Below are positions 1 through 49,220 of a stretch of DNA of 49,220 nucleotides, one piece after another; position 1 is the first letter of the stretch; every line of letters starts with the position of its first letter. A program made the translations under genes and the position numbers. Where the stretch lies: positions 1-49,220 of the forward strand of contig JAHBMJ010000381.1 of NCBI GenBank assembly GCA_018398765.1. The letters are read 5' to 3'. The notes under the pieces were generated by a model. It saw only the letters and a list, made by a program, of their open reading frames with translations. It had not been told where the DNA came from and made no database searches. Origin of the DNA: Chromera velia (Eukaryota).

Positions 1-545
1 ATCAATCACCATGGCAAATGAAAGTGTGACAAGAGTACTTCAGAACACATGGGGTCCATACCACAAGAAGTCAACAGTTAGACACTCAAACAAACAGATT
101 TAGATGAGCCAGAGCAGCATGTCTGTCTCCTCTGTCAACTACATGCTCACACTACACAGCCAGGTAGGGGATCATTTTTTTCAGTCATAACTGCAAAGAT
201 CTGTGGCTCGGGCTGCTACAGTCCAGTGAGGAACGGGATAGGTAGGCAACGAAAGCAGCTGTGTATGCACAGACTGGTACTCCTCTCTGAGCGATTTTGG
301 ACTCTATGCATGCATGTGTATTCCTGCAGGCAGGCAGTCCCCCATACGACTCTGAAAAGCCAGGCGGAGCCTCTGTTTGTATGTTTAGTGGGTTTTTCCC
401 CTGTATGTTCATGCATACAGAGACAGTGCATCCACACAGACTGTAACCGTTTCTGATTGTTTGATGTTCACGATATTTAAACCTTTCGGACCTCTCTGTG
501 GTAGGAATATGTACGCTAGTGTTCATTATCGGTATGGCCTGGCGT
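1..545. mobile_element. Right part of a MITE-like TIR element (copy 1, truncated by the window start)
   Basis: Near-identical to 1068-1612 (offset 1067). Ends in the TIR 518-544 AGTGTTCATTATCGGTATGGCCTGGCG, where homology to copy 2 stops. Confidence 0.7.
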
Positions 546-875
546 CGTGAGGGGTCATTTCGGGAAGGACTGCGACCTGCATGCCATCAGAGCGTATCTA
601 CATATATTTGCTGCACTGTACTTCAATGCAGGTGTTTGCTGTCTGGCCTCCCTATTTCTTCATTGAAAGAGGTCAGCAACTTGTCAGTATGGTTGACCCC
701 CCCCCCTTTCCACCTGCAGCAGGGCACTCTTAAAGACACTTTCGCTTCTCTCTCACTCACACCATGAAACCCTCTAATTGTTTGAAACCCTTTTTGAGAT
801 AGTGGCACTGCTCTATTTGTTTACCTTTAATGGCTCTGTCATGCCTTTTCTATTTCCTGAAATGACCACTTAGGC

Positions 876-1611
876 CGCGAGGCCATACCGAGAATGAACA
901 CTGCGGGACAACCGTAACACTGCTCTTTGGGGCCATCTAACTCTTTTAATTAATTTTTGACTTGGATGCATCAAACGGTCTATCTGCATGTATGATATTG
1001 TATGTCTGCATGTATTCTGTTTGAAAGTAGCGATGCTTCATATGGGTATGTATTCTCTCTTGTACCAATCAATCACCATGGCAAATGAAAGTGTGACAAG
1101 AGTACTTCAGAACACATAGGGTCCATACCACAAGAAGTCAACAGTTAGACACTCAAACAAACAGATTTAGATGAGCCAGAGCAGCATGTCCGTCTTCTCT
1201 GTCAACTGCATGCTCACACCACACAGCCAGGTAGGGGATCATTTTTTTTAGTTATAACTGCAAAGATCTGTGGCTCGGGCTGCTACAGTCCAGTGAGGAA
1301 CGGGATAGGTAGGCAACGAAAGCAGCTGTGCATGCACAGACTGGTACTCCTCTCTGAGCGATTTTGGACTCTATGCATGCATGTGTATCCCTGCAGGCAG
1401 GCAGTCCCCCATACGACTCTGAAAAGCCAGGCGGAGCCTCTGTTTGTATGTTTAGTGGGTTTTTCCCCTGTATGTTCATGCATGCAGAGACAGTGCATCC
1501 ACACAGACTGTAACCGTTTCTGATTGTTTGATGTTCACGATATTTAAACCTTTCGGACCTCTCTGTGGTAGGAATATGTACGCTAGTGTTCATTGTCGGT
1601 ATGGCCTGGCG
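876..1611. mobile_element. MITE-like non-autonomous TIR element (~736 bp, copy 2)
   Basis: 27-bp terminal inverted repeats: 876-902 CGCGAGGCCATACCGAGAATGAACACT vs 1585-1611 AGTGTTCATTGTCGGTATGGCCTGGCG (2 mismatches). No credible ORF. TSD not clearly resolved (TTA/TTAG lies close to both ends). Confidence 0.7.
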
Positions 1612-1643
1612 TTAGCTCGCGGAGTCGGACGCGGACATCAGGG

Positions 1644-1740
1644 TGCAGTTTTTTTTCCGTGCCCCACAAACATGCATGCAACCCAAGGCTTTTCCGGGAC
1701 ATGCATGCGCGCGCGGGCAGATGCCATGCATGCAGCGAAA
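1644..1740. promoter_or_regulatory. Cluster of TGCATGC(A), GCGCGC and T-run motifs upstream of the LCIB gene
   Basis: Three TGCATGC copies (near 1673, 1702 and 1727), plus GCGCGCGCG and a T8 run. The same motif combination recurs at 9950-10011 and 20950-21020. Confidence 0.4.
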
Positions 1741-1969
1741 CTATAGCGAAACTCTTTAATTTCGGCTCGCATTTAAGTTTCATCCTTGCACTCACTGGTC
1801 ACTGGTGACCACTGCATACCACTGCTGCATGGTTCTTGCATGTTCTTGTTTGATTGGCATTGCAGTTTCGTTTTGAGATCTATCTTTTCACTTTACTGAG
1901 ACTCAAGCCCCGCTCCTGCAATCAACCAGGCGGTAGACCGAGAGACCAGGAGACGCCGCGTATCTCAAG

Positions 1970-3500
1970 ATGACAAGCACTCAGGGAGAAGATCTCGGGG
2001 GAAAGGGCTTGTCCAAGGTCACGCTGGGTTCTTCGTATATGCCTGCATTCAAAGGGGCCTGTGAGGCAGCCGTGGAAGTCATGGAGAAGTCAGGAAAGCT
2101 GGATCTGACCGAGCTAACCAGTCTGATCAGGTGCTACAACCTGTCGGTGGAGACGGTGAGGAAGTTCTTCCCTGGTGCTACCAACAGCAAGGACATCCTC
2201 ACACAGCTTGACGCCACTCTGAAGCGTCTGGATGTTACTGGCGAGAACACTTTGTATGCCCAGTCTGTGTGTCCTGATGAGATCAACCATGAGGAAGGAG
2301 ACATCACTGACATCCTGGCCTCCTATATGGGGGAGGTGTTCCATCTGGGGGGTCTCGCCGGACTGCCCTTCACAGGAAGGACGGGATTTGCGGCCTTCTC
2401 TCACCACGTGCCTGATGGTTTGTCAACGATTCTTGCTCTCTGCTTGTTTGTGCGAGTGTGTGTTTGCGTGTGCGTGTGTTTGTGTGTCTGTGCTTCTCTC
2501 TCCTGCAAAAAGATAGTGTAAGATGTGGACGAGGGGCGCTAGGAGAGAGAGATTGGATAGAGGCAAAGACGCAATGAGAGTAACAACCAAGATCGTACGG
2601 TGAAGCATGTCACAGTATAACTACGAAGAGGTCCCAATTTGACTCCCAGAAAGGAAAGCAGACACGTGCATGACCAGAAAGAAAATTGAGGATGCGCATG
2701 ATACACTTGGGGTTTGGGGGTGGCAGTTTATTCACCGAGTCTTTCGATTCTCGTGTATGTCCAAAACAGCTTGATCACTTCTGTCAAGCCTCGATCACGA
2801 CCGAAAGCGAGACAGGGCCCCTTCGTCGTCACTGTAGTCCCCCGATTCTTTTATCCATCCATGTCCCTGATTTCCCCTCTTTGTGCATACGTGTGAGTGA
2901 GAGCAGGAGGCAATCTCTTCATCCTCATGGCCCCCCACATCGGCATCTCTGACTCCCACCAACTGGGGATGTACTCACGCGTAGGCCAGGAGAGAGACGG
3001 CACTGCGTGTGGTGCCGCTGTAGGTGCCCTCAAGGCTGCCTGCTCTCTTGACTCCCCCCTCACTTTGGAAAGCCTCGGAGGATGTTTTGAAGACTACCAG
3101 ATGAACTTTATCATCTCGGAGGTACAGAAGAGAAAGGACGAAATTTGCAAAGAACCAGAAGGCAACCCCAGACAGGCGGCCCTGATCCATGCCGTCTACG
3201 ACGTCTCGAAAAAGTTCCTCGACAACATCGTGTCAACGGAATTCGGTGATAGACAGGGAAAGCTCTTTCTCCTCTGCGGCGTGCAGGTCAGTCGATTCGC
3301 TCATTCAAATGTATGTGTGATGGGATACATTAATCCGCATGTATTCATACATGGAAATTGGCAAGCATAGCAACACCCTGGGAGAAAGCGTATACAGTCA
3401 ATCCTATGGTTTGCGCAGGCGCATTTTTTTCCTTGCTTGTCGCTCGTGTCAACAGGGGCGCTTGTGTGATTATTGGGGCGTGTCCTTTATGCCAATAGCA

Positions 3501-3559
<59 letters not shown>

Positions 3560-3569
3560 TGTGTGCTGT

Positions 3570-3604
<35 letters not shown>

Positions 3605-3892
3605 CATGTGTGTGCGTGCGTGCAGATCAACATGCCCAAACCGATGGAGGACTTCTTCCAGCCTTTGGCATTCGAGATGCTCCAACACGGGAAGGAGCGG
3701 GTCGATTTGTTCGAGGAGACATTCGGCCCCCGCAGCATGGAACACACAGGAGAGGACGAGGAGACCATCGCTCCCCCGGCGTCGGAGGGGACCGGGTGTG
3801 ACCACAGCCATCTGATCTTGGGGGACTCTCAGAGATCTACCAACTGGAGAGAGAGAAACACAGAGAGAGAGAGCCGAGGGATGGAGTCATGA
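1970..3892 (+). CDS. LCIB/LCIC-family (theta-type) carbonic anhydrase-like protein, 3 exons, ~364 aa
   Basis: Exons 1970-2417, 2907-3286, 3626-3892 join in phase at GT-AG sites. Motifs SVCPDE, FHLGGLAGLPFTGRTGFAAFSHHVPDGG, APHIGI, SRVGQ...ACGAA give the Cys/His/Cys Zn-ligand pattern of the LCIB family; C-terminal GVQINMP...DFFQP. Confidence 0.9.
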
Positions 3893-6202
3893 AGAAGTCT
3901 TCTTTCACCTCTCTTTTGAGAGAGACATGCGTGCCTGCCGCCTGTGGGTGCTTCCAGGACGGAGATGAATTACAAAAAAGGGGGCAGAGAGTCAGAGGAA
4001 CAAAATGAAAAGGGTAGGCAGCGTGGAAGGAAATCAAGAAGGCCAAAGCGGATTCATCCGGCCACTAGAAAAATACAACCTAGAAAAGGGACAGGAAAGC
4101 TTGTCTGGAGGAAAAATGATGTTTTTTGTTTTCGTTGCATGGCTGCTTTGATCACATCAGGAGGTCCGCCATTGGAGTTTTCTTCGTATTTTTTGATGGA
4201 GGCGATAGTCCTTTTTTCTATTTGTTGTGCGTGTTTCTCTCTCTCCCTCTCTCATATCTTTTCTCATGTGTTCCTTGCGAGTCAACCAACCTTCAAAGTC
4301 AACTCAGTGATTGCTTTGTCGCTGGCCGGCTTCAGGCAGAGAGACGGAGTGAGGGAGAGAGAGCATCAGAGGAGGGAGAGGGAGGGGGAGAGAGAGAGAG
4401 AGAGTCAGATGAGGGAGTGAGCTGAGGCGAAGAAACGGCAGGGCGAGTTAGGGTGGACAAAAAGCCGGTCAGGCGTTTGAAGAAAGAGTGAGTCAGTGAG
4501 AGAGAATTTGTTCCATTCCACGCGGTACCTCTCTTCCCTCCCGTAGTCCGTCCGTCTACGCGAACCTTTCCGCCCGTCCTTCAGTGAATAGTTGAGGCGG
4601 ACAGTTGCGTCACTCATTGCCTCGATCAGCAAATCTCGATCGATCTCTTTTTGCGATTTTGTTCCCTCAGGTGACTTCTCTGGTCGCCTGATTTATACCT
4701 CCCTCCACAAACGGTAAACGAATGCATGAGGGGGAAGAAAGAAATTGTGCGGGACGTGGCGTGCGGGTATTTGTTCGATGCGAATCTTCGACCGGAAGAA
4801 AAATTTGAGAGCTGTATCAGTCGTGTCACTGGTGTTTCATTCCATACAGTTCATGCATCTTCCTTCGTTTTTTCCGTAGGCCGGTACTTCTCTGAGCCGT
4901 TTTCGTGTGTCCAGCAGCGTTTGTTCAACTGAAAAAGTTTCGTCCGTTTGCATAAAAGTACGCTTTTTTTCTGAACTGCCCTTGCTTCCTTGCTGTGCCC
5001 TACTTTGTGCTTTGTCATTCATGGAAAGTGCGACTGGATGTTTGCTTCGGTAGTGCTTCTTTTTTTCTTTCCTTCTTCCTCCTTCTTTCATTCCACTTGT
5101 CGCCCATTCGGTCGATCGTTCTCTCTCCTCTCTCTCTCCTGTCTGTCTGCCTTTTTTCTGCATGTCTGTCTGTTTCATCATTGTGTGTCGTGATGCTCTG
5201 GAAGAAAAAACATGGTCAGACATTAGCGCACTACTTCAGTACTCGCTCTACATGTTGCAACTCCTAGTGCAACTCATGATTAAAATACGGGAAAACATAA
5301 ATGGATGACTGTGCCATGACGAGATGCATGACGTAAAAAATGCTAGGAAAAACCGTGAGGTTAATTTACGGAATTTTTACCGTAAGATTGAGTTGTGACC
5401 GATTTCGCTACTAGATTCGCTACTCTATTATACATTATCCCAATGTCACACAAATTATACAGGGAAAAAAAAAGAAAAAGAAGAAGTCAAGGGGAAAATC
5501 TAATGAAAGTTTTTTTCTTTCATTGAATGTCAAAAAACAGAAAGGAATAACTTTTGAGTGTCAAACCGGGCCGTGACAAACCCCAGGCTACTTTCATTAT
5601 AATACTTTTGCGGCGTCTATTCTAACGCTCTAGGTCTAGCGTCTAGTGTGGCGTCTGGACATAAGATTTAATTTAGGATTTAATTAATTGACCTTATAAT
5701 ACTAATATTTTAAACTTAAATTTATCATCATTATAACCATATATCACGGTCATCGCTATCGGCGGCATCTGAATGAATGAATGAATGACTATTATTTTTT
5801 TATATATCCTTTTCTTTCAAGTGCTATAATTAAGAATTTAAGACATAGGGGGAAAACCTAGGGGAACTTGAAAAAAGGGAAAACGGCGTTTAAAACGCTT
5901 TTGAGTGTTGGGATTAAGCCTAGGACTAGGCCTAGGATTCAGCTTACTTTAATTAATATAACTTTTGGCCTTAAAAAAAAAGTTGAACAGACGTTTCTTT
6001 TTTAAACGTGCGATGCTTATGTGGGCATGCATGCATTAATCATGATACGTTAGATAATACTGAGTCATTAATGCAAAGCTTCATGCATGTGTAGGTAGAG
6101 CCTGGTAGACAAAAGTTATAATGAGAGCTCCCGACCACTCTGTCGATCAGAGCAGTCAAGCCTCCCCTCCTTCTTCAATTAACCCTGTGTAGCTCTCTTT
6201 GA

Positions 6203-8243
6203 TTAGAGCTCATCGTGTCCCCCCCCGCCGTCTCCCCCGTCTCCCAGGTCCAGTCCGTATGTCTCTGGGAACCGCAGAATCTCTCCGTAGTCCGTGATGG
6301 ACGTTGCGACCAGGACAGAGGCTCTCCGAGGAAAGTCGTCCTTCAGAATTCCCCCTCCGTCTGCGTGCATGCATGTATACAAAATTAAGGTGTGTAAACA
6401 CATGCCTGCGTGCAAAAGAGAAAAAGAACACTTGCAAGCAGACGTGATGATGATATGGGGTTAAGTCCCAGATCCAGCAATGCCAAATCCCAAGCCATTA
6501 GCAAGGCTTGATGGACGCACAAACATCCTCGCCCCCCCCCCCCNNNNNNNNNNNNNNNNNNNNNNNNNNNNNNNNNNNNNNNNNAAGCCCCAAAAGAGAA
6601 AGCGAGAGAGAGACAGGCAAAATCAGGCACGTCCAAAATAAGTCAACCCAGTCAATTAACCAAACAGACCTCTAACCAAGCCTCTGACTGACTGACTGAC
6701 TGACTCATTTCTACCCATTTTTCGATTTCGGCTTCCATATCTTCTCTTTTCTCCTCGGGTCCCTTCATGCTTTCCATGATCACAGTCTTCACCTCCTCCA
6801 CCTGCAACACAAGGGAAACCACAAACGATCGGGAGTCCATGCACAGTTACCCACCGTAGTGCTTCTCATGGTTTCCCCCCCGGGCCAACATGATGCAACC
6901 AAGTTAGGAACTACAAGAGTGAGGGAGTCCCCGGGAATGAGGGAGAGATAGAGCGGAAAGGAAAGAAACAAAGGTTGAGTATTTTCTGGTTGACGGAATC
7001 TTCACCCTCATTCTCAAGCTTATCCTTTTACTTTTGCAGGCAAACAAACAAACCCACCTCAATGAAACCGCTCCCGTCTGTGTCAAGTTGATCGAATTCA
7101 TCTTCGATCTCTTGACGTTCCTCTTCGTCCACTGCATCCACCCACCCATCCATCCATCCACCCATCGTTTTATCCGGGTATGCATTCATCCATCCATTCA
7201 CTCATTCAGAAATTTGTGTGCACACCCACCTAACCAGCCAGCCAGCTGGAACGAAAGAAAAGAGGACACAAGAAAGGAAGCGACAAATCAGACGGAAGGG
7301 ACAAGCGATGACAATCCACAAAAGACGAAAAAAAGGCAGCTGTTCGGTGTTCGAAAACGTGTGAGGACAATGCCCTCCCTCAGGGCCAGCTAGGAGGAAC
7401 ACCGATCGATCGATCGATCACAAAGCCAAAGAAAGATAGGGCCGGGGGGCCAGAATCGACTTCGACACTCACCTCCTTCCAGAAATTCGTCCTTAGATAT
7501 TTTCCCGTCTTTGTCTGTGTCCTTTGACTGCAACCACCCAGTCAATCATCAAGTTAATTTCACACACACACACACACTCAATCGCTCCCTCATGCACGCA
7601 GAACGAGCAGAAGAGGCAGAAAGCGAGAACGAGACAATCGACTAAGCTCGCGCCACACCTCTTCCAGGCTGGGTGAGCGCACTCATTCAAAGAAAAGAGG
7701 GGAAAAGAGAAGCCATGAATAACCAGTCCTCATTCTGTCAATCAATTTCCCCTCGTGCTGCCATGTCAATTCACGCCTCCAACCATGAAGTCAAAAGGTT
7801 TTGTGTGAAGCAGTGGACAGCGAATGTCGCGGACTCATTCCGTTCTTCATAAGGAAAGGGATTCGATCATTCACCCACGCGCAAGCTTACAGAGAGACAA
7901 GACAGTTTCTCGTGCTTCTGCATGCCCCTCCCTCTTTCTCCACATCCGCTTGAAAGGGGAAAAAATGAGGAGAGCGTACGCACACCACGCAGCCCTGCTC
8001 ACTGGCTGACTTATGACAACCCTCCTTTCTTCCTCTTTCCAAAATTCAAGGTGACAGAGAGAGACTGACCGACCTCCATGATCTCGTCGATTTCGATTCG
8101 CATCATATCGTCGTGTTTCTGTGGGTGCATGAGGACCATCATTTCCTCTGCGTCCAGAAAACCGTCCTTGTTGCGGTCTGCAGCGTCGAACCTCTTCACC
8201 AGACTCGGCTGCTCGATCGGATGCAGGGATGGACCCATGAAAC

Positions 8244-8306
<63 letters not shown>

Positions 8307-8845
8307 GCACGCACACGCACGCACGCACACACGGGCGCGCACGCGAGAGAGAAACAACTAGACAACCATTTTCGCGTCAACGCCAACAGAGACAGAGAAA
8401 CACGTGAGCGGGAGTGAGCGAGAGGAAAGCAGAAAGAGAGGTGCGACCGCCCCGTAAAGCAAAAAAGACGACCAAAGAAGACCGAGTGCACAGACATGGG
8501 AGTTGAGAGGACAGGTGCTCGAGGGAGGAGACGGCCAGTCAGTTTGAAGGGAAACAGAAAACACCGGGAAGCCATAGAGACCGTCATTGGGGGTCCAGCT
8601 GGCCGATCCTAATCGGTTGACGTTCCCCTCACAACTGAACTTCCATCCCTGTCTGTAGTATGGAAACCATTCAAAAAATGCGTCTGCGTCATTGTTCTTT
8701 CTACCTTTCCTCTCCTTCCACTTCATTCCCTCTCCCCGCACCGACTCACCCTTGCCCGTTCCCGCTCTGACTCATCGGCTCCGTCATCTCCAAAGTAAGA
8801 TTCGATCATTTCCTCTTTGTCGATCTTTCCGTCCTGAATGCATTG

Positions 8846-8887
<42 letters not shown>

Positions 8888-9512
8888 ATCATCCTTCGTG
8901 TTTTTTAAAGTCCTTTTTGCACTTCGATCTTGGCACATATGCAACGCACAAAAACCATGAACGATCAACGGCTCCATACAGTCGTCTTTTCGTCCATATT
9001 GAACGGAGTTGGATGGGAACGGAGAAAAGTGTGTAAGTGAGCCGTTTGGAGGCGTCGCAAGAGTGTGGAGGAGGGGACGACTCATTGATTTGCGTGCATC
9101 AGCGTTGTGGAGATGGGCCAGACACGCGCTCATGCAGTTGACTGACCCCGCTCGTGTCAATTGTCTCGAAGTCCTGAAGTTTTTGTTTTTCCTTCATGGT
9201 ATCGTGGGTCCACTCGATGAAGGCCAAAATTTCGTCTGTGGTTGCAATTCCGTCTTTGTCTCTGTCTATGTATTCAAAGATTTTGGAGATTTTGACCCCC
9301 ATCTCGTCACTCGTCATTCCAAGCGCTTCAGCCAATTTCTCAAAGTCCTCTTCATCATCAAAATCCCCCCCGTCATATTCATCGTCTTCGTCCTCGAAAT
9401 AATCTTCTGTGTCGTCGACGTATTCATCGTCGTCGGTCTGCTGGGCTCTTACAAAGGAAACACAAAACAAAACATGGAACAGCAGCAGCAAGAGTAACAG
9501 AAGACGCGACAT
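6203..9512 (-). CDS. ER-resident multi-EF-hand calcium-binding protein (CREC family, calumenin/reticulocalbin/ERC-like), 7 exons, ~322 aa
   Basis: Exons 9512-9147, 8833-8750, 8208-8074, 7527-7473, 7131-7058, 6801-6705, 6360-6203 are in phase. Signal peptide, acidic stretch, five EF-hand loops (DRDKDGIATTDE, DTSGDGKIDKEE, DRNKDGFLDAEE, DTDKDGKISKDE, DTDGSGFIEVEE), SITDYGEILRFP motif and C-terminal HDEL. The last intron contains an N gap. Confidence 0.9.
6445..6510 (-). mobile_element. Short LINE 3'-end fragment with (ATC)n tail inside the last intron of the EF-hand gene
   Basis: TGATGATGATATGGGGTTAAGTCCCAGATCCAGCAATGCCAAATCCCAAGCCATTAGCAAGGCTT closely matches 48396-48466, the 3' UTR and tail of the LINE at the window end. 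Confidence 0.75.
6544..6584. other. Assembly gap (41 N) next to a C homopolymer
   Basis: Run of N in the sequence. Confidence 1.
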
Positions 9513-10184
9513 GTTTTTCTACCTTTCTTTCTTTGGAAGGTGGAAGAGCTCTGAGGCACACAAACAACGGCACGGAGAGGTGCGAGTTGCTCTCACAAAA
9601 GAAAGGTCTCCCTCAGCAGTGGTACTGTAACACAGTTGTTTTTCTTTCACTGTTGGATCAGCGATCAGCTTAATTCATTGCCAAAATTGTCCACCATTTG
9701 GCAACGCAAATGACAGCGACCGCCAATGGATGTGGAACTTTAGCCCGTCGTTGTCTGGGCAGGTCGGACGCGTGGTGAGGTGATGTAAGGTGACTATATA
9801 TTGGGAGTGGAATGGAGAGGAGGAAAGTTTTCTTGGAGACGGATCCACTCGAGCTCGTCTTTCTTGCCTGACAAACCATGACAAACCGTCTCGCCTCGCC
9901 GCGGGCTGAGAAATTTAATTTGTCAAAAAGTTTGTGGCGGACATATATAGTTTGCATGCGCATATTGCAGCGATGTGGCGCATGCAGTTTTTTTCGCGCG
10001 CAATTTGCGCGATCCGACAGAATTCGGCTTTGAATTCGGTGAGATCCGATTTTTCGCTTAATTGTGATGTTGACTGTTGCTCTGGAAGTAGCTTTGAAGA
10101 AGACTCTTAGAAGAGTCAAGCAAAGCTCCGATGCGTCAATCTGGCACCGCTTTGCGATTTGAAGTTTCCAATAACTCAGCCAAG

Positions 10185-13100
10185 ATGGGGTCGCCCTCAA
10201 AGATGATGTTGGGGGGTGCCCTTCTGAGCTGCTTGCTCAGTGTTGCTTTGAGTTTTCCGACAACAGTGCAGCTCCCTTCGGGAGGACTGGTGAATGGTCT
10301 CCAGGACCCTGACGAAGCAGTAGTCGCCTTTAAAGGCATCAGATACGCATATGCTCCTCGATTCTCTAGACCCACAGTGCTCACACACAAAGATGGTGAC
10401 TCACCCATCGATGCCTTTGAGTTCGGAGCAGCCTGCCCTCAATTGTGCTCTCCTTCTTTGCCTTCTTGGTGGTGTGCTGAGAAGATCTCTGATGACTGCC
10501 TGTTCCTGAACGTTTGGGTGCCTGAAGGCGCAAAGGCTCAGGATGACCTCCCTGTCCTCGTGTGGATGCACGGAGGGCTCTTCCTGGCAGGGAGCGCTTC
10601 TCTGGACTCACACGATGGCGCTGCTTTCGCTGCAATGACAGGTCAGTCAATTTCTTTCGTTCAGCATAGCTTTTTTGTCTTGCCCCTTCTCCTGCATATT
10701 GCCGAGGAAGAAGTGTGGGCAATAAGTAGGAGGAAGAGAAAGTACATAGAACGGGCTCCAAGGCGTGTGTATGCGGCCCCTGCGGGATATGATGCACACC
10801 ATGCATACTCTAATCCCTCTACACTTGCTGGTATGAATTCTTTTCCTGACAGCATTAGTCAAAGGTCCCGCCTTCTCTCCCTCCTTCCTTCCCCAAGCTC
10901 TTCCATTGTCATATCATTTCTCTCTCCCTCATGCCACCTTCCCCCCGCCCCGCAGTGCCTCTCTCCATAACCACCCTGGCCTCACTTCTCCCTTCCACCC
11001 AACTCAGCTGAACTTCTGCAAGGGCCTGGACTCCAAAAATGGTTTAGCATGCAGATCAAGTGACGCCGCAGATCCATGAATCAATCAGTCCTTGACAACA
11101 CCTTTTCTTTTCCGCAGGTGCCGTTGTGGTGACGATCAACTACCGACTCGGTGTAACGGGTTTCCTTACTACCCATGAGTGGCAAGGCGGGTTCGAGGGC
11201 AACAACGGGATCAGAGACCAACAGGCTGCTCTGAGATGGGTGCAGGATAACATCCAGGTCAGGGGGTCGATTGGTCGCTTGATCAGATTGCTTCAGCCTG
11301 TGTCATTCATAAAGCTACAAGCTGCAGCTGTGCTCGTGATTTTCATCTCCTCCTTCCACTTCCTCCTTTCTGCAGGCGTTCGGCGGTGACCCCTCGACCA
11401 TCACCCTGATGGGTGAGAGTGCGGGTGCCTCCTCGATTCTCTGTCATTTGGTGTCTCCATATTCCAAGGGCCTCTTCCACAGGGTGGTCATGCAGTCCCC
11501 TGCCATCCAGTCAACAAAGGACGTTGAGTTCTCTCAGAGAATGGGCGCAGCGACTGTGAGGTCCAAGTCTCTGAGGGACCACTGTGGCCCCCCCCCGAAG
11601 AGTATGTGGGACTATCTGGATGAGGTCGAGTATGAGAAGGAGTGGGGGAGTCCGAAGAAGGTGGAGGAGTGGATGCAGTGCGTGCAGAATGCGCCTCTGC
11701 CTTCGTGGCTCATTGCGGGGAGAGCAGGACGAACATGGGCCTCCATTCATGATATTTTCAACGCACTTCTGTCTTACGGGCCCGTAATTGATGGTGACGT
11801 CATCCCTGAAGACTGCTACGACGCCGTATCCGCAGGAAGATACGACCTGTCCATTCCCATCATCATCGGTACGTACGTGGAAGTTTTCAATAGATAAATG
11901 AAAAGGAGAAACCACAGTGAAGGGATCTGCGTGACGAATGTGTGTTTTACTTGATTTTTCAACGTGTGCCGTCTTTTGTCTCCTTTCGGAAAAAAGAGTG
12001 TCCAATTGTCCTCAATCCATCCCTCCGGGTTGCTTTCAGGAAACGACGGAGAAGAGGGACTTCCCTTCGTGCAGGGGGCCTACAGGATTCTTCCTTCAAA
12101 GTGGGTGAGTGAGTGAGTGAGTGAGTGAGGGAGTGAGTGAGTGAGGGAGTGAGTGAGTGAGTGAGTGAGTGAGTGAGGGAGGATGAAGAGTGGAGTCGCA
12201 GTGCATGAGAAAGGAAGATCAAGAACGAGGGAGAAAGACGTGAGGAAAGGAAAGGATCGAATTGACGGACAAGCGGTAGGAGGAGGAATTGGAGAGAGCG
12301 AGAGAGGCTCATGGGGGCATTGAAATAAATAGAAACAATGGGAAGGAATTGGAGGCTGCCGTTTACTCTTGGAGTAGCTCCGCATTCGTTTGCCAAGATG
12401 CTGTCGCCTCTGTCACCCTCTGATTGAGTTGAACCAAGCAACAGGATTTCTTGACGAACTGCACTGTACGCAGCTTTTTTTCTCTCATCTCTCGACTTAT
12501 TCATGTCTTTCCATCACTCAAACTACATGCATGCATGCATGCATCTCGCAGGTTTGCGGACAGACTGAGCAACGAATTCGGCTACGCACCTGGTACAAAA
12601 GATTTCGATAAGAGCAACAGGTCAGGCAAGAAAAGTCGGCGTGTACAGATGGCTGACGGTGCTTTTTTTTCATAGAGCTGACTTTCTGAACGCATTTGAA
12701 ATCCCCTTCGAGCAGCAGCTCGCTCTTGGGCGATCACAGTCTGTACTGAGTGAGTGATTTATCTCCCATCCCATTCATTCACTTTCTCTTCTGCAGGCTC
12801 CAGCACCTTCTTGCCCGTCTGGCTGTCCGTGTCCTCTGGGGAAAGGACGAGAGGGACAACATCCTGGGAGCCTATGGGGAGACGAAGGAGGAGATGGAAC
12901 CTCTCAGAAAGTCCAGCGAGGAGGAGTTCTGGGGACATGATTATTCTCAGTCAGTCAGTCAGTCAGGCAGGCAGGGAGGGAGGGGGGGAGGGAGGGAGGG
13001 AGTCATCCTTTGACAACTCTGCGAGACACGTTGTTAGGGAGGGTACATGCATGACCTTTTTTCCTCTGTTGATCACCTGCAGCCCTCTTCCCGAGCTTCC

Positions 13101-15655
13101 TACCGCCTATCCAGAGAGTCCCCAATCGCATCCCCTCTCGGCATCATCTGCTCATGTGCCCAGCCTTTGCAATGGATCCGTGAGAAGAGGGAACGTTTTT
13201 ATTCATTTCCTGCCTGTCGGCCAGCTGGCTGGCTGGCTGGCTAGCTGGATAGCTCAGTGTGTGGACAGATATGCAACAGGAGTATGGGGGGATGTCTATA
13301 ATGACTGCCTGCAGCTACACCCCCGAGAACATGGGAGACGATGCTTGGGACTATGTGGACTTTGAGGAAGAGGGATTTGAGGACCTCGACTTGGAGGTTT
13401 GTTATTTCGTTCGTTTCTCTGTTTGTTTGTTCTTTAAAAAATCTCCTTCCTTTTTGTTTTCTGCCCCTCCTGTTGTTTTTGGTGGTCAGCATGGCGGGTG
13501 ACTTTGAACAAATACAGGGGATGGCAGAGATTTCATAGTCTGAGCTCAAGGGGTCGCACTGGGTGATCGACCTTTGTTGTCCGAGGGTAGACTTTGTTTG
13601 GGTTGTTTCCTTTTCCCTGCTTGCCTCTGTATGGAAGTAAGTAAGGCAAACGACCAGGACAAACTTGTTGGTCTCGTACTTCATTTTGTGATTCTTCCAC
13701 ACTCTGCTGCAGTTTGACGAAATTGCCCTTGAGCAGAGCGCTCTTGGAGATAAGGGGGTCGGGGACCTCACCAAATTCTCCCCCCACACAGACTTTATTG
13801 CAATGACCCCCCAGTCTCTTGACGGAGACCCTGAGGACGTTAGAGAGAAGAGATCGAGGTGGGAAAGGATACATGTATTTGTGTTCCGTAGGTGAGAGTA
13901 AACAAGTTTCATGTGTCTGTATTCGCAAAGCTTGAAGATTGAAAGAACATTAGAGAAAATAGGGAAAGACGGGATGCAAGCGAGGCGAGAGGGGAGGTCT
14001 CAACAAACAAATAAGTATAGACTGAAGGAGGACGAGCTAAAAGTCAGGAATCCCAAATGGGACGTTGATATCGTGCTTTCTACAAAAAATAACATGCAAA
14101 GCATGCGTACCACTACGAAGCTTCTACTGTGGTACAATTCGGGCTGCACCACGGTGTTTAGTACACCGTAGGCTAACAGCATATATTGCATGTGCATTCC
14201 AAAAAACAGTAAGTGTATGCATGAACGCGTATGGGTGATCGGCCTCCCCTCCACCGTGCAGGTTCCTGGAGCGCGCCTATGGAGACTACCTCTTCTCATG
14301 TCCCGCTAGGTCCCTCGCTAGAGGCGCCACTGAGGCAGGAGGCACTGTGTACCTCTACACAATTCCTCAGGGCTTTGACTGGACACGAAACCTCAGACAC
14401 CAGTACTGTCCCACTGAGAACAGATTCGTCGGAAGCAAAAGACCTGTGATGGACGTCGGCTGTGTGACCTATGCAGGAAGGTAAGTTTTGGGGTGGTTTT
14501 TCTTTCAGTGAAACAGCAAGAAATTGATTTGGACTTCCCAGTTCGCCTTTTGGGCAGACCCGAAGGATAAGGACGGAACCAAATGAACTTATGATGATCT
14601 TCATAAGTTTATTTTTTTCCTCTGAATGAACTGCCTGCAGATGTTCCCAGCTGCCCTACGCATGCCATGCCGAGGAGATCACATGGTTCTTCCAATCTGG
14701 AAAGAAATTCATTCAGGACGAAAAGGGGCAACCCTATGAGGGACCGGAGTTCGAGAGGGCTGCTGCAGAGGAACACGCACAGTTCATTGCGAACTTCGCT
14801 CTTACGGGTGGGTCTGTCTGAATGCATCCCATGCCTCTCTTCCGGTTCGTCACTCTCTTTAGCTGCTTGCGCCTGTCTTCTGATGCGCGTTTTTGTCCCT
14901 CTGCGTATGCATTTATCTGTTCTTTTTTCGATTTCTTCATTGCATCCTGTTCCCCTTCACTGCAGGAATCCCGGCAAGTGCCGCAGCGGGCCACTGGCCC
15001 GCCACCACTGGAGCCACCCGCAACATGTTCGGTGTGTGGCAGTTCGGGGGCCGCAACGCCGACGCATTTAAGGTCTTGGGGGTGCCCCAGGGTCCTGTGC
15101 TGTCGGACTATAAGAAGGAGGTATGTGTTCATATGGATGCGTATGGATGTGTGAAGCCTTCTTTTTTCTTCTTTGCCTGCCTCTTTCGTGCTTTCTCGCA
15201 CCGAATCTTGACACAGACAGAAGAGTGTTTTACGGAACGGTGAGTTCTCGTGTGTGCAGGTATGCGACCTCTGGGACGGTCTGTCTCCCTCTTACAGTTG
15301 GAGCTGGATGGACAATTTTTGGGACAGACTTCGGAGAGACGACAGAAAGACGATGAGAAGAATTGCAAGCAAGGTGTTGAGGAAAGTCGCCAACCGGGTG
15401 GCAGAGAAAATGGGCAGCGGGGTGTCTCACAGGTACAACGCCTTGGGTGCAATGAAGATCGACTGTCGGAGGGTGGTGTATGGCAGTGGGGGGGCTGTTG
15501 GGAAGAAGGGATACGTGGAAGTGACCCACGGACACGGGGGAAGGGGGGGAACAGTTGTTGACGAGTGCACAGGGGACAAGCCTTTTGACACAGTGGAGGG
15601 GCACTTTGATGGGAAGCTTCTGTTCAGGGGGAAGCGGAAGGGGGACGAGGACTGA
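10185..15655 (+). CDS. Secreted type-B carboxylesterase/cholinesterase-like alpha/beta hydrolase, ~13 exons, ~894 aa
   Basis: In-phase exons 10185-10641, 11118-11257, 11376-11868, 12040-12100, 12552-12620, 12797-12953, 13083-13179, 13269-13396, 13713-13858, 14262-14480, 14641-14807, 14966-15120, 15260-15655 (middle exons less certain). Signal peptide; motifs [31 protein letters not shown]...GESAG (Ser), GNDGEEG (Glu), [15 protein letters not shown] (His), ANFALTG, CDLWD. Confidence 0.9.
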
Positions 15656-17414
15656 AAAACACACTGCCTGCGTGCGTGCGTGAGTGACTGACTCCGTGAG
15701 TGAGTGTGTGAAGGTCAAAAACACCACCTCTGCTTGACGGCAGGAGAAAAGGGTAGTTTAGAGAAGGCATTCACGTTTTTTCGCTTTTTGATCAATCGAT
15801 GCGTGAATGAGTGAAGTGCATGAATGGGTGTGAGGGTGCATTAGCATTCATGAGAGGGATCTAACGCGATCCGACGATCTTTGCGGAATTCGGAGAGGTT
15901 CTCTTTCTGATGAAGTTTGTGCGTGTGGTGAGGCACCGCGTGCGTTAGTGCATGCATTTAGTCAGAGGGCTTCCCGTATCTGTTAGGCCGTTCAACTATG
16001 TGTAGTTTAAGTGCGTGCTTTATACTGGCAAATTCACGGAGGCAAAGGCGATTTCTCTGACATATCGCTATTTTCTTAAGCCCTATGCCCGGCTTAATGA
16101 ATGATCGACTCTGCTTTTTCCCCAGTTTGCTCCTGAGTTTGCAAAAACCTTGCAGAGTGTTGATAAACGCTTCTAGTAAACGCTTATACTGTTATACACC
16201 TAGTTATACACATCTTTTCTATAATTTGAATAGATATAAATTATAAGTTATAACAGCAAAACTAACAGCAAAAACCCGTATATAAAAAATATATAATCAT
16301 CATGATCATGATACGCTAGATCATATACATTACAAAAATGGGTTAACTTTGAAATTCCCCGGGAATTTAGTGGAATTTCATGGAAGTCGAGACCCGGCAG
16401 TGGACCATAGACAATGGACCGTGGGGTAACCCGGAACATAAATCCTATCCCATCCTACTTTTAGAATTCAGTAGAATTTGGTGGATTTTAATTAGTGGAA
16501 TTTACTGTAGAATTTACTCCTCTAGAATTTCTTTAAATTCCGTGTACTAAATTCCATAAACTTTGGAGGCTTGTTTCTCGCCATCTAGAAAGAGTTGAAC
16601 GTCCAAATTAACAGTGGTTATACATCTTATAAAGTCCTATAACTGCAGTAAATTTTGACTCCTAATTCTTTTTAGATCGCAAGGAAAAAAGCCTCCAAAG
16701 TTTATGGATAATTTGCATGTGGCCCGGGAATCTATAGACGAGCAGATTCCTAGAGATTACTTAGTCTAGTAGTACCCCATTTCCTAAGTTGGGGCCCAAT
16801 TTCTGAAATCTAAATCAAATTTCAAAAAGAAACTCTAGAAGAAACTTTGAAAAAAATATGTAATTAACGCGTTTCTGCCTGTTTAAAACGGCAGTAAAAC
16901 CAATTTTACTTGCACTGACAATCTTAAGCAAACAGCGGTGACAAAGATCTGATCCTACTAGACCCGCACTTTCGGAGAGCAATCTGGAGAACAATGCATT
17001 AGTAGGGACGCAGCGATACTCAACGAAATTGCCCATCGACAGTACATAGGGAGAGGCAATGCGCTTTCATTCTTTCCGCCTACAAATGGCTTTTTGTCTA
17101 GCTTTTTGCTCACATCGATGAATTCATTCCACCAAAGCCGGGCAACATTCTTCGTACTCCAACAATTCACAGGAAGGATGAAGAAGGACGGCCAGTCTGC
17201 TGGAAACAAACAACAGGAGAGGGAAGGGTGTCTCTCGCCCTGAGGCTTTTTTCTTTTGTCTATTCCTCCACCTTCCATCTGCATCACTTTGCATCTCTGC
17301 CAGACCGTCGAGTCAGAAGGAGGAAGATGCAGGGGTCAAGTATGAAGACAGAGTGATGCAATGAGGGAGAACAAATTGAGCACACGAGAAGAGAACGAGC
17401 TACGATTGAATTAT

Positions 17415-17953
17415 CTAAATTCCCTTCATCACTTTCATTCTCGGGTTTTTCCTTTTGTTTTCTTTCTTCTCCTTCTTTTCATCGAATTTGCGTCTTTGTT
17501 CTGGTGTCATCTTCTCATACGCCTCCTCTTCCTCTCTCTTCTTCTCCTGTCTCTTCTTCTCCTTCTCTTCCTCTCTCTCCTTCTCCCTCTCCTTTGCCTG
17601 CGCCTCCATCGCTTTCTTCCTCACGTCCGCCTGCTGCTGCAGCACCCGCGGATCCAGGCGGATGGCGGCCACTCGGTCCACCAAGGTGAAACAAAAGGTG
17701 AGTCCCTCAACGAGCTCCTCCAACCCCCTCCCTCCCCTCACAGCGCCAGGAGGAATCTTCAAGAGGACCTCCACCAGTCGGAGAGGACTACCTGTAGAGA
17801 GTGAGAATGTGGATGTACGAACGTGTCTGTTTGAATGGGTGAATGTGAGTGAGTCTGAGTGTGAGGGAGAGTGTGAGTGTAAGTGAGAGTCTGAGTGAGA
17901 AAAATCGTGAAGATGGGCATCTCTCTCCCTTGTCTTTTTCTCCTCCTCTGCCG

Positions 17954-17992
<39 letters not shown>

Positions 17993-18919
17993 GCAGAAAG
18001 AAAGGACGGAAGAACGAACACACAAAACACGAACACACCACGAACGAAAAAACAAAAGAACGAAAGACGGAACCGAAGGAAGGAAGAGAGAATGGAACGA
18101 AGAGAGAAGGGAAGGGAAGAAAGAAACAAAAAAACAAACAAAGACCGATACCACACTGGGTCAATGGAAAGACCTCAAAGGATTTCAACAAAAAAAACAA
18201 GGAGAAATGTAAGTATGGAGAAGAGCAAAAACAAAACCGACCCGAGAGAGACCCCGCGATCGATGACGACCTCTCCGCAGAAGCCGAGACCCCTGCTCCT
18301 GACATGTTCAGACCAGAAGAGGATGGCGAGGTCTGTCTCTGCAGTGCTGTTCCAGGAGAGGGTGCAGAGGGCATCCCCACGGCCTCAGAGGAGACGATCA
18401 AGTGCTGGATCAAACGCTCGTGCTCGGCCAGACCTTTCACAATCTGCACGGAGGGAGAGAGACACGCGGGGGGCGGGCAGAGCAGTCGGCATTCATCAAG
18501 CAACACTCGGGGACAAGTGAGCAATTAGGTCCTGTGCACACCCGCCGAATCGAGATGGTCTGAATTTTGACTTCCCTTTCACTCTTTACACAAACCGGAA
18601 TGGAGCTTGACGGCCCCCCTCGATCACCCCAGAGGTCTCTGTGCTCTCTTTCATTATCTGCATGCGTCTTCACTCTCCCTCTTTAATTTTCTTCCGTCAA
18701 CATCAGAACAAACGAGAGAGACGAACAGAACAAATCGACTGAGTGAGACGGGAGCATCGATTTTGCACGTGTGTGTCACTTTGAGTGAGAACGATTCCAA
18801 CATGAATAAGCGAAATGTCGGCAGCTCCCCCGTTCTTTACTCCACCCGACTGTCCAAGCAATTGGACTGCGAGCCCTCTCTCAACGAAAAGAATGGTGAA
18901 GACGGGCATTCCTCTCCCT

Positions 18920-19001
<82 letters not shown>

Positions 19002-20748
19002 CTTGCGTGTATGTGTGTCTGCGTGTGAAGGTGTGAACCCCCCCCCCCACTCTTGCTCTCTGGCCTTTACACGAACAGGCACACCCACTCACGGTAATCA
19101 AACTGTAGCACGGGCAACAGCAAAGAGGATACAAGCAGGGAAAGAAATGGCAAAGATACACGAATGAAGCGAATCACTCGAGACATGCACAGAAAAAAAA
19201 AACACCAAAAAGACTACCGACCGGGTCAGAGAGTACCTTCATCATGCCCTCATGGTTGTCTGCCAGAACTGACAGAGACGATGGGAGGCCTGCAAACCCA
19301 AACCCAAACAAACAGACAAACAGCAAAAGGCCAATTCCAGTAACTCATCGGGATACTTGCAGCCCCCCCTGACATTCAAGTGAGGGAGGACAGGGCGACA
19401 GAGGAGCGGAGAGAGAGATCGAGAGAGAGAAGGATTTGACAGATCTGTGGGGAATCTCGTTCTTATTAACAACCAGTGGACGAAAAACCAAAAAGCCGAC
19501 TATGCTCACAGACTGTATGTTTTTCTTCCCTCTCTTCTTCTTTGCACCGACACAGCCAAAAAGGAAAGGAAGAAGAGACCAAAGGTGGGTAGGATAAACA
19601 AACAAAAAGCTCACGATTCAAGCCAACAGGCAGACAGATAGACATAGACAGACCTGCCCTGGTTCTGCTCCTTGCAAGGTCCTTCAGGTCTATACAGTCC
19701 TCATGGAGCTTCTTCACGCTCTTGTTGCGACAGACCTGCAAGCACATGTACGGACATGGAGTGACGGGCTGCGGCAAAAGAACTTAAGTGTACAGCTGGC
19801 TCGAGAATTTGTGGAAAACAAAAACTGAATGCTTTCTCGCGGCACAGTTCATCTTCTTTCCTCATAAGTCCACTGTTCTTCCTTGCATGCACCTCTGCAA
19901 TACAGGTCTCAAATCCTCACCCTCCCATTTGGATGGTCTTTACTCCTTTTCCCGTTCACTTTCGTCGGGGCTAAAACAAAAGAAATCGAATTGGAAAAAA
20001 CAAAGCGAAAGTCGCAGTCACGCAGAGCGACACGCACACACCGACTCACCGCCACAACTAGTGGGTCCATCTGAGAGAGCTCAAATCGCAGTCGCAACAT
20101 GTCCCCCTGTGCCTGCCCGATGAGGCTCAAAAACACACTGGTCAGAAGATCCTGTCGGGGCTTCAGTTCGAAGGTACCAGTCACACAGTAGCAGTTCCTT
20201 CTCCCTGTGCAAAAAAATTCGTATGAGTCGTAGGAGACAAGCTCAAGAAAGTTCCCGCCCTCTTTGGTGTCCACGAAAGAGAAATTCTCTGCAAAAGACT
20301 CCCGAAGTCCCCTGGCGAGGCCTTCTGCTATTTTCTGATTCTCCCCGCTGCCCGTAAAGATCAGAACCAACGAGAGCACACACCACCCGAGGACCAAACT
20401 TTCACGCCAATAGAACGACATCATATCCTCAAAACTCATCGGAGGAGGGCGCGAATGTCCACCCGGTCGTCCCTGTCCCTGCGCCCCCCCTCCAGAAGGC
20501 ATACTGAAGGGAGGGTCGCCGTCTCCTCCGTATGAATTTTGTGTGTCCTCTTCAATGAACTGCACCGTGCCACCAGAACTGCTCTCATCCTCAGCAGCCG
20601 CTACAGGCAGAGGAAAAAAAGAAAAAGCTGGAGCTCTGCCCTGTCCTAAGGCATCCCGACTCAGGTCTGCGCAAAAGAAAATTACCACACAGACAACGCA
20701 GGACAGCAGAAACAGACGGGGTCGTAGTCCACGAGACGTCGTTTTCAT
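17415..20748 (-). CDS. CCDC47: PAT complex subunit CCDC47 (calumin/DUF1682) homolog, 5-6 exons, ~477 aa
   Basis: Exons 20748-20050, 19735-19654, 19289-19237, (18866-18846 microexon), 18443-18242, 17791-17415. N-terminal hydrophobic segment; TM followed by GSGENQKIA; YEFFCTGRRNC...ELKPRQDLL; charged coiled-coil tail ending KMTPEQRRKFDEKKEKKENKRKNPRMKVMKGI. Confidence 0.88.
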
Positions 20749-21023
20749 TTTCTGGTTCTGCGGAGCCGGCACACCTGTACACAGCCAGACACACTCTGGG
20801 CACAAGACAAAAAGACGAGCGCTGCGCTGCCAGAAAAGAGGGAGAGGAAAGATGGGGAAAGGGCGTTCCAATGAAAAAGGAAGCTAGGAGTGAAGATGAT
20901 CGATTGAAGATGAAAATCTATGAAAATCTCGACTCTCTGACAGCGCGAGATGCGCGCGGCACGCGAGGGCCGCCAAAAGCATGCATGCCAAAACTGAACG
21001 CGCACGCGCTTTTTTTTTCGTGG

Positions 21024-21104
21024 GTCGCGGAATGTCGCGGAATGTCGCGGAATGTCGCGGATGGTCGCGGAGTGTTGCGCAATATTGCGCAAGATTGCGC
21101 AAGA
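21024..21104. repeat. 10-bp-period tandem array in the divergent promoter region
   Basis: About 8 units grading from GTCGCGGAAT to ATTGCGCAAG; contains the perfect palindrome TTGCGCAATATTGCGCAA (21075-21092). Confidence 0.85.
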
Positions 21105-21553
21105 CAATCGAAGACAAGGGCGGAGATTTGCGGAGCATACATCGTTGTGCTACGTTGTGCTGCCAGCTCTCCGAGGTTGACTGAATTCCCGGTTGATTGT
21201 TTGAGCTTCAATGCTGAGCAATGAAGCCTGAGAATCAAATGAACTCAAAGAGAACAGCGTGATAAGAATTCGACCGACAAGGAACAATCCTGAGCCAGCA
21301 AGTGCGTGTCAAAGTCAACACAACAGCGAATCTCAGAGATTCAGACTGAGCACCGTACCTTTTCCTTTCTCCGTTGAAACCGTAAGTCTGTCGATTCCCT
21401 TCGGGTTGGCAGACAAGCGCACAGGGACGTCCTGTACAAAGTAAACCTGAATCCCATAGACGAGATCGACGGATCGACGAAGAACCAGTCTGTCCACCCA
21501 ACAAACCAAGCAAAAGAGCAACAGTCGTCAAACGAAAGAAAGAAACCGACCAA

Positions 21554-24550
21554 ATGACACGCTCCGTAGGCTCACCCCCGTCGTTCCGTTTGCTTTTGGT
21601 CAGCTTCTTCATTTTCCACATTGCCATTCAGCTATCCGCTGCCGCTGGAACTCCAAAGAAGGCAAAAGGAGAAGAACCCCAGCAGACGACAACCAACCCA
21701 AAAGGGCTCCTTAGAGGTTCCAAACAACTCCCAAGAGAGATCTACGCAACAACAGAAGCAGCACAAATCGGCACCGACCCATTTGACATTGAAGTAGAGA
21801 GAGCAGACATGGACAAAGGGGCCCATTCCATCAAGATTGGGGGACGTTTGGTGTTCGAAGAAAGAAGCAGAGAGACGAACCGCGAGTTCATCAGACAAGA
21901 AGCGTTGAAGAATTGGAAGTTTTTCGAAGATTTCACCTCCACAGACACAGGTCTCGTGGAAGATTCGGTCGACTTCTCTGACGTCGACCTAAGTTCCATC
22001 AACCCGAATGACCCTGCCTCCAGAACACAAGGGAGACGGGCAGAATACACCAGTCCCACAAACGTAGGCCTGTCCCTCACAGCCGTTGTTTCTGCATTTC
22101 AATTGGGGTTCATTGACAGGGCGGACGCCATTCGTCGCCTGTCTGCAACCCTGAACACTCTGAGTACAATGGACCACTGGAAGGGTTTGACATTCAACTG
22201 GATCACTGTACCAGAGGGGAATTCTCGAAGCAACTGGGTCTCCTCAGTTGACTCAGGCAACCTGATGGCATCCCTGTTGGTTGTCTCCGCAGCCTTTCCA
22301 GACGAGCTCCCCCAAGCTGACATGCTCTACAAACGTGCACAGTCAGCAGAGTCGCTCTGGAATACAGAGAGACAGCAATACAGAATCGGTGCCAATGTTC
22401 TCATTCCCGGCCTAGGCGCCAATCCCCTCCACAAGGACGTCCCTCTGGGAGAAGAGGGCAAGCAGAAGGGGGAAGAAGAGGGCCCACCTGTAGCGGCATC
22501 AGAAGAAGCACAAGAGAAGAAGGAGAAAAGCGAGACGGAGCAGGGAGAACAGGACTTCCCTGCAGTTCCCAGCATCTACCACTATGGTCAGTCTGCTGCC
22601 TGGGAGAGCAGTCTTTCTTTGTGGTTCCATGAGTACTCCAGACATCCCATAAGATTGATCAAGGCTTCTGTTCTCTCCTTATGTCTTCTTTGCTTCTGCT
22701 TCGATGGCTTCATTGATTCCACTAGATAGGGAAAAGGTGTGTTTCTGTGTGTAGGGAGGCAAGAAATCTCTTTGCGTACCTGTCTGCTTTTCTCACTGCC
22801 TTCACTCATCGACGGATTTCCCTCCCACCCCCAGTAGTTCTCATGACTTTCCTTCTTTCCTTTCCCTCTCTCTTGTTTTTGCAGCGGTGTTCAATTCAGA
22901 AGCACGCACCCTCTACTACCTAGCAGCAGCAGAGAGAGCAATCTCGCAGGAACAACTTGTTGAGGTCTGTCGAGAAAGAAAGACAGGGGGAGTTCTCTTG
23001 TGTGTCTGTCTCTGTCTCTTTCCTTCTCCACTGCTGCCTCCTCTTCGTTCCTTCCTTTCCACCAAGTATTTCGCTTTTTCGACCACTCCCGGAAATCTGG
23101 GAAAGGATCGAGGCCAAATTCTGTCTGTCCATATTCTTGTCTCTTGACCCTCTCCTTACGTCTCTCCCTTTTCTTTTCATATTAATATTTTGAAATCATA
23201 TTTGCCGTGCCTCGAGAGGGCTCCGATTGCCTTGTGTCAGTGAGTGACCTTCGCTGAGACGGCACCTCTTCACCGTCTCCCTTTGTCATGCAACATTCCG
23301 AAAGAGCCGCCTCTCCTCCTATTTACTTGTACTTGCGCACAGGGTCCAAACTTCACCCTCCCCGTCCCCGAGCCGGAAGAGTTCGGTTGGGGTCCTGTCG
23401 AGCCTCGGGAGATTTTCTTTGGTGGTCGGCCCGTGAACCTGGGCAGAAGCGGGAAGACTCTGTCGCCTACAGGTGGGTGAAGGGGAGAGGGCTTTTCTCT
23501 TTCCTTCTCGCTCTCGCTTTCTCTGCCTCTCTCTTTCTCTCCCTCTCTCCCTTCATCTCTCTGTGTCTGTATACGTGTGTAAACTCGAGTAAATCACTTT
23601 CTGCCTTTTTGCAGGCGGAGCCTACTATGTGACTGCCCTCGGTGAGCGTGTGCTGGCCTTGCTCCCTTCCTGGGGAGGCAGCGCTTTCGAGACGATGCTT
23701 CCCTCCCTGTTTGTGGACGAGTGGGCACTCTGCAGGTCTGTCTGCATGTCTGTCTGTCTGTTTGTCTGTCTGCCTGTACAGGAGAAGAAGAAACATACAG
23801 TCTGTCTGCATGTTTACGCGGATACTGGTGTACATTGAAATGGAGAGACAGTGAAGGACAGGGTCAAAAAGGGCTTTGCATCTGTTGATTTCCGGGTCTA
23901 AGAGAAGATTGCAAGAGTTTCATCTCTTTTTGTGTCCTTCCAAAAGGAGTCTGCATGGCCCCATCAGGAAGAAAAGAGAGGATCAGTTTGGTTTTTGAGA
24001 ATCTCCTCTGTGGTCTCGATGATTCAATGTGTCTTTCCCCCGTCCTCTCCGAGCGCCTCTGCCTGCCTTCCCTCGACAACAAAATTTTCTCCAGCACGCC
24101 TCACCTCTCTTCTTCTTCTTGTCCCGCCATCTCTACCTTTTCAGACCTTTTTCACTTCTTCTCTTTCACCCCCCTTCCCCTTCTTCTCTCTCTGCCCTTC
24201 CAGAGGCAGAGGGGAGAGCCGAACCCAGGGCCAGGGCCTGGCAGCCAATCAGGTGGCCCAGTACAGTGCTCAGAGACTGCAGGCCATCGAGATCGGGCAC
24301 ACGCTGTGGGGCTACTCGCCTGCGAGACGTCTGGATGGAACCTATGGGGAGATGGGCGTGTCGGTCGCAGGAATCAAAGGGTCCGTCAGTAGAGTAGAGT
24401 AGAGAGACAGAGGGCAGGGAGAAGTGTATGTGCCGCTGGGGACTTTCTGGGAGATTGAGGTGCAAAACTGAAATATGCATACAGAGACGGAGGTAGGAAG
24501 GCAGATAGACAGACAAAAGAGAGAGAGATTGACGCACACACAAACATCAA

Positions 24551-24593
<43 letters not shown>

Positions 24594-24596
24594 CGC

Positions 24597-24631
<35 letters not shown>

Positions 24632-25404
24632 AAGACAGAGAGAGAGAAACACAATGCTTGCTTTTTGATGTGTCCTTTCTTGTTTTGTTTTGTTTTGTTT
24701 TTAGTCCTGCTTCCATTTATTAGAGTCAGAAAAATCCCCGCAAAGGACACTTTCTCCTCTTCGTGAGTGTCGTGAAAGCTGTCTAGCCAATCTGAGATCC
24801 ATGCGGTCTTGTTTGAGCATGTGAATGAGTGTAAGGAGTGCAATCTGTCTGCTTTCACCTTTTCTTCTCTCTCTGTGCATGATGCAGGTACAGACCCACC
24901 GACGTGACCCCCCACGCCTCCATGGTGTTCCTCGAGATCGATCCCGACGCGGTCGTGGCCAACTGGAGGAAGCTGTACGATCCTGAATACGCACAGACAA
25001 CAGGAGCGGTGCACCCGGTGTACGGTCCTTTCGACGCGGTGCCGCCCCAGAGGCACGAGAAGGCGCGGAGGGAGAGGGAGAGACTGGAGTTGGAGAGAGA
25101 CGATGGCAGCGGGTCCGAGAAGCAAGCAGCAGAGCACCCAGGGAGACGGCACCCGGGGGTGGCACTTCCCGTGTTGCTTTCTTTGGATGTAGGTATGCAA
25201 TTTCTTTCGATGAGTAACTACCTGCTTGCTGGGACTGGGAAGAGTCCCAAGGAGCTGTTGATGTCAACAATGGGGGACACCCTCGCCGAGGGGGGTATGA
25301 TGCTTTGGGACAAGGTGATATTCGACCAGGCAGGGGAGGAGGCTCTAGTTGCTGCAGCTCTCGAACTGCAGAGGGTAGATGGGGGGGGTGACGCGGTCTT
25401 TTAG
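21554..25404 (+). CDS. Secreted glycoside hydrolase/transglycosylase resembling the cyclization domain of cyclic beta-1,2-glucan synthase (GH189/DUF3131/'glucoamylase-family'), 6 exons, ~685 aa
   Basis: In-phase exons 21554-22586, 22885-22964, 23343-23472, 23615-23735, 24204-24380, 24888-25404. Signal peptide; ordered motifs NWKFFE, YTSPTNVGL, GLTFNW, VSSVDSGNL, HY...SEAR, SWGGSAFETMLPSLF, LWGYS, YGEMGV, VTPHAS, YGPFDA, LDVGM...NYL. Confidence 0.85.
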
Positions 25405-25623
25405 GATCCGTAGAGGCAGCAGAGAGAAGAAGGGGGAATGGGTAGACGAACAGAGGGAGGCACGAAAGAAGAGAGTCATTTCTCTCACGTCCATTTCTCG
25501 TAAATGTCGTTCTGGTCCTATTTCCCCTTTTCTTTTCAATGCGCCTTTGGGCAATCCGTCTCGCTCCGTCTCCCTCTTTTACACCAAGCCTTCAACCTTT
25601 TTTCTTTGCCTGTGGGCACGCAC

Positions 25624-26198
25624 AGAAAAAAGAGAGAGACAAATCAAAAGGACTGGTGCGTGCCTCTAGAGAGCAAGACGGAGGAGGGTGTCTGGCTGTT
25701 TTTGCTGCTCTTTGCTCTGATCCTTCGCCTCCTCTTCCGACTTCATGCGACATCATTCTATTAATATTTAGAAAGGGAATGCAGGGAATCAAACGGTTGA
25801 AAGCAACAACAACATCAACAAACTCTACCACTTTTCTTTCTCACTCCCCCTCTCCTCTTTTCCTGTTTTCTCTTTCCCTTCCTGCTTTTCCACCCCTCTC
25901 CCATCCGGCAGGCAAAGAAAAAAGAGAGAGACAAATCAAAAGGACTGGTGCGTGCCTCTAGAGAGCAAGACGGAGGAGGGTGTCTGGCTGTTTTTGCTGC
26001 TCTTTGCTCTGATCCTTCGCCTCCTCTTCCGACTTCATGCGACATCATTCTATTAATATTTAGAAAGGGAATGCAGGGAATCAAACGGTTGAAAGCAACA
26101 ACCACATCAACAAACTCTACCACTTTTCTTTCTCACTCCCCCTCTCCTCTTTTCCTGTTTTCTCTTTCCCTTCCTGCTTTTCCACCCCTCTCCCATCC
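25624..26198. repeat. Tandem direct duplication, 2 x 283 bp (25624-25906, 25916-26198)
   Basis: Near-identical copies at offset 292, separated by a 9-bp spacer GGCAGGCAA. Confidence 0.95.
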
Positions 26199-26761
26199 TT
26201 CATTCCACCTCCCTCCCCCTCCGACCTTTCCCTGTCTCTCTACCTTCTTTCCTATGGTATCGGTCTGGGTAGGTCAGGGGAAGAGAAAAGAGGAAGAGGC
26301 AGAGACAAGAGGGAGGGAGAGAGCTATCAGAGCAAGCAAAAAAAGAAACGAAAGTTCGCTCTTTATGATCATTGGTTAGTTGGGTTCCTTGTTTGTTTGT
26401 CTGCTGCTGGCACTTCCTTTCTTCCTTCCTTTTTCTTTCGAAAAGTCCTTCCTTCCTTTCTTCCCTCTTCCCTTCCTCCTGTTCCTCCGTCCTTCTTTCT
26501 TCATCTTCTGCCTCGCTTCTCTTTTCTTGACAGAATTGATTCAAGAGACGTAGACAGAACTCAATGCAAGCAGACATGCAGGCAGAGAGAAATGGATAAC
26601 GTCGTTGAGGAAGGCGTTTGGATGGACTTGGCCTGTCAAACGGTACAGGAGGGAAGGAGATAAAAGGGGGAAGTCTCAAACGACGGGAGCAGTCAGAGAG
26701 AGCCCCGATGGGTCGACAGACTGCACGTGATGGCTGCGACTGAATGCCGGAACGACGTTGC

Positions 26762-26800
<39 letters not shown>

Positions 26801-28592
26801 AGAGAACAACAGAATGTAGGGGAAAGAAGATCGAATACCTCATGCGGAGTCCTTCCTCCCACCTGCATGGACATGCGCGGGAAGAAAAAGAAGGGAACAG
26901 AGACCAAGAAGATGGAGAGAAGCTGATTCTCTCTTTTGTCGGTCTATCTGAATTCATTCTTTTGTCAATCAAAAAACGCTTCCCCGTGCTCCATGGACTG
27001 ATGTCGGTCTGTCCCTCTGACCCTCCTTCCTTCCTTCAGACAGCAGCGAGGGGGCGATCGAAGAACTCCTCTACGAATTCGAGGAGAAAGAGGAGGAGTC
27101 AAACGGGGCGTGAGCAAAGAAAGAAATGAAAATGGAATGACGAAGCCCCCAAACTCACTGCATGAAGTCAGAAAAAGAAGAGAAAGGTTGAGGGCATGAT
27201 GAGGGAATGAAGAGAAGAAGGAAGCAAAACCAGCAGATAGAGTGGGGGACGATCGACCCAGGGGGAGCACGTCAGTCAGGCGCCCCTTGATTTAAGAATT
27301 CATACTCCATTTCTCTTTCTTCCACCGTCTCTCTTGTTTGCTCGGTCGGAGAGACAACCTGTGTGTCTGTCTGTTTGTGTCTCAACCTGTCTGTCCGTCC
27401 GAGCTTTTTCTAGGCCATTCTTCCTCGCCGTCTTCCACTCACCGTTTTTGCGATCCTTCCTGCCCTCGCTCCTCATAAATTTCAATGAGGCCGAGACGTG
27501 ACTGCAGCAGCAGTATTGCTCTTAGACCTCTATGGTCAGAAGGAGATGAAGGCCATCCGTCGATCGACTCTTTTGCATGTCCATTACATGGTGCGTCGTC
27601 TTGAGGTGCCTCGTGGTGACTCAAACATGTGGTAGATGCTCTGCAGGCGCAGGCATTTCTGGGCAGTTTGTGACAACAGGCAGATTGATGCAAAGGAGGA
27701 GAGGAGCAAACAGGAACAAGTGAAGGGGGGCAAAGAAGTCACCCCGAGCGGGAGAGACACAACGGAAGAAGAGAGGGAGGGAACATGTTGGCATGGATTA
27801 TGACTGCACAGACGTTGTGTGGCTGGCTGGCTACCGAATTCACGAAAGAAGGAGAAAGAGGTTGGCAGAGAGAGAGAGTTCCGTGACGCTTCCGGTCCCT
27901 CTGCCTGCCCATCTCTTTTCTTCTCTTCCTTCTTTCGAGTTACCTGTGAAGTTGTCCTGCCTGCATGCAAGCACAATTTGATCCACATGCATCCAAGCTG
28001 AGCAAGACTCGGACAAGTTCCCGGTCTACGAGTTGTCCAGGTGTTTGCTTCTTCTAAGTCATTCTTTCTGCCTGCACTTCGATTAACGCATTTGTTGATC
28101 GCTTTCTCTCTGAGTTGCCGGGCGATGAGAAGAGAAAGCAAAGAAAGCAATGTTGATGCAAGTGCTTCCTTTTTTCATCATCTGTGCAAGTGTGGTGGTT
28201 AGCTGCTGATGCTTCAAAGAGAAAGACCTGTTGACGCTACACGTACAGTGTCTTAAAAAAAAAGAGTGAACATTGAAAAACCACTCACTTGGACTAGGAC
28301 TTGGCTAGGGACTTGGATAGACTTGGAATGCCAAGTGGCTGAAAGACGCGCTACAAGCGGGCTTTATACACGCTGGTGTGCAAATAACTACATAAAATAT
28401 GAGAACTTCCATTTAAAATGGATCCGTTCATACCTATAGGCTATAGCTAAGATCGAAAAGGGCATTTGAAGGTGGTATCACAGTGCTTACAACATCAAAT
28501 TCTACATCAAATTGTCATCAATTAAGGTGTTTACTCATGATATAATTATACTGCTAGTACCCATATAAAAAAATCCTGAAATTGGTCTTAAC

Positions 28593-30274
28593 TAGGGATA
28601 TCTATCGTATTGTATCGGTATCGTATCGGAATTTAACGTTCCAAAAAAAGGGGGTATCTTTGATAATTTTGATGCTGAAATAAAATTTTTAGCATACGAG
28701 GTAGTGACTATGTTTGATTTGATTTGATTTGATTTGATTTGATTTAAGTTAGGGCTTAAGCTCAAATCAAATATCCAGTCAGGGAGGACCTAGTGTTTAA
28801 AGACCTATCAAATACGATCAAATATTTGATCAATATGACTTTCAACCTCAAATATGAAGGTCCCGAAAAAACTTTTGTAAGTACCGATCCGTCACGCATG
28901 CTGATTCAAATGAAAAAACCTAAATCTTGATGGTTTGCTCTCAAAAAAAAAAGTTTTGAGCTGCATTGAAATTGATGTTTCACCCCCTTTTACTTCATGC
29001 AGAGGTAAACCGATCAGCTGAACGTTTTCCCGAACAGCTGTGTTGACTTTTCTGGTGCTGGAACATCTTTTACGGCCCTCTTTTTGAGCGTCTGCAAACA
29101 TTTTACACCCCATAAAGACATGTCACACAATCCGACAAGGTCGAACGGGAAGAAGGAGGCATTTGTTTTTAGAGCCGGGTACGCAAAAAAAATATGGTCC
29201 ATGCAAAAGGGGGCAAATGTGATTTAGTGTCAGATGAAAATATAAGGAGCTGAGGGGGAAAGAGAAACTATTTGCGGCTGTGAGTATACAGCAGCGGCAA
29301 CCAGTTCTTTTCAAACCCACCTCATCAATCAGCATGGCTTGACGATCACGTCTGACAAACAAATAGCAAACGTGTGCGCGGTTCTCGTCTTTTTCACCCA
29401 GGAGCACCCACTCCTGGAAAGCCGAAAAGCCAGAGAAAAAGCTCTCAGCAGCTCCCACCACCGATCGATTCGATTCATATTGAAGAAAGTGATCATGAAA
29501 AAGAGGAAAAGGAAGTGCCATAAAGCTGAGTGATTGTCACCTCAATTTTGGTACGTGCTCTAACTTTATCGTATCAACAAAAAGTCATATACAATTTCAA
29601 ATCTATTAATTTTACGTTCTTAATCTCTATTAGTACTAGAGTGAGTCTCAGTGACTAGTGTATATACACTGCCACACAGGCATATTTTTTTTACGGAACT
29701 GATAAGTTATAATTTTATATATATTTTTTTAAATTTTTGAAACACACATCAGAAATGTTCTGATAACTATTGTCATGAGAAAAATGATCAGAGTGACAGT
29801 AAGTCAGTGACTCAGTGAGGAACTCTAAGAGGTTAACCTCAAATCTTACCTCAAATATCAAATATTTGAGGTTGAAGCTCAAATCAAATCAAATCAAATC
29901 AAATCAAATCACATCAAATCAAATATAATCAAATCAAACATGGTCACTAGTACGAGGCTAAAACCTATAGTGCAAACAGTATCATTCGTCAAACTAAAAA
30001 CTTTTTGTAAAAACCTCATGTTTTTAAAGAGTCAACTTTACTTAGAAAATGGGCTTCGAAACGTTTAGAAGGCCAAACTACCCCCCTAACCCCCCCTTTT
30101 AAAAGAGTCAACACATCATCAGATTAGTAGTAGTCCTTCACAAATATTCACATGCAAGCTCTAAGCAGGCCGATACTAACCAATACTCGGCCGCTCGAGA
30201 AAGAACCAATAGTCAATACTTCGATACCGATACCAATATAATACGATACGATATCGATACAATAGCTATCCCTA
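28593..30274. mobile_element. hAT-type MITE 1 (426 bp when empty), interrupted here by a nested element
   Basis: TIR TAGGGATATCTATCGTAT ... ATACAATAGCTATCCCTA; perfect 8-bp TSD GTCTTAAC (28585-28592, 30275-30282); subterminal GATAC-like repeats. Confidence 0.88.
28702..29949 (+). mobile_element. Non-autonomous hAT element 2 (1248 bp) with a decayed BED zinc-finger remnant
   Basis: TIR TAGTGACTATGTTTGATT / AATCAAACATGGTCACTA; subterminal (TTTGA)n/(TCAAA)n arrays; 8-bp TSD ATACGAGG/GTACGAGG; empty site GTACGAGG at 36664-36671 in copy B. 29192-29341 translates IWSMQKGANVI*CQMKI*GAEGERETICGCEYTAAATSSFQTHLINQHGL. Confidence 0.9.
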
Positions 30275-30305
30275 GTCTTAACACTATAGTCTTAATATCT
30301 AGCTC
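30132..30305. repeat. 174-bp direct repeat flanking the LINE (partner 34880-35053; in copy B 36846-37019 and 41589-41757)
   Basis: AGTCCTTCA...ATCTAGCTC is present immediately on both sides of each LINE copy. Confidence 0.9.
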
Positions 30306-33300
30306 AGTTAGTTAGTTAGTTAGTTAGTTAGTTAGAAGATGCCTAACCCCAGTAACTGTTGGAGCGCTAAGCTCCCGGGCGGCATATACATGCATGGTTG
30401 TTGTTTGTTAAGTCGCCGGTGGAGTTGATCAGTTAATCACTTTCTAGAATAGAAAGAGAAGCATCAAAGAGACAGAGCGTAGAAGCGATCGAATGACATT
30501 ACAGATAAAGAGTTCAGATATACTTGCACCGGGGAGTGGACAGTTACAATCATTTAAATTAATGGATTCCAGCTCAGCCAGGCAGTGCAGGAATTCTCTT
30601 TCATCCAGCTACTTGGCACATGAAGAAAGTCTATGCATGAAGTCATCAACATACTGAATACAAGAATCATGTACACAGAGTTTGTGGTCGCTACATTCAA
30701 AAGACAGAGCACTGCTTTCGCCTTGTGGTTTAAATAAGAGCAGACGTAAGAAACCGAACAGAGAGCTGTCGGTTACTATGAGAACAGATCGAGGGAGAGC
30801 AGAAAAGGAGTAGAGACTAGAGGCGGATTTATTGTAAAGAAGAAACATAAACATGCGATGAGAGGAGGGAAAAGCTTGTTGAAGGGGGGTGAGCTTGGCA
30901 AGAGGAGGGAAATGTGAAGAAGCGATATTAGCCCCCGCCCGCCGCGTGCAGACCTCTTCCATAACTGTATGTCTAGCTCTGCCCTTAAAAAAGAGAGAGC
31001 CGGTTCCATGAACTCTCTGTCACTGCTGTCCGCTGGTGCTAGGGTGTTGCAGCACTCCCACCCCTAACGAACAAACAAAATCCAGACCAGCCCAACGAAG
31101 CAGCCACAAGGAGGCTCTCAAAAACTCTGGACAAGTGTTTCTCTTCCAGCTTGGCACGTAGCATTGCAGCGGGAACGGTATGCATGGTTTGTGAGAGCGA
31201 GCACCACCAGTCGGCCACTTTAGAGCAAAGCAGGGCTTTTGCAGGAAGCAGGCCGAAAATACACAGGGAGGGCAAACGAAGACTGCGAGCAGGCAGACGG
31301 CCAGACCAGCGTGCAAAACGGAGCTGCAAAGCATCGATTGCAAGAAGATCGGCATCACAAAGAGGGAAGGATTCGAGGCAGTACAGTATAACAGAGGACC
31401 AACATGCTTTAAAAATAGTCATTTACGTATCTACACTGAGGGAATCTATGCTGGCAATCAGACCAAACACAGCCCCCAGCGTGCAGGAGGCCGAAGCAAT
31501 ACGCAATTCAACTGTCTCACTGAGGCTTCCCCCCTCAAAGAACAGGCACCCCAGGTACTTGTATTCCGTTGCCTATTCAACCTCTTTCCCTTCATATTGT
31601 AACACCACCACACTGGAGCTTTTCCCAAATGCAGAGGCAGACAGGCGAAGAATCTTTGTCTTTTTCAGATTAACTGTAAGTCTCCATTCTTTGCAATACT
31701 TCTCGAGAGCAGAGAATTTCTTTTGAAGGTCTGAGACGGAATGGCCAAGAAAGCAGAGATCGTCAGCATAACTCAAACTGTCCAGGATACAATCATCTAG
31801 CAAAACTCGCTCCGGCTCACTTTCTGGCTCCTCTCCACTGCCCGTTTCCATTTCAGAATCTAATATGTCTGCCCGCTCTCGCTCTACTGCCTCGCTGGTA
31901 TGCCTTGCCTCGCTCTTCTAGCTCGCTCTTGCTTGCAGAACACACACGGGGGAGATCATTTATGTACAAAAGAAAAAGAATAGGCGAGAGGGCATCCCCT
32001 TGCTTCACTCCAGTGCCCTCCCAAAAATGTAGAGAGTCCCCGTCAACCTTGCCCCATACCTCTCTGTACATTTCACAGATCATGCAGATGTCTGCCTCAC
32101 TCACACCTTCATTTCTCAGTTTCTGAATTAACTTTGCTCTCGGCACAGTGTCAAACGCCTTTGAAAAGTCAACAAAACCTGCTAACAGAGCCTTTCTTTT
32201 CTTTTTACATGAAGAAACAACAGAGACAAGAGCACCGACCCCCTCTCTGAGGCTCGTTCCCACCCCTTCACGGAACCCTAGCTGTTTGAAGTTAAGACAG
32301 ACCTGGGAATGCATACGGCAGTCCATCAGGAGGCCGAAAAGTTTTGCAAAAGGGTTTACAACATGGATTGGTCTCCATTCGTTAGGAGAGGGGGAAGCAG
32401 CCTGAGGGCCTTTCAGAACTAGGCAAATGTGCAAAACGTTCCATGAAGGAGGCCAGCAAGCATGAATATGCATCAGGGCTAGGCATCAAATTAAATAAAA
32501 CAAAAAGTAAAAAGCGGGAGAGAGCAGATTTGGCAAAGCAGAGATCTAGCTGTGCAAAAGAGATGCCTTCAAGGCCAGTAGCTTTCTTCTTGTTCATTTT
32601 CTTCAGGTGGGAAGAGATCTGGTGAAAAGAGAAGGGCAGAGCAGAGGGGTGGAAGGGAGGAGAGGCAGGGGGATGGACCAAAGGGAGAGGCTCCTTGTTC
32701 AGATCTTCAAAAACACCCGCCCAATAGTTCAAAAATATGCGGGAGGACGGGCATGATACACCACCAGCCGACGAGGCGGCTTTCTTCTTCCTTTTCCAAA
32801 GGGAGAGAGGATCCTTGAGGAATTCTTCTTGAACCCTCTGTGCTTCTTTCTTCTTCTAAGCAGCCTGTTTGCGTTTAAAGAGGCTACGGCGGACCCGGAG
32901 TAGTCTCTGAAGGCGATCGAATTCCAATCCTCTCCCACCCATATCTCTCACCAACTTCCAAACGCGGTCCGCCTCTCTTACTTCCTTTTGTATGGACTTA
33001 CATTCTTCATCAAACCAAGCCTCTTTCATTCTACGCTTAACCCCCAACCCAAACCTTGCTCCGTTCTTTTTCAGTTTCACAGGCCCAACGAGCAGTCGAG
33101 ACCACTCCTGGACAAATCTGAGGAGGCAAGCATGACTGTCCTTGGCCCCCCCTTGCGGAGAAAAGAGGGGATCAGGCGAGTCAGGGGGGCAGAAGAGAAA
33201 GGGCGGGAGGATTCGGGAGGGGGAGGAGGGACAGGCGGCTCTACAAAAGGCTCAATCTAGTTGTGATATTCCCATAGACCCAGCCAGCGCTATTCTACGA

Positions 33301-34879
33301 ATCTTTTGACTGCAGCTGCCAACAGTGCAAGCTCTTCATCTGATATGGGGGTGGAGCGGTTAGAACAGAAGAGCAAAGGGCATTCAGAGAGGTTCTGGTG
33401 GGGCAGAAGGGCGTCTTCTTGCTCTGGTTTGATTGAAGGGGGGCAGAGGGAAAAAGAGACAGATGCGTGGTCAAGGGAGGCAATACCATCAAATTTAACC
33501 TTCTAATCAGCGATCTTCTTAACAACAGAGGGGTCAGTTAACATATAATCTATGACGGAGGTGGGCTTTGACATCTGCGACTGTCTGGAGTAATGCGTAC
33601 AGAGACCAGGGAAGTCAAACTCTTTTCCACCCACTTTTTCTTTCAATCCGTTCAGGGGGACAAGGTTCGAATCGCTGCAGAGCTGAATAAAATTCTTTCC
33701 GCAGGGCTTGACTTCTTGTATACATTCAGAGGACCGTTTGAACAACGGTGTGTCTGCTTCAGTTTTGGGCCCCTCCCCTACAATACTACCATCTCCATTG
33801 CCTCCCCCCTCAAAAGGCTCCTCACTGCTACCAGACTCATTGGGCAGAAGAAGGAGATCTGTACAGGACCAGAGAAGATTCTCGGGTAAAAGGGAGCCTA
33901 TATGTGTGTTGCAGTCCCCAACCACAACTCTATCGACATCCAGAGGGACCCCTCCAAAAAGGTTACTCAAATGGCCAGAGACCTTGTTGTCTCTGTGATC
34001 TAACCAGGAGCCAAGCAGGTAGACGCCAAAGATGTGAACCCTTCTAGAACCCCCTAACAGAACTTTTGTTTCCATTATACTGGGGCCGACCAACAAGATT
34101 TCAGGTTTCAATTCGCTCCATCTTTCTTCTTAAACTAACATACAAACTCCCCTAGTTTTCAATTCCCTGTCATGTGCTGCCCTACGCGTGCCCAACTGCC
34201 GCCGGTACCATTCTCTGTAACAGTCACTGAAATTCTTTCCCTTCCACCCCTTACACAAAACGTCCCTCATAACCTCTGACATATCTGTCAAGATTACAAT
34301 ATTGCAATCAATCTCATTTAGCCAACAAGCGAGGGAACCGTCCTCTTCCCTGGCCTTCAGGCCGGCAACATTTAGGGTAACAATCTTTACTCTCCCATCC
34401 CGGGCCCTAATTGCAGCTAAAACCTTCCTTTCTACCATCTTCCTTCTCTCTCTCCAAAAAGCTCTTCTCAATTCTTCCGAATGCTTCAAATTATCTGCTG
34501 ACTCCCACAAATACGAAAAAGCAGGGCCCCAATTTTAATCCATATAATACTCCCTCTACTCCCCTTCATTGATGTGAGTGTCTAACACCTACACCACCTC
34601 CCACTCCGTCTCCAAAGCAACCAAGCCCCCTGCTTCCCCCGGCTGATCTAGCTGAGACTCTCGGGACGCGACGCCTGCCCTCTTGCTTTCTCTTCTTTTC
34701 TTCCCCCTTCCTTTTCTACGATTCTTCCTCTCTGCCCCACATAAAAGAGACGGATCCAAATAAAAAGACTCTAGAGAGGCTTAGCTGCAGGGGGGGGAAG
34801 AAGACAAAAAGTCAGGTACGATATCAGAGGCAAGAGGGGAGAGAGTCGAGTCGGAAAGAGAGGAGAGGGACTTACCTGC
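30306..34879 (-). mobile_element. Non-LTR retrotransposon (LINE), chromodomain-APE-RT, inactivated, copy A
   Basis: APE motifs KIVTLNVAGL, IFGVYL, VVVGDCNTHIG, IDYML, SLDH. RT motifs WRPIHVVN, QLGFR, FVDFSKAFDTV, GVKQGDALSPILF, YADD. 3' tail (CTAA)n at 30306-30335. In-frame stops and frameshifts. Confidence 0.95.
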
Positions 34880-36562
34880 AGTCCTTCATAAATATTCATA
34901 TGCAAGCTCTAAGCAGGCCGATACTAACCGATACTTGGCCGTTTGAGAAAGAACCGATAGTCGATACTTCAATACCGATACCGATACGATACGATACAAT
35001 ATCAATACGATAGCTATCCCTAGTCTTAATACTATAGTCTTAATATCTAGCTCTCTCTCTCTATATATATATATAATATATATACATATAGTATTAATTT
35101 ATATTGATTTTTTCTTTATTTGGTCTAGTAGTATTCAGTATATGACTCGAAAAAACCTGGTATTAGGCTGGTAATAAACTGTATAAGGTAGTGACCATAA
35201 TATATAACCGAGCAGGCCGGCCAACTTGAAGGACGTCTGATGTGCTAGCTGATGCTTCTTTTTAAGTTTAGAAGCTGGACCTAGAGCTGGATATCGGATA
35301 TTCGCTAGGATATTCCAATCATATTCGGCAGTGAATTGACACTAAACTCGGCATTAGGGCCAGGGCTAGCCTAAGGGCCAATCCTCTGGACATCGTACAT
35401 AACTTCTTATCGGAGGCCTAGTCGGAGGCTCATCTTATTAATAATATTAAGTATAAATCCTATATTTATTATGCTAAAATAATTTTTGTGAATCACATTG
35501 CTAGTTACATTGATAATTATAATATCTCAGCCAAGCTAATTATCATGGTGCGTCGTCTTGAGGTGCCTCGTGGTGACTCAAACATGTGGTAGATGCTCTG
35601 CAGGCGCAGGCATTTCTGGGCAGTTTGTGACAACAGGCAGATTGATGCAAAAGAGGAGAGGAGCAAACAGAAACAAGTGAAGGGGGGCAAAGAAGTCACC
35701 CCGAGCGGGAGAGACACAACGGAAAGAAGAGAGGGAGGGAATATGTTGGTATAGATTATGACTGCACAGATGTTGTGTGGCTGGCTGGCTATCGAATTCA
35801 CGAAAGAAGGAAAAAGAGGGTGGCAGAGAGAGAGAGTTCCGTGACGCTTCCGGTCCCTCTGTCTGCCCATCTCTTTTCTTCTCTTCCTTCTTTCAAGTTA
35901 CCTGTGAAGTTGTCCTGCCTGCATGCAAGCACAATTTGATCCACATACATCCAAGCTGAGCAAGACTCGGACAAGTTCCCGGTCTACGAGTTGTCCAAAT
36001 GTTTGCTTTTTCTAACTTAAAGTCATTCTTTCTCAGACTGCCTGTACTTCGATTAACGCATTTGTTGATCGCTTTCTCTCTGAGTTGCCGGGCGATGAGA
36101 AGAGAAAGCAAAGAAAGCAATGTTGATGCAAGTGCTTCCTTTTTTCATCATCTGTGCAAGTGTGGTGGTTAGCTGCTGATGCTTCAAAGAGAAAGACCTG
36201 TTGACGCTACACGTACAGTGTCTTAAAAAAAAAGAGTGAACATTGAAAAACCACTCACTTGGACTAGGACTTGGCTAGGGACTTGGATAGACTTGGAATG
36301 CCAAGTGGCTGAAAGACGCGCTACAAGCGGGCTTTATACGCACTGGTGTGCAAATAACTATATAAAATATGAGAACTTCCATTCAAAATGGATCTGTTCA
36401 TACCTATAGGCTATAGCTAAGATCGAAAAGGGCATTTGAAGGTGGTATCACAGTGCTTACAACATTAAATTCTACATCAAATTGTCATCAATTAAGGTGT
36501 TTACTTATGATATAATTATACTGCTAGTACCCATATAAAAAAATGCTGAAATTGGTCTTAAC

Positions 36563-36988
36563 TAGGGATAGCTATCGTATTGTATCGGTATCGTATCGGA
36601 ATTTAACGTTCTAAACAAAGGGGGTATCTTCGATAATTTTGATACTGACATAAAATTTTTAGCGTACGAGGCTAAAACCTATAGTGCAAACAGTATCATT
36701 CGTCAAACTAAAAACTTTTTGTAAAAACCTCATGTTTTTAAAGAGTCAACTTTACTTAGAAAATGGGCTTCGAAACGTTTAGAAGGCTAAACTACCCCCC
36801 TAACCCCCCCTTTTAAAAGAGTCAACACATCATCAGATTAGTAGTAGTCCTTCACAAATATTCACATGCAAGCTCTAAGCAGGCCGATACTAACCGATAC
36901 TCGGCCGCTCGAGAAAGAACCGATAGTCAATACTTTGATACCGATACCAATATAATACGATACGATATCGATACAATAGCTATCCCTA
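36563..36988. mobile_element. hAT-type MITE 1, uninterrupted copy (426 bp)
   Basis: TIR TAGGGATAGCTATCGTAT / ATACAATAGCTATCCCTA; TSD GTCTTAAC at 36555-36562 and 36989-36996. Confidence 0.9.
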
Positions 36989-37019
36989 GTCTTAACACTA
37001 TAGTCTTAATATCTAGCTC

Positions 37020-40000
37020 AGTTAGTTAGTTAGTTAGTTAGTTAGTTAATTAGTTAGAAGATGCCTAACCCCAGTAACTGTTGGAGTGCTAAGCTCCCGG
37101 GCGGCACATATATGCATGGTTGTTGTTTGTTAAGTTGCCGGTGGAGTTGATCAGTTAATCACTTTCTAGAATAGAAAGAGAGGCATCAAAGAGACAGAGC
37201 GTAGAAGCGATCGAATGACATTACAGATAAAGAGTTCAGATGTACTTGTACCGGGGAGTGGATAGTTACAATCATTTAAATTAATGGATTCCAGCTTAGC
37301 CAAGCAGTGCAGGAATTCTCTTTCATCCAGCTACTTGGCATATGAAGAAAGTCTATGCATGAAGTCATTAACATACCGAATACAAGAATCATGTACACAG
37401 AGTTTGTGGTCGTTACATTCAAAAGACAGAGCACTGCTTTCGCCTTGTGGGTTAAATGAGAGCAGACGTAAGAAACCGAACAGAGAGCTGTCGGTTACTA
37501 TGAGAGCAGATCGAGGGAGAGCAGAAAAAGAGTAAAGACCAAAGGTAGATTTATTGCAAAGAAGAAACACAAACATGCGATGAGAGGAGGGAAAAGCTTG
37601 TTGAAGGGGGGTGAGCTTGGCAAGAGGAGGGAAATGTGAAGAAGCGATATTAGCCCCCGCCCGCCGCGTGCAGACCTCTTCCACAACTGTATGTCTAGCT
37701 CTACCCTTAAAGAAGAGAAAGCCAGTTCCATGAACTCTCTGTCACTGCTGTCCGCTGGTGCTAGGGTGTTGCAGCACTCCCACCCCTAATGAACAAACAA
37801 AATCCAGACCAGTCCAACGAAGCAGCTGCAAGGAGGCTCTCGAAAACTCTGGACAAGTGTTTCCCTTCCAGCCTGGTACGCAGCATTGCAACAGGAACGG
37901 TATGCATGGTTTGCGAGAGCGAGCACCACCAACCGGCCACTCTAGAGCAAAGCAGGGCTTTTACAGTAAGCAGGCCGAAAATACACAGGGAGGGCAAACG
38001 AAGACTGCGAGCAGACAGACGGCCAGACCAGCGTGCAAAACGGAGCTGCAAAGCATCGATTGCAAGAAGATCAGCATCATAAAGAGGGAAGGATTCGAGG
38101 CAGTATAGTGTGACAGGGGACCAACACGCTTTAAAAATAATCATCTGCGTATCTACACTGAGGAGATCTATGCTGGCAATCAGACCAAACACAGCCCCCA
38201 AGGCGCAGGAGGCCAAAGCAATATGCAATTCAACTATCTCACTAAGGCTTCCCCCCTCAAAGAACAGGCACCCCAGGTACTTGTATTCCGTTGCCTATTC
38301 AACCTCTTTCCCTTCATATTGTAATACTACCACACTGGAGCTTTTCCCAAATGCAGAGGCAGACAGGCAAAGAATCTTTGTCTTTTTCAGATTAACTGTA
38401 AGTTTCCATTCTTTGCAATACTTCTCGAGAGCAGAGAATTTCTTTTGAAGGTCTGAGACGGAATGGCCAAGAAAGCAGAGATCGTCAGCATAACCCAAAC
38501 TGTCCAGGATACAATCATCTAGCAAAACTCGCTCCGGCTCGCTTTCTGGCTCCTCTCCACTGCCCGTTTCTATTTCAGAATCTAATATGTCTGCCCGCTC
38601 TCGCTCTACTGCCTTGCTGGTATGCCTTGCCTCGCTCTTCTAGCTCGCTCTTGCTTGTAGAACACACACGGGGGAGATTATTTATGTACAGAAGAAAAAG
38701 AATAGGCAAGAGGGCATCCCTTTGCTTCACTCCAGTGCCCTCTCGAAAATGTAGAGAGTCCCCGTCAACCTTGCCCCATACCTCTCTGTACATTTCACAG
38801 ATCATGCAGATGTCTGCCTCACTCACACCCTCATTTCTCAGTTTCTGAATTAACTTTGCTCTCGGCACAGTATCAAATGCCTTTGAAAAGTCAACAAAAC
38901 CTGCCAACAGAGCCTTTCTTTTCTTTTTGTACGAAGAAACAACAGAGGCAAGAGCACCAACCCCCTCTCTGAGGCTCGTTCCCACCCCTTTACGGAACCC
39001 TAGCTGTTTGAAGTTAAGACGGACCTGGGAACGCACACGGCAGTCCATCAGGAGGCCAAAAAGTTTTGCAAAAGGGTTTACAACATGGATTGGTCTCCAT
39101 TCATTAGGAGAGGGGGAAGCAGCCTGAGGGCCTTTCAGAACTAGGCAAATGCGCAAAACGTTTCATGAAGGAGGCCAGCAAGCATGAATATGCATCAGGC
39201 TAGGCATCAGGTTAAATAAAACAAAAAGTAAAAAGCGGGAGAGGGCAGATTCGGCAAAGCAGAGATCTAGTTGTGCAAAAGAGATGCCTTCAAGGCTAGC
39301 AGCTTTCTTCTTGTTCATTTTCTTCAGGTAGGAAGAGATATAGTAAAAAGAGAAGGGCAGAGCAGAGGAGTGGAAGGGAGGAGAGGCAGGGAGATGGACC
39401 AAAGGGAGAGGCTCCTTGTTTGGATCTTCAAAAACACCCGCCCAATAGTTCGAAAATGCGCGGAAGGACGGGCATGATACACCACCAGCCGATGAGGCGG
39501 CTTTCTTCTTCCTTTTCCAAAGGGAGAGAGGATCTTTGAGGAATTCTTCTTGAACCCTCTGTGCTTTTTTCTTCTTCTAAGCAGCCTGTTTGCGTTTAAA
39601 AAGGCTACGGCGGACCCGGAGTGGCGATCGAATTCCAATCCTCTCCCACCTACATCTGTCACCAACTTCCAAACGCGGTCTGCCTCTCTCACTTCCTTTT
39701 GCATGGACTTGCATTCTTCATTAAACCAAGCCTCTTTCATTCTACGCTTAACCCCCGACCCAAACCCTGCTCCGTTCTTTTTCAGTTTCACAGGCCCAAC
39801 GAGCAGTCAAAACCACTCCTGGATAAATCTGAGGAGGCAAGCGTGACTGTCCTTGGCCCCCCCTTGCGGGGAAAAGAGGGGATCAGGCGAGTCAGAGGGG
39901 TCAGAAGAGAAAGGGCGGGAGGATTTGGGAGGAGGAGGAGGGACAGGCGGCTCTACAAAAGGCTTAATCTAGTTGTGATATTCCCATAGACCCGGCCAGC

Positions 40001-41588
40001 GTTGTTCTGTGAAACTTTTGACTGCAGCTGCCAATGGTGCAAGCTCTTCATCTGATATGAGGGTGGAGCGGTTAGAACAGAAGAGCAAAGGGCATTCAGA
40101 GATGTTCTGGTGGGGCGGAAGGGCGTCTTCTTGCTCTGGTTTGATTGGAGGGGGGCAAAGGGAAAAAGAGACAGATGCGTGGTCGAGGGAGGCAATGCCA
40201 TCAAATTTAACCTTCTAATCAGCGATCTTCTTAACAACAAAGGGGTCAGTCAACATATAATCTATGACGGAGGTGGGCTTTGACATCCGCGACTGTCTGG
40301 AGTAATGCGTACAGAGACCAGGGAAGTCAAACTCTTTTCCACCCACTTTTTCTTTCAATCCGTTCAGGGGGACAAGGTTCGAATCGCTGCAGAGCTGAAT
40401 AAAATTCTTTCCGCAGGGCTTGACTTCTTGTATACATTCAGAAGACCGTTTGAACAACGGTATGTCTGCTTCAGTTTCGGGCCCCTCCCCCATAATACCA
40501 CCATCTCCATTGCCTCCCCCCTCAAAAAGCTCCTCACTGCTACCAGACTTATTGGGCAGAAGGAGGAGATCTGTATGGGACTAGAGAAGATTCTCAGATA
40601 AAAGGGAGCCTGTATGCGTGTTGCAGTCCCCAACCACAACTCTATCGACATCCAGAGGGACCCCTCCAAAAAGGTCACTCAAATGGTCAGAGACCTTGCT
40701 GTCTCTATAATCTAACCAGGAGCCAAGCAGGTAGACGCCAAAGATGTGAACCTTTCTAGAACCCCCCAACAAAACTTTTGTTTCCACTATACTGGGGCCG
40801 ACCAACAAAATTTCAGGTTTCAATTCGCTCCATCTTTCTTCTTAAACTAACACACAAACTCCCCCAGTTTTCAATTCCCTGTCATGTGCTGCCCTACGCG
40901 TGCCCAACTGCCGCCGGTACCATTCTCTGTAACAGTCACTGAAATTCTTTCCCTTCCACCCCTTGCACGAAACGTCCCTCATAACCTCTGACATATCTGT
41001 TAAGATTACAATATTGCAATCAATCTCATTTAGCCAACGAGCGAGGGAACCGTCCTCTTCCCTGGCCTTCAGGCCGGCGACATTTAGGGTAACAATCTTT
41101 ACTCTCCCATCCCGGGCCCTAATTACGGCTAAAACCTTCCTTTCTACCATCTTCCTTCTCTCTCTCCAAAAAGCTCTTCTCAACTCTTCCGAATGCTTCA
41201 AATTATCTGCTGACTCCCACAAATGCGAAAAAGCAGGGCCCCAATTTTAATCCATATACTACTCCCTCTGCCCCCCTTCATTAATGCGAGTGTCTAACAC
41301 CTGCACCACCTCCCACTCCGTCTCCAAAGCAACCGAGCCCCCTGCTTCTCCCGGCTGATCTGGCTGAGACTCTCGGGACGCGATGCCTGCCCTCTTGCTT
41401 TCTCTTCTTTTCTTCCCCCTTCCTTTTCTACGATTCCTCTCTGCCCCACATAAAAGAGACGCATCCAAACAAAAAGACTCTGGAGAGGCTTGGCTGCAGG
41501 GGGGGGGAGAAGACAAAAAGTCAGATACGATATCAGAGGCAGGAGGGGAGAGAGTCGAGTCGGAAAGAGAGGAGAGGGACTTACCTGC
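37020..41588 (-). mobile_element. Non-LTR retrotransposon (LINE), chromodomain-APE-RT, inactivated, copy B
   Basis: Same APE and RT motifs as copy A (ORFs 40842-41222, 40581-40823, 38575-39156, 38295-38525); (CTAA)n tail at 37020-37056. Confidence 0.95.
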
Positions 41589-43361
41589 AGTCTTTCATAA
41601 ATATTCATATGCAAGCTCTAAGCAGGCCGATACTAACCAATACTTGGCCGTTCGAGAAAGAACCGATAGTCGATACTTCGATACCGATACCGATACGATA
41701 CGATATCAATACGATAGCTATCCCTAGTCTTAATACTATAGTCTTAATATCTAGCTCTCTCTCTCTCTCTATATATATAATATATATACATATAGTATTA
41801 ATTTATATTGATTTTTTCTTTATTTGGTCTAGTAGTATTCAGTATATGACTCGAAAAAACCTGGTATTAGGCTGGTAATAAACTGTATAAGGTAGTGACC
41901 ATAATATATAACCGAGCAGGCCGGCCAACTTGAAGGACGTCTGATATGCTAGCTGATGCTTCTTTTTAAGTTTAGAAGCTGGACCTAGAGCTGGACATCG
42001 GATATTTGCTAGGATATTCCAATCATATTCGGCAGTGAATTGGCACTAAACTCAGCATTAGGACCAGGGCTAGCCTAAGGGCCAATCCTCCGGACATTGT
42101 ACATATCTTTTTATCGGAGGCCTAGTCGGAGGCTCATCTTATTAATAATATTAAATATAAATCCTATATTTATTATGCTAAAATAATTTTTGTGAATCAC
42201 ATTGCTAGTTACATTGATAATTATAATACTTCAGCCAGGCTAATTATCATAGACTTAAGCAGTTACCACTGTTTAGTTGTATCTGGAGACTTCCTCGTCT
42301 CCGAGGAAGGAGTATATTGCTAACCTAGGCTAATAGCCTAGGCATAATAATTCTCGGGCACTGCTAGTCGTCTATCCTTACCTAGTTTGTGAGAAGGAGG
42401 TAAAGAGAGAAGAAAGGACCATAGAAAAGATGTTAGTCTGCTATACAGAGGCACCCTGCGTATAGAAGACTGGGCACGCGAGCCGCTGAAACAGTTATGA
42501 GTAGCCCAGAGCGACTCGACCCTGTTTCCCCCCAAGGCTCTGTTGCTGTATAGCAATCTCTAATATCTCTATCCTATTGGTGGTCCCTAGGCGACTGTTA
42601 CCCCCTACCTCATGTAAGCTTGGTGTAAAGGAGGAATAGAGTTGGGATACTACTAGTATAGGTTTAATATATTTTAGTTGTATGGTTATCACCAGAGCCT
42701 TATTAGTGGAAGTACTGTGGAACTACCAATAAACAAGACCTTTGGTATATATGTCTGCAACAATTGTCGAAACATATAGGGTGGAGAGGGAGGGTAAAAG
42801 GAAATACCTATGGACCGCGAAGCCAGACGAAGAGGGCCCAAGTTCGTATGGCTCGAAAAACATTCGAATGAGTAGGCCGCCTAGTGAAAACAAACCCCAC
42901 GAAGTCTCTCCTCGACTTGAACTAATTTGCCTTTCTTGAAACCTTGGAGCGACTCTATTTTTTGGAGACTGCCAATTTTATTGTTTTACTCGCATATGTA
43001 TGCTTTGCGGGGCCATTAACGTAGCGACGTGCCCCGGCCTTACGGTGCTGCGCGCGGTGGGCTCCGCCACCCACTATCTTATGCGAAACGCGCTGTGTCT
43101 TAAGAGATAAAGGGTTCTAGCTCGCCCTGCCCGACTCACGCTAGGACTCACGCCTCCCCAGACCCTAACTAAAGATAGTGGATTGCTCCCGTCTGTGCCC
43201 TACGCTATATAAAGGAGAGCCCTCGGCTGCGCTTCACAGATGAATCTGCTAGTGGATTGAATTATAAAAAATTCTAGAAAAATATAACTTATAGTTTGAT
43301 CTAGTAGTTTGATCAGCGTTGTAAAGCATTGATTATAGTATAATTCAATCTAGAACTCAAT

Positions 43362-43870
43362 ATGATGATGATGATGTGATGATGATATATGGGGTTAAAG
43401 CCGGTGAGCCGTATAGACTCTGGCCAACCTAGAGCGTCATACATAGAGTTAAACTTTCGACTTAGGCCCCACTGGGGTAAATTGAATCGAAGGGAGCCTG
43501 ACAGGGGTGGGGAGGCGGATGGAAGTGGAGGGTGGCTCCACCTCTAAGCAAACAGGCTTTTGCTTCATCTGGTAGTTCTCTTACAGGCTGAGTTACAACA
43601 CGCTCTCTATCCCACCCTTAAGACGATCGAGGACTGCCTGCATTTCATATAGCTGTCGAGCGAGTTTCTTTGAGAAGTGCTTCGCAGTTACTCGCATTCT
43701 TTCAATTTCTTTCAAATTTTTTATATGTACGGGCCTAGGCAGTGTAGGCACGGGCAGTTGGATGGACGGTTGTACATGCTGTCTCGATCATATGAGACTC
43801 ACTGTATGAGCCTGTATCAAGCAGTCCCAACCAAGCACACCCAGAAGCACACGTGCCCGGAATGCACTGC
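43362..43870 (-). mobile_element. Degenerate LINE 3' end with (ATC)n tail
   Basis: (GAT)n tail followed by ATATGGGGTTAA, as at 6445 and 48396. The minus strand near 43770-43865 translates CIPGTCASGC...SESHMIETAC, a CCHC-like knuckle. The 5' boundary is unknown. Confidence 0.5.
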
Positions 43871-44747
43871 TCTACAAAGTTGAATCAGTTAATGAATCAC
43901 CAAGTCGCGAGAAGGCGACGTCACGACTCAAAGAGAACCCTTCCCCCGATTTAGTCGCACACGCACCCTCCAGACTAAATAAATTTAGACGTTCTCTCGA
44001 TATGTTCCGTGGTGTGCTTAGAGTAGGGGCACGGATTCCGAGAAAATCTCCTCATTTGAGCAGCCAGCCTCCTTGCTCAAGGAGCCGAGACAAAAATAGA
44101 ATTTTCAATGAAGGAAGAAAGAATGAGAGAGGAAAATAACTTAGAAAGTAAAAAAAGAAGAAAGAAAGGACCAAAAGATAAATAGAGAGGCAAGGCAGGA
44201 GGGCCAGATGGAGAAGGGCAGGCACACATGCAATCAAGGGAACCGGTGATAAATTTAAACGTCTCTTCTGATTCTCTCTCCCGAAAAAAACGAAAGGTAA
44301 GTGAGCACCTCTCTTTATGAATCCATTTTACCCTTCCTTTTTTCGTTTGCTCTTCTTTCCGGTCAAGAAAGGACTTCAGCTGTCGGACGCTTTGCGCTTT
44401 CCTAGCTGCCCCCTGAAGGCTAAATAAAAGGGAGAGTCGATCAAAAAAAGGCAAAAAACACAGCTAGAGCGAGAGCAGGAGAATTACTTAATGCTTAGAT
44501 ACGATAGAAGAAAAAGAAGAGAGACAGAAAGGAGGAGGCAATGAGAATAAACAAGAAAAAAGGTTGAGTTGACAGAACCCCCCCCCCTCCCGTCCGTAGA
44601 AGCATCCTTCCTTCTAAGAGTTCCTGCCTCCCTCCAAAACATACAGGGGGCACTTAGTCTGATCTTACGTTCCATTGACACTACCAATCCTGCACTTTTT
44701 TGGCATGAGGGATCGGTCCGTCAACTATTCCTTCTCAGTTTGGTTTT

Positions 44748-47354
44748 CTACATCATCGGTTCTCCGTGGAGCATTTGGGTAATCAGATAACTTCCAAAGT
44801 CAGCAGAAGTCGTGTTATCGTCATCTGGAACTGGCATCCTATCCTCCTCCCCAAAGCACTTGTTTTTTGTGCACAAATCCCAGGGGGAAGGCTCGTTAGA
44901 AAGAGAACCTGACCCCGATATGCGGGAGTGTCTTTCTGTCTGTTTGGCTGCCTGGTCACTACTCAATAGAAGAGGGGAAGAGGAAGAGGATGATGACAGA
45001 AAGGAAAAGGATTCACTGACGTGGATGTAAGAGAAACACATGTACGAACAGACGTGGGCTGCATCGACGTATCGACCATCTTTCTTGATGATCAGGCCAT
45101 GATTCAAAAGCCTCCAGTTATTTAGCCAATTATCCGCAAACCTCAACACACCCACAGCGTCGGCATACTTAGCCCATGTCACGTTTCCTGTCGCTTTCTT
45201 CTTTTCTTTCTGTCGCGACTTCACAAGGGATAGGCCAGAGTGAGTGGACCTTGGGACAACAAGATCGGTGTGGGGCGTTTTGGTTTTGGATGGTTGGTGG
45301 AGGTCGGAGGAAACAGGGGAGGAAAGAAGAGACGTCTTCAAGCTTTTGGTACTAGTTTCGGTATCACTTCTACGGGCCATTTGATAGGCTGGGGAGAGGC
45401 GCTCTGTCTGATTTCCCCCCATGTTGAATAGTCAAAAGTTCCCAGAGGTCCACACAAAATTGAATCTCTACAGACCATCGAAGGGATTGGGTCAACAACA
45501 AACTGCACAACCCGAAGGTTGGTTGTCTCGCTCGCTGCCTTCTGCCATTCCTCATCCCCTACTCTTCCTGCAGCAAACACCGTCCCAAACACCTTGGTGG
45601 GATATCCCATGATCGCCACATGTTTCTGCAGACCGACAGTAATTAGAGTCCCCACAAAGCCCCCCAGTGAGTGACCCGTAACGATCACCCTCTCTGTTTC
45701 TTGGTTGATCATTCGCTTCAACACCTCAAGGGCCTGTCCCCCTATGGAACCAAAACCTCAAGAGACCTTACCGGGCATACCGAGAGGGACCTCGATCTGC
45801 TCCCAGTCCAGATCGCTCACCTGCATGAATTTGCATCCATCCATCCATATGGAGATTTGCATCTTTGTATCAGTAAGGATTTATGGAGATTTCCTTCATC
45901 GTCGTGCCTCATTTCCCTAGCACCGACGTGCGTAGCCCTCCTCTGCATGTATGGATACTTGCATGTGTAATCACCATCGGAATACATATCATCTTTCAGC
46001 ATCCATCCAACCCCCCCCCTGGAAAGACACTCACCGCATCTGCAAACGTTGCTGTGCCTCTAACCGCCACCAGAAGACTACGGCCTCGAGAAGAAATAGA
46101 AATCCAGGGCAGCCCCTCTTCATTCGCCCCCATGTACTGGGGTGTGAAGATGCTTTTAGGCTTCCACCCAGGTAGAACCTCCCTGTCCAGGAAGCTCTTC
46201 TTTCTGCCCTCTGCACATTTGAAGTTTTTGGACATTTGATACATTCTCCAACTGGCCATCCAGAGTAGGGTGGCTGTTTTCTCCTCTGCATCGCTTAGAA
46301 ACCCCTTGATCTGTGCAGACAGTGGCAACTCAGGAGTCTCAAATAGGAGCTCCAGCTCGGGTGCGTCTGACAGGAGAGGCACCTCTGGCGGCTCGAGGCC
46401 TACACCCGCTTTCCTGGCTTTGCAGTAGTTGATGTTCTTCGTGCACAGGAACTTTTTCATCGCCCACTGGAGATAGGGGCACACGTCGACGTCAACTTTA
46501 TTCGTGGCTGTGTGTACAATCTGGAAGCAGCTGTAAAGAAGGTCGGTGATCTCCCCTGCATGCACAGAGAGAAAGGCAGGCAAGAACATCGATCTATTCT
46601 ATGAGTTGCTCTACATAGAGAAATAAGGACCTTTTCACACGAGCAGCAACAGGAAGTAAGTGGTGGGGCAGCGTGCAATCTCTCTCCCCCTCTCCTTCTC
46701 TCTCTCTGGTGTGTATCTGTATGTGTATACGTGTGTGTATATGTGTGTGGGGAGCGGTGGGTGGGTGGGGGGGGGGGGATAGGGTGTGTGTGAGTGTGTG
46801 TCTGCGCGAGTGTGCTTGTGTGTGCGTGTGCGTGCTTTCGTTCGTGTGTTACATTGACAACCGTTGATTTCGCTTCGAGGAATGGGCCACGGCATCCTGA
46901 TCGGCAGTCAGCAAACGCACAAATGGGAGAAGGAGTTGAGGTGGCAGATTAAAAAACACAGACTTGGTTGAATATTATGTCATGAAAGTGTATATAGGTG
47001 TTTTGCATCCAACTGACTTTTCTTCCAGATAAAACCCCACAATCCGTGGAACACACACTTTTTCAGCTCTTTTGCCCAGCTCTCTGTCTCCACCATGGAT
47101 GTGTTGGTCGTGGCTTCATCGGGAGGGGGTTCCTCAGTGTTGCACGGAATGCCCAGAGTTTGGGCGTTGGCAGGGTACAGGAAGGAGACGGGACGGACGC
47201 TCAGAATAGTTGAGACAGAATCGGAGAAAGCCTCCCCAATCTCCTCGCGGGAAACCTTGCGAAAGAGAAGCGAGCCGCTGCTCAGTGACACTAGCGCAAA
47301 AAAGACAAAAGCTGCAATCAGCTTGGCTCGGTTCATCACGGATCCGAATGACAT
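44748..47354 (-). pseudogene. Secreted class-3 lipase, disrupted (premature TGA and probable frameshift)
   Basis: Signal peptide exon (47354 to ~47057); exon 46555-46035 with LLVAVRGT; exon from 45820 with GKVS*GF (TGA at 45760-45758), VIVTGHSLGG, FAAGRVGD and VDPIP. The candidate His motif AHVCSY lies in another frame after a G6 run (45420-45415). 3' end uncertain. Confidence 0.7.
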
Positions 47355-48394
47355 TGTATGTATATCTTTCAATTTTTTTCTAGGGTCTCGATCTTAAGCC
47401 AAAGAGATGCCGATTCACGGGCAGGAACAGAGAGGCAACCGTCTGTAGGTAAGTAAGTATTTCACGGGATGTAAAGAATAAAAGACTCGCCAGCAGTGGA
47501 CGTATGCGCTGGCCAAGAAGTTATTGTCTACTTGAAGTAATTGGTCCTACGTTGCAAGCACTTTGCAAGCACAATTTCGATCTAGTGGGAGTCTTGCGGT
47601 TCATGGGTGGGTAGAAAGATGCGCATGGACCAAGGGATCAGATTAAACACTCTGACTTCATCTGACTTCTCGCATTCGGACTGCATTGAGACGCGATGAA
47701 ATCCCATTCAGATCAACGTTCCCATACGTTCCCCCATATCCTATATAGATTTGAATTCAGAACTGACTCCACCACCACAAAATATTAATAATTTTCTGAC
47801 AAAAAAAAAAAAACATTCCCCTATGTCCCCCCCCCATCTCCCATCATCTCCCGGCGTCGATCACTGGCCGTCTCCTTTATTAATATACATGCAGCTTTCG
47901 TTATCTTAATCTGATGCAAGCAAGCTTGTGAACGGCCCCGAAAAGCAAAAAAAATGATAATTGCTTGACGCACGCTATTCGTACGCACTAGATGCATGCT
48001 ATATGGCTGCATGGTTGAAGCTGCGGAAAGATACGCTCGCGGTCACGAGAATTATTTGGTCTATAGTTGTTTCATAATTTAGTGCCCCCTGTTTTGTTTT
48101 CCAGAGTCATGGTGGTTTCACCCTAGGCATACCATGAACATTCTGATTTACTCAGATTTGAATTAATGATATATAATGGCAGAAGCTGCCCAGACATTTT
48201 GACGCTTAACAAAAGCCACCGACAACTTGTTTTTTATATGAGCATAAACTTTAGTGAAGCTTACATAGGCTTTTTGTAAACTCGTATATTTAAGAATACT
48301 TCTGTATGGGTTTTTTACAATGCTATGCTATGCATCTTTAAAAATATTTAAACATCTAATAAGAGAATTGATTTTTTTAAAATATCATTTTAAT

Positions 48395-49220
48395 ATGATG
48401 ATAATGATGATTGAGGGTTAAATCCTAGATTTAGCGACGCCAAATCCCAAGCCACTAGCAAGGCTTTGAGGACAACCCAGAGCACACATTCATGGGGGGG
48501 GGGGATGAGGAAGCCTGCATGCCAATCGGATCGATTCGCCTCAACTTGCCTTATCGACAGAATGGACCTTCTTGAGACAGTCGGCTATAGCTTTGGAACC
48601 GCTTCTAGGCAGAATTGTGCACAACAGCAACACCATATCCTTCATTTTTTTCTCATTATCAGAAGTGCCCCTCCTGGTTGCACCTGCAACGCGTTGTGCG
48701 ATTTGTATTCTTATGTCAATGGGTGCTTTCTGCTTCGCAATTTCGTACAGTTTTTTCAGCCTATTGCGTTCCCTTTCTGTGTCCTTACATTCCATCAGAA
48801 CATGAACCTTATCTTTGATCACACGCGAGGGGGACAAACATTTATCGCACAGCCGTTCCGGTTGGGTTCTATCTATATCCCCCCCTATGAGAGCCCTAAA
48901 AAGCGTACGAAAGCCTGCGGAGGACTGCAACAGACTCTTTGGCAGAGGTTCAACACTGCACTCTATCATTTCACTTCTCGGACGCCATTTCCTTTCACTC
49001 AGAAGGTGCATGGCCAAACGCTGTCTGGACGGATTCTCTGATTGGAAAGGGGAGAGATTCGCAAGGTGGGGAAAAATTCCATCTCTATCTCTAACGTTTC
49101 TAGTTTCTTCTTTCAACCAGTCGGACAGCCAGGCACCCTCTACGATCTTTTTTGCCGCCCTTTTCCTTCTGCCCTTGCCCTTCCCTTTAAACTTGTCCCC
49201 CACCGTGCTTGGCAATGGAG
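48395..49220 (-). mobile_element. LINE 3' end (ORF2 C-terminus with CCHC knuckle, 3' UTR, (ATC)n tail), running off the window
   Basis: ORF 48541-49215 contains RLCDKC...DKVHVLMEC. A short 3' UTR ends in an ATC-repeat tail shared with 6445-6510. Confidence 0.8.

What the first reader, a model, noticed from the sequence alone, without database searches (positions are those of the whole stretch)
21554..25404. Intron-containing, secreted eukaryotic homolog of the bacterial cyclic beta-1,2-glucan synthase cyclization domain
Seen: a six-exon ORF with a signal peptide and the full ordered motif series TSPTN, SSVDSGNL, SEAR, SWGGSxFE, WGxS, TPHAS, YGxxDA, LDxGM. Established (from memory): these motifs mark the middle domain of Cgs/NdvB/ChvB (GH189, related to GH144 beta-1,2-glucanases) and stand-alone bacterial DUF3131 proteins; the Glu residues in SEAR and SxFE are the reported catalytic pair, and both are retained. 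No glycosyltransferase or GH94 domain is attached. Inference: a bacteria-to-protist transfer, now domesticated, giving an extracellular enzyme that cleaves, transglycosylates or cyclizes beta-1,2-glucans, which are known as bacterial osmoadaptation and host-interaction molecules. I know of no characterised protist member.
Basis: partly seen in the sequence, partly recalled or inferred. Interest (0 to 1): 0.8.

Follow-up and report, generated by a model that had tools for sequence, protein, structure and literature searches.

The report
Algal GH193-type beta-1,2-glucanase, not a cyclase
The coral-associated alga Chromera velia has a real, spliced and transcribed gene, likely taken from bacteria, whose protein is predicted to cut rather than cyclize beta-1,2-glucan sugars, because it lacks the catalytic residue that ring-forming enzymes need.

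Summary
The gene is real. Six exons and five GT-AG introns give 685 aa, identical to Chromera velia Cvel_17055. Contigs from four probable RNA runs of one study confirm introns 1-3. In the characterised cyclization domain TiCGS, SEAR holds the acid/base (E1356), SxFE an auxiliary Glu (E1400), and the nucleophile E1442 lies in WGISE. Chromera reads WGYSP there (Pro494), like the inverting hydrolase SkSGL (GH193, WGFSP). It has the GH189 letter at only 1 of 12 GH189-specific columns, scores 258 versus 169 bits on Pro-type versus GH189-type profiles, and falls outside GH189 in trees (100/99). It keeps the GH193 acid (E350), candidate base (D233) and clan Phe/Tyr. Best reading: a secretory-pathway, inverting endo-beta-1,2-glucanase of GH193 type, probably acquired from prokaryotes; the donor is unresolved. 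No other eukaryotic hit turned up in my searches, but protists are already listed with other SGL-clan families. Activity is untested. Moderate interest.

The parts
21554..22586 (+). Exon 1: signal-peptide-like N-terminus, disordered linker, first half of the barrel (TSPTN, W216, SSVDSGNL with D233), acidic low-complexity insertion
21554..21646 (+). Predicted signal peptide or signal anchor (residues 1 to about 31); no Phe right after the likely cleavage site, so plastid targeting is unlikely
   Evidence: hydropathy; helix; Phe rule PMC6668581 passages; inferred
22250..22252 (+). Asp233, equivalent of SkSGL D160, candidate general base of GH193
22587..22884 (+). Intron 1 (298 nt, GT..AG)
   Evidence: joint in 4 of 4 runs
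22885..22964 (+). Exon 2: SEAR motif with Glu350 (22899-22901), the general acid (SkSGL E246, TiCGS E1356)
22965..23342 (+). Intron 2 (378 nt, GT..AG)
   Evidence: joint in 4 of 4 runs
23343..23472 (+). Exon 3: mostly an insertion with low model confidence (residues 372-415)
23473..23614 (+). Intron 3 (142 nt, GT..AG)
   Evidence: loose end reads into exon 4 in 4 of 4 runs
23615..23735 (+). Exon 4: SWGGSAFE with W434, clan Phe439 and auxiliary Glu440 (TiCGS E1400, not the nucleophile)
23736..24203 (+). Intron 4 (468 nt, GT..AG)
   Evidence: frame and motif continuity; database model; not RNA-checked
24204..24380 (+). Exon 5: WGYSP with Pro494 (24319-24321) at the GH189 nucleophile position; clan Tyr502
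24381..24887 (+). Intron 5 (507 nt, GT..AG, with CA and GA microsatellites)
   Evidence: not RNA-checked
24888..25404 (+). Exon 6: TPH, YGPFDA, charged insertion 572-605, LSLD (GH193-type; GH189 has MAHH), C-terminal helices, stop

Best explanation
This is a spliced and transcribed Chromera velia gene, likely of prokaryotic origin, that encodes a stand-alone (alpha/alpha)6-barrel enzyme predicted to enter the secretory pathway and to act as a GH193-type, anomer-inverting endo-beta-1,2-glucanase. By analogy with SkSGL and TfSGL (inferred), Glu350 protonates the scissile oxygen through the 3-OH of the +2 glucose, Asp233 is the candidate base, and Tyr502/Trp216 stack the -3 glucose. With Pro494 in place of the GH189 nucleophile, no covalent intermediate can form by the GH189 route, so the product would be sophoro-oligosaccharides, not rings. 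The likeliest role (inferred) is digestion of bacterial beta-1,2-glucans outside the cell or in a vacuole by a mixotrophic alga.
For: Residue mapping: 8WY1 chain = residues 1005-1591 plus Met and tag, offset 1003. W1109, E1356, W1394, E1400, E1442 and Y1456 then all fall on the expected letters; E1442 is the Glu of WGISE and aligns with P494. SkSGL reads SSVD...SETR...WGGSMFE...WGFSP...TPH...LSLD, with D and E 86 apart as D160/E246. Among 184 non-redundant homologous domains, 87 have Glu at the nucleophile column, and of these 87 have Y at 523, 84 H at 613 and 85 H at 614. The other 97 mostly have P (83), H (78), L (92) and D (94), the letters Chromera has. GH189 letter at 1 of 12 GH189-specific columns; 48 of 62 columns conserved in non-GH189 rows kept. 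Profile scores 258 (Pro-type) vs 169 bits (Glu-type); C-half 129 vs 39. IQ-TREE, 58 rows: the Glu-type side excludes the query, 100/99. With five diagnostic columns dropped, nesting in the canonical Cgs clade is rejected, p-AU 0.02. The top 17 Foldseek rows shown are all SGL-clan (E 1e-15 to 7e-7), then a drop to 2e-4. Splicing and transcription. Eukaryotic neighbours (CCDC47, LCIB-type carbonic anhydrase, reverse-transcriptase fragments) argue against contamination. Of 6 bacterial loci inspected, two have GH94 plus a sugar-binding protein next door, one a full sugar ABC transporter and one a MalK-type ATPase.
Against: No activity data. Long end branch (2.04 changes/site), at most 34-36% identity to any relative, and no supported sister group. 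A position sister to all Glu-type domains is not rejected (p-AU 0.305); with the diagnostic columns dropped the Glu/non-Glu split falls to 75/90 in the 25-row tree. SkSGL itself was not in my trees; actinobacterial relatives with the same motifs stood in. 14 of 62 conserved columns are changed, including an Arg (V379), a Gln (V615) and a Trp (N236, the GH189 letter); the median relative keeps 59. Four large insertions lie in the domain. The N-half alone scores equally on both profiles. Nine differences between run contigs and window are 3 synonymous and 6 non-synonymous, no signal of purifying selection (p 0.36), though 5 of 6 lie outside the conserved core (p 0.10).
Confidence: 0.65

Rival explanations
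1. A GH193-derived glycoside hydrolase whose specificity has drifted to another glucan or glycoconjugate of the alga or its coral host, for example in wall or cyst remodelling.
For: Long branch; 14 of 62 conserved columns changed; four insertions; one SGL-clan group (Group 4) keeps the clan residues yet has no beta-1,2-glucan activity (PMC12102758).
Against: [quoted passage not shown] Subsite residues W216, W434, F439, Y502 and both acids are kept. Divergent bacterial members keep as few as 43-48 of the 62 columns.
Confidence: 0.2
2. One reading: a GH189-like transglycosylase that cyclizes or disproportionates beta-1,2-glucan.
For: Best PDB sequence hits are TiCGS and Cgs; SGN motif as in GH189 (N236); N-half scores 136 vs 134 bits; sister position to GH189 not rejected.
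Against: Nucleophile Glu is Pro494, and E1442Q/A mutants of TiCGS are inactive. The His-His pair is Leu-Asp; 1 of 12 GH189-specific letters. No GH193 entry appeared in my PDB sequence or fold hits, so Cgs is the nearest by default. N-half ties also occur in ordinary Pro-type proteins.
Confidence: 0.04
3. [quoted passage not shown]
For: No excess of synonymous differences among 9 variants; divergence and insertions.
Against: Both acids and the pocket aromatics are retained; the frame is intact over six exons; transcribed and spliced in four runs; core modelled at pLDDT above 90 for 315 residues.
Confidence: 0.1
4. Bacterial contamination or a gene-model artefact.
For: All named relatives are prokaryotic.
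Against: Five spliceosomal introns, three seen spliced; eukaryotic neighbours on the same stretch; GC3 0.63 against 0.54 in the neighbouring CCDC47 exon.
Confidence: 0.01

Closest known systems
GH193 (Group 2 of the SGL clan), founding member SkSGL of Sanguibacter keddieii (PMC12102758)
   Same: Stand-alone (alpha/alpha)6 domain behind a signal peptide; same motif series including WGxSP, TPH, D-type YGxxD and LSLD; acid E350 = E246; candidate base D233 = D160; no nucleophile.
   Different: Eukaryotic host, five introns, 34-36% identity at best to any relative, N instead of the usual W at 236, V379 and V615 at conserved Arg and Gln columns, four long insertions, no Ig-like or carbohydrate-binding domain; activity untested.
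[quoted passage not shown]
   Same: Fold; TSPTN, VDSGN, SEAR (acid/base E1356), SxFE (E1400), W1109, W1394 and Y1456 equivalents.
   Different: Nucleophile E1442 is Pro; the His-His pair is Leu-Asp; no long helical insertion (Asp-to-Glu spacer 117 aa, of which about 50 are a low-complexity insert, against 229); no synthase or GH94 domain. 66 of 74 Glu-type rows come from proteins over 1000 aa, against 0 of 80 Pro-type rows.
GH162 (TfSGL of Talaromyces) and its uncharacterised protist homologues
   Same: Eukaryotic SGL-clan beta-1,2-glucanase with the same fold (6IMU, E 9e-10) and the same acid route.
   Different: About 10% identity, a different general base and His in place of the clan Phe; a separate family already listed in fungi, dinoflagellates, ciliates and Naegleria.
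GH144, GH192, GH194 (CpSGL, EeSGL1, PgSGL3)
   Same: Fold and proposed inverting mechanism; EeSGL1 8XUJ is the top Foldseek hit.
   Different: 12-16% identity; different motif set.

Membership tests
SGL clan | (alpha/alpha)6 barrel of GH144/162/189/192-194 type | tested here: met
   AlphaFold model pTM 0.78; top Foldseek rows all SGL clan
SGL clan | Glu/Phe/Tyr triad (XcSGL E239, F286, Y367) | tested here: met
   E350, F439, Y502. E and Y mapped through TiCGS numbering; the Phe mapping is inferred from order and conservation
GH189 | Nucleophile Glu (TiCGS E1442) | tested here: not met
   P494
GH189 | Acid/base Glu (E1356) | tested here: met
   E350 in SEAR
GH189 | His-His pair near the nucleophile (H1536/H1537) | tested here: not met
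   L613-D614 at the column where 84-85 of 87 Glu-type rows have His; that this column is H1536/H1537 is inferred
GH189 | Extra helices between alpha4 and alpha5 | tested here: not met
   Spacer 117 vs 229 aa; weak test, because 9 of 16 Glu-type rows also have spacers under 90
GH189 | Inside the GH189 clade | tested here: not met
   Excluded at 100/99; nesting in canonical Cgs rejected, p-AU 0.02
GH193 | General acid and candidate base (SkSGL E246, D160), no nucleophile Glu | tested here: met
   E350, D233, P494
GH193 | Sequence signature closer to Group 2 than to GH189 | tested here: met
   258 vs 169 bits; the control sorted 132 of 132 held-out Pro- and Glu-type domains correctly; 11 of 12 GH189-specific letters absent
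GH193 | Nested with support inside the Group 2 clade | tested here: inconclusive
   On the non-GH189 side but in an open fork; sister-to-GH189 placement not rejected, p-AU 0.305; no GH144/192/194 outgroup and no SkSGL in the tree
GH193 | Endo hydrolysis of beta-1,2-glucan with anomer inversion | not testable with these tools
   needs assay

The most novel reading that the evidence does not exclude
Chromera took a GH193 beta-1,2-glucanase from prokaryotes, gave it five introns and a eukaryotic signal peptide, and now secretes it to destroy or harvest the cyclic beta-1,2-glucans that bacteria use as osmolytes and host-interaction signals in the coral microbiome. It would be the first eukaryotic GH193 and a second, independent route to beta-1,2-glucan breakdown in alveolates beside GH162, implying that this 'rare' glucan matters in marine symbioses or that the alga makes one itself.
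Probability: 0.25. Interest if true: 0.7.

Novelty: new member of a known kind. Interest (0 to 1): 0.4.

Why it matters
It corrects an attractive but wrong label (eukaryotic cyclic-glucan cyclase) and gives a testable one. GH193 was defined in 2025 with one biochemically studied member and is described as bacterial. An intron-bearing, transcribed copy in a photosynthetic relative of apicomplexans extends it to eukaryotes and suggests that beta-1,2-glucans are worth digesting in the alga's habitat. The surprise is limited, because other SGL-clan families are already listed in protists and single-gene transfers of glycoside hydrolases into protists are common (own knowledge).

Tried and rejected
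No whole genome is held, so the search for a synthase partner, paralogues or a beta-1,2-glucosidase in Chromera could not be run. No run is on record as RNA. The first laying of runs on a 4.6-kb stretch showed only fragments and no joints; a shorter stretch gave the spliced contigs. The AU test on 58 rows under the mixture model did not finish and was redone on 25 rows with LG+G4. Mosaic GH189 N-half plus GH193 C-half: rejected, since ordinary Pro-type proteins such as P0145, P0184 and P0002 give the same N-half tie. Naming a donor: rejected; the nearest rows by path are Omnitrophota, the highest identity is to Bacillus or P0002, and no grouping is supported. The FastTree join with P0237 was a long-branch meeting, and that row was left out of later trees. 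Helical insertion as a GH189 marker: weak in this data set. Purifying selection from strain variants: not shown. Literature: no paper with Cvel_17055 in the library; not in the one supplement file of PMC6668581 or in 12 of 16 files of PMC4501334 (4 not searched); Chromera and Vitrella absent from the 4 supplement files of PMC12102758. Earlier scan notes held nothing on this sequence or genome; those found by words concern other genomes.

Full report
Observation. Exons 21554-22586, 22885-22964, 23343-23472, 23615-23735, 24204-24380 and 24888-25404 join through five GT..AG introns into 685 codons without a stop, with all eight motifs in order. The product is identical to P0001, labelled Chromera velia CCMP2878 Cvel_17055, 'DUF3131 domain-containing protein'. 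In 4 of 4 runs of one study (kind guessed as RNA), single contigs of 2.6-3.5 kb skip exactly 298 and 378 nt (introns 1 and 2) and run from the end of exon 3 into exon 4 letters. Introns 4 and 5 were outside that stretch. The neighbours are eukaryotic: CCDC47 head-to-head, a carboxylesterase, an LCIB-type carbonic anhydrase and reverse-transcriptase fragments. Contamination is excluded.

Fold. The AlphaFold model from an 80-row alignment has pTM 0.78 and 315 residues at pLDDT 90 or more. The best Foldseek rows in PDB are all SGL-clan enzymes: EeSGL1, Cgs, TiCGS, GH144s, TfSGL and PgSGL3 (E 1e-15 to 7e-7). Unrelated (alpha/alpha)6 epimerases start at 2e-4. The ESM Atlas gives only PF10091/DUF3131 clusters, all listed as bacterial.

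The catalytic residues were misassigned. PMC10834661 (parts 3-4 and passages read) names E1442 as nucleophile (E1442Q/A inactive), E1356 as acid/base, E1400 as an auxiliary Glu and H1536/H1537 as supports of the nucleophile. The 8WY1 chain is residues 1005-1591, and the supplement of PMC12102758 starts TiCGS at residue 1012; both give offset 1003 to the chain numbers. Counting by hand from those outputs: SEAR Glu = 1356, SWSGTMFE Trp/Glu = 1394/1400, WGISE Glu = 1442, and the following Tyr = 1456. So the SxFE Glu is not the nucleophile. Chromera has WGYSP, with Pro494 at that place.

It has the GH193 signature. PMC12102758 (text parts 1-6 of 11 and supplement passages read) defines GH193 as the group nearest GH189, made of inverting endo-beta-1,2-glucanases, with SkSGL E246 as acid and D160 as candidate base. 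SkSGL reads SSVD, SETR, WGGSMFE, WGFSP, TPH and LSLD, matching Chromera D233, E350, F439/E440, P494, H523 and L613-D614. I gathered 374 proteins (and member look-ups), cut out 318 full domains and reduced them to 185 at 60% identity, the query included. Of the 184 others, 87 have Glu at the nucleophile column and nearly all of these carry Y523, E563 and H-H; the other 97 mostly carry P, H, D and L-D, as Chromera does. Chromera has the GH189 letter at 1 of 12 GH189-specific columns and keeps 48 of 62 columns conserved in non-GH189 rows; the median relative keeps 59 and the lowest 43. It scores 258 bits on a Pro-type profile and 169 on a Glu-type profile; the same profiles sorted all 132 held-out Pro- and Glu-type domains correctly. 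The N-half alone ties, as it does in some ordinary Pro-type proteins.

Phylogeny. In a 58-row IQ-TREE (LG+C20), the 16 Glu-type domains form one side of a branch at 100/99 without the query, which sits on a long branch (2.04) in an open fork. In a 25-row tree without five diagnostic columns, nesting in canonical Cgs is rejected (p-AU 0.02) but a place sister to all Glu-type rows is not (0.305). So 'not GH189' is firm, 'GH193-type' rests mainly on signature residues and profile scores, and no donor can be named.

Distribution. A phmmer search of 1.84 billion representatives found 2460 hits, the best at 4e-40 and all at 45% identity or less over the matched stretches among the 150 listed. Word-based searches of the 90% clusters gave 156, 20 and 2 hits; P0001 was the only listed row with a EukProt source. 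Of 29 other proteins looked up, those with an organism name were Elusimicrobiota or a haloarchaeon; most have none. The genome scan kept the best 80 of 552 prokaryotic loci: Omnitrophota, Bacillota, Actinomycetota, Proteobacteria and others. I therefore found no eukaryotic orthologue, but Vitrella and colpodellids could not be searched directly. Transfer from prokaryotes is the simplest reading; ancient presence with many losses is not excluded. Chromera and Vitrella are absent from the family paper's supplements, which do list Symbiodinium, Polarella, Paramecium and Naegleria under GH162, and Plasmodiophora under GH144. I did not read the Group 2 list in full.

Mechanism and role. Shown: gene structure, splicing of three introns, residue identities, and fold by prediction. 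Inferred from SkSGL and TfSGL: E350 as acid acting through the +2 3-OH, D233 as base, inversion, and endo cleavage to sophoro-oligosaccharides. Inferred from hydropathy: entry into the secretory pathway. C. velia plastid proteins keep a Phe right after the cleavage site (PMC6668581, passages), which this protein lacks, so the plastid is unlikely; outside, vacuole or membrane anchor are all open. Of six bacterial loci checked, two Omnitrophota loci have a GH94 phosphorylase and a sugar-binding protein adjacent, one Cellulomonas locus has a sugar ABC transporter, one has a MalK-type ATPase, and two show nothing related. This fits a catabolic family. Chromera is coral-associated and reported as mixotrophic, so feeding on or clearing bacterial beta-1,2-glucans is the most economical role, but nothing here tests it. 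Changed pocket columns and insertions at 144-158, 286-337, 384-423 and 572-605 leave room for drifted specificity. Nine variants in the run contigs give no selection signal.

Verdict. A real and expressed eukaryotic member of the beta-1,2-glucanase clan, GH193-type and predicted to hydrolyse, not a cyclization domain. I found no description of the gene and no eukaryotic GH193 in the papers seen (PMC12102758 as above; passages of PMC11842490 and PMC12369401); subscription papers and unsearched supplements may bear on this. New member of a known kind in a new host domain; interest 0.4.

Noticed in passing
window 25627-25906 and 25919-26198: A 280-nt direct duplication with one mismatch just downstream of the stop codon; a recent tandem duplication or an assembly artefact in the likely 3' UTR.
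   Followed up: partly
window 17418-20883 (-) and 21030-21100: A CCDC47 (PAT complex) gene lies head-to-head with the glucanase, about 800 nt between start codons; the gap holds short 10-nt tandem repeats, a possible shared promoter.
   Followed up: no
window 1937-3367 (+): Intron-split LCIB/LCIC-type beta-carbonic anhydrase (PF18599), a carbon-concentrating gene in Chromera.
   Followed up: no
window 10098-11894 (+): Carboxylesterase (PF00135) with a signal-peptide-like start, split by introns.
   Followed up: no
window 31856-34129 (-) and 37764-39806 (-): Two near-identical broken retroelement copies with reverse-transcriptase domains, probably non-LTR.
   Followed up: no
P0144 (2707 aa): A bacterial-type protein with two short Glu-type (GH189-like) domains flanking a GH94 domain and a signal-like N-terminus; both barrels branch at the base of GH189 and have altered SxFE motifs. 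A possible synthase-free phosphorylase-cyclase.
   Followed up: partly
P0141 (891 aa): Two GH193-type domains in tandem; best hit after the query itself.
   Followed up: no
P0163: GH193-type protein in the haloarchaeon Natronoarchaeum philippinense, so the family is also in archaea.
   Followed up: no
alignment: 9 of 16 Glu-type (GH189) domains lack the long helical insertion published as a GH189 hallmark (spacers 63-89 aa).
   Followed up: partly
L027:434-8283 and L057:392-7565: Conserved Omnitrophota cluster: sugar-binding protein, GH94 phosphorylase, GH193-type protein with an N-terminal extra domain, ROK-family regulator.
   Followed up: partly

What the first reader, a model, noticed from the sequence alone, without database searches (positions are those of the whole stretch)
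30481..37742. RIP-like C>T hypermutation of repeats in an apparently non-fungal genome
Seen (hand alignment of 30481-31020 with 37203-37742, 540 bp): 25 substitutions, 24 of them C/T or G/A transitions. Taking C/G as ancestral, 12 are CpA/TpG, 8 CpT/ApG, 2 CpG, 2 an ambiguous CG>TA doublet, and 0 CpC. Both copies carry derived T/A alleles on both strands. The MITE pair at 1-545/1068-1612 shows the same CpA bias, TE stop codons are mostly TAA/TAG at plausible Gln/Trp positions, and old repeats are TpA-rich, while neighbouring single-copy genes are intact. Established: this spectrum typifies repeat-induced point mutation in fungi, whereas ordinary 5mCpG decay gives CpG-dominated changes. Inference: a repeat-targeted mutagenic genome defence, or dense non-CG methylation with deamination, in a protist, which to my knowledge is undescribed.
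Basis: partly seen in the sequence, partly recalled or inferred. Interest (0 to 1): 0.85.

Follow-up and report, generated by a model that had tools for sequence, protein, structure and literature searches.

The report
C-to-T decay of Chromera transposons
In Chromera velia, an alga related to malaria parasites, duplicated transposon DNA has diverged almost only by C-to-T changes, fastest at CG and next at CA steps, likely from an undescribed cytosine-methylation system on repeats rather than classic fungal RIP, which is odd because one published survey lists no standard DNA methyltransferase in this species.

Summary
The counts are real. The window is Chromera velia, so it is non-fungal. The 540-bp pair lies inside a 6.7-kb tandem duplication carrying a dead LINE. 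Three repeat pairs differ by 260 transitions and 18 transversions. Other genomic copies show the direction is C>T/G>A (30 of 34 polarisable transition rows).

The CpA-dominant reading does not hold per site: CpG 15.2% > CpA 10.4% > CpT 4.4% and CpC 4.1%. Standard RIP indices are not met on the LINEs, and one stretch is mutated in one copy only (15:0). CpA excess over CpC/CpT is real (p=8e-10). Genes and introns show no matching TpA gain, but no polymorphism control in unique DNA was obtained.

Best reading (0.5): CG plus CA-leaning methylation of transposon chromatin, followed by deamination. Two things keep an active mutator alive: a modest short-range strand coordination (p=0.0015, one pair) and a published table giving Chromera only four DNMT2 genes. 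The scan noted similar CG+CA decay in a fungus and a dinoflagellate, not in Chromera.

The parts
27583..28701 (.). Segment X: first 1.1 kb of copy 1 of a 6.7-kb tandem duplication. In its gene-proximal part (27583-28369) it carries 0 of the 15 derived transitions.
28702..29949 (.). 1.25-kb high-copy element with terminal inverted repeats and an 8-bp target-site duplication. It is present in copy 1 only; the site is empty in copy 2, so it inserted after the duplication. The left target-site copy has a G>A change at a CpG (28694).
29950..35546 (.). Segment A: rest of copy 1. It is 95.3% identical to B, with 224 transitions and 13 transversions.
30340..34870 (-). Dead non-LTR retrotransposon (LINE), copy A. 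RVT_1 match; broken by stops and frameshifts mostly shared with copy B; short tandem-repeat tail at about 30306-30336. Bounds approximate.
30481..31020 (+).
30132..30305 (+). 174-bp unit flanking the LINE on both sides (also 34880-35053, 36846-37019, 41589-41757). All 16 variable columns are transitions; 6 of 6 singleton alleles are C>T or G>A, 5 of them in TCG.
35539..36671 (.). Segment X': start of copy 2, lying between repeats. It carries 22 of the 26 derived transitions of the X/X' pair.
36664..42250 (.). Segment B: rest of copy 2, with LINE copy B (about 37060-41580, minus strand).
1..1612 (+). 545-bp direct repeat pair (1-545, 1068-1612), the first copy cut by the window edge. 11 of 11 differences are transitions, 8 at CpA. 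No terminal inverted repeats found.
17418..20748 (-). CCDC47 gene, the taxon marker and compositional control. Exon 1 is 100% identical to a UniRef Chromera velia CCMP2878 protein; introns have GC 0.49, TpA o/e 0.31 and CpA/TpG o/e 1.2.

Best explanation
Duplicated transposon DNA in Chromera velia has diverged almost only by C>T/G>A changes, fastest at CpG and next at CpA, and the likely cause is cytosine methylation of transposon-rich chromatin in CG and CA-leaning non-CG contexts, followed by deamination over a long time. Shown here: the spectrum; its direction; neutral accumulation in an already dead LINE; and TpA gain with CpA loss in old repeat DNA but not in neighbouring genes or introns. 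Inferred: that 5mC exists in this species; that it is confined to repeat domains rather than triggered by pairing of duplicates; and that it is written by a non-canonical methyltransferase (one of the listed DNMT2-like paralogues, or an unlisted orphan such as an orthologue of the Vitrella DNMT4-like protein).
For: Pooled over three pairs (7,242 aligned sites): 260 transitions, 18 transversions. Per site: CpG 78/513, CpA 98/941, CpT 48/1088, CpC 36/876; CHG 46/716 equals CHH 136/2189. A CG-first ranking is what passive 5mC decay predicts (passages of PMC3318451; PMC4352252). Direction: of 40 rows shown out of 894, 30 have window T/A where most other copies have C/G, 4 are the reverse, 4 are transversions, and 2 were dropped because the other letter was not the majority (binomial p=6e-6). 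Family-wide places in two DNA runs: 508 transitions/52 transversions and 515/47. Codon positions are hit evenly (48/590, 43/479, 58/567; p=0.46). Position dependence: 15 of 15 transitions in 27583-28369 are derived in the copy inside the repeat cluster (p=6e-5), which fits a chromatin domain better than symmetric pairing. In the related dinoflagellate Symbiodinium, CH methylation is low, equal in CHG and CHH, and enriched on transposons (PMC5890265 passage).
Against: No methylation data were seen for Chromera. Supplementary Table 1 of PMC12344493 lists 0 DNMT1/CMT/DIM2/DNMT3/DRM/DNMT4/DNMT5/DNMT6/orphan and 4 DNMT2 for this species, and that paper says DNMT2-only species have undetectable 5mC. 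The same table gives Vitrella none, while PMC10538959 lists a Vitrella DNMT4-like protein, so the table may be incomplete. Passive decay predicts independent events, yet events 2-49 bp apart in A/B lie on the same strand more often within a copy (140/246) than between copies (107/255; permutation p=0.0015). Genes also show mild CpG depletion (o/e 0.70-0.77), so repeat confinement is not sharp for CpG. The 15:0 asymmetry could instead be purifying selection or gene conversion at X.
Confidence: 0.5

Rival explanations
1. An active repeat-directed mutator (RIP-like, or like the mitotic Dim2 process of Zymoseptoria) makes the CpA part, in short one-strand patches, on top of CpG decay.
For: Transition:transversion ratio 14:1 pooled, 17:1 in A/B. 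CpA is 2.6-fold over CpC/CpT in odds (p=8e-10). Strand coordination under 50 bp appears in both halves of A/B (82/140 vs 59/143; 58/104 vs 47/109); adjacent same-strand share 130/222 against an independent-site null of 0.506+-0.034 (p=0.01). Tuber melanosporum shows CpG-then-CpA and has a RID/Masc1 gene (PMC4352252 Table 2). The sister genus Vitrella has a protein filed as DNMT4-like. A 292-bp tandem pair in genic DNA differs by 0 transitions and 3 transversions.
Against: CpG is faster than CpA, whereas Dim2-driven changes were over 98% at CA (PMC8016269). RIP indices on the LINEs are -0.63 and -0.65. One stretch is hit in one copy only. The strand signal fades at 100 bp (p=0.03) and 200 bp (p=0.13), three distances were tried, it is not significant within any single context, and it is absent in X/X' (9/24) and the 545-bp pair (2/4). 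No DNMT4 is listed for Chromera. The family remains abundant.
Confidence: 0.22
2. This is simply the genome-wide mutation spectrum of Chromera (strongly transition- and AT-biased, CpG>CpA). It is visible in dead repeats because they are neutral, while genes and introns are held at about 50% GC by selection or GC-biased gene conversion.
For: No direct unique-DNA spectrum was obtained. Genic DNA has mild CpG depletion. AT-rich intergenic islands at 4900-6600 and 15900-17000 have raised TpA (0.82 and 1.0) and were not shown to be repeats.
Against: CCDC47 introns (1,575 unmasked bases) have GC 0.49, TpA o/e 0.31 and CpA o/e 1.2, and fourfold sites of seven exons have GC 0.55, far from what a 30:4 bias would leave. 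Old repeat flanks have TpA 1.2-1.5 and CpA 0.74-0.76. The X/X' asymmetry and the 292-bp genic pair (0 of 3 transitions) point to regional differences, though both samples are small.
Confidence: 0.2
3. A cytidine deaminase acting on single-stranded repeat DNA or on retrotransposition intermediates (APOBEC-like) makes the changes without methylation.
For: It would fit the listed lack of DNA methyltransferases and the short strand-coordinated patches. C<->G is the commonest single transversion class among family variants (21 vs 9 A<->T in run X1), a weak hint.
Against: The preference is for the 3' base; the 5' base is flat (7.0-8.9%), whereas known APOBECs read the 5' base (recalled). Both strands of each copy are hit equally, and non-LINE DNA in the duplication is hit too. 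No deaminase was looked for.
Confidence: 0.08

Closest known systems
Repeat-induced point mutation (RIP) of Neurospora crassa and other Pezizomycotina (RID/DNMT4, DIM-2)
   Same: Near-pure C:G>T:A change in repeats, on both strands and in both copies of a linked duplication; CpA elevated; nonsense codons from Gln/Trp/Arg; genes next door intact.
   Different: CpG outranks CpA. RIP indices are not reached. One stretch is mutated in one copy only. No RID/DNMT4 is listed for the species. Timing and homology dependence are untested. The host is an alveolate.
CpG-primary, CpA-secondary transposon signature of Tuber melanosporum (PMC4352252, Table 2 and passages)
   Same: Same ranking of contexts in a transposon-rich genome.
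   Different: Tuber has RID/Masc1 and Dim2 genes; Chromera is listed with neither.
Dim2-dependent mitotic CA>TA mutation of repeats in Zymoseptoria tritici (PMC8016269, passages)
   Same: Repeat-confined C>T tied to non-CG methylation, with no need for sex.
   Different: There over 98% of changes are at CA and CG is spared; here CG is fastest.
Transposon methylation with 5mC deamination; Symbiodinium CG plus transposon-enriched CH methylation (PMC5890265, passages)
   Same: A related myzozoan lineage; CHG equals CHH, as in the mutation rates here; CH methylation is enriched on transposons.
   Different: CH methylation there is about 1%, while CpA here mutates at two-thirds of the CpG rate. The LINE pieces scanned here gave no methyltransferase match. 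No methylome of Chromera was found.

Membership tests
Fungal RIP | Large excess of C:G>T:A transitions in repeats | tested here: met
   260 transitions vs 18 transversions; direction 30:4
Fungal RIP | CpA is the dominant target after normalisation | tested here: not met
   CpG 15.2% > CpA 10.4%, p=0.009
Fungal RIP | TpA/ApT product and (CpA+TpG)/(ApC+GpT) substrate indices shifted; composite above 0 (criterion recalled) | tested here: not met
   LINE A -0.63, LINE B -0.65; flanks 0.06 and -0.01; 42250-44000 0.21; 3 of 49 1-kb windows above 0
Fungal RIP | Both copies of a duplication are mutated (homology-triggered) | tested here: inconclusive
   A/B symmetric, 107 vs 116; X/X' asymmetric, 0 vs 15 over 27583-28369
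Fungal RIP | Strand-coordinated mutation tracts | tested here: inconclusive
   Signal under 50 bp in A/B only, p=0.0015; weaker at 100 and 200 bp; absent in two smaller pairs
Fungal RIP | Unique DNA is spared | tested here: inconclusive
   Composition of introns and fourfold sites says yes; no polymorphism spectrum was obtained
Fungal RIP | RID/DNMT4 or DIM-2 gene; premeiotic timing; length and identity threshold | not testable with these tools
   No whole genome held. Literature only: DNMT4=0 and DIM2=0 for Chromera; Vitrella DNMT4-like in another paper
Pucciniomycotina TpCpG hypermutation | TpCpG is an outlier over other CpG | tested here: inconclusive
   A/B: TCG 29/130 vs ACG 12/77, CCG 18/115, GCG 11/88; highest but not an isolated outlier; strong in the 174-bp unit only
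Methylation-driven decay of transposons | CpG is the fastest-mutating context | tested here: met
Methylation-driven decay of transposons | 5mC present on the repeats and a DNA methyltransferase encoded | not testable with these tools
   No methylome among the 10 runs listed or in the paper listings; table lists DNMT2 x4 only

The most novel reading that the evidence does not exclude
Chromera velia, the free-living sister of apicomplexans, has its own repeat-directed cytosine mutator. Without DNMT1, DNMT3, RID or DNMT5, a repurposed DNMT2 paralogue or orphan enzyme converts C to T at CpR steps in short one-strand patches of transposon DNA. It would be the first RIP-like genome defence outside fungi.
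Probability: 0.2. Interest if true: 0.85.

Novelty: new variant of a known kind. Interest (0 to 1): 0.55.

Why it matters
RIP is described as a fungal process, and a 2022 review says it may well have evolved elsewhere (PMC9246332 passage). My search for 'Chromera velia' with 'repeat-induced point mutation' found 0 papers. Even the conservative reading predicts CG and CA methylation of transposons in a species listed with only tRNA-type DNMT2 genes. That would mean either a DNA-active DNMT2 paralogue or a missed orphan enzyme at the base of the apicomplexan lineage. One EM-seq library and a genome-wide repeat analysis would settle it, and the species has about 30 Mb of transposons to analyse (PMC4501334 passage).

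Tried and rejected
No whole genome was available, so no genome-wide RIPCAL analysis or methyltransferase/deaminase search was possible. A polymorphism spectrum for single-copy genes was not obtained; that control stays open. Metagenome contigs gave only distant LINEs (26-42% identity, 80 loci kept of 300 relatives), of no use for spectra. The run search listed 10 runs, with no library descriptions and no holder on record as RNA. Contig cover of RNA-guessed runs on the LINE is not taken as evidence of expression. An assembly artefact or haplotype collapse is rejected for the spectrum: the copies differ by a transposon insertion with a target-site duplication, and the same bias appears across other copies in two DNA runs, though both may be the source of this DNA. 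Selection on the LINE ORF is rejected. Plant-like CHG preference is rejected (CHG 6.4% vs CHH 6.2%). 'MITE' for 1-545 was not supported. Pfam gave no endonuclease match for the LINE's upstream frame and nothing for 42251-44001 in six frames; two references and one were out of frame and are uninformative. Supplements of PMC9998398 gave no Chromera or Vitrella hit, but files 13-23 of 23 were not searched and may bear on the methyltransferase question. Paper searches listed nothing on Chromera methylation or RIP; only 25 of 4,422 papers were listed, so this is weak.
Full report
Source and anatomy. No whole genome was held. The first exon of a CCDC47 gene matched one protein at 100% identity, labelled Chromera velia CCMP2878 in UniRef, so the window is from a chromerid alveolate and not a fungus. 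Copy 1 is 27583-35546 and is interrupted by a 1.25-kb inverted-repeat element at 28702-29949. Copy 2 is 35539-42250 and has the empty site, so the insertion came after the duplication. Each copy holds a non-LTR retrotransposon on the minus strand (RVT_1; nearest named relative a Chromera reverse-transcriptase protein at 51%). The copies share 4 of 9 in-frame stops, so the element was already dead when duplicated.

The observation. Over the whole 5.6-kb A/B alignment there are 224 transitions and 13 transversions. Pooling A/B, X/X' and the 545-bp pair gives 260 and 18 in 7,242 sites. Differences fall evenly on the three codon positions (p=0.46), so this is neutral decay.

Context. Taking C/G as ancestral, the pooled per-site rates are CpG 78/513 (15.2%), CpA 98/941 (10.4%), CpT 48/1088 (4.4%) and CpC 36/876 (4.1%). 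CpA exceeds CpC+CpT (odds 2.6, p=8e-10) and CpG exceeds CpA (p=0.009). CHG (6.4%) equals CHH (6.2%). The 5' base has no effect (7.0-8.9%). RIP indices on the LINE copies are -0.63 and -0.65.

Direction. Contigs of two DNA runs were laid on 27500-34870. Summed depth on the LINE's 3' end is more than 100 times that of neighbouring low-copy bins and falls toward the 5' end; the tool warns this is not a copy number. Variant places were 508 transitions and 52 transversions in one run, and 515 and 47 in the other; both runs may be the source of this DNA and are not independent. The tool showed 40 of 894 rows, chosen as best supported. In 30 the window has T/A where most depth has C/G, 4 are the reverse, 4 are transversions, and 2 were dropped because the other letter was not the majority (p=6e-6 for 30:4). 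Contexts of 31 T/A rows, including one of the two later dropped, were CA 12, CG 10, CC 5 and CT 4. Of the 27 that lie in segment A, copy B shares the derived base in 12. Among four copies of a 174-bp unit, 6 of 6 singleton alleles are C>T or G>A.

Is it confined to repeats? Only indirect evidence exists, because no polymorphism spectrum for unique DNA was obtained. With microsatellites masked, three gene-rich blocks have TpA o/e 0.35-0.43 and CpA/TpG 1.10-1.23 (a fourth block 0.64 and 1.17). Old flanks of the LINE have TpA 1.2-1.5 and CpA/TpG 0.74-0.76. CCDC47 introns have GC 0.49 and TpA 0.31, and fourfold sites of seven exons have GC 0.55. A 292-bp tandem pair among genes differs by 3 transversions and no transition, but it could be assembly error. 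Against sharp confinement, genes also have CpG o/e 0.70-0.77.

Symmetry and clustering. A and B carry 107 and 116 derived changes, but over 27583-28369 all 15 are in the copy inside the repeat cluster (p=6e-5). That fits a chromatin-domain effect, or selection or conversion at X, better than pairing-triggered RIP. Pointing the other way, events 2-49 bp apart in A/B are on the same strand in 140/246 within-copy pairs against 107/255 between-copy pairs (label permutation p=0.0015; p=0.03 at 100 bp; p=0.13 at 200 bp). Adjacent events agree in 130/222 against 0.506 expected (p=0.01). No single context is significant. Both halves of A/B show it; X/X' (9/24) and the 545-bp pair (2/4) do not. I treat it as a lead.

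Literature (passages and supplement rows only; no paper was read whole). RIP prefers CpA and needs RID or DIM-2 (PMC12543289; PMC4352252). CpG excess alone is read as passive 5mC deamination (PMC3318451). Tuber shows CpG then CpA. Zymoseptoria Dim2 drives mitotic C>T, over 98% at CA (PMC8016269). Symbiodinium has about 1% CH methylation, equal in CHG and CHH and enriched on transposons (PMC5890265). Supplementary Table 1 of PMC12344493 gives Chromera four DNMT2 and nothing else, and the text says DNMT2-only species lack detectable 5mC. The same table gives Vitrella none, while PMC10538959 files Vitrella CEM15752 with diatom DNMT4-like proteins; those are of unknown function and only moderately linked to RID (PMC9998398). 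No paper in the library held both 'Chromera velia' and 'repeat-induced point mutation', and the listings showed no Chromera methylome. Subscription journals are not covered.

Earlier scan notes. None covers this genome or sequence. Notes on a fungus (CG plus CA decay) and a dinoflagellate (CpG not spared) describe similar patterns; they are unchecked leads, and I checked only the Tuber paper one of them named.

Verdict. This is a real, directional C>T erosion of repeats in Chromera with a CpG > CpA signature. It works like methylation-linked repeat decay and partly like RIP, but it fails two tested RIP features and is not filed as RIP. The most likely cause is inferred CG plus CA methylation of transposon chromatin with deamination (0.5). 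An active mutator (0.22), a general spectrum (0.2) and a deaminase (0.08) remain open. Interest 0.55, resting on the CpA component and on the apparent lack of a known DNA methyltransferase.

Noticed in passing
window:28702-29949: Very high-copy 1.25-kb non-coding element with terminal inverted repeats, sub-terminal pentamer arrays and an 8-bp target-site duplication (hAT-like size, recalled). Deepest bins.
   Followed up: partly
window:30132-30305, 34880-35053 (and 36846-37019, 41589-41757): The same 174-bp unit flanks the LINE at both ends in direct orientation, too long for an ordinary target-site duplication. A related short motif occurs inverted at 28591-28632 and 36561-36602. It may be a target repeat or the end of another element.
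   Followed up: partly
window:1937-3370 (+): LCIB/C-type beta carbonic anhydrase gene (PF18599) in at least two exons, a carbon-concentrating-mechanism family member in a chromerid.
   Followed up: no
window:21386-22729 (+): Long exon with a weak DUF3131 match (E 2.5e-6, score above the curated cut-off), a family I recall as mostly bacterial; possible lateral transfer.
   Followed up: no
window:25615-26198: 292-bp head-to-tail duplication differing by three transversions only; a recent duplication or an assembly artefact.
   Followed up: partly
window:27500-28418: A contig of RNA-guessed run X3 covers this stretch with 15 other letters and 6 gap letters and shares one insertion with copy X'; a third locus or another allele.
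   Followed up: no
window:4900-6600, 15900-17000, 42250-44000: AT- or TpA-rich islands between genes that look like old decayed repeats; no Pfam match for 42251-44001 in six frames.
   Followed up: partly
PMC12344493 Supplementary Table 1: Chromera velia is listed with four DNMT2 paralogues and no other DNMT, an expansion of a usually single tRNA methyltransferase (single copy recalled); the Vitrella row conflicts with PMC10538959.
   Followed up: partly

What the first reader, a model, noticed from the sequence alone, without database searches (positions are those of the whole stretch)
34440..34612. LINE with an N-terminal chromodomain fused in frame to the APE endonuclease
Seen (copy B about 41330-41155; copy A equivalent here): EWEVVQVLDTRINEGGQRE-Y-YMD*NWGPAFSHLWESADNLKHSEELRRAFW, where copy A supplies the Tyr for copy B's first stop and the shared TAA falls where Trp (TGG) is expected. 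The frame continues without shift into KIVTLNVAGL, the first APE motif. Established: the chromodomain consensus is (Y/W)EVE.ILD.R...G..EYLVKW.G....TWEP.ENL....L...F; chromodomains steer chromovirus LTR integrases to heterochromatin, and the non-LTR cases I recall are C-terminal in fungal elements. Inference: a LINE lineage tethering its nicking domain to methylated histones, consistent with its insertion in a transposon nest.
Basis: partly seen in the sequence, partly recalled or inferred. Interest (0 to 1): 0.85.

Follow-up and report, generated by a model that had tools for sequence, protein, structure and literature searches.

The report
Chromodomain fused to a LINE endonuclease
Two dead copies of a LINE jumping gene, most likely from the alga Chromera velia, carry a chromodomain-like module in the same reading frame directly before the DNA-nicking enzyme, and a third copy shares it; the module likely helps dock the element on chromatin, but what it binds is untested.

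Summary
Both decayed LINE copies have a ~50-residue segment in frame, 22 codons before APE motif I, with no frameshift between them. It matches chromodomains weakly but consistently: Pfam E 0.004/0.06 (below cut-off); 7 of 8 PDB hits are chromodomains. It is probably not a capture at this locus. A third Chromera velia copy (P0003, ~80% identical) has a stop-free chromo-APE fusion, and all 10 listed Atlas structure neighbours of its segment come from Chromo-bearing clusters. A sister family (P0007, APE ~40% identical) has a structurally chromo-like segment in the same place. Limits: my two shallow AlphaFold models did not give the fold. The family keeps 2 of 3 cage aromatics and the sister family none. 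The TAA may lie in a 2-codon insertion, not at the Trp. The element looks 5'-truncated and starts with a 91-nt intron-like stretch, so 'N-terminal' is unproven. A and B are one insertion, duplicated. PHD-APE fusions in CR1/L2 LINEs and Chromo-fused transposons in Chromera are already in print; my ten searches found no chromo-APE LINE. The scan had not noted this on other DNA. New variant of a known kind.

The parts
30306..34879 (-). LINE copy A (APE-RT, decayed, probably 5'-truncated)
   Evidence: six-frame translation; RVT_1; junctions
34454..34606 (-). Chromodomain-like segment, copy A (3 stops)
34679..34720 (-). Basic Lys/Arg patch in the same frame, NLS-like (inferred); P0007 has a similar patch upstream of its segment
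34785..34875 (-). 91-nt intron-like stretch (GTAAGT donor, CTGAC branch-like site, pyrimidine tract, TGCAG acceptor), starting 4 nt inside the element's 5' end; splicing not shown
33464..34387 (-). APE endonuclease, copy A (TLNV ... GDCN ... IDY ... DH motifs)
   Evidence: 3 close homologs pass the Pfam Exo_endo_phos cut-off; modelled part matches L1 EN / ExoIII weakly, E 0.04-0.1
31546..32386 (-). Reverse transcriptase, copy A, split by a frameshift shared with copy B
   Evidence: RVT_1 E=1.4e-15 and 1.2e-07
30307..30334 (-). (TAAC)n 3' tail, copy A
34880..35053 (.). 174-bp direct repeat on the 5' side of copy A, read as a long target-site duplication
30132..30305 (.). 174-bp direct repeat on the 3' side of copy A (91% identical to the 5' side)
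37020..41588 (-). LINE copy B, the same insertion carried in a tandem duplication (95% identical to A)
41166..41318 (-). Chromodomain-like segment, copy B (2 stops)
40176..41099 (-). APE endonuclease, copy B
41494..41584 (-). 91-nt intron-like stretch, copy B
37021..37056 (-). (TAAC)n 3' tail, copy B
41589..41757 (.). Direct repeat on the 5' side of copy B
36846..37019 (.). Direct repeat on the 3' side of copy B
36563..36988 (.). 426-bp MITE with terminal inverted repeats and an 8-bp duplication GTCTTAAC (hAT-like by recalled criteria); its right end lies inside the LINE's flanking repeat

Best explanation
A LINE family, most likely of Chromera velia, carries a chromodomain-like module in the same reading frame directly before its APE endonuclease, and the module likely acts as a chromatin tether that holds the nicking enzyme on nucleosomes, probably in transposon-rich chromatin. 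Shown: the in-frame order basic patch - chromo-like segment - basic helix - APE - RT - (TAAC)n tail in two dead window copies, the same stop-free fusion in a third copy, and a chromo-like predicted structure at the same place in a sister family. Inferred: the fusion was translated as one protein; the module entered the lineage before the two families split; the protein is imported by the basic patch, binds chromatin through the chromodomain, nicks through the APE and integrates by target-primed reverse transcription (established LINE chemistry). The ligand is open. The incomplete aromatic cage makes canonical H3K9me/H3K27me reading no better than even. My odds: about 0.85 that the domain is a real family trait, about 0.6 that it tethers to chromatin if so.
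For: Pfam Chromo is the only family hit for each isolated 58-aa segment. 7 of 8 PDB hits are chromodomains; the 3-copy profile gave 2 of 2 hits, both Chp1, E 0.1. P0003 (Cvel_12371) has the segment at 78-82% identity to A/B, against 81-83% in the adjoining APE stretch and 75-79% upstream, with no stop. Atlas structure search of P0003 15-85: 10 of 10 listed rows are clusters carrying PF00385, TM 0.68-0.76, aligned part labelled Chromo in 7, each under the tool's naming bar. P0007 (Cvel_17861) 172-245: 5 of 10 rows carry PF00385; the aligned part is Chromo in 3 and Chromo_shadow in 1; best TM 0.64 and 0.68. Of the 15 homolog records, only P0003 and P0007 run far enough upstream of an intact APE start to test, and both have the segment. 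Precedents: chromodomain targeting by MAGGY, and PHD readers at the 5' end of ORF2 or of a single ORF in CR1/L2 LINEs (passages); locus L021 has PHD and APE in one ORF.
Against: No sequence hit reaches a curated cut-off, and P0003 has no Pfam hit at all. AlphaFold on 7- and 4-row alignments gave pLDDT<50 for the segment or a hairpin plus helix with pTM 0.39 and no chromodomain match. Atlas feature scores were 0.76-0.78, in the range that shuffled proteins reach. The P0007 segment has no significant sequence similarity to chromodomains or to the window family; a register chosen by eye scored above all but 70 of 20,000 shuffles, which is post hoc. The third cage residue is Ala or Gly in this family and P0007 has no cage. 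P0004 and P0013 gene models start at a Met just before the APE, and P0006 has unrelated sequence there. One insertion site only. P0003's flanks were not seen, so it could be an old duplicate of the same insertion.
Confidence: 0.52

Rival explanations
1. The chromodomain is a real family trait but binds nucleic acid or protein, for example the element's own RNA or target DNA through its basic C-terminal helix, and does not read histone marks or steer insertion.
For: Incomplete cage here and none in P0007. Both families keep an Arg/Lys-rich helix after the last Trp. The best PDB match is Chp1, whose chromodomain also binds RNA (recalled, not read). Cage-less chromodomains in Skipper-2 go with a non-heterochromatic target (PMC5006619, passages).
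Against: Two cage aromatics and an acidic stretch before the first are kept in all three copies of the window family. No binding data either way.
Confidence: 0.25
2. The 5' block (intron, basic patch, chromodomain) is a fragment of a host gene or another transposon, captured once and carried as a passenger, or it is the tail of an ORF1 that is translated separately from an APE starting at an internal Met.
For: A canonical-looking intron sits at the element's 5' end. A Met lies 18 codons before APE motif I in A and B, and P0004/P0013 start at a Met near there. C. velia has many Chromo-fused transposons as possible donors (bioRxiv 10.1101/2021.11.30.470311, section read).
Against: P0003 has Val at that Met position. 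No stop separates segment and APE in P0003 or P0007. A passenger would hardly keep frame and predicted fold in two families whose APEs are only 35-42% identical. No close donor was found among 1.84 billion representatives at E<=0.001, a harsh threshold for 50 residues.
Confidence: 0.15
3. The likeness to a chromodomain is chance in a decayed linker.
For: Sub-threshold scores; negative AlphaFold/Foldseek results; the 4-row profile that includes P0007 found no chromodomain in the PDB.
Against: Sequence search (7 of 8 PDB hits) and Atlas structure search (10 of 10 rows) point to the same family by different methods, and a divergent sister family points there too.
Confidence: 0.08

Closest known systems
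Chromoviruses (Ty3/gypsy LTR elements: MAGGY, Skipper, CRM) and oomycete Chronos
   Same: A chromodomain fused to the enzyme that attacks the target DNA; canonical and cage-degenerate versions both occur (PMC5006619, PMC5348765, PMC11288735; passages read).
   Different: Those are LTR elements with the domain C-terminal to integrase. Here it is a non-LTR element with the domain directly N-terminal to an APE endonuclease.
CR1/L2-lineage LINEs with a PHD finger at the 5' end of ORF2 or of a single ORF (L2 subgroups 4 and 5, CR1 subgroups 4 and 6)
   Same: A histone-reader-type domain upstream of the APE in the same frame, proposed to aid targeting and untested (PMC4120745, passages); seen here too in L021.
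   Different: PHD zinc finger instead of a chromodomain. The window RT is only about 25-37% identical to any relative found and is not placed in these lineages.
Chromo-fused transposons of Chromera velia noted by Grau-Bove et al. (bioRxiv 10.1101/2021.11.30.470311)
   Same: Same likely host; the text says Chromo-fused transposons expanded in C. velia.
   Different: The section read does not give the element type for Chromera, and its named Chromo retrotransposons are Gypsy/ERV. The screen was Pfam-based, and P0003/P0007 have no Pfam Chromo hit. Supplementary Table 6 could not be seen and may list LINE fusions.
APE-type LINEs generally (L1, RTE/RTEX, CR1/L2)
   Same: APE-RT order, short-repeat 3' tail, flanking direct repeat, probable 5' truncation.
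   Different: Extra chromo-like module, intron-like 5' stretch, 174-bp flanking duplication, and about 45 extra residues before the YADD motif. Clade not determined.

Membership tests
Chromodomain (PF00385) | Profile match above Pfam's gathering score (25.1 bits) | tested here: not met
   17.5 bits (B, E=0.004) and 13.7 bits (A); no hit for P0003 or P0007. The copies are decayed.
Chromodomain (PF00385) | Closest solved-structure relatives by sequence are chromodomains | tested here: met
   7 of 8 hits at E<=10, best E=0.006; 2 of 2 with the 3-copy profile; 2 of 6 for whole P0003
Chromodomain (PF00385) | Three-stranded sheet plus C-terminal helix | tested here: inconclusive
   Atlas models match Chromo clusters (TM 0.68-0.76 for P0003, up to 0.68 for P0007); my shallow AlphaFold models did not form the fold
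Canonical (group I) methyl-lysine-reading chromodomain | Three-residue aromatic cage | tested here: not met
   By alignment to Chp1/HP1 (cage positions recalled): position 1 Trp, position 2 Trp (P0003; stop or Trp in A/B depending on register), position 3 Ala or Gly with a Phe or Trp adjacent. P0007 has none.
Canonical (group I) methyl-lysine-reading chromodomain | Binds H3K9me/H3K27me | not testable with these tools
   needs a binding assay
APE-type LINE | APE endonuclease upstream of a non-LTR RT | tested here: met
   APE motifs by sequence; the window APE itself has no Pfam hit but homologs P0004, P0005, P0006 pass the Exo_endo_phos cut-off; RVT_1 hits; 25 of 36 RT relatives carry PF03372 or PF14529
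APE-type LINE | Simple-repeat 3' tail and target-site duplication, no LTRs | tested here: met
   (TAAC)n tail; the 174-bp flanking repeat consists of a MITE end plus its flank, so it is host-site DNA and not an LTR
A named LINE clade (RTE/RTEX, CR1/L2, L1, I) | RT phylogeny with labelled references | tested here: inconclusive
   Quick tree of 108 unlabelled rows: window RT on a long branch (2.23) with no close relative; no labelled references available
Chromovirus | LTRs and integrase with C-terminal chromodomain | tested here: not met
   APE-RT element with a tail; no integrase frame seen in the six-frame reading

The most novel reading that the evidence does not exclude
A deep-branching, intron-containing LINE lineage of chromerids acquired a chromodomain directly in front of its endonuclease, independently of chromoviruses, and uses it to read silent-chromatin marks and insert into transposon nests; a sister family then lost the cage and changed ligand. 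This would be a non-LTR counterpart of chromoviruses in the closest photosynthetic relatives of malaria parasites.
Probability: 0.3. Interest if true: 0.75.

Novelty: new variant of a known kind. Interest (0 to 1): 0.5.

Why it matters
LINE target choice is usually credited to the endonuclease itself, and the reader domains seen in LINEs (PHD) are untested. Two sister families, one with a partial cage and one without, offer a natural comparison for testing whether a histone reader steers LINE insertion. The idea itself is not surprising, given chromoviruses, PHD-LINEs and the Chromo-fused transposons already noted in Chromera, and all copies seen here are broken or fragmentary.

Tried and rejected
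Searches used wrong frames for three references; redone. Search for long intact homologs of chromo+APE (803-2290 aa): none among 7,985 candidates scored. P0003 as query returned only itself among 81 candidates. APE-pattern scans found no relatives in metagenome contigs (0 of 188 stretches) or viral contigs (0 of 43). RT relatives: 0 of 36 proteins carry PF00385. Of 80 metagenome loci, 30 with about 2 kb or more upstream gave 88 ORFs; I sent 41 of them from 24 loci to Pfam: 0 Chromo, 4 PHD, 4 GDSL esterase at E<=0.05. Profiles of the segment found nothing in the six frames of all 80 loci. These relatives are distant (about 30% identity), so this only shows that the fusion is not general. One search was circular (P0007 was inside the query alignment) and is discarded; the non-circular repeat was negative. 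The fixed register was off by one and was redone. Antibody hits to the P0007 segment are chance motif matches. AlphaFold, Foldseek and VIA-align gave no chromodomain match on shallow models; treated as inconclusive. Reading the 174-bp repeats as LTRs was rejected because they contain a MITE terminus and its 8-bp duplication. Complex prediction was not used, as it cannot model methyl-lysine. Papers not held: Gao 2008 and the journal version of Grau-Bove.

Full report
Setting. The window is intron-rich eukaryotic DNA. The closest homologs of the element are Chromera velia gene models: 7 of the 9 clusters found hold one, at up to about 80% identity. The host is therefore most likely C. velia; this is inferred from homology, as no genome was held. 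Self-comparison shows a tandem duplication, 27583-35546 against 35539-42250, 95-96% identical. Each unit holds one minus-strand LINE: A at 34879-30306 and B at 41588-37020.

Anatomy. From the 5' end: 4 nt, a 91-nt intron-like stretch (GTAAGT, CTGAC, pyrimidine tract, TGCAG), a Lys/Arg patch, the chromo-like segment (A 34606-34454, B 41318-41166), a basic helix, APE motif I 22 codons later, the remaining APE motifs, a linker, the RT (RVT_1 E=1e-15 and 1e-7) and a (TAAC)n tail. A 174-bp direct repeat flanks each copy. It consists of the right end of a 426-bp MITE plus flank, so I read it as a long target-site duplication. Its two sides are 91% identical, less than A against B, so the insertion predates the tandem duplication and A and B count as one event. 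Both copies are dead: several shared and private stops, and frameshifts downstream of the APE.

Is it a chromodomain? The evidence is weak in each test but points one way. Pfam Chromo is the only family hit for the isolated 58-residue segments, at 17.5 and 13.7 bits against a cut-off of 25.1. Seven of 8 PDB hits are chromodomains, best Chp1 at E=0.006; a wrong frame gave none. The Atlas model of the stop-free copy P0003, residues 15-85, has 10 of 10 listed structure neighbours in Chromo-bearing clusters at TM 0.68-0.76, each under the tool's naming bar; its feature scores were uninformative. Against this, my AlphaFold runs on 7-row and 4-row alignments left the segment unfolded or gave a hairpin plus helix with no chromodomain match. 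With such shallow alignments I count these as inconclusive.

Is it a family trait? The search of 1.84 billion representatives gave 9 hits, and their clusters 6 more records. Two of the 15 extend far enough upstream of an intact APE start. P0003 (Cvel_12371) has the whole segment in frame with no stop, as conserved as the adjoining APE (78-82% against 81-83%). P0007 (Cvel_17861), a sister family with an APE 35-42% identical, has a basic patch, then a segment whose Atlas model matches Chromo clusters (5 of 10 rows, TM up to 0.68), then a Trp-bearing basic helix and the APE. By sequence alone that segment is not significantly like a chromodomain or like the window family; only a post hoc register scores above chance (70 of 20,000 shuffles). 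P0005 and P0015 reach only the helix. P0004 and P0013 start at a Met just before the APE, and P0006 has unrelated sequence there. So chance capture at this locus is unlikely, but the sample is small and P0003's flanks were not seen. Distant LINEs lack the domain: 0 of 36 RT hits and 0 of 41 ORFs sent from 24 loci.

P0003 is two codons shorter at the shared TAA and has a Trp there. The window copies also carry a second 2-codon insertion, in the APE, that is absent from all six homologs aligned, and an 8-bp direct repeat around 5 nt near the shared RT frameshift. The TAA may therefore be part of an insertion instead of a mutated TGG; I cannot decide. In either register the third cage position is Ala or Gly, and P0007 has no cage aromatics (cage positions recalled; group I/II definition from PMC5006619 passages). 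No Met precedes the domain in either copy and the element starts just before an intron-like donor, so it is probably 5'-truncated and the true N-terminus is unknown.

Mechanism. Most likely (about 0.5): one polypeptide carries chromodomain, APE and RT, and the chromodomain holds the endonuclease on chromatin and biases nicking, followed by ordinary target-primed reverse transcription. The fusion is shown at the DNA level; translation as one protein, binding and targeting are inferred by analogy with MAGGY and with PHD-bearing CR1/L2 elements. Rivals: nucleic-acid or protein binding without mark reading (0.25), passenger or separate ORF (0.15), chance (0.08). The single insertion into a MITE is compatible with nest targeting but has almost no weight, since selection alone concentrates surviving insertions in such places.

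Literature. Ten full-text searches were run. Six direct phrases for chromodomain-bearing LINEs returned 0 papers; one search listed 40 of 120 papers. I saw passages of PMC5348765, PMC6338049, PMC11288735, PMC4112212, PMC5006619, PMC3956500, PMC4501334 (plus a term search of 12 of its 16 supplements), PMC4120745 and PMC10799480, and passages plus one full section of bioRxiv 10.1101/2021.11.30.470311. None of what I saw describes a chromodomain before a LINE APE. The bioRxiv paper does state that Chromo-fused transposons expanded in C. velia; its Supplementary Table 6 is closed and may bear on novelty. The clade is unplaced: the quick RT tree puts the window on a long branch among unlabelled rows. 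Earlier scan notes hold no look-alike; one unchecked note describes a LINE with a SET domain in the same position.

Verdict. A real, probably lineage-level chromodomain-APE fusion in a LINE, not found described in the papers searched, with the function inferred and the cage incomplete. New variant of a known kind; interest 0.5.

Noticed in passing
window 29950-35546 vs 36664-42250: The two duplicated units differ by 225 transitions and 12 transversions; read as C-to-T, rates are highest at CpG (0.18) and CpA (0.13) against CpT (0.05) and CpC (0.04). This looks like methylation-driven or RIP-like decay of repeats in this alga.
   Followed up: partly
window 34785-34875 and 41494-41584, minus strand: Canonical-looking 91-nt spliceosomal intron at the 5' end of the LINE; if real and internal, the family retrotransposes unspliced RNA and may splice to make its protein.
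   Followed up: partly
window 34880-35053 / 30132-30305: Flanking duplication of 174 bp, very long for a LINE target-site duplication.
   Followed up: partly
window about 34236-34247 and about 31868-31888, minus strand (copy A; same in B): Small insertions that resemble DNA-transposon excision footprints (criteria recalled): a 6-nt palindromic insertion in the APE, and an 8-bp direct repeat around 5 nt near the shared RT frameshift.
   Followed up: partly
window 28702-29949: 1.25-kb element with (TTTGA)n subterminal inverted repeats and an apparent 8-bp duplication, inserted in the MITE of unit A only.
   Followed up: no
window about 31780-31920, minus strand: About 45 extra, largely acidic residues between the RT's LYIND and YADD motifs in both copies; family trait or insertion not determined.
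   Followed up: no
Atlas result, row 7: An unnamed 56-member cluster (513 aa) with RVT_1 86%, Chromo 46%, zf-C2H2 11%: possibly another group of chromodomain-bearing retroelements.
   Followed up: no
L021:222-2393: Metagenomic LINE ORF with a PHD finger (residues 50-109) and APE (197-387) in one frame.
   Followed up: no
window 1937-3370 (+): Exons that look by eye like a limiting-CO2-inducible (LCIB-type) protein; label recalled, no call.
   Followed up: no

What the first reader, a model, noticed from the sequence alone, without database searches (positions are those of the whole stretch)
34785..34875. Canonical 91-nt spliceosomal intron in sense orientation at the LINE 5' end
Seen on the minus strand in both copies (B: 41584-41494): CAG|GTAAGT donor, CTGAC branch-like site, long pyrimidine tract, TGCAG acceptor. 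In copy B the frame from the acceptor to the chromodomain is open and has no ATG. Only about 4 nt of upstream exon remain before the TSD. Established: retrotransposed copies normally lose sense introns. Inference: ORF2 is expressed by splicing to an upstream exon or ORF1 while unspliced RNA is the transposition template; truncated copies would also act as exon traps.
Basis: partly seen in the sequence, partly recalled or inferred. Interest (0 to 1): 0.7.

Follow-up and report, generated by a model that had tools for sequence, protein, structure and literature searches.

The report
LINE with intron-like, read-through 5' segment
A dead, 5'-truncated jumping gene (LINE), likely from the alga Chromera velia, keeps a 91-base stretch with strong intron signals, but its protein frame runs straight through the stretch, so it likely needs no splicing; no RNA evidence was found either way.

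Summary
The 91 nt are there (A 34875-34785, B 41584-41494, minus strand). They hold the best donor of 251 GT sites and the best acceptor of 345 AG sites in the LINE. Shuffles that keep local composition reach that score about 1% of the time. (1) A and B are one tandem duplication, not two insertions. (2) The '4-nt exon' is a 5' truncation: 5 contigs in each of two DNA runs continue upstream. (3) The chromodomain-endonuclease frame is also open through the 91 nt in A, B and Chromera gene model Cvel_19213, with an in-frame ATG upstream, so splicing is not needed to make ORF2. At least 3 other copies keep the stretch at full length; no intron-less copy was listed. No RNA contig covered it. Verdict: most likely a Ser/Pro-coding linker read unspliced, with unused or minor splice sites (0.45). 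A dual-use alternative intron (0.3) or an obligate intron (0.15) remain open. The element itself is unusual: a chromodomain-like unit before the endonuclease and a 174-nt target duplication.

The parts
34785..34875 (-). 91-nt intron-like segment, copy A; open in the chromodomain frame (Ser/Pro-rich peptide)
41494..41584 (-). same segment, copy B
34876..34882 (-). 7 nt of element left before the donor; 5' truncation point, 3 nt shared with the target duplication
   Evidence: loose ends behind 34882 in 5 contigs of X1 and 5 of X2; Cvel_19213 match starts at 34882
30306..34882 (-). 5'-truncated, inactivated LINE copy A (stops and frameshifts)
37020..41591 (-). LINE copy B, part of the same tandem duplication
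34451..34603 (-). chromodomain-like unit (copy A, 3 stops)
   Evidence: Pfam Chromo E 1e-4, 22.5 bits, below the 25.1 cutoff, in relative Cvel_19213; PDB chromodomain 2rsn E 0.0045; no Pfam Chromo hit on A or B themselves
33450..34390 (-). AP-type endonuclease region (approximate limits)
   Evidence: relatives named endonuclease/exonuclease/phosphatase by UniRef; motifs read by eye; no Pfam hit on A or B
31540..32290 (-). reverse transcriptase, in two frames (approximate limits)
   Evidence: Pfam RVT_1 E 7.5e-13 and 1.3e-7; R2 and LINE-1 RT structures best hits
30306..30335 (-). (TAAC)n 3' tail
34880..35053 (.). 174-nt target site duplication, 5' side of A
   Evidence: 90.8% to 30132-30305; holds about 31 nt of low-depth flank plus the end of a high-copy repeat
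30132..30305 (.). 174-nt target site duplication, 3' side of A
41589..41757 (.). target site duplication, 5' side of B
36846..37019 (.). target site duplication, 3' side of B

Best explanation
The 91 nt are a fixed part of a multicopy LINE family, are kept in every genomic copy seen to cover them, and are likely translated unspliced as a Ser/Pro-rich linker at the front of the chromodomain-endonuclease-reverse transcriptase protein, with splice signals that would be unused or minor. Shown: the retention, the open frame, the 5' truncation at 34882, and the duplication that made copies A and B. Inferred: the unspliced RNA makes the RT protein from an upstream in-frame start and is copied back in cis, which explains why the stretch is never lost. 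Also inferred: the pyrimidine run comes from this element's habit of coding Pro/Ser linkers with pyrimidine-ending codons.
For: The frame is open through the 91 nt in A and B and in gene model Cvel_19213, 209 of 254 residues identical. It stays open for 10 more codons with an ATG in both loose-end strings (read by hand). At least 3 distinct other contigs span both junctions with 0 gaps (records 7/14, 8/15, 16), depth does not drop over the stretch, and no joint is listed. Third-position pyrimidine bias in Pro/Ser/Leu codons is 17 of 18 here, against 13 of 14 and 14 of 16 in two coding linkers further down the element. Sister family Cvel_17861 (42% identity over the endonuclease region) has a Ser/Pro linker and basic patch before its chromo-like unit, colinear with the read-through peptide (shuffle p 0.03-0.09). 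Splicing cryptic sites out of human L1 gives spliced integrated copies (PMC5860796, listing and abstract start seen); none were listed here.
Against: The donor (11.5 bits) equals the best, and the acceptor (14.3) beats 11, of 14 host introns scored leave-one-out. The pair scores 25.8 against 15.6 for the rest of the element and 18.8 for its antisense strand. An open 30-codon frame is common inside host introns (287 of 723), and a second frame is also stop-free here. The codon score of the read-through frame (0.3 bits) lies at the 5th percentile of LINE coding and between the 75th and 95th percentile of host introns, so it does not discriminate. For the 91-nt peptide alone the sister-family match is not significant (p 0.05-0.21). 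Cvel_19213 is a prediction, and its N-terminal 76 residues look like a multi-exon mosaic. Only 17 of 79 loose-end rows were shown, so a rare intron-less copy is not excluded.
Confidence: 0.45

Rival explanations
1. Dual-use alternative intron. The unspliced RNA is the transposition template: its upstream frame (possibly ORF1) ends at the TAA inside the donor, and ORF2 starts at an overlapping ATG and reads through. A spliced fraction fuses the upstream frame to chromodomain-EN-RT and tunes the protein ratio, as splicing does for copia gag.
For: Host-grade splice signals at about the 1% level, at the front of the ORF where such a switch would sit. The phase-2 frame is open for 11 codons with an ATG in X2's loose end, and TAA lies in that frame within the donor (read by hand; one search shows the stop). 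All retention data fit as well.
Against: No junction contig or read. X1's loose-end consensus has a stop in the phase-2 frame (agreement 0.8, so unreliable). No protein among those found is in the spliced form: 2 hits, 10, 1. No ORF1 was seen.
Confidence: 0.3
2. Obligate intron: ORF2 is made only from spliced RNA and mobilises unspliced RNA in trans; the open read-through frame is chance.
For: Strong signals. Open frames occur in 40% of host-intron windows. The phase-2 frame is open in X2.
Against: The read-through frame is open with its own ATG. LINE proteins prefer the RNA that made them (recalled), which predicts intron-less copies, and none was listed. At 91 nt it is shorter than all 14 host introns sampled (118-562 nt).
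Confidence: 0.15
3. Host pre-mRNA captured at the 5' junction of this one insertion by template switching.
For: The stretch lies at the very 5' junction and looks like a host intron.
Against: Other copies carry the same 91 nt, and 5 contigs per run share the same upstream continuation, as does Cvel_19213. It is family sequence, not a one-off capture. An old capture in the family's ancestor is not excluded.
Confidence: 0.05

Closest known systems
AP-endonuclease/RT non-LTR retrotransposons (LINEs; best structural hits R2 and LINE-1 RT)
   Same: Endonuclease then RT, 3' short-repeat tail, 5' truncation with microhomology, flanking target duplication.
   Different: A chromodomain-like unit precedes the endonuclease; the duplication is 174 nt; clade not determined (no LINE reference set available).
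Human L1 splice sites and SpIREs (PMC5860796; listing and start of abstract seen)
   Same: Sense-strand splice signals near the 5' end of a LINE that relies on full-length RNA.
   Different: There, spliced RNAs integrate as intron-less copies; none was listed here, and splicing is unshown.
Ty1/copia EVD gag splicing (PMC5580714; abstract and outline seen)
   Same: Analogy for the dual-use rival: unspliced RNA is the genome and the spliced RNA changes protein output.
   Different: LTR element with splicing shown by RNA; here a LINE with no RNA evidence, and splicing would fuse frames rather than shorten gag.
Penelope-like elements that retain introns (PMC3846280; 12 passages seen)
   Same: Retroelement copies that keep a sense-strand spliceosomal intron.
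   Different: Penelope elements have a GIY-YIG endonuclease and terminal repeats; the paper calls intron retention their peculiarity among retrotransposons. This element has an AP-type endonuclease and a LINE RT.
Long target duplications of Dualen-4b_cRei and R9 (PMC9977147; 8 passages seen)
   Same: Target duplications far above the usual 5-20 nt (126 nt for R9; Dualen duplications over 50 nt had a median of 900 nt).
   Different: No second (restriction-like) endonuclease was identified here; not rDNA-targeted.

Membership tests
Spliceosomal (U2-type) intron | GT donor, branch motif, pyrimidine tract, YAG acceptor at host strength | tested here: met
   matrix from 14 host introns, the first 6 frame-checked, the 7th gave 2 stops, the rest picked by eye
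Spliceosomal (U2-type) intron | Removed from RNA (junction reads) | tested here: inconclusive
   1 putative RNA run laid of 5 listed; its 2 contigs lie at 33939-34267 and do not reach the site
Spliceosomal (U2-type) intron | Removal needed to restore the ORF | tested here: not met
   frame open through the stretch in A, B and Cvel_19213
Spliceosomal (U2-type) intron | Splice sites conserved while the inside drifts or takes indels | tested here: inconclusive
   91 nt, no gaps, in A, B and 3 other contigs, but copies differ mostly by transitions after insertion; no DNA of the diverged sister family reached
LINE (APE-type non-LTR retrotransposon) | Non-LTR-type reverse transcriptase | tested here: met
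LINE (APE-type non-LTR retrotransposon) | AP-type endonuclease before the RT | tested here: met
   through relatives' UniRef names and motifs by eye; direct Pfam scan of A and B negative
LINE (APE-type non-LTR retrotransposon) | 3' repeat tail, target duplication, 5' truncation, many dispersed copies | tested here: met
LINE (APE-type non-LTR retrotransposon) | Separate ORF1 upstream | not testable with these tools
   only 30 nt upstream of the truncation visible; no genome held
Penelope-like element | GIY-YIG endonuclease and pseudo-LTRs | tested here: not met
   endonuclease is AP-type; the direct repeats lie outside the tail and include host flank
Chromodomain (PF00385) | Profile match above the curated cutoff; chromo fold | tested here: inconclusive
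   22.5 bits against cutoff 25.1; 4 of 5 PDB hits are chromodomains, best E 0.0045; predicted model unusable, pLDDT 43

The most novel reading that the evidence does not exclude
An AP-endonuclease LINE with an N-terminal chromodomain uses its own dual-coding spliceosomal intron as a switch. Unspliced RNA is the genome and stops the upstream frame at the donor's TAA, while splicing fuses that frame to chromodomain-EN-RT: a copia-like splicing strategy in a non-LTR element that is kept through retrotransposition.
Probability: 0.3. Interest if true: 0.75.

Novelty: new variant of a known kind. Interest (0 to 1): 0.42.

Why it matters
LINEs are expected to lose sense introns at each round of copying, and among retrotransposons intron retention is described as a Penelope peculiarity (PMC3846280). 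A LINE that keeps and uses its own intron would show a new way to set the ratio of its proteins and would test how strict cis preference is. If the stretch is only a coding linker, the lesson is that Ser/Pro linkers in this family mimic host introns. What remains is a chromodomain-fronted LINE family with a 174-nt target duplication, which I did not find described in paper searches. I recall chromodomain-bearing fungal LINEs, but no call confirms that.

Tried and rejected
No genome is held for the window, so full-length copies could not be read. No RNA holder was listed for the stretch; this is no evidence on expression. Protein search for relatives of 997-2845 aa: 0 of 7982 candidates. Relatives under 192 aa: 1 of 587, sharing only residues 46-77 of Cvel_19213; this made me drop the claim that 100 upstream codons are contiguous and open. 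DNA of relatives: metagenomes gave 1 locus from 592 stretches, an unrelated chromodomain-bearing Ty3/gypsy pol read by eye; viral contigs 0 of 199 and prokaryote genomes 0 of 600. ESM Atlas hits were all under 0.8. The AlphaFold model had pLDDT 43, so no fold search was run. The codon-usage test did not discriminate. Four look-ups of earlier findings were empty. Rejected: the two copies as independent evidence; the 174-nt repeats as LTRs (they include low-depth flank and follow the tail); a one-off host capture. My first host-gene frame check used a start one base off; it was corrected.

Full report
Observation. The minus strand holds a 91-nt stretch from a CAG|GTAAGT donor to a CTGCAG acceptor, with CTGAC and a pyrimidine run, at 34875-34785 and 41584-41494. 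A matrix from 14 host introns in this window ranks the donor first of 251 GT sites and the acceptor first of 345 AG sites on the LINE's sense strand. The pair scores 25.8 bits, against 15.6 for the element without its first 120 nt and 18.8 for the antisense strand. The first 6 training introns were frame-checked, the 7th gave 2 stops, and the rest were picked by eye. Block shuffles that keep local composition reached the score in 0, 4, 1 and 3 of 300 trials, and a Markov-1 null in 0.1% of 2000. The signal is real at about the 1% level within the element; a scan of many windows will still meet such cases by chance.

Context. The stretch opens a 4.6-kb dead LINE: a chromodomain-like unit, an AP-type endonuclease, an RT (Pfam RVT_1 E 7.5e-13; R2 and L1 RT structures) and a (TAAC)n tail. 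A 174-nt direct repeat flanks it. Copies A and B lie in one tandem duplication with their flanks (29950-35546 and 36664-42250, 95.3%), so they are one insertion. The closest proteins are Chromera velia gene models named by UniRef and EukProt. That the window comes from this alga or a near relative is my inference. The genome paper lists about 5.2 Mb of LINE in Chromera (PMC4501334; passages and 2 supplement hits seen; 4 of 16 supplementary files were not searched and may bear on this).

Other copies. Contigs of two DNA runs pile up on the stretch to summed depths of 243-349 (X1) and 77-131 (X2), with single contigs at about 14-40; the family is multicopy, though the tool warns that depth is no copy number. 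Five contigs in each run leave the window at 34882 and share one upstream continuation (median 53 and 76 nt). So A and B are 5'-truncated there, with 3 nt of microhomology to the target duplication, and the '4-nt exon' says nothing about the full element. Three distinct contigs span both junctions without gaps (records 7/14, 8/15, 16), depth does not dip, and no joint is listed. An intron-less copy would show as a loose end near 34790; none is among the 17 of 79 rows shown, which does not exclude one. The one putative RNA run laid does not reach the site.

Frames. The frame of the chromodomain and endonuclease is open across the 91 nt in both copies and gives a Ser/Pro-rich peptide. Gene model Cvel_19213 reads through it (209 of 254 identical). 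Reading the 30-nt loose ends by hand, this frame stays open for 10 more codons in both runs, has an ATG 22 nt before the donor, and matches residues 91-100 of Cvel_19213 up to single transitions. The phase-2 frame that splicing would join is open with its own ATG in X2's string, but has a stop in X1's; unspliced, it ends at the TAA inside the donor. Both architectures are therefore possible on 30 nt of evidence, but splicing is not required. Against over-reading the open frame: 287 of 723 thirty-codon frames inside host introns are stop-free, the codon score is uninformative, and the first 76 residues of Cvel_19213 look stitched from other exons. For the coding reading: two undoubted coding linkers further down have the same pyrimidine-ending codon bias (13 of 14 and 14 of 16, against 17 of 18). 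A sister family at 42% identity also has a colinear Ser/Pro linker and basic patch before its chromo-like unit, although the match is marginal (p 0.03-0.09 with the post-acceptor part, 0.05-0.21 for the 91-nt peptide alone).

Mechanism. I commit to read-through (0.45): unspliced RNA encodes the RT protein and is copied in cis, so the stretch persists, and the splice sites are unused or minor. Retention, truncation and the open frame are shown; translation and lack of splicing are inferred. A dual-use alternative intron (0.3) fits all the same data plus the strength of the signals, and differs only in predicting junction reads. An obligate intron (0.15) predicts intron-less copies through cis preference (recalled principle), which were not listed. 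A one-off capture is contradicted (0.05).

Comparison. It works like a LINE and passes the tested LINE features; the clade is untested. It is not a Penelope element, the group known for keeping introns (PMC3846280, passages). Human L1 has splice sites that yield spliced insertions (PMC5860796, listing). Plant copia elements use splicing to set gag output (PMC5580714, abstract). Long target duplications are known from Dualen and R9 (PMC9977147, passages). Searches listed no LINE with a native functional intron, and searches 31 and 60 none with an N-terminal chromodomain; the passages read added none. The library lacks most subscription papers and Repbase, so this is weak evidence of novelty.

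Verdict. Observation partly confirmed, interpretation partly supported and unproven. Interest 0.42; new variant of a known kind; novel case 0.3 probable, 0.75 if true.

Noticed in passing
window 29950-35546 vs 36664-42250: 225 of 237 differences between the duplicated segments are transitions (C context: CA 88, CG 62, CT 46, CC 29), and other family copies show the same bias. This suggests repeat-directed C-to-T hypermutation or heavy methylation in all contexts; the RNA-run contigs carry the less mutated letters.
   Followed up: partly
window 28593-30278 and 36563-36992: The LINE sits in a short element with TAGGGATA inverted ends and an 8-nt flanking direct repeat, hAT-like by recalled features; its end is very high copy (summed depth 9000-12600 in X1).
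   Followed up: partly
window 28702-29949: A 1.25-kb insert with (ATTTG)n subterminal inverted arrays is nested in the hAT-like element in copy A's unit only.
   Followed up: no
window 34451-34603 and proteins P0003, P0004, P0010: Chromodomain-like unit directly before the endonuclease, also in a sister family at about 40% identity; a third family at 59% (P0005, P0015) shows several related LINE lineages.
   Followed up: partly
window 1-545/1068-1612 and 25615-25906/25907-26198: Near-identical local duplications (98% and 99%); real tandem copies or assembly artefacts.
   Followed up: no
window 10185-15655 (+) and 21509-25404 (+): Two intron-rich host genes: one carboxylesterase-like by recalled motifs (not scanned), one with a DUF3131 hit in its first exon (E 1.3e-6). 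Host donors include GTCAG, GTGGG and GTATG.
   Followed up: partly
L001 3-2696: Unrelated Ty3/gypsy pol with a C-terminal chromodomain, pulled in only by the chromodomain (read by eye).
   Followed up: no
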